Assembly: GCA_030390025.1 (NCBI GenBank)
Contig: CM059432.1
Coordinates: 38,814,001-38,878,000 of the forward strand
DNA length: 64,000 nt
Origin: Squalus acanthias
Taxonomy: Eukaryota
Direction of reading: 5' to 3'
The notes beneath the pieces are model-generated. The model was not told the DNA's origin, ran no database searches, and saw nothing but the letters and a program-made list of their open reading frames with translations. Below are positions 1-64,000 of the stretch, piece after piece. The translations under genes were made by a program, and so were the position numbers. How positions within the stretch are numbered: the stretch's first letter is position 1; every line of letters starts with the position of its first letter.

Positions 1-807
1 TGATCTAAAATGGGAAGAAAGCTCAAATACAAAACACTCGTCATGACCAAAGCCGAACTTGGGGTCTTCTTGCTGGGAATTGATTTACATTATAACTAAC
101 CAGCAACCTTAACCAGGAACGTCCATAGAATTACTCTTCAAAGGCTACTTATTTATGACAGAATAAGTAGGCCTGAATCCAAACTATGAAGTATCCTTCT
201 CAGCTCCTTATGGTCAAGATTTACACACCGGATTTATGTACTTAACTTCGAGTTCTGGGCTGTTAAAGAGCAACATTATGAGGAGAAAGAAGAGCTATTT
301 AAAAATTGTTTATCTTGCAATAATTAAAAACACTTTTTCCACACATTCTGGTTACAAGTTTAAAATGTAACCACTATTGCTATAAAAGTGCTATTGTTTG
401 TGTTCCTCAGGCCATAACTGCATCAATGCCTATTTATTAAACTGAGTCTTGATTGACTCCAGAACATTTATTTAAGGTAGGGCACATTTGCAATTAATTT
501 AATACTGCAAAACAACATCTACTCCACTCATCCTTGAAGTAATATTATGACCACTTGAGAATTGAACTTTGGGTCTACTGAAACAATAGAACACCTGATG
601 TTTACAAAAATCATACAAGTCAGGAAACTTGACTAAGCATGAAGTTAAATTACGAATTTTCAAAATACAGCTGGATACAGTAAATGGGTGCATGAAGGAT
701 GAACTTAAAATGGGGAAAATAACCTCTATACATTTTGGATTTTTCTCCTCATCTTAAAACATCAAAGAATAACTAGTGGAATGAAAAAAATTAGTTCCAG
801 GCTTTTA

Positions 808-1128
<321 letters not shown>

Positions 1129-1769
1129 TTATAAAAAAGGCGCATGTTCACTGATCTACAGCTTTTAGTAAATGCAATCAATCACCAAACAGCAAAATGG
1201 TTTAGAATAAGTGAACCTTGTGTGGGAAAGGAAAAGCTTAGAGTTTACTTAAAACATTTCAAAAGGGAATTTTGAATCATTTAATGACCACAGATCAGAA
1301 CTGTACACCAATATAAAAATACATTACAAAAAGACCATTGTAAATTCATTAACAAGCAATAGCTCAGAAGTTAAATTAAATTTCACAATTGGGATCACCC
1401 AGTTTGCAGTTGCGATGCCAACAGAAAACGTGGCGGAGATCTGTTATGCCAGGTAGCCTCCTATTTTGCGTCACATTCAATTTCCCATGTCAGGGATCGG
1501 TGGTTTAAGAAGTACATTTGGGGGGTAAATGCCCAACATTTCCATGTGACATGGGTGTTCAAAGTTGCTAGACAGCTGCAAGTCATGGAAAAGATTAATA
1601 TTAAGGCAACTGTATTTCAAGTGATTGATGCAAGAAGTTGAATGGACGCCAGCACCTACCAGTGGAGTGACCAGGAACCAAGCATTACAACAGTACTCAG
1701 CATGTACACCATAAGAAACTTTCGCTTTTCTTCTTAAAACTACTCACGAAGGCTGAGATGTTAAGTTTG

Positions 1770-2080
1770 CCTGCTCAGCTAGATGTAAAGGATTCCATGG
1801 CACTATTTGAAGAAGAGTGGGAAAGTTCTCAGAGTATCTTGCCTAACATTTGTTCCTCAACCAAAGCCACTAAAGCAGATTATCTGGTCATTTATTTATT
1901 GTTGTTTGTGGGACCTTGCTGTATGTAAATTGGCTGTACAATAAAACTCAACTGCTTGACGAAGCTTTTGGTCACCTGTCCTAATAGCTCCTTATGTGGC
2001 TCGGTGTCTGATTTACGCTTGTGACGCACCTTAGGACATTTTACTACGTTAAAGGCGCTGTATAAATACAAGTTGTTGTA
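1770..2080 (+). mobile_element. Deu-domain SINE fragment followed by an L2-type 3' tail
   Basis: gatgtaaaggattccatggcactatttgaagaagag...gtgggaccttgctg; tail ttactacgttaaaggcgctgtataaatacaagttgttg. Confidence 0.65.
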
Positions 2081-2129
2081 AATGCTACAGAATTCAAAAT
2101 GCTGAGGAGTTTTGTTAAGGTAAAACTAT

Positions 2130-3360
2130 TTTCCACCGGTCAGTGAGTTGGTAACTAGAGGGCATCAATTTAAGATCATTGGCAGAATACAAAGGGATTG
2201 CTCGAGAGAAAGGTTTTAAGCAGAGAGTTGCTATGACATGGAATGCCCGAGCAAAGGGATAGCAGAATCCAGCATAGCTTTTAAAAGGGAAGGGGATAAA
2301 TATTTTACAAAGAAGCATTTTAAAGGCTATGGGGAAAGAGCAGGGATATGGGACGAGTGTACTGTTGCCAAATTTGCTGACGATACAAAGATAGGTGGGA
2401 AAGCAAGTTGTGAGGAGTACACAGAGTCTGCAAAGGGATATAGATAGGTTAATTGAGTGGGCAAAAATTTGGCAGATGGAGTATAATGTGGGAAAATGTG
2501 AGTGTTATCCACTTTGGTAGGAAGAATAAAAAAGCAAATTATTTAAATGGAGGCTACAGAATGCTGCGGTACAGAGAGATATAGGTGTCCTCGTACATGT
2601 AACACAAAAAGTTAGCATGCAGGTACAGCAAGTAATTAAGAAGGCAAATGGAATATTGGCCTTTATTGCAAGGGGGAATGGAGTATAAAAGTAGGGAAGT
2701 CTTGCTACAACTGTACAGGGCGTTGGTGAGACCACACCTGGAGTACTGCGTACAGTTTTGGTCTCCTTATTTAAGGAGATATACTTGCATTGGAGGCAGT
2801 TCAGAGAAGGTTCACTAGGTTGATTCCTGAGTTGAAGGGGTTGTCTTATGAGGAAAGGTTGAGCCTATACTCATTGGAGTTTAGAAGAATGAGAGGTGAT
2901 CTTATTGAAACATAAGATTCTGAGGGGGCTTGACAGGGTAGATGCAGGGAGGATGTTTCCCCTCGTAGGGGGGGGGGGATCTAGAACTAGGGGCATAGTA
3001 TCAGAATAAGGGGTCGCCCATTTAAAACGGAGATGAGGAGGAATTTCTTCTCTCGGAGGGTGGTGAATCTTTGGAATTCTCTACCCCAGAGAGTTGTGGA
3101 GGCTGAGTCATTGAATATATTCAAGGCGGAGATAGACAGATTTTTGAAAAACAGGGGAATCAAGGGTTATGGGGAGCGGGCAGGAAAGTGGAGTTGAGGC
3201 CAAGATCAGATCAGCCATGATCTTATTGAATGGCAGAGCAGGCTCGAGGGGCCGAAAGGCCTACTCCTGCTCCTATTTCTTATGTTTTTATGGATAGTTC
3301 GAGAGCCAGCACAGGCATGATGTACTGAATGTCCTCCTTCTGTGCTGTTTGATTCTACAA
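2130..3360 (+). mobile_element. CR1 3' fragment interrupted by a younger 5'-truncated CR1 (about 2358-3290)
   Basis: RT motifs [10 protein letters not shown] and [16 protein letters not shown]1 3' tail ggcctactcctgctcctatttcttatgtt. Confidence 0.9.
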
Positions 3361-4495
3361 CAGTGACTATACTTCAATAGCACTTCATTGCCTATGACGC
3401 ACTTTAGCACATCCTGAGGATGTGAAATGTACTATATAAACGTAATTTATTTTTTCTTTATAGAAAGAAACATTCCGATTACAGCTTTGAAGACGAATAA
3501 AATAGTGCTCCCATCAAAATTCCATAGTTCTTGATTGCAACTTTGCTCAGTTGGACAAAACTAAAAGCTACTGTAATTACAAGCAGCTCTTCAGTTTAAC
3601 TGCTGTCAGACGATGGTCCATTTGTGTCGTGGTCACCGAGTAACTGAGACAAATTTATGTCTTCACTGCCTGGGTGGTAATCTGGCGGAGCAGATTGCAT
3701 GGCTGATTTTCATTCCATTGAAATCATAAAAAGATGTTCAGTAAACTTTTTTTGTTTGAAGACATACAATGAAATGATTCAACTCATGTTGAAATGCATC
3801 AAGGCACTTGCATGCAAGGTCGCACCCAATTTTTTTAAAAAATCACGATAGATTCAGCTGAAAAAGACTCTTCAGCCCATTTGATATTCTCTCAATGTTA
3901 ACCCTACTGTCTTCCCTTTACAGCTTGAACATCTACCTGAACAGGCAGATGAGAACTTGGTTTAACATGTTATCCAATGCAACACTCCCTTAGTACTGAA
4001 AAGTACTCCTGTAGTGAAGAGGAAAAATTTGCTGGGCTATGGGGATAGAGCAGGGGAGTGGGACTAACTGGATAGCTCTTTTAAAAGAGCCGGCAGTCAC
4101 AATGGGCTGAATGGCCTCCTCTGTGCTGTATGATTCTATAATACTGGAGTGTCAGCACAGATTAGGAGCCTGGACTGGAGCTTAAATCCACAACTTTCAA
4201 ACTCCAACGCGAGAGACCTACCAACTAGGTCTAGCTGGCATTATAAGCATTCACAATCATTCAAGTGGAATCAAACCAGGGACCTACAGCTATAGTCATT
4301 CTGGTCTACTTGCTAAACTATCAAAAGCACAGGCACAATACAAATGCCAAATACCTTTCAAAAAATATAAAATATTAATCCAACTGTAGAAAAATTAAAT
4401 GTTACACCCAAATATCCATAAGCATAACAAGTCTGGAATACTGCATCTTTACTAAATATATGTAGCTTCAGAAAAAAATAGGCCTTTGACCTTAC

Positions 4496-4540
4496 CAAAA
4501 ACCATCCTCCATATTGCTGGATGTGGTCGGATGAAAGGAC
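4496..4540 (-). CDS. PTDSS1: PTDSS1 exon 3 (45 nt)
   Basis: ttttcag| then [16 protein letters not shown], then |gtaagg. Confidence 0.96.
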
Positions 4541-4667
4541 CTGAAAATGAACATGAAAATCGTTAAGCAATGTATTCTAGATAAATAAATTGTTTCAGAA
4601 TATATAAAAGTAATATGCAAGAAATGTGAGTAATCACAATTCTCACGAGTAACAAACAACAACTTAC

Positions 4668-4759
4668 CATTAGGAAATGCTAAAACACTTACAATTAGAA
4701 AAAAGAACACCACGGAAAGAACGCCCTTCCATATATTGTCTTCCGGACTTGAATCATCC
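4668..4759 (-). CDS. PTDSS1: PTDSS1 exon 2 (92 nt)
   Basis: cag|G GAT GAT...; encodes [31 protein letters not shown]; donor gtaagt; phase matches exon 1. Confidence 0.96.
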
Positions 4760-5129
4760 CTGGATAAAAAGATAACATTCTGGGTATTTTATTACACGGT
4801 TTCAGTCCCAACAGAGCACTTTGGCAATGCATTATTTAGTCTACTCAGAATTGTAAGAGCAAACAGAAAATAAAAATATTCATTTCACACTACATCGGTA
4901 CAAATGTAATATTGCGAGACAAAGTGGAAGTAGGTTATTCCGGAGAACAAGAAACTCCAGATGCGACACAGAATCGGAACCAAGTTTGCAAGTGATACAT
5001 TATAAATCAGGCCTAACAGCAGAATCTTTGCAAACTTGACTTGGCACACATACATTTATATTCAGTCAACCAGCGGATCCTTCGGACCTGAAGCACAGGG
5101 AGGGAGAGAGGGCTGCATACAGACAGTAC

Positions 5130-5308
5130 CTGGTAAAAGCAAAATACATGACACTGATGATCGTGAAGGTGAGCAGGGTGATGGTGTGCGGCTTGTAGAA
5201 GAAGTCTATGGTGATATCCTCCACTTGCTGCTCGTTGATCATGCGGAAATGCAGTCTGTAATTAACATCATTTTTGCTGATTGTCCTGCTGCCTCTGCTG
5301 GACGCCAT
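5130..5308 (-). CDS. PTDSS1: Phosphatidylserine synthase 1, coding exon 1 (179 nt)
   Basis: Encodes [46 protein letters not shown]...YFAFTR, the recognisable PTDSS1 N-terminus. Kozak GCCATGG; donor AG|GTACTG. Confidence 0.97.
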
Positions 5309-5611
5309 GGCCGCGGAGTTCTGCCCGAGCCGCCAGCAGCGCCCGACAACCGCCCAAGCTGAGAGTGGGAGACGTTTAAGCGTCAAACGCAGTCAGCCCT
5401 CTGGTGCAAGTCGGATAGAAGCTTCCGCCACACTATCTATTAGGATATGCGTCGAGATAAGGCGGAGTTTGTTTTAAAATATAGAAGTTCTTTTATAGTG
5501 ATCTAAAAGGAAAAAGGTTTGTGTCAATCCCCCCTTTTTTGTGGTGGACTCTCCCGTTGTGGAAACGGTTACATTTCAGAACGTCCTTTACGCACGTGGG
5601 GCGGCGGCACG
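5309..5611. promoter_or_regulatory. Bidirectional CpG-rich promoter of PTDSS1/MTERF3, probably including a non-coding MTERF3 exon 1
   Basis: Head-to-head genes and CpG-rich sequence. ETS/GABP-like CGGAAG on minus at 5422-5427; E-box CACGTG at 5593-5598. The MTERF3 ATG exon has an acceptor 22 nt upstream of its ATG, so an upstream exon is required. The TSS is not visible. Confidence 0.65.
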
Positions 5612-6590
5612 GCGAGCCGGGGCTGGGCTTTGGGCCGGGCCTATGGGCACGGTGAGCCGGGGCTGGGCTTTGGGCCGGGCCTGTGGGCACGGTGAGCCGG
5701 GGCCGGGCCTGCGGGCACGGTGAGCCGGGGCTGGGCTTTGGGCCGGGCCTATGGGCACGGTGAGCCGGGGCTGGGCTTTGGGCCGGGCCTATGGGCACGG
5801 TGAGCCGGGGCTGGGCTTTGGGCCGGGCCTATGGGCACGGTGAGCCGGGGCTGGGCTTTGGGCCGGGCCTGTGGGCACGGCGAGCCGGGGCTGGGCTTTG
5901 GGCCGGGCCTGTGGGCACGGCGAGCCGGGGCTGGGCTTTGGGCCGGGCCTGTGGGCACGGTGAGCCGGGGCTGGGCTTTGGGCCGGGCCTGTGGGCACGG
6001 TGAGCCGGGGCTGGGCTTTGGGCCGGGCCGGGGCTGGGCTTTGGGCCGGGCCTGTGGGCACGGCGAGCCGGGGCTGGGCTTTGGGCTGGGCCTGTGGGCA
6101 CGGTGAGCCGGGGCTGGGCTTTGGGCCGGGCCTGTGGGCACGGCGAGCCGGGGCTGGGCTTTGGGCCGGGCCTGTGGGCACGGCGAGCCGGGGCTGGGCT
6201 TTGGGCCGGGCCTGTGGGCACGGCGAGCCGGGGCTGGGCTTTGGGCCGGGCCTGTGGGCACGGCGAGCCGGGGCTGGGCTTTGGGCCGGGCCTGTGGGCA
6301 CGGCGAGCCGGGGCTGGGCTTTGGGCCGGGCCTGTGGGCACGGCGAGCCGGGGCTGGGCTTGGGGCCGGGCCTGTGGGCACGGCGAGCCGGGGCTGGGCT
6401 TTGGGCCGGGCCTGTGGGCACGGCGAGCCGGGGCTGGGCTTTGGGCCGGGCCTGTGGGCACGGTGAGCCGGGGCTGGGCTTTGGGCCGGGCCTGTGGGCA
6501 CGGTGAGCCGGGGCTGTGGGCAGGGTGTAGCTGGGCCGAGGTCGGGCCTGTGGGCACAGTGAGTCGGGGCTGTGGGCACGGTGAGTTGGG
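5606..6590 (+). repeat. 40-bp GC-rich minisatellite, about 23 units, degenerate at the 3' end
   Basis: Unit GGGCACGG(T/C)GAGCCGGGGCTGGGCTTTGGGCCGGGCCT(G/A)T with five G>=3 tracts per unit. Confidence 0.97.
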
Positions 6591-6825
6591 TTACACTGGT
6601 ACACCGGAAGCTTTGGCCTGGATATCTGACTTAGATATTGACATTTGATTGATTTGCTTTGCTACTACCATACGAAAGAAGTAGTTTAAAACCTTTGGCT
6701 GATTTGGGTTAATAAACTCTGGCTCCTAAGGTACAGGCTTTGTTTTAATTCTGCGCTTGAGAGGCTTCGGTGGGCTGTGCCGTGCTGATAGAAACGCTGT
6801 TTGGAGTTTCTGTAGTATCTGTGTA

Positions 6826-7179
6826 CTCTTTTGATTGGTGCACACTAAAACAAATAAACTGTAACTAATAAACCATTAAATGAAACTTAATAAATTAAAA
6901 TTGTGTTGGTCAGGGTGATAATGCACTCCAGTCCCCACGGCGCCCACTAGTCACGGAAGGCCTCGAGCGTGCCGGCAGACACCGCGTGCTCCATCTCCAA
7001 GGCGTGAACGTGGCCGCGGAAGAGAGGCAGGCAGTCGGGCCGAACGAGCACCCGATGCCTGGACCAATTAATGGCCACTTTGGCTAGGCCCAGGAGCAGT
7101 CCGATGAGGAGGTCCTCCGACCTGCCCACTCCCCTCCGCACCGGGTGACCAAAGATCAGGAGCGTGGGAATGAAGTGCA
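6826..7179 (-). mobile_element. 5'-truncated Tx1/L1-clade LINE 3' end
   Basis: ORF remnant LLIFGHPVRRG...LLLGLAKVAIN...LEAFRD; 14-bp TSD GTAGTATCTGTGTA at 6812-6825 and 7180-7193. Confidence 0.75.
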
Positions 7180-7461
7180 GTAGTATCTGTGTAAACACGG
7201 CAATGCACTGAGCAGGCTCACGGGCTCTAAGTGTGGAACCGGTCTCAGCAGCTTCTGGAAGCCAGTGTCAACAGCAGGCGTGGTCTACACTTTTTTTCAG
7301 AGCAGTATTTGTTTAAACATAATGCTGTGCACTTCCTCGTTGGAATCATTAATGAGGGTACTTCTGAGTGTGTAGCCTCACACTCCATATCAATTGGTTC
7401 GACTGCACGCAATATCTGGACAACTTCACCTCAGTTTCTCTCGCCTCTCAATGTAACATTT

Positions 7462-7930
7462 CATCATCTTAGACAGTCCCTCGGAACCGAGGATGACTTG
7501 CTTCCACATTAGAAATGAGTTCTCAGGTGACTGATGAGTCCAATGCGGGACCTACAGTCTCTGTCACAGGTGGGGCAGACGGTGGTTAAAGGGGTGGGTG
7601 GGGTGCTTGGGTTGACTTGCGCTTGGCTTCCGCTTGCTCCTGGCGAAGAGACTCAAGGTATTCAGCGCCTTCCCGGATGCTTCTCCTCCACTTTGTGCAG
7701 TCTTGGGCCAGGGATTCCCAGGTGTTCGGGGGGATGTTGCACTTTTTCAAGGAGGCTTTGAGGGTGTCCTTGCAGCATTTCCTCTGCCCACCTGGGGCTC
7801 TCTTGCCGTGTCGGAGCTCCGAGTAGAGCGCTTGTTTTGGGAGTCTCGTATCGGGCATGCGGACGATGTGACCCGTCCATCGGAGCTGATCGAGCGTGGT
7901 CAAAGCTTCGATGCTGGGGATGTTGGCCTG
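7462..7930 (-). mobile_element. RTE-clade LINE 3' fragment
   Basis: QLRWTGHIVRMPDTRLPKQALYSELRHGKRAPGGQRK..KDTLKASLKKC, the RTE ORF C-terminus. Confidence 0.9.
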
Positions 7931-9245
7931 ATACCATTCTAGTAAATCTCCTTTGCACCTCTCCAAGGTCTTCCGAAAGTGTGGTGCCCAGAATTGGCCA
8001 CAATACTCCATCTGGGGCCTAACCCATGTTTTATAAAGGTTTAGCAAACTGCTTTGCTTTTGTACTCTATGCCTTTTTATAAAGCCAAGGATTCTGTATG
8101 CCTTTTTAACAGCCTTCTCAACTTGTCATGCCTCCTTGAAGACTTGTGTATGTACATGCCCAGGTCTCTGTTCCTGCACCCCCTTTAAAATTGTACCATT
8201 TAGTTTATATTGCCTCGCATTCTTCATACCAAAATGAATCACTTCTCTGCATTAAATTAAATATATATCAAAAAAGCAGTGGTCCCAACACTAACCCCTG
8301 CACACTTCTCTCCAGTCTGAAAAACAACTGTTCACCACTATTCTCTGCTTTCTGTCCCTTAGCCAATTTTGTATCCACGCAGCCACTGCCCTTTAATCCT
8401 ATAAGCTTCAATTTTGCTAACAAGTCTATTATGTGGTACTTTATCAAAAGCCTTTTGAAAGTCCTTATACACAACATCAACTGCACTACCCTCATCAACC
8501 CTTTCTGTTACTTCATCTAAGAACTCAATCAAGTTAGTCAAACACGATTTGCCTTCTACAAATCTGTGCGGGCTTTCATTTATTAACCCATATTTTTCCA
8601 AGTGCCAATTCATTTTGTTCTGGATTATTGTCTCTAAACGTTTCCCCACCACAAACATTGGGTTGTCTGGCCTGTAGTTGCCAGGTTTATCCCTTTTCCC
8701 TTTTTTGAACAGGGGTGTAACATTTGCAGTCCTCTGGCACCACTCTCATTTCTAAGGGGGATTGAAAGATTCTGGCCAGAGCATCTGTAATTTCCACCCT
8801 TACTTCCCTCAGCAACCTAGGATGCATCCCATCTGGACTAGGTGACTTTTCTACTTTGAGCACTGCCAACCTTTCAAGTACCTCCTGTATCTATTTTTAT
8901 CCTATTTGATTTCTCTACTACCTCCTCTACTGTGACATTGGCAGGATCCTCTTTAGTGAAGACAGATGCAAAGTACTCATTCGTACATCAGCTACGCCAT
9001 CTGCCTTCACAAGAAGATCTCCTTTTTGATCCCTAATCAGCCCTGCCCTTCTACTATTTATATGTTTATAAAAGACTTTTGGTTTCCTTTTTATGTTACC
9101 CACTAATCTATTCTTGAGCATACTCTTTGCCCCTTTTATTTCCATTTTCAGTTCTCCCCTTTAATTCTTGTATTCAGCTTGGTTCTTTACTGAATTATGA
9201 ACCTGACATTTATCATAAGCTTCCTTTTTCTGTTTCATTTTAATG
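7931..9245 (-). mobile_element. CR1 LINE ORF2 fragment (degenerate)
   Basis: Motifs KSPSPDGMHPRLLRE, KSCLTNLIEF and [11 protein letters not shown]. Confidence 0.9.
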
Positions 9246-9536
9246 GCTCACTGGTACATTGCACTTTCTATTCAGTTTATCAATTTCATTAATTCCACAG
9301 TATATATTTGACTCCAGCAAAATGTCAAAATCTGAAAGGCCCACATTTGTGCCTCTGTTGTAGCTGCAAGTGTAAAATCAGCCAGAAGCCATGTATTACA
9401 TCAGTGTTAAATACTCAAAGAGTGATGAATCAATCCTTAGTTGTACCAGCTTTAGCTAAGACAAAACACTTAATTGGATAGCACTTGACTCATTCCAGGA
9501 TTTGCTAGTAGTATAAAAGTGTCTTTGTTTAATAAT

Positions 9537-10221
9537 TGTGAGAAGTTGCACAACACCAGGTTATAGTCCAACAGCTTTATTTGAAATCACAAGCTTTCGG
9601 AGTGCTGCTCCTTCGTCAGGTGAAATGAAGAGATGCATATAGGCACCGCATATATAGTCAGAGAACACTGCCAGATGATTACAGTTAATCTTTCTAACTG
9701 CCCTTTATCACACCTCGGCAGAGAGATAATCACGGCAATCAAAGGTGTAGATGGTGTCCAAACAGGTCAGTCAGGAAAACATTACATCAAAGACAATGAG
9801 GTGGGGTCACAAGGGGTCAAATGTGGTGGATGCTGGGGTCTGTATGGAAAACAAAAAACTTTTTTTGCTGGGAATCACAGTCGGCCGCATCTGTGTAGAG
9901 AGAACAAGCCAACGACGACTCGAGTCTGGATGACTCTACGTCAGGTGGGGTTATATGTAACGTGACATGAACCCAAGATCCCGGTTGAGGCCGTCCTCAT
10001 GGGTGCGGAACTTGGCTATCAGTTTCTGCTCGACGATTTTTCGTTGTCGTGTGTCTCGAAGGCCGCCTTGGAGAACGCTTACCCGAAGATCGGAGGCTGA
10101 ATTTCCTTGACGGCTGAAGTGTTCCCCAACTGGGAGGGAGCACTCCTGCCTGGCGATTGTTGCCTGGTGTTGTGCGACTTCTCACATTTGTCCACCCCAG
10201 TCCAACACCGGCATCTCCACA
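9537..10221 (-). mobile_element. Penelope-like element: GIY-YIG endonuclease C-terminus, pLTR and an inverted pLTR piece
   Basis: Minus-strand translation SLPVGEHFS...DLRVSVLQGGLRDTRQRKIVEQKLIAKFRTHEDGLNRDLGFMSRYI*; 15-bp TSD TCTTTGTTTAATAAT at 9522-9536 and 10222-10236. Confidence 0.85.
9587..9623 (-). ncRNA. Minimal type I hammerhead ribozyme motif in a Penelope pLTR
   Basis: TCAC-CTGACGA-A-GGAG(CAGCA)CTCC-GAAA-GC-TT-GTGA: core boxes, stem II, stem I TCAC/GTGA and a palindromic AAGCTT stem III. Confidence 0.75.
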
Positions 10222-10788
10222 TCTTTGTTTAATAATATCAGAAATTTAATGAAAAGCTAAGAATTTGAGTTAAATAATGGGAACTCTCAGACTCGAAGAT
10301 TAAAAATCGATTTGAAATTTACTCCTTGAAATATCTTCTGCAAGTACAGTCAACTCTTCTCAATTTCAAGTTGCTTAATTCAAATTATCTATTCATTCAA
10401 ATTGAAATCATGCAAAAACGTGCCAAGTGCTGTTTTATTAAAATTACTTGTTTGTTTAAATTTGTACTACTGGGGAATTCATTTTTTTTTCACGCAAAAA
10501 CAACTTTGAATTAACGGAGCATATTGGAATAGGCATTTTTTTCTGTATAGCTTAGTTCATTTGTTAATATTTTAAATCAGAAATAGAAAGTGAAAATATA
10601 GTCTCCATTTCATCTTTCACTTTACTATTTTAAATCCTTAACTATTCAAAGGTTTAATGTTTTGAAACATTTAAAATTGTCTTTTTTAACTTTTAATTTA
10701 TAACCCTTACCAAAGTTTTTATGACTACAACTTGCAGTTTACTCATATTAAATTTGTTGTTTACAGGATCAAGTTAAATTGAATAAAA

Positions 10789-11110
10789 ATGTCCTCACTG
10801 TGTCACCGCATTTGCTACCGTTGGTCTTCACTGAGAATCACTGGTCTAGTTTTCTCTTCAAACCAAGAAATAAAGGTGTTGCCTATCGCATCATACAGCC
10901 TTCAACCTCGGTCTGGTGTAGGTGTGCATCGATGCCTCTTAACTCAAAAACTCTGGAGGTTGAAAAATTCTAACTTCAGTTCTTCAGCAGCAGACTCGCC
11001 ACCAAATAAAGAACCTGCTTGGTTCACAGAAAGCAGTCTTTTGCTAAATGCAAACCACAACCATGGCAAAACGGAACTGTCTAGTCTGGCCACAGACGTA
11101 CAACCTGTAG
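10789..11110 (+). CDS. MTERF3: MTERF3 first coding exon (exon starts at 10767; mitochondrial-targeting-like N-terminus)
   Basis: Acceptor ttacag|10767; ATG at 10789; R/S/L-rich N-terminus MSSLCHRICYRWSSLRITGL...; donor G|gtaagc in phase 1, which matches the next exon. Confidence 0.88.
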
Positions 11111-11379
11111 GTAAGCAAATGGAAGCGCTGTACTTTTGTGGTGTATAGATTGCTCAGTCAAAACTGTAAATTGACATACTTTAATGTTTAAATTCAAATT
11201 GATTTTAACCAACATTGGAAAGTTCAGCTCTTGAGTTCTGGGGTCCCATGTTGATAAATATATTTAATTTACCAAATAATGCTGGCGGATTGGAAATTCT
11301 GCATACTGCAGATATAACAATCATAGTCAATTTAAATCATTAATTCAGTAGTTTACTGCAAATAATTGTATAGTAATCG

Positions 11380-11800
11380 TAACTCGCACCAAGTCCCGTT
11401 CGCCCATCACCCCTGTGCTTACTGACCTACATTGGCTCCCGGTCCGGCAACACCTCGATTTAAAAATTCTCATACTTGTTTTCAGATCTCTCCTTGGTCT
11501 CGCCCCTCCCTATTTCTGTAACCTCCTCCAGCCCTCCAACCCACCGAGATCTTGCACTCCTCCAATTCTGACCTCCTGCGCATCCCCGATTTTCATCACT
11601 CCACAATTGGCGGCCGTACCTTCAGCTGCCTAGGCCTTAAGCTCCAGAATTCCCTTCTTAAACCCCTCTCCTCCTTTAAGAAGCTCCTTAAATCCTATCT
11701 CTTTGACCAAGTCTGTCCTAATATCTCCTTCGGTGGCTCAGTATCAAACTTTGCTTGATCGCATTGCTGTGATGTTTTACTCCGTTAAAGTTGTTGTTGT
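11380..11800 (+). mobile_element. L2 LINE 3' fragment
   Basis: ITPVLTDLHWLPV and TIGGRTFSCLG motifs; tail gttgttgttg. Confidence 0.85.
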
Positions 11801-12094
11801 TAATGGGCTCACCTGTCAGTCAATGAGCCGACCATTGAAACTACTATCCATAACGATCTGGGAGTTTGGATGATCAGCCATGATCTCATCGAATGGCGGA
11901 GCAGGCTCGAGGGGCCGAATGGCCTACTCCTGCTCCTATCTTCTATGTTTCTATGATTGATAGGAAAGAAGGAAGATTAGCAGATTGTTTACCCTGTGTT
12001 TCACTTCACCATTTATCATCTTGTAATGCTATTTACTTGCTATGGAATTGTAAGCTTTGGCTAATCTTGTGTTGATTTTCTTTTTAAATCCCAG

Positions 12095-12247
12095 TATTCG
12101 ATGTTGCCCCACCCCTATCTCCGTTTGAAGAAATATCTGAAGAAGAAGCTTTGAAAATTGAGGCAAGTCCTTCACTCCCTCCAACCTCTTTTACTCTGCG
12201 TGACTATGTGGACCGGTCTGAGACTCTAACCAAGCTGGTGCTTTTGG
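12095..12247 (+). CDS. MTERF3: MTERF3 coding exon 2 (153 nt)
   Basis: Encodes [51 protein letters not shown]; ccag| and |gtatgt. Confidence 0.96.
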
Positions 12248-12632
12248 GTATGTGCTAAATCTGGTAAAAGAAATACAAATAATTCCAGTATTTTTGAACA
12301 TTAATGTGCATGGCACCTTCATTTAGACAAGCTTCATGGTTAGTGTTTTTGAGTTAATAGTGCCATTCAAAGGTTGGATCACTGAGGTACAAGCGTATGA
12401 AAATGACAGAAAGGAAGAGACCAGCTGGTCCATCGAGCCTGTTCAATACGGTCATGTTGTAATTAAGCATTATGACCCCAAATGAACCCACCCGTCAGCA
12501 ACTCCTGGGAAAGGCAGAAAAATAATCCTAGGCCAATTCAGGGAAAAATAAATTCCTCTCTGACTCCTGAACGCGATCAAAACAAGTTCAGGAGGCCACA
12601 GTGACCATGGTGCATATCACCCAATAACTCTG

Positions 12633-13068
12633 AAGAACATAAGAATTAGGAGCAGGAGTAGGCCATACGGCCCTTCGAGCCTGCTCCGCCATTCAATGAG
12701 ATGATCTTCTACCTCATCTCCACTTTCCCGCCCAATCTCCATATCCCTTGATTTCCCTAGAGTCCAAAAATCTATCCATCTCAACCTTGAATATACTCAA
12801 CGACCGAGCATCCGCAGCCCTTTCGGGTAGAGAATTCCAAAGATTCACAACCTTCTGAGTGAAGAAATTTCTCCTCCCCTCAGTTCTAAATGGCCGACCC
12901 CTTATCCTGAGACTATGCCCCCTAGTTCTAGACACTCCAGCCAGGGGAAACAACCTCTCAGCATCTACCCTGTCAATCCCCTTCAGAATCTTGTATGTTT
13001 CATTGAGATCACCTCTCATTCTTCTAAACTCTAGAGAGTATAGGCCCAATCTACTCAATCTCTCCTCA
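12633..13068 (-). mobile_element. CR1 3' fragment
   Basis: [15 protein letters not shown]...RTRGHSL...FFTQKVVNLWN; gaacataagaa tail. Confidence 0.9.
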
Positions 13069-13139
13069 CCTATCTATTGCATGCTGTGATAATAACCTCA
13101 GCCAGGAATTCATCCAGCTGACGTTTGAACGATCACAGC

Positions 13140-13640
13140 TAATCTGCATTCCATGTACAAGCTGGCAACTTGTTCCAGAGGTTGATGACTCTCCGCGAGA
13201 TGAAAAATCTCTTGCCATGTAACCTAGTTCTGTGCTTATGTATTTTATATTGACATCCCCTGGTTCTCCCTGACCTATCTAATTCAAATAGTCTATAGAC
13301 ACAGACTAACTCCTTCATTATTTTTATTACTTCAATCAAATCTCCCCAAAGTCTACACTTTTCTAGACTAAAAAGACTCCGTGCTCTAAGCCTATCCTGA
13401 TAACTAAGGACTTTTAAACTAGATATCATTCTAGCGGCCCTCCTCTGAAACTTTTTCAGTGCTGCTAAATCTCCCACCATGTGAGGGGACAAAAAGCGGA
13501 TACAATATTCTAGATGAGGCCTAACCACAGTCTTGTTTAAGGATTTTATAGTGCTCTTTGTTATATATTGGATTGTCAGTGCGATACATTCCAGTACTCT
13601 ATTAGCCTTTATTAAAGCCTGGTGGCACTGATCATAAACT
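13140..13640 (-). mobile_element. Old, diverged CR1 fragment
   Basis: [25 protein letters not shown] and RRVINLWNKLP. Confidence 0.8.
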
Positions 13641-13993
13641 TTTAGAAAGTCATGGGAAAAGTTGAAATAGGCAACAGTGTACACTCACTATTTTCTTGTC
13701 TTGTGATGTTACTTTTAGTTTCCTCATCTCGTAGTTCACATGGTTCGTTCCCTGTCTGTGCTTATGTGTATCTCATTCTCTCAACCTCCATATATGCAGA
13801 AATCATTGTTAGGATTCTGGGACCAGTGATGTTGCTCTGTGCAAAGGTATATAGTTAACATGTATAAAAGTATAGTGACTTTAATTTTTTATGACTAATT
13901 GTCACAGTCAGTAAACAAATAAATGGCTATTAAGACATAATTATTTGACACTGCACACTGTTAATGTATTTTACTTTTAATCATATCATACAG

Positions 13994-14183
13994 GTGTGGA
14001 TCTGTCTAAACTAGAAGGGCGACCGAATGTGGCCAATATGTTGTTGCGATTGGATTTTGACAGAGATGTAAAAGAGCGACTTCTATTCCTGAAAGATGTA
14101 GGAGTAGAAGAAGATCTGCTTGGAGCATTCCTCACTAGGAACCCCTTCATCCTGACTGAGCACATGGAGAATCTACAGATGAG
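13994..14183 (+). CDS. MTERF3: MTERF3 coding exon 3 (190 nt)
   Basis: Encodes [63 protein letters not shown]; cag| and |gtaaag. Confidence 0.96.
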
Positions 14184-14956
14184 GTAAAGAACAGGATTGA
14201 GAGATCTATATGATAGACTGAGAAATGCCAAGAAACTGATGAGGGCTGCTAAGAGTGACCTTGAGGAAAACCTAGCAGAACAAAAGAACAGGAGTAGGCC
14301 ATTTAGCCCCTCGAGCCCATTCCTCCATTCAATGAGATCATGGCTGATCTGCGACCTAACTCCATATTTCTGTTAATCAAAGGTATTACCTTTGATTAAC
14401 AGAAATCTATCAATCTCAGGTTTAAAATTGACCCAGCATCAACTGCCGTTTGCGGAAGAGAGTTTCAAACGTCTACCACCCTTTGTGTGTGGAAATGTTC
14501 TCTAACTTTACAACTGAAAGGCCTGGCTCTCATTTTTAGACTATGCCCCCTAGTCCTAGACTCCCCAACCAGCAGAAATAGTTCCTCTCTATCTACCCTA
14601 TCAATTCCCCTTAATATCTTGAAAACTTCATTCAAATCACTCCTTAATTTTCTAAATTCCAGAGAATACAACCCTAGTTTGTGTAATCTCTCCTCATAAT
14701 TTAACCCTTGGTGTCCAGGTATCATTCTCGTAAAGCTACACTGCACTCCCTCCAATATCCTTCTTAAGGTGTGGTGCCCAGAACTGAACACAGTGCTCCA
14801 GGTGCTGTCTAACCAGGGCTTTGTATAGTTGAAGCATGACTTCTAACCCCTTGTATGCCAGTCCTCTAGATATAAAGGCTAGAATTCCATTAGCCTTTTT
14901 GATTATTTTTGTACCTGCCCATGACATTTTGTTGATCTGTGTAGATGGAACTCTAA

Positions 14957-15686
14957 GGGCTGATTTTCATTGACCCGTGGAGGCGGGTTTGGAGGCGTGT
15001 GGGGGGTTAAAATTGCGAAAACTGGTGGGCGGGCACAAGTCCGCCTCCACGCAATTTTCATTAAATCGTGTCTGCTGGTCCCGACTCCGTCCCGCCTTTA
15101 AGAGGCGGGATAGGCTGTTAAGGCCCTTAACAAGCACTAAATTGGCTCTATAATGCCATTTTGAAAGGCCTTTGTGATTTTAACCCTTGATCTACGTGAA
15201 GCACGCCTGTTGTGAACCACGATTGTGAAACCTGGCAGGAGCACATTTGGATGGCTGACTATCAGCTACAGGTGCACTACGGAGATGTGATGAAGGTAGT
15301 AGTAGTAATAGGTCTGAAAGTCGCCTCTGATGCTGCTCCATTGAAGGTCTTCAGAGACTGCCTGGCCTTTGCTATGAGAGGATGGATGCAAAAAAATCTC
15401 TCTCACTCACACAGCAGACTTAGAGCTGCTGCTCATTTTGCATCCAAGTCCTCTCACAGCAAAGGCCAGGCAGTCTCTGACCTTCAATGCAGCAGCAATG
15501 ATGACATCATCAGAGGCGACTTTCAGACTGAAACCACCAATTGGTTCATGGGTTCCCACATGCTGGAACTCAATTGCCCAATTAGGTGAAAATTGCATCA
15601 ATCTCCCACATCCAATTGCAGTCGGGTGGATAACACGAAATGCGGATGACACGACCCCAACCCACCCCAGTATCAAAATCCAGCCC
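14957..15686. mobile_element. PIF/Harbinger-type non-autonomous element (MITE)
   Basis: TIRs GGGCTG-ATTTT / AAAATCCAGCCC with TAA TSD at 14954-14956 and 15687-15689. Confidence 0.8.
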
Positions 15687-15710
15687 TAAGTCTCTTTGGA
15701 CCTCCACTGC

Positions 15711-15877
15711 AACATTATTGATTATTTGTAAAAGTAATCATTGCATTTATATTAACTAAGGCTGTTTTTAAGGCTTTATTTTTTACTGTGATGGATGAAT
15801 GTAATGGATTTACTATGTAATGGATTTACTATGTAATTGATGAGTTGTACCGGTATTATTGTTTTTGAATAAAAGAG
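15711..15877 (+). mobile_element. 167-bp AT-rich retroposed 3' tail (LINE-like)
   Basis: 15-bp TSD TTGGACCTCCACTGC at 15696-15710 and 15878-15892; ends in AATAAAAGAG. Confidence 0.7.
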
Positions 15878-16392
15878 TTGGACCTCCACTGCTTCTAGCT
15901 TTTCCCCATTTAGAAAGTACTCTGATCTATTCTTTTTAGGTCCAAAGTGGATGACCTCACACTTGCCTATATTGAAATCCGTTTGCCACAGTTTTGCCCA
16001 TTCACTTAATCTATTAATATCTCTTTGTAATTTTATGCTTCCATCTACACTGCTTACAATGCGCCTATCTTTGTGTCATCAGCAAACTTGGATATGTGGC
16101 TCTCTATCCCGTCATCTAAGTCGTTAATAAATACAGTGAATAGTTGAGGCCCCAACACAGATCCCTGTGGGACACCTTTACCCTTCTTCATCTAGTCACA
16201 TCCTGCCAATTAGAATACCTGTCTATTATCCCTACTGTCTATTCCTGCACCTGCCACTCAGCCAATCTCCTAACCAGGTCAATAATTTGCCTTCAATTCC
16301 ATGAGCTTGAACTTTAGCTAACAGTCTCTTATGAGGGACTTTATCGAATGCCTTCTGGAAGTCCATATAAATAACATTCATAGACATTCCCC

Positions 16393-17311
16393 TGTAAGTC
16401 AATCAAGTGACCTCTCAGAGTTCTTGGACAAGACACAAATAGGCAGCAGCCAGTATATTTGAGCAATAGATCAGATTTATTAAGCTTACAGCGTAATCAA
16501 TACTTAACATTAGGCAATAGTCGAAAAGAATAGCTCGCAGCCCTTGGTCTCTGGAGCCCTTCGGACACAGGCAACGTCGTCGTAAGTCTGTTCCTTTTCT
16601 TCGCAGCAAATCTCTGTGTGAAGTTGTTCTTTGAGTATCGAGGTTTAAACCCTTTTCTTATCAACAGTTTGTTTGGCCAGTGTCCATATCTGGTCTTTAA
16701 CAAAATCATCATCTTTAATTGGTTCTAATGGTCAAAATACCATTGTCACTCAGGTTAAGGCTAGTAACCTGGCCACTCCTTTTTCAGTACTTTTTCCCCT
16801 AACTCTGCCTCGCTGTCTTATCTTGTTTATAGCTTTTCACCCCATTGGAATTTACCATATCTCTTTCATTTCCTGCCTCCCTGGTACAAGGCCTTTATAC
16901 CAAGGGCCCATATCAGCGCTGTTTCACTTGTCTTGAGGTATCCAGACTATCTCACTTTAATCTACCAGATAAATACCTTAACTTTCATGATCTCTCTCAT
17001 TTTATGTTCTTATACTAATTATCCTTTAAATATTGTTGCAATTAGTTTTGTTAATCAACTCTAATTTCTACTTAGCATTATAATATGTTATTTAACAATT
17101 TGACCTTCACGTGCAGCCTGTGGTTGTTTGTTATCAAAGCTTAGTCAAAACTGCTTTTGACTGTCCTCGCAGCTGCATTCTGAACAAGTCTTAGTATTTT
17201 AGTTACCCAGGAGTAATTATGGGTAATATTATTTGGTCAATGGCTACACTTGAATTTATACATATATGATTCTCGTCTACTAAATATCTTTAAATATCAG
17301 CCTTTCGTACA
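16393..17311 (-). mobile_element. Solo LTR (919 bp)
   Basis: TGTA...TACA termini; 4-bp TSD CCCC at 16389-16392 and 17312-17315; the host CR1 rejoins cleanly; minus-strand AATAAA at 16476-16481. Confidence 0.8.
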
Positions 17312-18692
17312 CCCCTGTCGACTACTTTAGTCACCTCCTCAAAATATTCAATCAGGTTCATCAGGCATGACCTACCCTTTACAAATCCATGCTGGCTCTC
17401 TCTAATCAGCTGGAAATTTTCGAGGTGTTCAGTCACTCCATCCTTAATTATAGGCTCTAGTAATTTCCCGACAACAGATGTTAGGCTAACTGGTCTATAA
17501 TTCCCTGTTTTCCCCCTCTCGTCTTTGTTAAATAGTGAAGTGACGTGCAATTTTCCAATCTAAAGGAACGGTTCCTGAATCGAGAGAACTTTGGAAGATC
17601 ATAGTTGGGGCATTTGCAATGTTCTCACCTACTTCCTTTAAAATTCTTGGATGAAAATCATCTGGTCCTGGGGATTTGTCGCTCTTTAGTGCCATTATTT
17701 TCTTCATTACCGTTAATTTGTTTATGTTAATTATGATAAGTTCCTGTCCCTGATTCAATGTCCAGCATGCTATTCTCTTCCTCCACTGTAAATACTGACG
17801 TAAAGTAATTATTTGACATGTCCGCCATTTCCTTATTTTCATTTATAATATTACCATTATCAGTTTTTAAGGGGCCCACATTGCTCTTAACTACCCTCTT
17901 TTTCCTAACATAATTGAGAAAGCTTTTTGTGTTGATTTTGATATCCCTTGCAAGTTTCTTTTCATACTCCTTTTCTGTAGCTCTTACTATGTTTTGTCAC
18001 CCTTTACTGTTAAACTGGTTCTGTATCGCGTTAAATTCTTTTTGAACACCTTCCACTAATCTTCTGTCGTTTTGCCCATTAACAGATTTGCCCAGTTTAC
18101 TGTGGACAGTCTCTGTCTCATCCCATTGAAGTTGGCCTTACCTAAATCTAGAATCTTAGCCGTTTCGCATTTCTCCCTTTCAAACACAATATTGAACTGA
18201 AATCATATTATGGTCGCTATTAGATAAATGTTCACGCACCGTTAGGCTATTAACTAAATCTGGCTCATTACTAATTATTAAAGCTAATATGGCCTGTCCC
18301 GTTGTTGGTTCTTGGAGATATTGTTGCAGAAAATTATCCTGAACACACTCAAGTTATTTGCTACCTTTCTGAAATGAGCTCATCTGCTCACCCCAGTCTA
18401 TATGGAAGTTAAAATCCCCCATTAAAACCACTCTGCCTTTACTACATGCTTGTCTAATCTTTGCATTAATACATTCTGCCACGTCACAGCTGCTACCAGG
18501 GGCCTATACACAACTCCCACTACAGTCTTCAATCCTTTTCTATTTCTTAATTCTACCCATAAAGTCTCCACTGCCTGCTTACCTCTCATTATATCATCTC
18601 TTATCATAGAAGTAATTTCATCCTTAATCACTAATGCTCCTCCTCCCACTCTATCACATTCCCTATCCTACCTGTAGACCTTATAACCTGGT

Positions 18693-19707
18693 GTACGAGT
18701 GGTGTGCCACAGGGATCAGTGCTGCGGCCTCAACTTTTTACAATTTATATTAATGACTTGGATGAAGGGACCGAAGGTATGGTTGCTAAATTTGCTGATG
18801 ACACAAAGATAGGTAGGAAAGTAAATTGTGAAGAGGACATAAGGAGGCTACAAAGGGATATAGATAGGTTAAGTGAGTGGGCAAAAATCTGGCAAATGGA
18901 GTATAATATGGGAAAATGTGAAATTGTCCATTTTGGCAGGAAGAATAAAAAAGATGCATATTATCTAAATGGTGAGAGATTGCAGAGCTCCGAGATGCAG
19001 AGGGATCTGGGTGTCCTAGTGCATGAATCGCAAAAGGTTTGTATGCAACTACAGCAAGTAATTAGGAAAGCTAATAGAATGTTATCGTCTATTGCGAGGG
19101 GAATTGAATACAGAAGTAGGGAGGTTATGCTTCAGTTATACAGGGCATTGGTGAGACCACATCTGGAGTACTGTGTTCAGTATTGGTCTCCTTATTTAAG
19201 GAAGGATGTAAATACGTTGGAAGCAGTTCAGAGAAGGTTTACTAGACTAATACCTGGAATGGGCAGGTTGTCTTATGAGGAAAGGTTGGACAGGCTAGGC
19301 TTGTATCCGCTGGAGTTTAGAAGAGTAAGAGGTGACTTGATTGAAATATATAAGATCTTGAGGGGTCTTGACAGGGTGGATGTGGAGAGGATGTTTCCTC
19401 TTGTGGGAGAATCTAGAACTAGGGGTCACTGTTTAAAAATAAGGGGTCACCCATTTAAGACAGAGATGAGAGATTTTTTCTCACAGAGGGTCGTGAGTCT
19501 TTGGAACTCTCTTCCTCAGAGGGCGGTGGAAGCAGAGTCTTTGAATATTTTTAAGGCAGAGATAGATAGATTCTTGGTAAGCAAGGGGGTGAAAGGTTAT
19601 CGGGGGTGGCGGGAATGTGGAGTAATCGGATCAGCCATGATCTTATTGAATGGTGGAGCAGGCTCGAGGGGCCGAGTGGCCTGCTCCTGCTCCTAATTCG
19701 TATGTTT
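18693..19707 (+). mobile_element. Young 5'-truncated CR1 with an open 330-codon RT C-terminal frame
   Basis: [24 protein letters not shown] and [13 protein letters not shown]; inserted into the host CR1 endonuclease domain. Confidence 0.92.
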
Positions 19708-21081
19708 GTATATTTAGTTCCCAGTCCTGACTGTCTTGCAGCCATGTCTCAGTAATGGCTACAATGTCATACCCTCCAAGGTGAACGTGCGCCTGCAGTT
19801 CATTCAATTTATTCCTTATACTCGGTGCATTTGTAAAAGAACATTTATTTGAGCCACACACCCTAACCTGTCCTTCTGCTCTAAAGTTGTTTTTCTCTCA
19901 CATTTCTTATTTCTCCTGATTTAATTAAATTGCATCTTTTTAGTTTTCCCTTTACCTGTAGTGCCTAATGCACAATTTCTGACTATTGCTCTACTCTCTT
20001 CCTTTTCATTTGTTTTAGAATTATTATTTATACTACCTTTTCCACCTGAGCGCTTCCCCCCACCGCCCATTTACTAGTTTAAAGTGCTTGTGACCGCCCT
20101 ATTTATCCTTTCCATTCGGACCCTGGTCCCAACCTGGCTCAGGTGGAGCCCATCCCAACAGAACAGTTCCTTCCTGTGGAACCCCTCTTTCCCACACCAC
20201 TCCTTCAACCACGTGTTCACCGCCCTAATCTGCTTAGCCCTATGCCAATTTGCATGTGGCTTGGTTAATAATCCTGAGATTATAACCCTTGAGGTCCTGT
20301 TTTTTTAATTTAGCTCCTAGCTCTTGATACTCTCTGAGCAGGACCTCCTGCCTACTCTTTGGACCACAATTACGGGATCCTCCCCCCTCCTTCTCCAATA
20401 TCCCTTCAAACTGATTCGGGATGTCCCTCACTCTGGCACCAGGTAGGCAACATACCTTGTGGGACTCTCGATCCTACTTACAGGGGATTCTATCCGTCCC
20501 CCTAATTATTGAATCCTCTACAACTACCACATTACGCTTCCCCTCCTCCTCCCTGTGGACAGCCTCCTGCTCCAAGGTGCCATGGTCAGCATTCTGGCTG
20601 TCCTTCTGACAGTCTTCATCCTTATCCTTACAGGTAGCAAGTACATTGTACCTGTTGGATAGGATCAGTTTCTGTGGATCCTCGTTGTCTTTCTTACCTG
20701 GGTTCCCCTTACTCTGCACACTATCGGTCACACCAACCCCATTCTGATCCTGCACCTCTCTATGAGGTGTGACTGAGGTCGAGAGCAAACTGTCCAGATG
20801 CTCCTCCCCTCCTTTATGTGTTGGAACAGTAAAACGTTATTCAACTGTGTCAGGAGTAAACACCGGGTGCAAAGAGGGGTTGGCCCACTAAAAAAAGACA
20901 ATGAGGAAGTGGTGTCTGAAGATAGAAAAAATGCTGAAGGAATTAACCATTGTGTTTCAAGTGTTCACAAAAAACAATGGCAGGAGAAATGCCAGAATTG
21001 GGGTACAGTTTAAAGGTAAATGTAGACTGAAATATTTAAAGTCACAAGAAATGACATATTGGGGAGGTTGTTAAAGCTCAA

Positions 21082-21400
21082 AGAAAGAAAAAAAAGACTT
21101 GCATTTATATAGCGCCTTTCATGACCAAAGTGCTTTACAGCCACTAAAGTGCTTTTTGAAGTGCAGTCACTGTTGTAATGTAGAAAACACGGCAGCCAAC
21201 TTGCACACAGCAAGCTCCCACAAACAGCAATGTGATAATGACCAGATAAACTGTTCTAGTGATGTTGATTTGAGGGATAAATATTGGCCCAGGACACTGG
21301 GGAAAACTCCCCTGTTCTTATCGAAATAGTGCCCATGGGATCTTTTACGTCCACCTGAGAGGGCAAGCGGGGCCTCGGTTTATCATCTCATCCGAAATAC
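21082..21400 (-). mobile_element. Deu-domain SINE fragment
   Basis: aaatagtgcccatgggatcttttacgtccacctgagagggcaagcggggcctcggttt; tail cttgcatttatatagcgcc. Confidence 0.75.
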
Positions 21401-22061
21401 AAGGTAGATGAGGCTTCTGGCTCTGACAATTTTTTTCCCAGGGTTCTGAAGAAATTGGCTCAAACGATTGCGAGTCTTCTTACAGATATTTTTCAGAGTT
21501 CACTGGACTTTTGCCAAATCCCAGTGGATTGGAAAATAGAAAATGTGACTGCCATCTTCAAAAAGGGGCAAAGGATGAACCATCAAATTATAAACCTGTG
21601 AGGCTTGCCTCCACTGTAAAGGGCATTAGCTAATCCGAGACAGTCCGCATAGTTTTAGAAGTGGGAGGTCATGTTTGACTAATTTATTAGATTTCTTTGA
21701 GGAGATGACAGACCTAGTGGGGAGGGACAGTGGATATTATCTACCTGGATTTCAGGAAAGCGTTTGACATTGTCCCACATGATAGGGTACTACATAAGGT
21801 CCAAGTCCAAAGGATAGATGGGAATGTATTAGAATACTATGGCAACGTATTGGCAACCATGTGTTTGGTTGGTAGACGACAGCGAGTAGTAGTGGATGGA
21901 TAGGTATCTGGTTGGCAGCTAGTTACCAGTGGAATGTCACAAGATTCAGTGTTGGGGCCACTGTTGTTTATAATTTTTATAAACGATTTAGAGGAAGGAA
22001 TTGTGTCCAAATTTGCAGACGATACCAAATTAGGAGCAGTGACAAATGATGAATACCAATA

Positions 22062-22605
22062 CAGGTTGAGCGTCCAAAATCCGTAGATCCGGACTCCGGG
22101 ACGATTGGTGGTAGGGTCGTCCGGAATCCGTAAAATGATCCGGAACTCCGGATTTTGGACGCTCAACCTGTACTTCAAAAAGCCATTAACTTTCGTTGTC
22201 TTTTTTTGAAAAATCCTATGAAAAATACGAGTGATGCAATAAAACTTTAGTGTTGTGTTTTATCCTCCTTAATCTGCACAGCTCCACTAAGTGTTTCCAC
22301 CAGGCTGCGGCCGTGGCACCACGCCGCCCTGGTGGCCTAGTGTGGGCCATCGGATGCTCTGCAGAGCTCGCAGCGTCCCTCCCCTTTAACAGAAGGGGAG
22401 GGGCGGAGAAACACGTCAGCGCTACGCGGAGCGGCCCAGGCATTTCCGGACTCGGAACGTGTTTCTGATGTCCGAAGTCCGGAAACGCCCGAGCTCAGGT
22501 TGCGATATTTCCGGACTTCAGACATCAGAAACACGTTCCGAAGTCCGGAAAAACATGAAAACCGGCCTCGGTCCCGAGGTTGCCAGATTCAGGATGCTCA
22601 ACCTG
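22062..22605. mobile_element. Tc1/mariner (Tigger-like) MITE with three TIR copies
   Basis: TA|CAGGTTGAGCGTCC at 22062; inverted copies end at 22170 (followed by TA) and at 22605. Confidence 0.8.
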
Positions 22606-23409
22606 TGTACACAAATTCAAAAGGATCTTGACAAGCTCGATCAGTGGATGGAGAAATGGCAGATGTAGTTTAATACAGGGAAATGTAAGGTTATAAGATT
22701 TGGCAGAGGGAAGGTTGATACAGATTTTGTGCTAAATAGGAAAATACGTGAGGTATCTGACAGGAGAGAGATCTTGGGGTTTTAATGGAGAGGTCACTAA
22801 AACCATCAGCACAATGTTCCCAAGTTGTTTAAAAAGATAACAGGATGTTGGGATACATAGCAAAGTTTAAATCCGGAGAGGTCATTTTAAAACTGTATTT
22901 GGCCCTGGAGAGACTGCATCTGGAGCACTGAATGCAGATTTGGTGTCTCTATTTTAAAAAGGCTATTCAATTATTAGTGGGAGTACAGAGAAGGGCTGCA
23001 CAGTGGATCCTGGAACTTAAGGGAATGACGTATGAGGAAAGATTGACTACCCTGGGTCTTTCCTGTCTTGAAAAGAGAAAACTGAGCAGTGTTATAATAG
23101 AAGTGCTTAAAATTATAAAAGCTTTGAACAATTTGGATCCAACTAAACTTTTCTGTTGTGTGCAGAATTTAACCACGAGGGGTCATATAAATACACATTA
23201 AGGACAAAAGCAGATAGGAAATGCAGTAAGAACTTTTTTATTAAAAGCGTGGTAAGTATGTGGAACACATTACCAGTGGTGGAATAATAGGTTTCAAGAA
23301 GGAACTAGACAGGTTCTTGTCAACAAATGGGATTCAGGGCTATTGGATCTAATTGGTGGAGCAGGCTCTAGGGGCTGAATGACCTACTCCTTTTCCTAAT
23401 GTTCCTAGG

Positions 23410-24035
23410 TGCTGTCTTTCAGATGAAACATTAAACCAAGGCCCAGTCTGCCTGTTTAGGTGGATGCAAAATGATTCCACGGCACCATTCAAAGAAGGGC
23501 AGGCAATTGTCCCAGTGCCCTGTCCAACATTCCTTTCTCAACCATCACCACCAAAAAGCACTACAGGAAACTCTTTATTAACCGGCACCGACGGACCGGC
23601 GTGGTGCCGGTTAATCAAAAAGTCCGGATAATGGAGAGTTATATCTCCCAACGTACGAGAGCCCCGTACACACTGACATGCGCCTGCATTCGGAGCTCCG
23701 TCTCCCCGGGGACCGCCAGCTGACCATCTGTCGTGTCCGCTGCCTACCCGGGCTGCACATTCCCCTCCCAATCTACACGCTCCGATACAAGGCAAACGCC
23801 TCGGGGTTTTTTTTTAAGTTAATTTTAAACGAGAGATGAAGGAAAACCCCGGTTACCTACTCAAGAATTTTGCCGGTTAAGAGAGATTTCCGGATATTTG
23901 GGTACCGGTTAATAAAGAGTTTCCTGTAGTTGGTAATTCATCTAATGTGCTGTTTGTGGGACTTGCTGTGAGCAAATTAAGTGCTGTATTTGCCTACAAA
24001 ATAACAGTGACTACACTCAAAAGTAATTTATTTCT
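23410..24035 (+). mobile_element. Deu-domain SINE interrupted by a MITE
   Basis: gctgtctttcagatgaaacattaaaccaaggcccagtctgcc...gctgtttgtgggacttgctgtg. Confidence 0.7.
23564..23926. mobile_element. Tc1/mariner (Tigger-like) MITE
   Basis: Perfect 22-bp TIR CAGGAAACTCTTTATTAACCGG with TA TSD on both sides. Confidence 0.88.
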
Positions 24036-24769
24036 TGCATGAGAAACAAAAAGGAAGTATGAATTTGGAGATTGTATTCTATTTGCTATTATCTGACTGA
24101 ACTCATGACTCATGAACATTCCTCGATTGCAGTCACCTGGTGGAATTCAGATACATTTTAAGGTGCATCTAATTGAAATCTTTCACTTTTTAAATGAAAC
24201 ATCTTCAGAAAGAAGTGCTAATTTTGTAATCTATCACATCCATATAATGTATCCAAGTCCTCGAAGAAGAAGGTAAATGTTTAAAAGAATCAGAGTGCAA
24301 TGGCCATGCATAAAAGGAGCTGTGACAGGCTTGTTTATCGATGTACCACACCATGGTGCAAATGGCTGTCTTTTTGTCTTGAATAATAAAGGGTCATGAG
24401 CAGTTCATAGCAAATTGGATTCCATGAGGGTTCACTTTCAACTTCAGAGGGATGGGTGGGGGAGGGGGTGGAACGGAAAGCTGATTATCAGATCGGCTGC
24501 CCGTTATACACCCCGCCTGACTTTCCTTTTCATTGAAGCCATTTGGCTCACAACTGTGGTATTGACACCTGAAATAATGATGTCACAGCTGAGGTATATG
24601 TCACCCCAGCTCTTGTCTTTTCTGCTGATTAATGTTAGATTTACCACTTTGGGGGCTTCCTTGCCAACCTCCTTCCCATCCTGCTCACCCCACCCACCGC
24701 TGTTCCCTTGGACTCTGCCGGCAGATCAACAATCGCTGCCCCTCTCTGCATTTCCCTCTGGAATGTCCA

Positions 24770-25672
24770 CTTGCAACAACAACAACTTATAGCACCTTTA
24801 ATGTAGCAAAATGTCACAAAGCACTTCACAGGAGCGTTATAAAGCAAAATTTGACACCGAGCCACAAGGAAATATTAGGGCAGATGAGGTAGGTTTTAAG
24901 GAGTGTCTTAAAGGAGGTAGAGAAGCAGAGAGGTTTAGGGAGGGAATTCCAGAGCTTAGGCCCTTGCAGCTGAAAGCACGGCCGCCAATAGTGGAGTAAT
25001 TGTTACTCACGAACAAGCCCTTTGCTATCCACAAACCTACTGTAGATGATTGTATTGATTGACTGAAATTCAGCTTTCAGGTGGTGGCACCTTGCCAAGC
25101 CTCCCCACCTGGCTATACTTTCCAGCACCCAGCACCTGCCCAAACTGCCAAGGTAGCAGTGTTGTCCTTATCAAGTCACCACTTGAACTCTCCCCTGCTA
25201 CTCTGGCGTCTTCACATTCTTCACACAAACTTGAGTTTATCTTCTGCTGAGACTCTCATCATGCCATTATTATCTCCAGACTCAACTATTCCAATGATCT
25301 CCTGGCTGACCTCCCGTCCTCCACTCTCTAAACTTCAGCTCATGCAAAGCTTTGTCTGTATCCTTTCCCATACCAAGTGCCTATCGCCCCTGTCCTCAGT
25401 GACCTCCCTTGGCTCCCATTCCCCAAAGCTTCAAATTTAAAATTCTTATCTTTGTGTTTAAATCCCTCCATGGTTTTACCCTTCCCAATCTCTGTAACCT
25501 TCTCCAACGCTATAAACCCCCTCAAACTCTCCATTCCTCTGACTCCAGCCTCTTATGCATTCCCCCTGCCCGCACCTAACCATTGGCTGCTATGTCTTCA
25601 GCCACTCTGGAATTCCCTCCTTAAACCTCTCTCGCCTCCATTTTCTCCTTTTAAGAGCCCCTTTAAACCTCA
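24770..25672. mobile_element. L2 fragments (minus about 24770-25000; plus about 25225-25672, with the tail resuming at about 27086-27225)
   Basis: TIGGRAFSC and PIAPVLSDLPWLP; caacaacaac tail. Confidence 0.75.
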
Positions 25673-27085
25673 CATAGAAACATAGAAGATAGGAGCAGGA
25701 GTAGGCCATTCGGCCCCTCGAGCCTGCTCCGCCATTCGATGAGATCATGGCTGATCATCCAAATTCAGTACCCTGTCCCTGCCTTCTCCCCATATCCCTT
25801 GATACCTTTAGCCTTACGAAATATCTAACTCCTTCTTGAATATATTTACTGACTTGGCCTCAACTGCCTTCTGTGGTAGAGAATTCTACAGGTTCACCAC
25901 TCTCTGGGTGAAGAAATTCCTCCTCATCTCTGTCCTAAATGGCTTACCCCTTATCTTTAGACTGTGACCTCTTGTTCTGGACTCACCCGCCATAGGGAAC
26001 ATCCTTCCTGCATCCAGTCTGTCTAGCCCTGTTAGAATTTTATAAGTTTCAATGAGATCTCCTCTCATTCTTCTAAACTCCAGCGAGTATAAGCCCAATC
26101 GACCCAATCTCTCCTTGTACGTCATTCCTGCCATCCCAGGTATCAGTCTGGTGAATCTTCGCTGCACTCCCTCCATGGCAAGAACATCCTTCCTCAGATA
26201 AGGCAACCAAAACTGCACACAATACTCAAGGTGTGGCCTCACCAAGGCCCTGTACAGCTGCAGCAAGACATCCTTGTTCCTGTACTCAAACCCTCTCGCT
26301 ACGAAGGCCAACATACCATTTGCCTTCTTAACCGCCTGCTGTACCTGCATGCTTACCTTCAGCGACTGGTGCACAAGGAAACCCAGGTCTCGTTGCACTT
26401 CCCCTTCCCCCAATCTATTGCCGTTCAGATAATAATCTGCCTTTCTGTTTTTGCCACCAAAGTGGATAACCTCTCATTTATCCACATTATACTGCATCTG
26501 CCATGCTTCTGCCCAATCACCCAACCTGTCCAAATCATACTGGAGTTTCTCGGCATCCTCCTCGCAGCACACACTCCCACCCAGCTTTATGTCATCTGCA
26601 AACTTGGAGATATCACATCTAGTTCCCTCGTCTAGATCATTAATATATATAGTGAATAGCTGGGGTCCTAGGACCGATCCCTGCGGAACCCCACTAGTCA
26701 CTGCCTGCCACTCGGAAAAAGACCCGTTTATTCCAACTCTTTGCTTCCTGTCTGCCAACCAGTTCTCTATCCAAGTCAGTACCTTGCCCCCAATCCCATG
26801 TGCCTTAACTTTACACGCTAATCTCTTATGCGGGACCTTATCGAAAGCCTTCTGAAAGTCCAAATACACCACATCCACTGGTTCTCCCTTATCTATTCTA
26901 TCAGTTACATCCTCAAAAAATTCCAGTAGATTAGTCAAGCATGATTTACCTTTTGTAAATCCATGTTGACTTTGTCCAATCCTGCCATTGTTTTCCAAGT
27001 GCTCTGCTATTACATCTTTTATAATGGACTCTAGCATTATCCCCACAACCGATGTCAGACTATAATTCCCCGTTTTTTCTTTACC
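25673..27085 (-). mobile_element. CR1 RT/3' fragment inserted in L2
   Basis: [33 protein letters not shown] and KFADD; catagaaacatagaa tail. Confidence 0.93.
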
Positions 27086-27571
27086 ACCACATGTTTGAGC
27101 AAGTTTTTAGTCACCCCTCCTAATATCTCTTGGGCTCGATGTACGTTTTTTCCTTACTGCTCTGTGAAATGCCTTGTGACATTTTCCTATGTTAAAGGAG
27201 AAATATAAATGTAAGTTGCTGGTTGTCTTGTTGGTAGCAATAGTAGTATTAGTGTTAAATCCATACAATAATCCTGCATTACTTACTGGATATTACAAAA
27301 GCCTAGATAAGTATCAATTATAAGATCATCATTTTGTTTAAAGCTACAAAAAATGTTGAGATTAACTTAATAAAAACTTGTTTCTTTGCAATGTTAAGTA
27401 TGTAAGGACGGTGTTCATTGTACTAAATAATTAGATATATAGTATGTTCCATAATATCCCATGAAATTTTATACAATCCAAATATGTATGCAAAATATAG
27501 TAAATATTTGGTGACGTATAGATGTTTTAAGTCTTTCAAGACAACATATATGGATTTTCCTTTTATTTTAG

Positions 27572-27719
27572 AATACGGTACCTGCAATCTAAGGAATTCA
27601 GCAAAGGAGCCATTTCAAGGATGGTGTCAGGAGCTCCTTATTTGTTAAATTTTAGCGTGGAAAGACTGGACAACAGGCTAGGGTTCTACCAGAAAGAACT
27701 GGGGCTAAATATGCAAAAG
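27572..27719 (+). CDS. MTERF3: MTERF3 coding exon 4 (148 nt)
   Basis: Encodes [49 protein letters not shown]; tttag| and |gtaatg. Confidence 0.96.
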
Positions 27720-28009
27720 GTAATGCCGTATAATTAATTGAATACCGTGAATGTAGAGTTCTCATGAGCTGCACGTGGTGAGACCTGACATTGTGGGCTG
27801 AGGAGACCTTATATAATTGCTGTCTGTGTATGCCAGTCATGAACCCAGAATAACTCTACCTCAGTGCCACTTATCCTGTCTTTGATCATTACGATCAGTC
27901 ACCAATGTTAGGCATGGCATGAGACTGTTAGTTGGAATGGTCAATTAATGGAGAGTCTAGTTTTTAAAGTGGTGCTTAATTACTTGGGCATTTATAAAAA
28001 AAGGAAAAA

Positions 28010-28430
28010 CTTGTACTTATTTGGCACCTTACCTTGTCTCAAAGCACTTCACATGAAATGACTTGCTTTGAAGTGCAGCCACTTTTGTACACAGCAAAGA
28101 TACCACAAAGAGTAACGCGATGGATATTAATTAATCTGGTTTTAATGGTCTTGGTTGAGGAATGAATGTTGACCAGTGCACTAGACGAGTTCTCTGCTAG
28201 TCACAAATTGTACCATGGAATCTTTAAAATCCACCTAAATTACTAAAACAAGAAAACTGGGCCTCAGTTTAATGCCTCACCGAAGAATGGCATCTCCGAC
28301 AATGTAGGGCTTTCTTGGTACTGCACTGGAGTACCAGCCTAGATTGTGTGCTTAAATTGTGGAATATACCTTGAACTCACGAATGTCTGAATCCCAAGGT
28401 GAGAGTGCTATAAACTGAGCCTAACTAGAT
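28010..28430 (-). mobile_element. Diverged tRNA/Deu-domain SINE
   Basis: Colinear with the 48560-49000 copy (gcactggagt, gagagtgcta...ctgagc). Confidence 0.65.
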
Positions 28431-29314
28431 TGTCAGAAGTATGATTTATATGAGACAAGTGTATGTTTTTGTTGAGACTGCAGATCCCCTTGTGATGTGA
28501 ATAGTTGGCATTAGTACAAAGGCAAAGATATGCTGCTTCTATTATTGGAGAGATTGATTCTCAGAGAGAAAAAAATCCCTTTTACACTGAAACAGGATTC
28601 CTGCTGAAATTCTGTTAAGCGTCCTTGGTGAATCATTTATTAATCTACACAAAAATGTCTGAGCTTTAGCTGTTTAACTACTCCCTGAAGATCACCTCCA
28701 TTAGTAAAAAAAAATGCCGAGATGTCTTTCTCCCCTCTCCTTCCTATGAAATGCATCTGGCTGAAAAGGTTACCAGGCAACTTTCGATGCCATCTTAATG
28801 CATGAGAGCAACCTAGGGGTGAATACTAATTCCCCCCTCTGGAGAATTCAAGGCATCCCCCAGCACGGCTGAGAGGAATTCACCATGTGGATTTCACATG
28901 GATGTGAAATCACCACGTGAGGTTTCCTGGATATGAAATTACACCCAATTGTTGTGGCTCAGCAGGTTGGAACTGCAGAGCAAGAAGCTCTTATTTTTTT
29001 TAAATTGTTGAGCAATCTATGATCCTACTGTCTATTTATATTACTACAGCATAATTTAATATTGATTTAGAGTAAATATGCTGGTAATGAAGTGATGACT
29101 CTTTTTGCTATATTGTGGTTAAAGCAAAGTAGATTTGAACCTTATTGCAAGCTCACTCTTCAGTGAATCTGTCATATATTGAAACACCTTTTAAGTTGAA
29201 ATGAAATTATGACCGTTCTTCATCAGCGCCGCTGTTTGCTTCAATTGCATGAGGAAATGTAGATGGTATTTTTATTTATTTGCCAAAACAATAACAGCTG
29301 CATTCTTTGTGATA

Positions 29315-29560
29315 ACAACAACTACATAGCACCTTTAACGTCGTAAAACATCCCAGGGTGCTTTACAGGAGTGTTTTCAAACAAAATTTGACACCGAGCC
29401 ACATAAAGAGATATTACGATAGGTAAACAAAAGCTTGGCCATGAGAGAGAGGGAGGCGGAGAGGTTTAGAGGAGAAATTCCAGAGCTTGGGACGTAGGCA
29501 GAAAATGGTGGAACGATGAAAATCAGGGATGTGCAAGAGGCCAGAATTAGAGGAGCCACG
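29315..29560 (-). mobile_element. L2 3' fragment
   Basis: aacaacaac tail; ttgacaccgagccacata. Confidence 0.75.
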
Positions 29561-29619
29561 ACTCAACTCAATAGACTTCAGCAGAGCTTCTCTGGGAGCG
29601 CATAGAAAACTTGTACTGG

Positions 29620-29910
29620 AGGAAAAGCAGAAAATGCTGGAAACACTCAGCAGGCGTTATTTTGGAGTGATTTGTAGTGAACTGATCGGAGTAAATTAGA
29701 TTTCCAAAATTGGAGGTGATCTATAGCAAGACTTTAAGTGATGAGAAATTCATTGACCATTAATTCTAAAATGAAAGCAAACTGCTGGAAATGCACAGCA
29801 GGTCCTTCATCGCCAGATAACAGAAATAATGGGTCTCTACTCAAAACATTAACCTTTCACCAGATTGGGTTCTGACGATAGGTCTCTACTTGAATAGATA
29901 GCCTCTGAAA
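29620..29910. mobile_element. Decayed Penelope-derived short repeats
   Basis: aaaagcagaaaatgctggaaacactcagcagg motifs and a decayed ctgacga..gtctc..gaa motif. Confidence 0.4.
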
Positions 29911-29985
29911 GCAAAGAGAGATGTTATCTATTTCTGTCAATTTCCACATTTAATGTGAGTGTGTGTGTGTCTTATTTTCTCCTAG

Positions 29986-30057
29986 ACTCGTGATCTGGTC
30001 ACTCGTCTCCCCAAATTGTTAACGGGCAGCTTGGAGCCAATAAAAGAAAATCTCAAA
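29986..30057 (+). CDS. MTERF3: MTERF3 coding exon 5 (72 nt)
   Basis: Encodes [24 protein letters not shown]; cctag| and |gtaggt. Confidence 0.96.
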
Positions 30058-30899
30058 GTAGGTGAAGCAGCAATAATTTTCCCTGGAAAGTATTTATAAG
30101 ACGCCACGCATCTCTTGTGTCATTCTCTCAAAAGTGTGTGATCCTCTGAGCAAGCCACTTGGTATCGTGGCTATTTTTCCCCACGTATGCAGGACGTAAC
30201 ACAATTACTGCTGATTTTGCTGGAAGAAATGGCATTGCCATTCAAACAACACTTTTTTTCCCTCTTGGTCATGTTATATTTCAGTTAGGATCCCCCCAAC
30301 GCAGTCACCGCTAATTCTCAAGGTGCTCAAGGTGCCATCGACTTCGTGCTTCCTCCAGCCAGTTCTTGCTGACCATTAAATTTCAAGCACTTTCCCAGTT
30401 GGTACAACTTCCAACAAAATGTAAAAGAAAAATAAACTGCAAATGATTCAGTGATCCATACCAGATAACCAGGTACCAGTTTTCATCCCTGGTCTGTGCT
30501 AAGTTAGCCAGGGTGGCACTGGGATTGCTGCAGTTTGTATCAGCATGCATAGGCTGGAGAAAGGAAAGTCGACCAGCGTTTTCCCCTGGTTGCAATCCAT
30601 TGCTGGAGAGTGCGTGGGTGTACATACATGGACATTGAATGAGGACACACTCCATTGTAATGCCCCTCTTTTCTTCCCCAACAGTTGAAGAGCCTGCTTA
30701 TTCTCACTGTCTAGACTTGCTAGTCAAGAATGGCTTAACCGACGGTCACACAATGCAATTCTCAAAGGAAAGGCTTTGAGCTCGAGTCCAGACAAGCTGG
30801 CTGGGTGAGCTGCACAAGGTGCAAGATGCTCAGGAAAGCACAATGGGATATCTATGGTTTTAATTGTTTATATAGCTGGAACCATCACAATCAATCATT

Positions 30900-31925
30900 T
30901 AAGGGAAGGTCATGTCAGACTAACTTGATTGAATTTTTTGAGGAGGTAACAAGGAGGGTTGATGAGGTTAGCGTCTTTGATGTAGTCTACATGGATTTTA
31001 GCAGGGCTTTTGACAAGGTCCCACATGGCAGACTGGTCAGAAAAGTAAAAGCCCATGGGGTCCAAGGGAAAGTGGCAAGTTAGATCCAAAATTAGCTCAG
31101 TGGCAGGAAGCAAAGGGTAATGGTCGACGAGTGTTTTTGTGACTGGAAAGCTGTTTCCAGTGGGGTTCTGCAGGACTCAGTACTAGGTCCCTTGCTTTTT
31201 GTGGCATATATCAATGATTTAGACTTCAATGTAGGGGGCATGATTAAGAAGTTTGCAGATGATACAAAAATTGGCAGTGTGGTTGATAGTGAGGAAGAAA
31301 GCTGTAGACTGCAGGAAGATATCAATGGACTGGTCAGGTGGGCAGAAAAGTGGCAAATGGAATTCAATCCGGAGAAGTGTGAGGTAATGCATTTGGAGAG
31401 GGCTAACAAGGCAAGGGAATACACAATAAATGTTAGGATACTGAGAAGTGCAGAAGAACAGAGAGACCTTGGAGTGCATGTCCTCAGATCCCTGAAGGTC
31501 GCAGGACGGGTAGATAAGGTAGTTAAGAAGGCATACAGGATACTTTCCTTTATTAGCCGAGGCATAGAATATAAGAGCAGGGAGGTTATGCTAGAACTGT
31601 ATAAAACACTAGTTAGACCACAGCTAGAGTACTGTGTACAGTTCTGGTCATCACATTACAGGAAAGATGTGATTACACTAGAGAGGGTACAGAGGAGATT
31701 ACAAGGATATTGCCAGGACTGGAGAATTTTAGCTATGAGGAAAGATTGGATAGGCTAGGGTTGTTTTCTTTGGAACAGAGGAGGCTGAGGGGAGACTTAA
31801 TTGAGGTGTATAAAATTATGAGGGGCCTAGATAGAGTGGATAGGAATTACCTATTTCCCTTAGCAGAGAGGTCAATAACCGGGGGCATAGATTTAAAGTA
31901 ATTGGCAGAAGGATTAGAGGGGAGT
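30900..31925 (+). mobile_element. CR1 RT fragment
   Basis: [23 protein letters not shown] and [13 protein letters not shown]. Confidence 0.92.
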
Positions 31926-32194
31926 TGATAATTGTGTCACATTTCAGGATTTTTAAAAACTATTTTCCCTCACAGAGGATTTGGAAAGAGTTAGATTTAA
32001 TTGTGATTTAAAGCATAGTATGTTCCAAAAAGAGGCATTAAAATGATACATGGGTAATATGGTAATATTCCCCCCCCCCCCCCCTCCCAACGAAACAATA
32101 AGCAATATGTTCACTTGTCTTGGTAATTAATAAATACGTCACCCATTGTGTTGGGATGGTGCTGGTCCTGGACACTCATCAGAGGGTCTGGGAA

Positions 32195-32261
32195 GCCTTC
32201 CCTCCTGGCGGTGGGCACAGGCCTTCCCTCCCGGCGGTGGGCACAGGCCTTCCCTCCCGGC
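32195..32261 (+). repeat. 26-bp tandem repeat, about 2.6 copies
   Basis: Unit GCCTTCCCTCC(T/C)GGCGGTGGGCACAG. Confidence 0.85.
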
Positions 32262-32784
32262 TGTGAACTTAGGAAGAAAGGAAAAACCAGAGAGCGATAG
32301 GGGCAGTCAGTTCCAGCAAAGACTGAGGTCAGTAAGGCTTTTTTTTAAACAGAAAGCTGCAAGAGGTAGTCAAGCCTAGCAAAGGCTGTGTGAAGATTAG
32401 AATACTGGGAAGTAGTTATAAATTATTTTGTTTTAAGTCAAGCCAAATGCCTGCTCATGTGGAGAAGTGTAGCATGTTCATGATACTATTACGCAAAGAC
32501 AAATTGTACTGAGTGAACGACCAAATATCCAATGCAGATCACAAGGGGGATATGGTTGCTAGACCCCTTGGTTACATTATCGTGTAGCTGGATATTGGGC
32601 AATAAGGGCACGCCCTCAAACATAAAATGCTCAGACTGCTTACTGGCACTGCTGCACCATAGAGGATGTCTATGGCAAGACCTGTAATATGTAACCAGTG
32701 GCTATTGTTTTTGCAAACTCTCATGCTATAACTTCACAATATAGCCACCAGGGGGTGTGTGAAGACGCTTTCTCTCACTGCTTA

Positions 32785-34230
32785 GGAAGATAGGAACAGT
32801 AGTAGGCTGTTGAGCCCCTCGAGCCGATTCCTCCATTCAATGACCTAACTCTATATACCCGCCTTTGCCCCATATCCCTTAATATCTTTGGTTAAAAGAA
32901 AACTATCAATCTCAGATTTAAAATTAACAATTGACTTAGCATCAACTGCCATTTGTGGAAGAGAGTTCCAAACTTCTACCACCCTTTGCGTGTAGAAGTG
33001 TTTCCTAACTTCAATCTGAAAGGCCTGGCTCTAATTTTTAGCCTATGTCCCCTAGTCCTAGATTCCCCATATAGTTTCTCTCTATCTACCCTATCAGTTC
33101 ACTACTCTGTCGCCATCATGTTTTTCCTTAACCTTGTAGAAGATAAGTATTAATGCTTTTCTATACAATTTAAGTGCTATTTTTTTCTTTTATAAAAGTA
33201 TTTACTTTCAAAGTTTTATTTATATTACTTGAACATTATGCCTTTGTTGGGCTGTCCCGCTTTCTCCTTTTACAACCTGTTGCTTAGCCACTCAGGTTTT
33301 ACAAATTTTCAAATTTCTCTCTGGCACACGCACATAAGAACATAAGAAATAAGAGCAGGAGTAGGCCATACGGCCCCTCGCGCCTGCTCCGCCATTCAAT
33401 AAGATCATGGCTGATCATCGACCTCAACTCCACTTTCCCGCTCGATCTCCATATCCCTTGATTCCCCTAGAGTCCAAAAATCTATCTATCTCAGCCTTGA
33501 ATATCCTCAAAGACTGAGCATTCACAGCCCTCTGGGGCAGAGAATTCCAAAGATTCACAACCCTCTGAGTGAAGAAATTCCTCCTCATCTCAGTCTTAAA
33601 TGGCCTACTCCTTATCCTGAGACTATGCCCCCTAGTTCTAGACACTCCAGTCAGGGGAAACAACCTCTCAGCATCTACCCTGTCAATCCCCTTCAGAATC
33701 TTGTATGTTTCAATGAGATCACCTCTCATTCTTCTAAACTCCAGCGAGTATAGGCCCATTCTACACAATCTCTCATCATAGGACTGCCCTCTCATCCCAG
33801 GAATCAATCTAGTGAACCTTCGTTGCACCGCCTCCCAGGCAAGTATATCCTTCCTTCGATAAGGAGACCAAAACTGTGCACAGTACTCCAGGTGTGGTCT
33901 CACCAAGGCCCTGTACAATTGTAGCAAGACTTCCTCACTCTTATACTCCAACCTCCTTGCAATAAAGGCCAACATGCCATTTGCCTTCCTTACTGCTTGC
34001 TGTACCTGCATGCTAGCTTTCTGTGTTTCTTGCACGAGGACACCCAAATCTCTCTGAACACCAACATTTGAAAGTTTCTCACCATTTAAAAAATATTCTG
34101 TTTTTCTATTCTTCCTACCAAAGTGAATAACCTCACATGTCCCTACATTATACTCCATCTGCCACCTTACTGCCCACTCTAGTCTATCTATATCCCTTTG
34201 CAGACTCTTCGTGTTCTCCTCACAGCTTAC
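32785..34230 (-). mobile_element. Two CR1 3' fragments (about 32785-33100 and 33333-34230)
   Basis: 244-aa RT C-terminal ORF 33424-34158; CR1 tails. Confidence 0.9.
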
Positions 34231-34679
34231 ACACTCTCACTCGTGCTCGCTCCCTCCCTGCCCATCTCTCTCCTTCCCCAACCCAGTGACTCCACTGCCC
34301 AGCCCCTCAGTTGCTCCCTGCTACACTGTGCCTCACAGCTGCAGCTCCCATTGCCATCTCCGCATCCGCATGCTTCTGGAGTCCATTAAATACAGGGGTG
34401 AGGGTTTTCACTCTTATCTGTGGACTCGGAAGCTGTCCCATTCCACACCTGTAGTTATATGTAGACGAGGCATTTAATGGAGTGTAATCCCGCAGCCAAG
34501 AATTAGAAACTCCAAGACAGACACACCATCATTCAGTTGGCACTGGTCATACTTTGTGTGGATCTTCGGTCACTGGCTCCTTCTCCCAGCTACTACTTTC
34601 CTGGTGGTCTCCCGTCCCCCACAACCTTCAGTTCATCTGAAACTGCTGCCCATGTCCTGTCACGCTCACCCATCAGCCA

Positions 34680-35650
34680 TGTCCTTAGCAAAACTGAGGT
34701 CAATTGGAAAAGCCTCCAGTGGCTGGAATCCTACTTGACACGCAGGAAGATGTTCTTGGTTTCGGAGGCCAATTATCACAACCCCGGGGACATGCTGCCA
34801 AAGTTCTTCAGGGCAACGTCCTTGTCCCAACCATATTTAGCTGCTTCAATAATGACGACCTCTATGTCATAAAGTCAGGAGTGGGATTGTCCACCAATGA
34901 AACTACAGTGTGTGCACTTCATTCACAACTCCTCCAATAATGGAGCAGAACCTGAACAACATCCAGGCGTAGTCTGACAAGTGGCAAGTAACATTTGTGC
35001 CATAAGTGTCAGGCAATAACCTATCTCCAACAAGAAAACGCCTAACCACTTCTCCGTGATCTTCAGTGGCACCACTTCTGCCAAGGCCCCACCATCAACA
35101 TCTTGCAGACAGAGGATGGGTAGTCTGCGGCAAATGGCTCACCTGATCCTTCACTTCTTTTCCCCAATCTGCAAAGTTCAGTTGAGAAGTGTGATGAGTG
35201 CAGACACAACATCTTTTAAGAAGCTTTACACTAGCCAGGAAATCGCATTCAGCTTCATTAGTGCCTCTGTCACTGAACTCAGTATTCACCTCTCCACCAA
35301 CAGTGGACTTTGGCTGTAGTATGTACTATATTCAGGATACACTGCAGCAACTCAACAAACGTATTTCAGCAGCACCTCCCAGGCCTGCAACCTCTACCAC
35401 TGAGCAGGACAAGAGCAGTAACGTTGTGGGTGCATCACCAGCTGCAAGTTTCCCTTCAAGTCACGCACCATCCTGACTTGGACATTTATCACCATCACCA
35501 TTCCTTCATCATCAGTGGCTCATAATCCTGGAACTCCCTACCTAATATCATTGTGGGAGCACTATAATCACAAGATCTGAAGAAGTTTAAGAAGTCTTGC
35601 CACCATTTTCTCGGGGCAAACACGGATTGGCAATAAATGCAGTCATGCCA
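34680..35650 (+). mobile_element. Degenerate LINE of the same family as 42437-44325
   Basis: QGNVLVPTIFSCFNND and AVVCTIFRIHCSNS..QQHLP. Confidence 0.75.
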
Positions 35651-35858
35651 ATCTCATTGCATATTTGTTGTACAGTCCCCTTCTTATTTATATGGAAAGC
35701 AAGTCTATTTGCCAGTTACATGACATGTATAGCTTAAAATGGAACCTGTTTAGCTTTGACTGTTTTATGTAATAGCTGCAGTAGCTAATTTTCCATCTAG
35801 TTATTTATCAGTTCTATCATTGCAAACCTCTCACTCAGGCAACTTCATTGTTTTCTAG

Positions 35859-36020
35859 GTTTGCCGGATTGAGTTAGGGTTTCGTCATAATGAAATCCAG
35901 CACATGGTAACCAGCGTCCCCAAACTCCTCCTCTTTAGTAAGAAAAAAGTGACTGGACTGTTTGATTACTTGCACAATACTATGGGTATCCCTCACCACC
36001 TGATTACAAAATTTCCTCAG
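35859..36020 (+). CDS. MTERF3: MTERF3 coding exon 6 (162 nt)
   Basis: Encodes [54 protein letters not shown]; tctag| and |gtaaat. Confidence 0.96.
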
Positions 36021-37546
36021 GTAAATAGAGATGTTTACTTCACCTTTTTACATTAAATGTACTGTATCCTAATCTTAACATTATTTAAATTGTTGTGGGA
36101 TCTTTACTGATTTATTAGTATTGTTTCCTTTTTATACAATGAGATGATTTTAAAACTAAAACTGCATTATCACAAAATGTTTGCATTGCATTGTACCAAA
36201 ACAAAAAGTCTTAGAAATTAGTCACCCTATACAGTATCTCATTTGATGCTGTGCAAAATGACTGTCATAGAAAACGTGATGTTTTATTACATTTTATTTT
36301 ACAAATTTTTATAACGGTAGTGATGGAGTACAGGAAGAAATGAGCAAACTACCCAAGAACAGCCTAGCATTACTGCGGAAATCAATCGGGTTAAGGGGCA
36401 GAGTCACCTTCTAAAACTTTCCCAAGCAGAAAACTATTGCTTTTTACGGATTTTTTTTTTTCTTCACTGCATCTTTTATTGGTGTCTGTGTTTGTACACA
36501 ATCCATGTTTGAGGGATTAGGTGGGTGACCTGGTCCTAGGTGGCCACCATTTCCTCTTTGCCTGGACTTGTGTGCAATAGTGACGCAGGAATGACTTTTA
36601 TTTCCTTTTTTCTCCTCCCCTCCCCCCCCCCCCCCCCCCCCCCCCCCCGTCCCCAATGTGTTCCAACATGTCATATACCACCACCATCAATTCCCCAATC
36701 ATCAGCCAGTTCCTGTCTTTATGTTCTTGCCTTAAAGAGTTTTAAGTGTAAATTTTCTGCTTGTCAAAATTAATAAATGGAAAATCATGGAGTGGAGGTG
36801 CGTAATTTCCTGATGTGCACTCCTGGTGTTTGCTGACTATTCGCCTTTAATGAACATAAATTTCCATAACCAAAACAAATTGCTCCATAAAATGCTCATT
36901 ATTTATGTAATATCCAAGTTTTAAATATATTTTAAAAGCTATTAGTCTCAAAAAATGGTTCAGCAGAGATTTTCAATTAGATATATGCAACCAAATGTGG
37001 TTGACTAAAAGAAAAATTAATTTTCTGTAAACAATCTTTTTTCTCTCTAACCATCAACAAAGAACCGCAATAACATCTGTTACTGTTGACAAATGAACCT
37101 CTAATTTTACAAAAGGAGTTTATAACAAATGCACAATTGTAATATATTTATGTAAATTCATCACTTTCCTGAAACGAAAGCTCTCAGAATTCAATCTCCA
37201 GTTTCCTTCCCAGTCTTTTGGGAAAAAAACAAAAAAACTCTCAAAACCTCACAGGGTGAAGGGACACGTTCTCATTACCATTAACATCATAGCGCTACCT
37301 ACACTAGTATAGGTACTTTATAATAAGTTTTCAATTAAATATTTCATATACTAAATTTAATATAGATAGCTTTTCTTGTCACATCTTGTCTAACTGAAGA
37401 CTTGAGTATTCTTGTTGGGTACTACCCTTTTGACTTTGTTAATTATGAAAGAATTTGGGTTTAAACTATCTAGAAACTTTCTTATAACTGTATATCTTGT
37501 GAATTAACTTTCTGCACTAAATAAAGGCTTCTTGTTTCTGCCCTAG

Positions 37547-37741
37547 GTTTTCAATGCAAAGTTTCTAAGAATAAAAGACAGACACTTGTTTCTTGAACAC
37601 TTGGGACGAGCCCAATATGATCCATCTCAGCCGAACTATATCTCCCTGGATAAACTGGTTGCAACCCCTGATGATGTATTCTGCATAGAGATAGCAAAAG
37701 GCACACTGCTGGACTTTGAGGCATTCCAAAAGACACTTTAG
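37547..37741 (+). CDS. MTERF3: MTERF3 last coding exon (195 nt including TAG)
   Basis: Encodes [64 protein letters not shown]. The total CDS is 1242 nt with no internal stops. Confidence 0.96.
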
Positions 37742-38519
37742 GTTTCTTCAAATGGTTTCAATATATAGTGATTTACAAAAGGAATAAGTAGATGTAGGGT
37801 GATGAATATTTTTCCTGTACACCCAATAACTGCATAAACTACTTCCAGACCAGCTGTAGTTTGCTCAGCAGTAATGCCAGAAGTATCTGAAAATGCATCC
37901 AAAAAATTCATTTTCACCTGTAAAGCTTCTCTGAATAAGACTGTAGATTTTGGCTGCGGTTTTATACGTTGTGAATCAATGCTCACTGGGAAATGGATTT
38001 AAACTTCCCAAAACTAATTTCTCTTGTCAATAATTGCCAGAAAGCTGCCACCTTTATCCCCTCTGTTTCAGCAGATTGAATCCAGGGCCAGGAGGTGAAT
38101 ACTCCACACACTGCCACACATTCACTAAGAATACTTTAATGACAACTGGACTAAGGAAGGCTCCTTACAATGTTGATTACATTATGTAAATTCTTTTGAG
38201 TTTCACCATGTTTAGATGTAAGAATTTTGTTGATGTAGACAGACATTCATCTCCGTGAAACTATGCAACATTGCTTGGCTCAAGCTATGCTTAGATGAAC
38301 CCTGAATGTAGATAGACTGTAACTGTACAAGTATTAGCCTAAATTCTCTTTATACTGCAGTATTGTGCAAATCTGGCTTGCAATCCACCCAACAGTAAGC
38401 TACTGCTGGAAGTACACAGCAGCTCTGTCAGCATCTGTAGAGATTGTGACAGACCTGTGTATTTCCAATTACTATTTTTTTGTTTCAGAATCAGCATTTG
38501 AGGGTTTTTTCTTTTTATT

Positions 38520-38525
38520 AATAAA
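38520..38525 (+). terminator. Candidate MTERF3 polyadenylation signal
   Basis: AATAAA about 780 nt after the stop, just before an L2 element begins. Confidence 0.5.
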
Positions 38526-38554
38526 CTACTGTTTGAAATATTTTACTATGCAAT

Positions 38555-39621
38555 TTATTACCACCTCTCTCGACCCCTCCACGGCCTCTGATTTGTCACG
38601 CTGCTTGTCCGACATCCAGTATGGAATGAGCAGAAATTTCCTCCAATTAAATATTGGGAAGACCAAAGCCATTGTCTTCAGATCCCGCCACAAACTCCAT
38701 CCCTCTCCCTGGCAACTGTCTGAGGCTGAACCAGACCGTTCGCAAGCTTTTGATGTCCTATTTGACCCAGAGCTGAGCTTCCGACCCCACATCCTCTGCA
38801 TCACCAAGACCGCCTACTCCCACCTCCGTAACATCACCCATGTCCGCCCCGCCTCAGCTCATCTGCTGCTGAAACCCTCATCTGTGCCTCTGTTACCTCT
38901 GATGCGGAGATGCCGGTGTTGGACTGGGGTGGACAAAAGTGAGAAGTCGCACAACACCAGGTTATAGTCCAACAGCTTTATTTGAAATCACAAGCTTTCG
39001 GAGCGCTGCTGGTGATGAAGGAGCAGCGCTGCTGGTGATGAAGGAGCAGCGCTCCGAAAGCTTGTGATTTCAAATAAAGCTGTTGGACTATAACCTGGTG
39101 TTGTGCGACTTCTCACTTCTGTTACCTCTAGACTCGATTATTCTAATGGTCTCCTGGCTGGCCTCCCACCTTGCACCCTTTGTAAACTTGAGCTCATCCA
39201 AAACTCTGCTGCCCGTATCCTAACTCGCACCAAGTCCCGTTCACCCATCTCCCCTGTGCTGGTTGACCTACATTGGCTCCCGATCTGGCAATACCTCGAT
39301 TTTAAAATTCCCAATCCTTGTTTTCAAGTACCTCCATGGCCTCGCCCGTACATATCTCTGTAACCTCTTCCAGCCCTACAACCCTCAGAGATCTCTGCGT
39401 TCCTCAAATTCCGGCCTATTGCGCATCTCCAATTTTCATCAATCCACAGTTGCCGGCCGTGCATTCAGCTGCCTAAGCCCCTGGAATTCCCTCCCTAAAC
39501 CTCTACGCCTCTCTACCTCCTTTAAGATGCCCCTGAAAATCTACCTCTTTGACCAAGCTTTTGGTCACCTGTCTTAATATGGCTATGTGGCTCGGTGTCA
39601 AATTTAGTTTGAAAATGCTCC
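38555..39621 (+). mobile_element. L2 RT/3' fragment, interrupted by a Penelope fold-back and truncated at the UQCRB promoter repeat
   Basis: [54 protein letters not shown] and DLHWLP. Confidence 0.9.
38901..39117. mobile_element. Penelope pLTR fold-back insertion (74-bp perfect inverted arms)
   Basis: Arms 38937-39010 and 39045-39118; 12-bp TSD TCTGTTACCTCT at 38889-38900 and 39118-39129. Confidence 0.85.
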
Positions 39622-39760
39622 TGCACGCGCACGCAGAACGTGCCTGCATTCTATCTCCTGCACGCGCACGCAGAACGTGCTTGCTTGCTATCCCTTGCAC
39701 GCGCACGCTGAACGTGCTTGCTTGCTATCCCTTGCACGCGCACGCTGAACGTGCCTGCCT
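39622..39760 (+). repeat. 4 x 37-bp tandem repeat in the UQCRB promoter
   Basis: TGCACGCGCACGC(A/T)GAACGTGC... starts at 39622, 39659, 39696 and 39733. Confidence 0.93.
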
Positions 39761-39829
39761 TCACTGGCCTGCTGGGGTTTTTTGAGGCGTCAGACACTGA
39801 GCGTGCCGCACTGCATTCTGGCCACGAAG

Positions 39830-39848
39830 ATGGCGGCGAGAGCTCCAG
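39830..39848 (+). CDS. UQCRB: Cytochrome b-c1 complex subunit 7, exon 1 (19 nt)
   Basis: ATG GCG GCG AGA GCT CCA G|gtgagg inside the CpG island; phase 1 matches exon 2. Confidence 0.9.
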
Positions 39849-40229
39849 GTGAGGCGACACGGGCGGTTTGTAAACGCCGCCTCGGCGTGAGTGGGAGGCG
39901 GCGCGGGAGAGAGTTTGGCCGCGGTAAAGCTGGCAACCGGTCCTGTGCGACCGTTCGTGCTCTTGGGCGGTGCACCGCCGGTGATGCTGGGCCTTGACCT
40001 TAGAGTGTCCCTGATGGGGGAGCCGCCGGGCGCTAGAGCCGCGATCCGCAGCCTGGAGAGCCCAGGGCCGGGCGGCTGGCTGAAGTCCAGCCCGGGGACG
40101 GTGTGTCCGTCTGTTCCACCGCCGCCCTGAGGCCTGTGGCTCTATGACATTGAGGCCCAGCAGTAGTGAGGAGAGGATGAATTTGTCTTTATACTGCCCT
40201 CTGGTGTTCAAGGTCACCCGAGCAGAATC

Positions 40230-41293
40230 CAGAACAGGAATAAACGGGCCATTTTCGGGTTGGCAGGCTGTAACTAGTGGGGTACCGCGAGGATCAGTGC
40301 TTGGGCCTCAGCTATTCACAATCTATATCAATGATTTGGATGAGGGGACCAAATGTAATATATCCAAGTTTGCTGATGATACAAAGCTGGGTGGGAATCT
40401 AGGTTGTGAGGAGGATGCAAGGAGGCTTCACGGGGGTATAGACAGTCTAAGTGAGTGGGCAAGAACATGGCAAATGCAATATAATGTGGAGAAATGTGAA
40501 GTTATCCAGTTTGGTAGGAAAAATAGAAAAGCAGAGTATTTTTTTAAATGTTGAGCGATTGGGGATGTTGGTGTTTAGAGGGACCTGGGTGCCTTGTACA
40601 CAAATCACTGAAAGTTAACATGCAGGTACAGCAAGCAATTAGGAAAGCAAATGGTATGTTGGCCTTCATTACAAGAGGATTTGCATATAAGAGTAAAGGC
40701 ATCTTACTGCAATTATATAGGGCCCTGGTGAGACCACACCTGGAGTATTGTGTACAGTTTTGGTCTCCTTACCTAAGGAAGGATATACTTGCCATAGAGG
40801 GAGTGCAACGAAGGCTCACCAGACTGGTTCCTGGGATGGGGGGATTGTCCTATGAGGAGAGATTGAGTAGACTAGGTCTATATTCTCTATAGTTTAGAAG
40901 AATGAGAGGTGATCTTATTGAAACACACACAATTCTTACAGGGCTTGACAGGGTAGATGCAGGGAGGATGTTTCCCCTGGCTGGGGAGTCTAGAACCAAG
41001 GGTCACAGTCTCAGAATAAGGTGTCGGCCAATTAGGACTGAGATGAGAAAGTTCTTCACTCAGAGGGTGGTGAATCTTTGGGATTCTCTACCCCAGAGGG
41101 CTGTGGAGGCTCAGTCGTTGAGTATATTCAAGACAGAGGTCAATAGATTTTTGAATATTAAGGGAATCAAGGGATATGGGGATAGTGCAGGAAAGTGGAG
41201 ATGAGGTAGAAGATCAGCCATGATATTAAATGGCGGAGCAGGTGCGACGGGCCAAATGGCCTACTCCTACTCCTACTTCGTATGTTCTTATGT
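40230..41293 (+). mobile_element. CR1 RT/3' fragment
   Basis: [20 protein letters not shown] and [12 protein letters not shown]1 tail. Confidence 0.92.
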
Positions 41294-41296
41294 AAG

Positions 41297-44200
41297 AATC
41301 ATAGGTTGATACAGCACTGAAGGAGGCCATTCAGCCCTTCGTGTCTCTGCCCACTCGTTGGTAGAGCTATCCAATTAGACCCAGTCCCCTGCTCTTTCCC
41401 CATAGCCCTGCAAAATGTTCTCCTTAACGGATTTATCCAATTCTCTTTTGAATGTTGCTACTGAATCTGCTTCCAGCACCCTTTCAACCAGTGCATTCCA
41501 GATCACAACAACCTGCTGTGTTTTTTAAAAAAAAGTTTCCACATCTCACCTCTGGTTCTTTTGCCAATCATCATAAATCTGTGTAGTCTGGTCACTGACC
41601 CTTCTGCCACTGGAAACACTGTCTCCTTATTTACACCTCTATCAAATCTCCACTTAACCGTCTCTGCTCTAAGGAGAACAACCACTGCTTCTCCAGTCTC
41701 TCCACATAACTGAAGTCCCTCATCTCTGGTATCATTCTAGTAAATCTCTTCTGCACCCTCTCTAAGGCTTTGTCATCCTTCCTGAATTGTGGTGCCCCAA
41801 ATTGAACACAATACTCCAGCTGAGGCCTAACCAGTGATTTATAAAGGTTTAGCATGACTTCCTTGCTTAATCTATTCCTTGATTAATCAAGCCAAGGATC
41901 CTGTATGCCTTTTTGACAGCCTTCTCAACTTGTCCTGCTGCCTTTAACTTTGTGCACATATACCCCCGGGTCTCTCTGTTCCTACACCCCCTTTAAAATT
42001 GTATCGTTTAGTTCATATTGCCTTTCCTCGTTCTTCCTACCAAAATGTATCACTTCACATCTTTCTGCGTTAAATTTAATCTCTCTGCCCATTTCATCAG
42101 TCTGTATGTCCTGAAGTTTGTTACTATCTCCTCATTGTTTACTAGATTTCTGAGTTTTGTGTGATCTGCAAACTTTGAAATTATACCCAAGTTCATTAAT
42201 CTATATTAAAGAGCAGTGGTCTAATACCAATCCCTGGGGAACACGAATGTATACCTTCCTTCAGTCTGAAAAACAACCGGTCACCACTACTCTCTGCTTT
42301 CTGTTCCTTAGCCAACTTTGTATCCGTGCTGCCACTGTCCCTTTAATCCCATAGGCTTTAATTTTGCTAACAAGTCTATTATGAAATACTTTGTCAAACG
42401 CCTTTTGACAGTCCATATACACATCAACCACCGCACTACCCAACCTGGGGAAGCTGCAACACAGGACTACATGCATGCTAAACAGCAGAAGCAGCATGCT
42501 ATATACAGAGCTAAGCGATCCCACAACCAACGGATCAGATCAAAGCTCTGCAGTCCTGCCACATCCAGTCGTGCATGTTGGTGGACAATTAAACAACTAA
42601 CGGGAGGAGGAGGCTCCATGAATATCCCCATCCTCAATGATGGCGAGGCCCAGCAAGCGAGTGCAAAAGACAAGGCTGAAGCGTTTGCAACCACCTTCAG
42701 CCTGAAGTGCCGAGTGGATGATCCATATCTGCCTCCTCCTGAGGTCCAGTCTTCAGCCAATTCAATTAATTCCACGTGATATCAAGAAACGGCGAGCACA
42801 CTGGATACAGCAAAGGCTATGGTCCCCGACAACATCCCGGCTGTCGTGTTGAAAACTTGTGCTCCAGAATTAGCCGTGCTTCTAGCCAGTACAGCTACAA
42901 CACTGACATCTACCCGCCAATGTGGAAAATTGCCCAGGTATGTCCTGTCCACAAAAAGCAGGACAAATCCAATTCTGCCAATTACCGCCCTATCAGTCTA
43001 CTCTCAATCATCAGCAAAGTGATGGAAGGTGTCATTGACAGTGCTATCAAGCGGCACTTACTCACCAATAGCCTGCTCACCGATGCTCAGTTTGGGTTCT
43101 GCCAGGACCTCTCGGCTCCAGACCTCATTACAGCCTAAATCCAAACGTGGACAAAAGAGCTGAATTCCAGAGGTGAGGTAAGCGTGGCTGCCCTTGACAT
43201 CAAGGCATCATTTGACCGAGTGTGGCATCAAGGAGCCCTAGTAAAACTGAAGTCAATGGGAATCGGGGGAAAAAACTCTTCACTGGCTGGGGTTGTTGGA
43301 GGTCAATCATCTCAGCCCCAGGACTTCGCTGCAGGAGTTCCTCAGGGCAATGTCCTCGGCCCAACCATCTTCAGCTGCTTCATCAATGGCCTTCCCTCCA
43401 TCATACGGTCACAAGTGGGGATGTTCACTGATGATTGCACAGTGTTCAGTTCCATTCGCAACTCTTCAGATAATGAAGCAGTCCATGCCCGCATGCAGCA
43501 AGACCTGGACGACATTCAGGCTTGGGCTGATAAGTGGCACGTAACATTCGCGCCACACAAGTCCAGGCAATGACTATCTCCAACAAGCGAGAGTCTAACC
43601 ACAGCCCCTTGCCATTCAACGACATTACCATCGCCGAATCCCCCACCATCAACATCCTGGGGGTCACCATTGACCAGAAACTTAACTGGACCAGCCACAT
43701 GAATACTGTGGCTACAAGAGCAGGTCAGAGGCTGGGTATTCTGCGGCAAGTGTCTTGGCTCCCGACTTCCCAAACCTTTCCAGCATCTACAAGGCACAAG
43801 TCAGGAGTGTGATGGAATACTCTCCTCTTGCCTGGATGAGTGCAGCTCCAACAACACTCAAGAAGCTCAACACCATCCAGGACAAAGCAGCCCACTTGAT
43901 TGGCACCCCATCCACCACCTTAAATATTCACCCCCTCCACCACCGGCGCACAGTGGCTGCAGTGTGTACCATCTACAAGATGCACTGCAGCAACTCGCCA
44001 AGGCTTCTTCGGCAGCACCTCCCATACCCGCGACCTCTACCATCTAGAAGGACAAGGGCAGCAGGCACATGGGAACACCATCACCTGCAAGTTTCCCTCC
44101 AGGTTACACACCATCCTGACTTGGAAATATGTTGCCATTCCTTCATTGTTGCTGGGTCAAAATCCTGGAACTCACTCCCTAACAACACTATGGGAGTTCC

Positions 44201-45645
44201 TTCACCACAGGGACTGCAGCAGTTCAAGAAGGTGGCTCACCACCCCCTTGTCGGGGGCAATTGGGGATGGGCAATAAATGGTGGCCTTGCCATTGATGCC
44301 CACATCCCAGGAACGAATAAAAAAAACGACCTCTTCATCAACCCTCTGTTTCTTCATCAAAGAACTCAATCAAGTTAGTCAAACACTGTTTGCCTTTAAC
44401 AAATCTGTACTGACTTTCATTTATTAGCCCAATCTTTTCCAAATGCCAATTAGCTATGGATGCCTTTCCTTTCCCCTTCATGGGAATGTGTCTGGTCTAT
44501 ACCTGAACCATCTCTTTGGAGTCCTCCCATTTCAATTACTGTTTTGCCCACCAATCTTTGATCCCAATCCACCTGGGCCAGATCACTTTTCAACTCCCTG
44601 AAGTTAGTCTTCCTCCAGTTAAGTATTTTAAAGATTGCTTGTTCTTTGTCTTTTTCCATAGCTATTCTAAACCTGATATTATGATCACTGTTCCCCAAAT
44701 GCTCTCCCACCGAAACATGCTCCATTTCATTCCCCAGCACTGGATCCAGCACTGCTTCCTTCCTCGTTGGGCTGGAAACACCCACTGATCAAGAAAGTTC
44801 TCTTGTACACATTCCACCCCTCTTTGCCCTTTACACTGTTACTATCCCAGTCTATATTAGGATAATTGAAGTTCCAACATTATCACTACTCTGTAGTTTT
44901 TGCATCTTTCTGCAATCCTCCTGTAAATTTGCACCTCTACTTACTATTTGGTGGCCTATAGTGTACACTCAGTTGTGTAATAGCTCCTATTGTTCCTTAA
45001 TTCTAACCAAATAGATTCTGTCTTTGACCCCTCAACTACATCAGCCCTCTCCAGTGCTATAATAGTTTATTTGATCAATACTGCCACCTGCTTCTTTTTT
45101 CCTTCCTTATCTTTCCTGAATACCTTGTAGCCAGGAATATTAAGTTCCCAATCCTCCCCTTGTTTGAGCCAGGTCTCTCTTATCGCCACCATATCATAGT
45201 CCCACGTGACAACGTGCCTGTAGCTCACCAACCTTATTTACCACGCTATGTGCATTTACTCACATGCACTCCAAACCCATCTTAGACTGCCTCACATTTG
45301 CCCCCTTTCTGATCCCTCCTATTTCTGAACTCTTCTTTAGTGCTATTTGCCTCTCCCAGTCCTCTGTGCACCTTGTTTCTCCTCTCGAGTTTCATCCTGG
45401 TGCCCATCCCCCTGCCAGATTCATTTAAACCCTCCCCTGTAGCACTAGTTAGCTTTACCACAAGGACATTGGCACCAGCTCTGTTGAGGTGCAACCCATC
45501 CACCTTGAACAGGTTCCTTCTGCCCCAGAACTGGTTCCAATGCCCCAGGAATCTCAAGTGCTCCCTCCTGCACCATTTCTCCAGCCACGCATTAACCTGT
45601 CTTATCCTACTATTCCTATACTCACTAGCGCGTGGCACTGGGTAC
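41297..45645 (-). mobile_element. Long CR1 (ORF1 remnant about 45280-45645) interrupted by a second LINE family
   Basis: LVRPQLEYCVQF, GEHLGNSDHN; ORF1 IRQVNAWLEKWCRRE..FLGHW..DGLHLN (esterase-like). Confidence 0.85.
42437..44327 (+). mobile_element. LINE RT fragment of a second CR1/Jockey-group family
   Basis: NYRPISLLSIISKVMEG, AALDIKASFDRVWHQGAL and GVPQGNVLGPTIF; ends in gaataaaaaaaa. Confidence 0.85.
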
Positions 45646-46314
45646 AATCATCTAGTGACAACAGCATTGCTAATGACAGAAAAAAATTGAGTCAGTGTCA
45701 TATGCCCGTGTCAGTCATATCCAGTAAAGACATTGTAACTTATTCTGTTGATGCTGTGCATGTAAAATTAAAGAGAGAGGTGCGAAGACACATCCAATCC
45801 TAACACAGAGTAACTATTGACATCATCGATGATGTTACAATGATTATTGAAACCGCATGATAATGGGTTAGGGGGTTGGGGTTAGAAACCAACACCATAG
45901 ATGCAGATTCAATAACTTTCAAAATGGAATTGGATAAATACTTGAAGAGGGAATATTTGCAGGGCAATGGGGAAAGAGTAGGAGGTATGATCAGTAAGTT
46001 TGCAGATGACACGAAAATTGGTGGGGTGGTAAATAGCGAGGAGGGAAGCCTCAGGCTACAGGACGATATAGACGGGTTGGGCAGAACAGTGGCAAATGGA
46101 ATTTAACCCTGAAAAGTGTGAGGTGATGCATTTTGGGAGGACTAACAAGGCAAGGGAATACACAATGAATGGTAGGACTCTAGGAAGGACAGAGGATCAG
46201 AGGGACCTTGGTGTGCATGTACATAGATCCCTGAAGGCAGCAGGACAGGTAGATAAGGTGGTTAAAAAGGCATATGGGATACTTGCCTTCATCAGCCGAG
46301 GCATAGAATATAAG

Positions 46315-47113
46315 TCATGATGCGGAGATGCCGGTGTTGGACTGGGGTGGACAAAAATGAGAAGTCACACAACTCCAGGTTATAGTCCAACAGTTTTATT
46401 TGAAATCACGAGCTTTCGGAGCGCTGCTCCTTCGTCAGGTAAAGTGAAGGAATACAAATCAGCAAAGCATATATAGACAGAGAACAATGTAGCGTACAAT
46501 GTCAGACGACTACAGTAAATCTTTCTGACTGCCCTCCATCACATCTCGGCAGAGAGACAATCAGGCCAGTGAGGAAGGCATTACATCAAAGATACAGCAA
46601 AATACAGCTAAGACAATGAGGTGGGGTCACGGGGTCCAACGTGTCAAATGCTGCAGTCTGTATGGTTAAGCTTTTTACTTTTTTTTAAACTGGAAATCAC
46701 ATCTGTGAACAAGCCAACGACGACTCGAGTCTGGATGACTCTACGTCATGTAGCGTGACATGAAACCAAGATTCCGGTTGAGGCCGTCCTCATGGGTGCG
46801 GAACTTGGCTATCAGTTTCTGCTCGATGATTTTGCGTTGTCGTGTGTCTCGAAGGCCGCCTTGGAGAACGCTTACCCTCAGATCCGAGGCTGAAATTCAC
46901 GAGCTTCGAGACACACAACAATGCAAAATCATTGAGCAGAAACTGATAGCCAAGTTCCGCACCCATGAGGACGGCCTCAACCGGGATCTTGGTTTCATGT
47001 CACGCTACATGACGTAGAGTCATCCAGACTCGAGTCGTCATTGGCTTGTTCACAGATGTGATTTCCAGTTTAAAAAAAAAAGTTAAAAGCTTAACCATAC
47101 AGACTGCAGCATT
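46315..47113 (-). mobile_element. Penelope-like element with an inverted duplication of about 210 bp
   Basis: pLTR nearly identical to the 38901 copy; EQKLIAKFRTHEDGLNRDLGFMSRY present in both orientations; flanked by an 83-bp direct duplication. Confidence 0.85.
46406..46442 (-). ncRNA. Minimal type I hammerhead ribozyme motif
   Basis: TTAC-CTGACGA-A-GGAGC(AGC)GCTCC-GAAA-GC-TC-GTGA. Confidence 0.75.
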
Positions 47114-48559
47114 TGAAGGCAGCAGGACAGGTAGATAAGGTGGTTAAAAAGGCATATGGGATACTTGCCTCCATTAGCCGAGGCATAGAATATAAGAGCA
47201 GGGAGGTTATGATGGAGCTGTACAAAACGCTAGTTAGGCCACAGCTGGAATACTGTGTGCAGTTCTGGTCGCCACACTATAGGAAGGATGTGATTGCATT
47301 GGAGAGGGTGCAGAGGAGATTCACCAGGATGTTACCTGGGCTGCAGCGCTTCAGCTATGAAGAGAGATTGGACAGGCTGGGGTTGTTTTCCTTAGAGCAG
47401 AGAAGGCTGAGGGGGGACCTGATTGAGGTGTGCAAAATTATGAGGGGCATAGATAGGGTCGATAGAAAGGAACTTTTCCCCTTAGTAGAGGGGTCAATAA
47501 CCAGGGGGCATAGTTTCAAGGTAAGGGGCAGGAGGTTTAGAGGGGATTTGAGGAAAAACTTTTTCACCCAGAGGGTGGTTGGAATCTGGAACTCACTGCC
47601 TGAAAGGCTGGTAGAGACAGGAACCCTCAACATTCAAGAAGCATTGTGATGAGCACTTGAAACGCCATAGCATACAAGGCTACGGACCAAGTGCTGGAAA
47701 ATGGGATTAGAATAGACAGGGCTTGATGGCCGGTGCGGACACGATGGGCCGAAGGGCCTCTTTCTGTGCTGTATGACTCTGAGTGGGACTAATTGAATAG
47801 CTCTTTCAAAGAGCCGGCACAGGCATGATGGGCCGAATGGCTTCCTTCTGCTGTATCATTCGATGAAAAGGCTGGGATGCAGGGTCAATTGAAATTTTCA
47901 AAACTGAGATCTTCGTTGGTAAGGGTATCGCGGGATATGGAGAAAATCCAGGTAAATGGAGTGGAGGTACAGATCCACCATGATTGAATTGAATGACCTA
48001 CTGTTCCTATGTACCTTTAATTCTAAGAAACGTAAGAAATAGAAGTGGAAGTAGGCTATAGAGCCCCTCGAGCCATTCAATAAGATCATGGACGATATTC
48101 GACCTCAACTCCACTTTCCTGGATAACTTATTAATATTTATTATTAATGGATAAATTCATGATAACTCTTAACTGCAGAAACTGACCATCTGCATCTTAA
48201 CTTCCAGTCTTCTGGTTAAAACCTGACTGGTTGCCCTGTGTCTCTTTTCTCCTCCTCCCTCCCTGCATGCCCCAGGAGGAGGGCCAAGGCCTATGATTCC
48301 TTCATTCATGGATTTGTCGGTGGTCCTCTCACCCAAACTGACTACCCCCTCTCCAAGAGTATATTCTCAGCAGACACCTCATATTGGACTCACGTGAATA
48401 GAATCTTTAAAAGGTGGGGTGTTTTGCTCGGTCATATGAGACATATAAAGAATTGCATACTGTCCCCGTTCATTGTGGCAACCTCTAACGTTAACACCTC
48501 ACACCCTCCCTCTGTCTTAGCTGCGGCCTGTGGCTTTTTAAGCCTGTGAAAGAAAGTGA

Positions 48560-49002
48560 TGCTTGCATTTCTATAGCTCCTTTCACAACCTCGGGACATC
48601 CCAAAGCACTTTTCAGCCAATGAAGTACTTTAGAAGTGTAGTCAATGTTGTAAAGTAGGAAATGTGGCAGCGAATTTGCGCACAGCAAATTCCAACAAAC
48701 AGGAATGTGATCATGACTAGATAATTTTTTTTTAGTGGTGTTAGTTGAGGGGTGAATATTGGCCAGGACAGCGGGGAGAACTCCCCATCTCCTCTTCGAA
48801 ATAGTGCCTTGGGATCATTTATGTCCACCTGAGAAGGCAGACAGGACCTCGGTTTAACATCGCATCCAAAAAAGCAATTCCAACAATGCAGCACTGGAGT
48901 GTTCGCTTGGATTTTGTGCTCAAGTCCCTGGAGTGGAACTTAACCCCACAACTTTCTGACTCGGAGGCAAGAGTGCTACCTACTGAGCCACGGCTGACCC
49001 CT
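48560..49002 (-). mobile_element. Near-complete tRNA-headed Deu-domain SINE
   Basis: Head ggggtcagccgtggctcagtaggtagcactcttgcctccgagtcagaa (A-box-like), Deu core and LINE-like tail. Confidence 0.8.
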
Positions 49003-49306
49003 AAATTCACTTTATTTTAAAACACAACCCTTAAGCATAACTGATTCCCAAATCGTTTTTATGAAAAAATGTGATCAAAAATCCCAAACTAACAGCAATA
49101 AATGCTGCCTTGCCAGTATTCGTCAAATCCCAAGAACAAATGTTAAAAAAGGCAGTCTGACTAGGTGACTTTCATCCAGTGAGTATTTCTCTGTATGTTG
49201 AGCTTAAATCAAAGAATAAGGAACATTTTGCCAAAATTTGGTCATCTAATTTGGAATTTTCCTTCTATAGTAGAGTAATGTGTTTTGTATTTTTTACTTC
49301 CTCTAG

Positions 49307-49378
49307 TCAAAGCAACAAGCAGTTTGCTTCAGAAATTACAAAAGTGGTACTATAATGCTGCAGGGTTCAACAAATATG
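49307..49378 (+). CDS. UQCRB: UQCRB exon 2 (72 nt)
   Basis: Encodes KATSSLLQKLQKWYYNAAGFNKYG, including the hallmark WYYNAAGFNK; tctag| and |gtaagt. Confidence 0.97.
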
Positions 49379-49429
49379 GTAAGTTGATGTTTATATTCTC
49401 CTTGACTCTCTTCATATTTTCTTTTTCAT

Positions 49430-49770
49430 TCTCTGGATATAGACATCGCTGGCACAGGCAGTATTTATTGCCCATCTCTAGTTGCCCATGAGAAGTGATG
49501 GTGAGCCGCCGCCTTGAACCACTACAGTCAGCGTGGTGAACGTGCTCCCAACAGTGCTGTTAGGGAGGGAGTTCCTGTATTTTGACCCAGTGACGATGAA
49601 GAAATGGCGTTCTATGTCCAAGTCAGGATATTGTGTTACTTGGAGGTGATGGTGTTCCCATGCACCTGCTCCCTTTCTCCTAGGTGGTGGAGGTTGCAGG
49701 TTTAGGAGGTGCTGAGGAAGAAGACTTAGTGAATTGTTGCAGTGCATCCTGTAGATAGTACACACTGCAG
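49430..49770 (-). mobile_element. 3' fragment of the second LINE family
   Basis: CTIYRMHCNNS..LPQHL..WEHHHLQV. Confidence 0.75.
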
Positions 49771-50222
49771 ATTTTTTAAATTGAATTCAAATTCCAAACT
49801 TCCATGGTGGGACTTGAAGTTGCGTTCTCTGGATTACTAGTCCAGTAAATAACTGTACCCTATAAATCCAAGTGGCACTTATGAACAGCAATCGCTCCCT
49901 AGGCACCTGCCAGTATCCTTCCTAGCAACCATTGGGAGCAATGGCAACTGTTTGCTGTCTCTTCCTTTTTTTTTTACTTACTCCTTTGTGGATTTATATG
50001 GTTTCTACTACTGTGCTAGTATGTTTCTTTTAACCACCACTCTCCCCTACCCCCAAAAAATTAAAGGAAAGCGAATCTGCTACTTGAAATAGTCTGCTGG
50101 AGAGCTGCCATGCCAACCAGAAAACACAACCCTTAAACAAGGCTTATCCAATTTCTGCTTATGGCCTGCTTTATGCATTATCCTTCCTGTTCCTGTATGT
50201 CAATTTTGGTTCAGTACTGGGT

Positions 50223-52381
50223 ACAGAATCACGGCTTACATGTCGTGAAGCAGGCGGAGGATGGTGACAAACTTTTGAGGGCAGCCAAATTTGAGGCGGA
50301 CACTCCATAATCCCTCACGGTTGACAGTGTCGAAGGCCTTTGTGAGATCAAAGAAGGCCATGTACACCGGTTGGTGCTGTTCCCTGCATTTCTCTTGTAA
50401 TTGACGCGCTGTGAAGATCATGTCCATTGTGCCCCTTAGTGGGCAGAATCCGCATTGCGACTCTGGGAGGAGCTCTTCGGCCACTAGGAGAAGGCGATTG
50501 AGGAGGATTCTTGCAATCACTTTGCCTGTGGCAGACAGCAGGGAAACTCCTCTGTAATTACCGCAATCGGACTTGTCACCTTTCTGGAAGATGGTCACAA
50601 TTACGGCGTCTCTGAGATCCCCTGGCATGCTCTCCTCCTTCCAGATAAGAGAAATGAGTTCATGAATTCGCGCTAGTAGTGCTTCTCCGCCATGCTTTAG
50701 TGCCTCGGCAGGGATTCCATCTGCTCCTGAGGCCTTGTTGTTCTTCAGTTGTCAGATGGCCTTTTCAACCTCATGCTGGGCTGGGGTTGTGCTGAGATGG
50801 TGGCGGGTAGCATGCTGCGGGATGGAGTTGAGGACACTCGCATCGAAGACAGAGTCTCGGTTAAGGAGATCTTCGAAGTGCTCCTTCCAGCGGGCACTGA
50901 CTGCCTCTGTCCTTGATGAGTACCTCTCCGTTCTTGGCCTGCAGTGGTGTGGGACCTTGGGTGCTTGGGCCGTTGATGGTCTTGACTGCGCTAAAGAATC
51001 CACGCACGTCGTGGTTGTCGGCTAGCTGCTGGATCTCCTGCGCTATCTCCACCCACCATCTGTTCTTTAGGTCGCAAGTTTTAGTTGGACCTCGGCCTTC
51101 GGGTGTCTGTAGAGTTGCTTTCTTGCTCTCGAGTTGTGTTGCTGTTTCCAGATCAAGAATGCCTTGCGCTTGCGGCTTATTAGCTCCTGGATCTCTTGGC
51201 CTGCTTCACGACGACATGCAAGCCATGATCCTGACCAACGGTTCCACCACAGACCCAATTCACGTACGGACCGGGGTCAAGCAAGGCTGTGTCATCGCAC
51301 CAACGCTCTTCTCGATCTTCCTTGCTGCAATGCTCCATCTCACCCTCCGTCGCCTCCAGTCCAGATCCAAGGTCGTCCCATCCTCTGTCGTCGAATTACA
51401 GTATGCAGACGTCTGCGCACACTCTGAGGTCGAACTCCAAACCATCGTCAACACCCTCACCGAAGCGTACGAGAGCATGGGCCTTACACTAAACAGCCGT
51501 AAGACAAAGGTCCTCTACCAACCTGCCCCCGCCACACAGTACTGCCTCCCAATTATCAAAATCCATGACGAAGCCTTGGACAACGTGGACCACTTTCCAT
51601 ACCTCGGGGGCCTACTGTCAACAAGGGCAGACGTTGATGACCAAGTCCAACACCGCCTTCAGTGTGCCAGTGCAGCCTTCGGTCGCCAGAGGAAGAGAGT
51701 GTTTGAAGACCAGGACCTCAAACCCGGCACTAAGCTCATGGTCTACAGAGCAGCAGTGATACCTGCCCTGCTGTATGCCTCAGAGACATGGCCCATGTAT
51801 AGCAGGCACCTCAAAGCACTGGAGAGGTACCACCAACGCTGCCTCCGCAAGATCCTGCAAATCCATTGGCAGGATAGGTGCACCAACGTCAGTGTTCTCG
51901 CTCAGGCCAACATCCCCAGCGCCGAAGCTTTGACCACGCTCGATCAGCTCTGATGGACGGATCACATTGTCCGCATGCCCGATACGAGACTCCCAAAACA
52001 GGCGCTCTACTCGGAGCTCCGACACGGCAAGAGAGCCCCAGGTGGGCAGAGGAAACACTTCAAGGACACCCTCAAAGCCTCCTTGGAAAAAGTGCAACAT
52101 CCCCACTGACACCTGGGAATCCCTGGCCCAAGACTGCACAAAGTGGAGGAGAAGCATCCGGGAAGGCGCCGAACACCTCGAGTCTCTTCGCCGGGAGCAA
52201 GCGGAAGCCAAGCGCAAACAGCGCATGTCAACCCAAGCACCCTACCCACCCGCCCCTACAACTACCGTCTGCCCCACCTGTGACAGAGACTGTAGGTCCC
52301 GCATTGGACTCATCAGTCACCTGAGAACTCATTTTTAATGTGGAAGCAAGTCATCCTCGGTTCCGACTGCCTAAGAGAGAG
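50223..52381 (+). mobile_element. RTE-clade LINE with an inverted 5' portion (50223 to about 51198 on minus; about 51199-52381 on plus)
   Basis: RT motifs CGNYRGVSLLS, LPESQCGF and FFDLTKAFDTV on minus; GVKQGCVIAPTLF and LQYAD on plus; 10-bp TSD AGTACTGGGT at 50213-50222 and 52382-52391. Confidence 0.9.
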
Positions 52382-52485
52382 AGTACTGGGTGCTTTCTTG
52401 TTTTAAAGAAGTAACGTTCATGAAGATACATTTTCTGAATTTACCACGAATGTGATAAGTACCTTAAGTATTTTTTTGCTTCCAG

Positions 52486-52652
52486 GGCTCGTGCGGGATG
52501 ATACACTGTACGAAAATGATGATGTGAAGGAGGCTGTGAGAAGGTTGCCTGAAAACCTTTACAATGAGAGAATATTCCGCTTGAAACGAGCTTTGGATTT
52601 GAGCTTGAAACAGCAAATCCTTCCAAAAGAGATGTGGACAAAATATGAGCGG
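52486..52652 (+). CDS. UQCRB: UQCRB exon 3 (167 nt)
   Basis: Encodes [56 protein letters not shown]; ccag| and |gtaagt. Confidence 0.97.
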
Positions 52653-52904
52653 GTAAGTTGAACATTGGTGTTGACTTCTGTAAGAGGGGAAATATTTACT
52701 GCAATAGGGTTTTCGTCACACTTCCTCCTTCCTGGACAGTTGACTTTAGCCCAGGCATCTGCCAAAAACTCTCAAGCTTTTAATGGCTTTGATGTGCCCA
52801 TGAGCAATAGAGGCTGATTTGCCTATCTTTTTCTCCCTTTCTCCAGCCCTTTTATGGAGAAAGGTCTGGGCTCCACCCTGCTGGAACTCATCACTGTGCC
52901 ATCA

Positions 52905-55885
52905 TTACATAGAATGTACAGCACAGAAATAGGACATTCGGCCCAACAGGTCTATGCTGGTGTTTATGCTTCACATGAGCCTCCTCACACCCCTCTTCAT
53001 CTAACACTGTCGGCAAAATCTTCTATTCCTATCTATCTTCCCCTTAAATGTGTCCAAGCTATTTGCTTCAACTATTTATTGTGGAAGTGAGTTCCACATT
53101 CTGACTACTCTCTGGGTAAAGAAGTTTTTCCTGATTTCCCTAATGACTATCATATTTAATGGCCCCTAGTTTTGGTCTTTCCCTCAAGTGGAAACATCTC
53201 TATGTCTACCCTATCAAGTTCTTCATTAAATGTCTCCTTTGAGCAGAGAAGGCTAAGAGGAGATTTGATAGAGGTATTTAAAATCATGAAGGATTTAGAT
53301 AGAGTAAATAAAGAGAAGCTGTTTCCAATGGATGAAGGGTCAATAACGGAGGGCACTGATTTAAAGTGATTAGCAAAAGAACCACAAGCGACATGAGGAA
53401 AAACTTTTTTACGAGTGGTAAGGATTTGGAATGCGCTGCCCGAGAGGGTGGTGGGTACAGATTCAATAGTAGCCTTCAAAAGGGAATTGGATAAATACTT
53501 GAAGGATAAAAAATTGCAGGGTTATGGGGAAAGAGCGGGGAGTGGATTACATAGGATATACGACACAGAAACAGGCCATTCGGCCCAACTAGTCCATGCC
53601 GGCATTTATGCTCCACTCGAGCCTCCTCCTGCCTTTTCTCATCTAACTCTATCAGCATAACCCTCTATTCCCTTCTCCCTCATACGCTTGTCTACCTCCC
53701 CTTAAATGCATCTATACTATTCGCTTCAGCCACTCCCTGTGGTAGCGAGTTCCACATTCTCACCACTCTTTGGGTAAAGAAGTTTCTTTTGAATTCCCTA
53801 TTTGATTTCATGGTGACTATCTTATATTGATGGCCTCTAGTTATGCTCTTCCCCACAAGTGGAAACATTCTCTCTGTCTACTCTGTCAAAACCTTTCATA
53901 ATTTTAAAGACCTCTATTAGGTCACCTCTCAGCCTTTTTTCAAGAGAAGAGAGACCCAGCCTGTTCATCCTTTCCTGATATGTATACCCTCGCATTTCTG
54001 GGATCATCCTTGTAAATCTTCTCTGCACCATCTCCAGTGCCTCTATATCCTTTTTCTAATATGGTGACCAGAATTGTACGCAGTACTCCAAGTGTAGTCT
54101 AACCAAGGTTTGATACAAGTTTAGCATAACTTCCCTACTTTTCAATTCTATCCCTCTAGAAATAAACCCTAGTGTTTGGTTTGCTTTTTTATGGCGCTAC
54201 TTTTAGTGATTTGTGTATTTGTACTCCGAAATCCCTTTGCTCCTCTACCCCACCTAGACTCGCACCCTCCAAGTAATAAGTGACTTCCTCATTCTTCCTA
54301 CTAAAATGTAATACCTCACATTTATCTGTGTTGAAATTCATTTGCCAATTATATGCCCATTCTGCAAGTTTATTAATGTCCTGTAATTTGTTGCAGTCCA
54401 CCTCTATATTTACATCCCTCCCCACCCCCCCCCCTCCAAATTTTGTGTTATCCACAAATTTAGAAATTGTTTTTTTGATTCCAAAGTCTAAATCATTAAT
54501 ATAAATTGTGAACAACAGTGGTCCCAGCACTGATCCTTTGGAACACCACTACCCACCTTCTGCCACTGTGAATAGCTACCCATTACCCCATCTCTCTGCT
54601 TTCTGTCTTGAAGCCAGCTAGCTATCCGTTCTGCTACTTGTCCCCCGACTCCGCAATCTCTGACCTTGTTCATTAGTCTATTATGTGGTACCTTATCGAA
54701 GGCCTTTTGAAAATCTAGATAAATTATATCTACTGCATTACCCTTGTCTACTCTCTCTGTTAAATCTTAAAAAAAATTCAATGAGGTTGGTCAAGCAAGA
54801 CTTTCCCTTTTGAAATCCATGCTGACTATTCATTATTATACTTTTGTTTTCTAGACGTTCTTCAATTTTCTCCTTTAGTAGGGATTCCATTATTTTTCTT
54901 GCCATTGATGTTAAGCTGGACATATTCTATCTCCCTTCTTAAATATCGGTATTACGTTAGCTATCCGCCAGTCCTCTGGCACTACACCTTTTCTAACGAA
55001 TTATTAAATATGTGTACTAATGCCTCTGCTATCTCTACCATAGATTCTTTTAAAATGCGTGGATGTAATCCAACCAGACATGAGGTTTTATCCTCCTGAG
55101 TTTGATTAGTTTATTTAATATATCTCCTCTTATTTTAAATGCAGTTATCTCATTATTAACCTCATCATCCAATGTCATATCCACCTGTTCTATCTCCCTG
55201 GCAAATACTAAAGCAAAGTAATTATTTAATATTTTTGCCATCTCTCTATCGTTGCCTGTGGTATTATCCTGTCCATCCCTTAGTAGCCTTATTCCCATCC
55301 CGACCTTTTTTTTTATTTATGTGCCTGTAAAATATTTTACTATTTTGTTTTATGTTCCTTGATAATTTAATTTCATAGTTCCTCTTTGCCTTCCTAATTT
55401 TTTTTTTGACTTCGCTCCTAATCTCTTTGTATTCTACCATATCATGCTCTCCCCCTGCTGTCTGTGTACTTAATGCATGTCTCTTTCCTTACCCTCAGTT
55501 TTTCCCTTACGGCTTTATTCATCCATGGTGTCTCATTAGTGTTTAGTTTGATCTTTTTTTCAGCGGAATATATTTTTCCTGGACTCTGTTGAACACCATT
55601 TCAAATGTTTCCCATTGCTGTTCTACATCATTGTTGCCAATATTGCTGTCCATTTTATTTTCCCAAGTTCTATTCTCAGCCCCTCAAAATCAGCTTTTCT
55701 CCAATCTATTACCTTGGTCTTTGTCATATTTATGTCCTTCTCAATTATTATCTTAAAGCATATTATATTACGGTCACTATTGCCTAGCTGTTCCCCTACT
55801 TTTACTTCTCTTCGAGAAGTGGGACTAACTCGATTGCTCTTCAAAAGAGCCGGCGCAGACTCCTGTGCTGTACTATTCTATGATC
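52905..55885. mobile_element. CR1 cluster: minus fragment about 52905-53225; plus 3' end about 53235-53546 and 55818-55885, split by a minus CR1 at about 53547-55815
   Basis: [30 protein letters not shown] and RRLRGDLIEVFKIMK. Confidence 0.88.
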
Positions 55886-55995
55886 CCTTAAAAGGGTAAT
55901 GGTAACAGTTGTTTACGTAAATGCTTTTGCATTTAGATATGAGATACTTATTGATTTTACATTGATAATTGATGGCCTTTTTTGGGGTTTTACAG

Positions 55996-56073
55996 GATGT
56001 ACGCTACCTAGAACCGTACCTTAAGGAAGTTATTTGCGAACGAAAGGAGAAAGAAGAATGGAATAAGAAGTGA
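55996..56073 (+). CDS. UQCRB: UQCRB exon 4 (78 nt including TGA)
   Basis: Encodes DVRYLEPYLKEVICERKEKEEWNKK*; total protein 111 aa. Confidence 0.97.
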   Translation, partial: DVRYLEPYLKEVICERKEKEEWNKK

Positions 56074-56186
56074 TTTTCTGGTTGAATTCTTGACTTGGTA
56101 TTTGATTCCCTGTTAATATCTAGCCATGCAAATTTAAAATACATTCTATTGTTATTGGTCAGGATAACGGATTCCCTTCTTGAAAA

Positions 56187-56192
56187 AATAAA
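56187..56192 (+). terminator. Candidate UQCRB polyadenylation signal (another AATAAA at 56312)
   Basis: AATAAA about 115 nt after the stop. Confidence 0.55.
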
Positions 56193-58294
56193 TTGCACTG
56201 TAAAACTGCAGAAAGCAATTCTTTTGCTTGTGTACTGAATTAATAGTGTCAAACTTATTTTCTGATTACTTCTGTCATGGGTAGTTTAGCCCATAATTAT
56301 GTAGATTTAAAAATAAATCACAAGTAAAATTTGGTTTTGCCCATCATTTATATACGCTCGACTAATGGGTAATAAAATAGCTTTCAGAAAGTAAACTTGC
56401 ATTAGATTTCATAATTAGTATCTGTTCATCTGTTAGAAAATAATGATGAGCCAGTCAAAAACATTTTTCTTAATGTAAAATTACAACTTGCATTTGTAAC
56501 CAAGCTTGAAGCCATGCTGGAATTATTATTTTTCCCCACCTAATATGGAAAGAAATCCTATTTATAGACGCGACAGCAGCCCTGCCATCTTGCTCAGGAA
56601 TGATTTTGAATTTATTTTTACTTTACGTTAGACTTGTAAATGGACCAGCAGAAAGCTCCAGTCTTTCAAGCTAAGCACAGAATAATAAATTAAGAAACAA
56701 TATAATTTACACTTTAACAATTTAATAAAATACTAAAGACGGTTTTTTAAACTGCTAGCAGATCTCCTGTAACGTTGCTTGTCGTGAGTTGGGAGTCTTC
56801 TCAGAACAGGAGTGTTATGCCAAATAGTATTACCAAGAATACTGATTGGGGGTGGCACTGGGAAGAATGCCGGCCATACTGGGATGGGTCGGAGTCTACG
56901 AATACTTTGAGGGGTTGCCAAGTTCAGGGAGGGAGTGCATTGGAATACTGCAGAGGGAGGTTCTGGGATTTGTGAGAATTAGGAAGTGGGATTTCAAGGT
57001 TTGACAACATTGGAGGGAGTTCTGAGATCAAGGATTACTGGGAGTGAAAGCTTTGGAACACTGGAGAGGGAAGTTCTGGGAACAGTGGGAAGGTCCTAGA
57101 ATCTGGCATTATTGGGAAACGAGTCCTTTTGAGAATTGGAAAAGGAGATCTAGAGGTTTGTGAGCCCTGAGGAGGAGTCCTGGGAGCTGGGAATGGATGG
57201 ACGAAGTCAGAGGAGGAGGTCCTGAAATCGAGCAAGACTGAGAGGAGATAACCGAGCATGGGGGAGGTGGCTAGGACCTGGCAGAACTGAAGATAGCAGT
57301 TTTCTGCCTTTTTGGACCATCAGGTAAATGGATGGAAAATCATTGGCTTGGGGTATACAATTTCCCAATATATTCTCCTGGCTCATGTCATGAGCGTAGG
57401 GGTGGAAATTTTCCCTTTAGTGCACTATTAATGAGTTTGCTGACTCATACCATCTTTAATAAATTTAAATGTCCATGAACAAACAAAGTTACCTCATAAA
57501 ATGATCAAAAGGTTACGCAGTTTCCAAGTTTTTGTATAAAAATTTCCTTCCGCTTCAAAATGGTTAAGATTTTTAACTGAATTTTAAACAAATAGAGGCA
57601 AATAACTTAAAAATAAATACATATCTAAAAATCCTCAACAAACCTTTTTTGTTTTCTAGCAACAAAAAACACCACAATCACAGGTGCTGCTGATCATAGA
57701 TGTCTGTCTGTGAGGAGTTCTTAGCAAATGTTAATAAATTTATATAGCAAATGTTAATATATAAATGTCATCAACTTGCTGGAATAAAGCTTTGATAATT
57801 CAATCTCCATTTTATTTCAAAGTATTTTGGAAAAAGCATAAAAGGTCTCAAATCCTCACAGGTTGTTGCAGATTGCTGGGAAATTCTGCAAACTGTATAT
57901 GCTCAGAATGCACAGATGCGATCAAAGCTCTGTTGAACTGTTTTTATAAAAAAAAAATCCAGTCGAAGTTAAAATTCAGAAAACGTTATTACAACTGTCC
58001 CACTCGACCAACCACTGATCACGCCTGCTATCATCCCAGTTCAATGTATGAATTTGTTATTGGGAAATATGTATTTAAAACTTACTTTGGACGTCAGAAA
58101 TTTTTTCAAAAAGCACTTTGAATGATTCAACAGCTGCAAAAACCAAGTGGACTGTGAAAAGTCAGCAGAGTGGAGTTCAGCCTTGAAATGCAGTTGAACA
58201 GGAGTTTCTTTTCAATAATCAATAGTTCTGCAAAGTGAATAAGCACAGTTTGATTCTTGTAAGCATTTGGTGCCAGTGGAGATCAAGCTAACAC

Positions 58295-59340
58295 TATGGC
58301 CGTAATTTTCCGGGATGGTAGCGGGCGCGATCGGGGGTGGGTCGGGTTGGAAAGTTGTTATTTTTGACAGCAGGTCAGGAACCTGCTGCCATCTCGCTCC
58401 CACGCGCCTTTCCCCCAGGAGTGTCTGTCATGATGGAGCCGACCCGACCGGCAGCGACGGGCGACCCAATTGAGATGATTATCAGGTAGTTTACAGGCAC
58501 TTAAGAGTCTTGATTCAAGCAGCTCCGGAACCACGTCCGTCAAACTGAGGCGGGAGTTCCGTGGCCATTGCTTCAGCTGAATACTAGACAGCATGAAATG
58601 TTCAGTGAAAGCTCCCACCTGACAGATGATCAGGCAGAAGCTGTTGCTCAGTCCATTTCCAGCACACATTCTACAGGCTGCAAGTTTTTCCAGCAAAGTC
58701 TCCACCCAGTGTCCCCTCATTGGAAGAACTCTCTCACCATCATCTGTACTGCACCATCTATTCCATCAACATGGGTGCTGTTTATACTGTCTCACCTTGG
58801 TCCTCAGAATCCCACCACGATCAACCCCGGCACCAGCAGCACCAACAACACTAACCTTCGCAATCACCTGATGCTACACAGGGCATCAGCACCTGAGCAC
58901 ATTTCTGACCGGGAGGCCAGGGATGGACTCATCGTGGCCAGATTTGGTTAACTTTACGCTGTACACCCACATCATGTGCCAGGTTGGCACCAACACCATA
59001 AAGCATCCCTACAATGACCAAGCCATTCCTTTCACACTCCTCACCATTGTGGGGGGTACCATTATGTCTCATAATTCACTACAACTCACTAAGCCACTTC
59101 CAAAGGTGCAAACAAATCTGTCCAAGTGTTGAAAATAAAGATTTTTATGTTTGACACCACATTAACAGAAACTTTACATAAACATTGCATAAAACACCCA
59201 AGTGGCTACCCTTGCATATTGTTAGTTGGTATGATTGCACTAGGATGAGTGTGAGGGGTAGCTAGTGCGATGGGGATGTGATGATGTAGATATAGACGGA
59301 GGGATGGGTGGACGTGCAAGGTATGTTGCACGTCCACCCA
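58295..59340. mobile_element. Probable truncated DNA-transposon (Harbinger-like) remnant
   Basis: The GC-rich start (taattttccgggatggtagcgggcgcg...gggtcggg) resembles the subterminal style of the 14957 MITE; no second TIR was found. Confidence 0.35.
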
Positions 59341-60985
59341 TATCATGCCACGTGACATCCGATACAAGCCATTCTTGGGCTTTCAGGTGATCTTATCAAA
59401 AGGTCGTGGGGTTGTCTGGAGATCTTTGCTCATCTTCCACCACATAGTCCCGATGTCTCGGGTAGTGGCTAGAGTATCAAATACAGTTTTCTTAAAAGGT
59501 TCATAGGCAAGGACAGAAACATCTCCAAGAGAAAACTATTAATTTACTATTCAACACTTTCCTGACTTTCAGTAGAATGTTAGGAAAATTTCATTTGGTA
59601 GTGTAATTTTCCTGTTTCTATCTAATGTCCTCAATCACTTCCTCGCATTCCATTTTACACATCCCATTAATTACCATTCTATCAATCATGAGCCCTAGAG
59701 AAACTTTAATATCAAAAAACATTCTTGATACACAGCAATTGGCAGGACTACGTAGACTGCTTTCCACCAGTTCCTTTTAATGAAAATTTGACGATCCCCT
59801 TAAACCTCAGGTCGATTTTCCCTTCTCGAGTGCTTGAAACAGCAACTCATATCAATTTTACTTTCATTAATGTATCTTATCAATTCTAACTTCAGAAAAA
59901 AGTGATGCCCAGGCTTGCTGGTTTTACATGGTGTTTTCACATTAGAGACAGAAGTGCTTGCAATTAGTTTGGAGGTAACTTCCATATCTCCCCATCTCGA
60001 AGACAACACATAACTCTGACTGGGTTAAGTCCGAGCTTTTGAAAGGCAAAGCCTTTAGTCCAAATCGTCACCATGCTGTAACATATGATGTCTGCTGATG
60101 TCTACAGATAAATTCTTGAAACTGCTGGATCTCTTGCTACGTCATCAATATTCATGCGGTGGCTACCTATTGAAAAGAAAAAAAAAATCCATTGTGGCTC
60201 TGCATAAGAGCCCAAGCGGTTAATTTGTCAAATCGTAAAAATTCCTTCTGTCACCATGGGAAAATATCCACTTAAAATTAAGAAACTTAAATTTAATAAT
60301 GTCCAATATATAAATTTATTTCAGCAATGCAAAAATTGTTGTGTGGTGAACTTAAAAAAAGCTGTCAGCAGAAAGGGTTAACTCCTTTGCAGGTTTATAA
60401 GAAGACAGAGCAAAATATTGTAAGACGCATGCAATTGCATCACTTCATGTAAATTAAAAAAAAACTTTCCTGATCGAAAAAGAACCAAGATTCAATTTGG
60501 TTTTTACCAAGTCTTTGTACCTTCAAAACTTCTTTAGGAATTAAAAAAAGTATTTTAAAACAGCAGCAAATCATAAGTAACATCATTATTAGCTTTAAAT
60601 AAAACATTCTCATCAGGGAAGACAGCATTTTAGATTAAACGCCAATTGTTTTAAAACTTTTTAGCATTTTTTTAAAGAGGCTTCCAACCCCAAGATTCTC
60701 CAGTACAATCAAAATGTTTAACAAGCAGAATCACCTCAAATGTTCTAAAATTCTAATTCAAATCATTAAAGATTTAAGAAATTCAAAACTGCCAATGTGA
60801 AAGTCTCACGTTTAGAACTAGAAACCTTCACATAATTTAAAATAATAACCAGAATTTCACTCTGGTCGCAATGAAAGGCGAGTTTTCACAATTTAATAGG
60901 TTAGTTATTCTCAATAACTCCAATTTAATTCAGCCCGATTGTTAATTAACTAAACACAATACAGATAAAATAAAATAAAATAGCA

Positions 60986-63045
60986 CATAGAATGGTTACA
61001 GCACAGAAGGAGGCCATTTGGCCCGTCGAGCTCGTGCCGGCTCTCTGCAAGAGCACTTCAGCTAGTCCCACTCCCCCGCCCTTTCTCTGTAGCCCTGCAA
61101 ATTTTTTTCCTTCAGGTACTTATCCAATTCCCTTTTGAAAGCCACGATTGAATCTACCTCCACCACCCACCCTTTCAGGCAATGCATTCTAGATCATAAC
61201 GACTTGCTACGTAAAAAAGTTTTCCCTCGTGTCGCCTTTGGTTCTTCTGCCAATCACCTTAAATCAGTGTCCTCTGGTTCTTGACCCTTCTGCCAATGGG
61301 AACAGTCTCTCTCTACTCTGTCTAGACCCCTCATGACTTTGAACACCTCTATCAAATCTCCTCTCTACCTTCTCTATTTTAAGGACAACAATCCCAGCTT
61401 CGCTAGTCTATCCACGTAGCTGAAGTCCCTCATCCCTGGAACCATTCTCGTAAATCTTTTCTGCACCCTCTCTCTAAGGCCTTCACATCCTTCCTAAAGT
61501 GCGGTGCCCAGAATTGGACACAATACGCCAGTTGGGGCCGAACCAGTGTTTTATAAAGGTTCATCATAACTTCCTTGCTTTTGTACTCTATGCTTCTTTT
61601 TGTGAAGCCCAGGATCCCGTATGCTTTTTTAACTGCTTTCTCAACCTGACCTGCCACCTTCAATGTGCACATATACTCCCAGGTCTCTCTGTTCATGCAC
61701 CCCCTTTAGAATTGTACCCTTTAGTTTATATTGCCTCTCCTCGTTCTTCCTACGAAAATGTATCACTTCACACTTTTCTGCGTTATATTTCATCTGCCAT
61801 GTGTCCACCCATTCCACTAGCCTGTCTATGTCCTCTTGAATTCTATCACTATCCTCCTCACTGTTCACTATACTTTCAAGTTTTGAGTCATCTGCAAATT
61901 TTGAAATTGTGCCCTGTACACCCAAGTCTAAGTCATTAATATATATCAAGAAAAGCAGTGGTCCTAGTACAGACCCCTGGGGAACACCACTGTATACCTT
62001 CCTCCAGTCCGATAAACAACTGTTCGCCACTACTTTCTGTTTCCTGTCACTTAGCCAATTTTGTATCCATGCTGCCACTGTCCCCTTTATTCCATTGGCT
62101 TCAACTTTGCAGCAAGCCTATTATGTGGCACTTTATGAAACGCCTTTTGGAAGTCCATGTACACCACATCAACCGCATTGCCCTCATCAACCCTCTCTGT
62201 TACCTCATCAAAAAGCTCAATCAAGTTAATTAAACACGATTTGCCTTTAACAAATCCATGCTGGCTTTCCTTAATTAATTCACACTAGTCCAAGTGACTG
62301 CTAATTTTGTCCTGGATTATCATTTCTAAAAGCTTCCCCACTACTGAGGTTAAACTGACTGGCCTGTAGTTGCTGGGTTTATCCTTACACCCCTTTTTAA
62401 ACAAAGGTGTAGCATTTGCAATTTTCCAGTCCTCTGACACCACCCCCATATCCAAGGAGGATTGGAAGATTATGGCCAGTTCCTCCGCAATTTCCACCTT
62501 TACTTCCCTCAGCATCCTAGGATGCATCCCATCCGGTCCTGATGACTTATCTACTTTAAGTACAGCCAGCCTTTCTAGTATCTCCTCTTTAGCAATTTTT
62601 ATCCCATCCAGTATCTCAACTACCTCATCTTTCACTATGACTTTGGCAGCATCTTCTTCCTTGGTAAAGACAGATGCAAAGTACTCATTTAGTACCTCAG
62701 CCATACCCTCTGCCTCCATGCATAGGTCTCCATTTTGGTCCCTAATCGGCCCCACCCCTCCTCTTACTACCCATTTATTATTTTTATGACTATAGAAGAC
62801 TTTTGAATTCTCTTTAATGTTAGCTGCCAATCTATTCTCATACTCTCTCTTTGCCCCTCTTATTTCCTTTTTCACTTCCCCTCTGAACTATTTATATTCA
62901 ACCTGGTTCTCACTTGTATTCTCAACCTGACATTTGTCATAAGCACTCTTTTTCTGCTTCATCTTACTCTCTATCTCTTTCATCATATAGAGAGCTCTGA
63001 CTTTGGTTGCCCTACCTTTCCCCCTCGTAGGAATGTACCTCAACT
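60986..63045 (-). mobile_element. CR1 ORF2 fragment
   Basis: [46 protein letters not shown] and KFADD. Confidence 0.93.
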
Positions 63046-64000
63046 TGTAAAAGAATGAGCCATACCTATTCAGAAAAATACACCATCCTATGAACAGAAT
63101 TCTGACATTATTAAAATATGACAAACTGGGTTTAAAAATCTAAACGCCTCAATGACACAAAGCTGTAAATACAGGCTTCTGAGATAAGATGAGTCACAAA
63201 GCTGTAAACACCATTCAAGCTTTTGAAATGGGAATTGGTTGTTGACACTGGAACAATGGCCCTATTGAGGCAAAGGGTTGGAGTTTCCAAGAAGTCTGCA
63301 GTTTGGAACCAACACAATAGCTATACCCAGTTTAAAGTGTTATAAACTAACACTTCGAACAGAAACACAGAACATTAAAGAAACATGTGCCTTTGTAAAA
63401 GTAATATCAAATGAAAGACAGGAGACATAAGTTTGTAATACAACCAATTGAAGTAGCTAGGAAAACAATCATTTACTCGGTTGAAGTGGGTTTAAATTTA
63501 CATGTTGTAAAAGATACAAACAAAAGACTTTGTAAATATGACATCAATAGATGCACCAAGCAATCACATTGTGTTTGTATTGAACTTGGAACAGTTAGGA
63601 GACACGACGTCTGCTTATAACCAGCTGAGGTGATTTAAGAATTCCAATAGAAGACCTTCGTAAGAATGGCATCAAATAGATACATCTGTCATAACCATTT
63701 TTTATGATAAATTTTGAACACCTAAGGGTAGAGACAGAATTCTGCAAGTTAACAGCTGAATTGACAGTAAGAGTAGAAAGAAGTCAACAGAAAGATGACT
63801 AGAGATAATTAGCTTACATCAGCAGAAAACTTCAAAGAATATACCACTGAGAAAGGGTATAAAATATAGAGCTTTCAGATAGGAAGTCAGAATTCGCTGG
63901 AAGGGGCAAGCGATTCTCAACTTCAGAGGCAAGCTCTGTAAGTTTTCAACTCTGAGTCTCGGGTAATCAAAGGTATTTGATTTTGGTGGATTTTCTGGAT

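Follow-up and report, generated by a model that had tools for sequence, protein, structure and literature searches.

A splice-donor minisatellite at the non-coding 5′ end of MTERF3 in the shark Squalus acanthias

The head-to-head PTDSS1 and MTERF3 genes and the repeat between their coding exons

The window, by which we mean the whole 64,000-nucleotide stretch of Squalus acanthias contig CM059432.1 analysed here, contains the first coding exon of PTDSS1 on the minus strand and the MTERF3 gene on the plus strand. The PTDSS1 exon occupies 5130..5308, with its ATG at 5308 and a donor at 5129 read from the sequence, and its 59-residue translation matches residues 1-59 of human PTDSS1 (PDB match, E 1.1e-28). 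MTERF3 was identified by a match to PDB 3M66 (E 1e-21) and by Pfam mTERF, found in three of its five exon pieces; among the six pieces tried, Pfam gave no match for those of exon 2, exon 3 and PTDSS1. Exon 2 (10767..11110, plus strand) has its acceptor at 10767, an ATG at 10789 and a donor at 11111, and tblastn placed six further plus-strand coding exons within 12095..37738 (near 12097, 13993, 27570, 29986, 35859 and 37541). Together, the seven coding exons, from 10789 to 37738, cover residues 1-415 of homologue P0003. Eight MTERF3 homologues were found, all from sharks or rays, the closest being a sawshark protein (86%). Because a methionine aligns to 10789 in all eight, six of which begin at that residue, 10789 is the MTERF3 start and exon 1 is non-coding. 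A minisatellite at 5606..6590 sits at this non-coding 5′ end, head-to-head with PTDSS1; the first-pass annotation had placed it at the MTERF3 5′ end, and the PDB, Pfam and homologue matches downstream bear out the gene assignment.

Between the PTDSS1 exon and the minisatellite lies a putative shared promoter and 5′ region (5309..5605). In human, according to PMC7054214, the two genes are paired just as closely and the PTDSS1 5′ UTR overlaps the MTERF3 promoter. A motif scan of 5309..5605 gave no match to TATA[AT]A, and the observed/expected CpG ratio is 1.14 at 5300-5499. Directly before the repeat are an E-box motif at 5593-5598 and a GC-box motif at 5599-5604.

Several other features of the locus were recorded. 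An N-terminal extension of MTERF3 from an ATG in the repeat is ruled out by an in-frame stop at 10780, which also precludes here the 17-residue extension (residues 1-17) annotated before the conserved methionine in catshark MTERF3 isoform X1 (P0004). In sawshark P0001 (isoform X2), 24 residues corresponding to the exon at 29986-30081 are missing, which, on alignment, suggests an exon-skipping isoform. Other short tandem repeats lie in or just after MTERF3 at 32195-32265, 39002-39053 and 39620-39758 (26-, 23- and 37-bp units). The start of intron 1 holds nested retroelement remnants on the minus strand (6910-8260), of which the piece at 7467-7931 is 92% identical to 51902-52376; we take them to be a Tx1-type LINE end surviving as a broken frame (6947-7267), an RTE-like piece (7467-7931) and CR1-like pieces. 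An open frame at 52407-52658 (+) presumably resembles a UQCRB exon, which would agree with the gene order on human chromosome 8.

The minisatellite itself is GC-rich (~80%, observed/expected CpG 0.58-0.67) and is built on a 40-bp unit. Tandem Repeats Finder (TRF) reports period-40 arrays over 5606-6516 (91-98% matches, scores 708-1164) and a 22-bp tail at 6541-6590, the degenerate 22/34-bp region beginning at ~6500. Splitting on the donor motif yields 26 donor-like motifs on the plus strand from 5612 to 6581, 14 with GT and 12 with GC, arranged in blocks; the first is a GC motif (5612), the first GT is at 5652 and the last reads ACG/GTGAGT at 6581 (the slash marks the exon–intron boundary), these three points as originally described. 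The description of 40-bp units that each contain CACG/GYGAGC holds for the array as such but is too strict, since only 20 of the 25 spacings are 40 bp (the remaining five being 28, 63, 22, 34 and 22) and the motifs at 6525 (AGG/GTGTAG) and 6559 (ACA/GTGAGT) deviate. Across the successive units the donor is repeated as 11 copies of ACG/GTGAGC, one of ACG/GTGAGT and 12 GC versions. The triplet nine nucleotides upstream of the boundary is GTG in 20 motifs, ATG in four, GCG in one and GGC in one. The four ATGs (5643, 5751, 5791 and 5831, within 5643..5833, plus strand) each lie 9 nt 5′ of a GT donor (5652, 5760, 5800 and 5840, respectively), as first reported, and the array contains no further ATG.

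G/GTRAG arose in 6,087 of 200,000 shuffled units (3%), and the plus strand has 12 occurrences of it inside the array and 21 in its remaining 63 kb, a comparison in which the 12 copies are non-independent events. A chance origin of the donor motif in the unit is unlikely, though possible. Five GGG runs occur in every unit, and of the 27 matches to a G-quadruplex pattern on the plus strand of the window, 23 fall within the array; G runs close to donors can enhance splicing. A folding z-score of -5.4 was not read as a sign of selected structure, since tandem repeats bias the shuffles.

Splice junctions into the MTERF3 acceptor

Among public sequencing runs, exon 2 was contained in 16, none of them recorded as RNA, 10 guessed to be RNA and all available as contigs; four (X1, X3, X5 and X9) were compared, over 10450-11300 only. 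In all four, 11110 is followed directly by exon 3 (from 12095), so they contain spliced RNA, and three of the four join acceptor 10767 to sequence further upstream. Runs X1 and X3 derive from organism A, X5 from organism B and X9 from a more distant relative, organism C. Exon 2 of the window is matched without difference by both organisms A and B; across the intronic parts compared, B differs at 0 of 169 letters and A at 3 of 159 plus a gap, and at 1 of 73.

The contig of run X3 continues from acceptor 10767 into an array unit, of which it shows 29 letters (ending ...CCTGTGGGCACG), demonstrating that the donor in the unit is real and that one copy of it is truly spliced. Fifteen of the 26 motifs are preceded by these 29 letters: the GT donors 5692, 5960, 6000, 6463 and 6503, together with ten of the GC sites. 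There is no match at 5612, 5720, 6103 or 6383, at any of the four ATG donors, or in the tail, 6581 included. The spliced unit carries GTG, not ATG, at -9. The earliest unit that fits is that of donor 5692 (5663..5697, plus strand), which is the second GT unit; neither 5612 nor 5652 of this allele agrees with the letters, in RNA that comes from another animal.

A different junction was found in run X5, in which 10767 is joined to 5140-5168, a stretch unique in the window, through a donor upstream of the array (AAG/GTGAGC at 5169; loose end at 10765). This 3′ end of an alternative MTERF3 first exon (5140..5168, plus strand) lies antisense within PTDSS1 exon 1, and its ATGs at 5148 and 5157 open the same out-of-frame ORF overlapping the MTERF3 start (75 and 72 codons). 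Donor 5169 is the first G/GTRAG past 4900 on the plus strand. It is encoded by PTDSS1 coding sequence, and the PTDSS1 and MTERF3 transcripts overlap at their 5′ ends.

In run X9 exon 2 differs at 13 letters and by a 9-base gap. The run has 81 loose letters at the exon boundary, and the 30 compared align to the array unit at 23 of 27 columns with a score of 36, reached by none of 2,000 shuffles, and carry GTG. An assignment of this exon end to the unique promoter stretch 5544-5562 was weaker (score 22, equalled in 44 of 2,000 shuffles). The bases missing from organism C lie at 10929-10938, and the deletion preserves both the MTERF3 frame and the overlapping frame. We also observed that the tail of the array (6499-6590, in 22-, 34- and 22-bp units) has GGGCAGG and CTGGGCCGAG in common with the organism C exon end; as judged from these shared letters, the tail may be an older layer of the repeat. 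The fourth run, X1, extends into the intron to 10711, where its end letters are presumably sequencing adapter, and gives no exon-1 junction information.

How far these ends can be read depends on the contigs, which are simplified paths of a k=31 graph (Logan preprint). In a graph simulation without simplification, a single junction together with read-through RNA left 29 exon-1 letters, as in X3 and X5, and the 29 letters were identical for donors 5692, 5960 and 6503. When ATG- and GTG-type junctions were both kept, only 8 letters remained, and when the 5169 and array junctions were both kept, one remained. It follows that the GTG form in X3 and the 5169 form in X5 were each either the sole path or the one that survived, and less abundant forms may have been lost. 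A 29-letter break was rejected as proof that exon 1 contains several units, because unspliced RNA alone yields the same break. Contig depth (15.9 in X5, 103.6 in X3) is a poor measure.

These junctions bear directly on the first-pass proposal that the donor of a non-coding exon 1 had been tandemly amplified. The unit does hold a real first-exon donor, as seen in X3 and in the unit-like end in X9, and neither an origin of all junctions into 10767 outside the array nor an MTERF3 start downstream of 6590 was found; the amplification history would be a matter of reconstruction. What the proposal had missed is the additional donor outside the array at 5169.

Upstream reading frames

The same annotation had suggested that splicing from the ATG units (ATG GGC ACG/GAT) creates an out-of-frame upstream ORF that overlaps the MTERF3 ATG at 10789 and stops at 10973. 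The frame is correct: each of the four ATGs, when its own donor is spliced to 10767, opens a 71-codon ORF with its stop at 10971-10973, 137 nt before the end of exon 2. The splicing is not borne out, as the ATG-type junction was seen in none of the four runs, in contigs that drop minor forms and come from other animals. The array junction that was seen has GTG at -9, which leaves the proposed translation control without its upstream start codon in that spliced copy, and the idea of tuning through upstream ORFs is at present unsupported. Upstream ATGs in the overlapping frame do reach mature mRNA by way of the 5169 junction of X5, which brings two. Messages with a stop more than 50-55 nt before a junction are subject to nonsense-mediated decay; the overlapping form could be lost in this way, so that the absence of an ATG-type junction is not decisive.

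The frame depends on the donor. From the ATG at 5643, the ORF is 71 codons long when donor 5652 is used, 19 codons for 5692 and 30 for 5720; the 19-codon ORF ends at 10777, 11 nt before the MTERF3 start, and the frame moves with each added unit of 40 nt. One consideration speaks for the first-pass annotation: on this allele, a transcript that begins 5′ of 5643 would keep one or more upstream ATGs in its leader whichever GT donor it used. The context of the array ATGs (C at -3, G at +4) is middling. The 71-codon ORF is unsupported as a conserved protein: of seven substitutions in organism C, six change its residues and four change those of the MTERF3 frame, with no stop introduced, a comparison based on small numbers.

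Origin and use of the repeated donors

Minisatellites whose units span an exon–intron boundary and repeat its donor are already known from human F7, IFI6, CBS, LMNB2 and PDGFA, as set out in PMC1557585. That paper gives 37 bp and 5-9 copies for the F7 intron 7 repeat (Borensztajn et al. 2006), 31 bp and 15-20 copies for the CBS intron 13 VNTR, and units of 100 bp for LMNB2 and 81 bp for PDGFA; for IFI6 (6-16) intron 2, an authentic donor and 25 pseudo-sites are credited to Turri et al. 1995 in PMC1557585 and PMC4526556. By the account in PMC1557585, only the first donor is used in F7, LMNB2 and PDGF and the first three in IFI6 and CBS, mutation of the upstream sites in F7 activates the next donor, and a title cited there states that one substitution, in the second repeat of CBS, prevents alternate splicing.

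The MTERF3 array belongs to this class. Its units are of minisatellite size and lie head to tail, as the TRF period and spacings show, the donor recurs from unit to unit, and the unit spans a real exon–intron boundary, as seen in the X3 junction and the unit-like exon end of organism C. In so far as those sources describe the human cases, F7 is similar in unit size, in spanning the boundary and in repeating the donor into the intron, but it concerns an internal coding exon with identical donors of which only the first is used, whereas MTERF3 has a non-coding first exon, mixed GT and GC motifs and four ATG units, and the junction seen is not at the first motif of this allele. IFI6 is likewise a gene with some 26 copies of a donor towards its 5′ end, the second and third being used too; its extra donors alter the protein isoform, whereas those of MTERF3 would alter only the leader and any upstream ORF. 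CBS, LMNB2 and PDGFA share the reiterated donors, and the CBS substitution follows the same logic as GT versus GC units, but there the exons are coding and copy-number variation is documented, while for MTERF3 one allele has been seen. MTERF3 differs in its non-coding exon, in mixing GT with GC and ATG with GTG units, and in having another, antisense first exon. Among open-licence papers and bioRxiv preprints, we found none that ties a minisatellite donor to an upstream ORF.

The reading that we favor, with a probability of roughly 0.55, is that the 3′ part of exon 1 and the donor that follows it were amplified, that an early GT donor is used, and that the other copies are intronic. Tandem copying would have taken in the last part of this non-coding exon, the donor and a small number of intronic bases; transcripts beginning just before or in the first units would splice to 10767 from a usable GT donor among the most upstream ones, and the remaining copies would stay in intron 1 as unused pseudo-donors. 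The RNA form would then end in a GTG unit, at donor 5692 on this allele or at the first GT unit where 5643 has G, and transcripts from further upstream would take the first strong donor they meet, 5169, and bypass the array. The alignment of organism C suggests that the unit was exonic for the most part and that GTG preceded ATG, which would make ATG a later change, spread to four units and with little role. The GC and GT unit types may go back to a pair of short, similar sequences on either side of the original unit; this would explain the GT/GC blocks, and 5612 would then be old exonic sequence rather than a donor that has been broken.

In favor of this account, the 29-letter length in X3 is as expected from a k=31 graph break, organism C has a unit-like exon end with GTG, and 5169, spliced in X5, is the first G/GTRAG past 4900; the human precedents in PMC1557585, with use of the first donor or the first three, would be consistent with it by analogy. 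Predicted folding of the leader, with an assumed start at 5560, is -12.5 kcal/mol for donor 5612, -34 for 5652 and -60 for 5692, and ranges from -253 to -660 (the latter for 6581) for donors 5960-6581, whose leaders carry four upstream ATGs from the same start; given such folding and the four ATGs, it is implausible that productive mRNA comes from deep donors, except where transcription begins within the array. On the other side, neither 5612 nor 5652, the first motif and the first GT of this allele, agrees with the observed junction, so a strict most-upstream rule fails unless the allele or the start site differs. There is also a single informative array junction, from a near-identical organism, and its 29 letters fit 15 donors, while in organism B, with no differences from the window in either piece compared, the surviving junction is 5169.

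Two rival accounts give the array a more active role. In the first, which extends the first-pass proposal and which we estimate to be unlikely, several donors would be used, so that the 40-nt units shift the frame of the upstream ATG, the ORF either overlapping the MTERF3 start (stop 10971) or ending before it (10775 or 10780), with ATG-type mRNAs hidden by nonsense-mediated decay. The frame table for the ATG at 5643, the 137 nt between the overlapping stop and the next junction, which exceed the 50-55 nt limit for decay, the GT donors in all four ATG units and the same ORF opened by the 5169 exon all agree with this account, and donor choice in a non-coding exon is free of a frame limit. Three donors are used in IFI6 and CBS, as PMC1557585 reports. 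Against it stand the ATG-type junction missing from all four runs, the GTG of organism C, by which ATG is probably the derived state, the overlapping ORF without sign of protein constraint there (6/7 vs 4/7, on small numbers) and the middling ATG context. Slightly more doubtful to us is that the array is mainly promoter DNA, with scattered starts inside it, 3′ of the ATG units, and a short exon ending at a deeper GT (5960, 6000, 6463 or 6503), giving mRNA without upstream ATGs; copy number, if relevant, would then affect PTDSS1/MTERF3 transcription. The X3 junction fits these four donors exactly, the E-box and GC box directly before the array, with no TATA match in 5309..5605, and the base composition and CpG ratio of the array suit a promoter, and the missing ATG form would be accounted for; yet organism C has a first exon of at least 82 nt with one unit-like end, needing no internal starts, and transcription in X5 begins far 5′ of the array.

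We regard as very unlikely that the main first exon is that of donor 5169, or another as yet unseen, with the array mostly intronic passenger DNA. It would fit that in organism B, which equals the window at all 345 exonic and 169 intronic letters compared, 5169 is the only junction found. Against this, the 5169 exon has two ATGs that open the overlapping ORF, exon 1 ends in unit sequence in organism A as well as in C, and the X5 contig is the shallower, for what depth is worth. Libraries can lose exons of 80% GC, and an array-derived exon could drop out in this manner. We add one further reading that we think improbable: a polymorphic 40-nt repeat would act as a frame dial on the 5′ leader, with GT/GC setting which donors are open, ATG/GTG setting which units start an upstream ORF, and every additional unit switching the ORF between two outcomes, an overlap with the MTERF3 start and a stop shortly ahead of it. 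The array ATG units and the 5169 exon would feed the same ORF, coupling promoter and donor choice to MTERF3 mRNA decay and translation.

The MTERF3 array provides a further natural test case for donor choice among tandem copies. It is of extra use in that its non-coding exon imposes no frame filter and its GT/GC and ATG/GTG marks can be distinguished by long reads. If use of a GT donor other than the first holds in a genotyped animal, it would be a departure from the upstream-first rule of F7; and were the frame-dial reading true, the repeat would control translation via splice choice and upstream ORFs.
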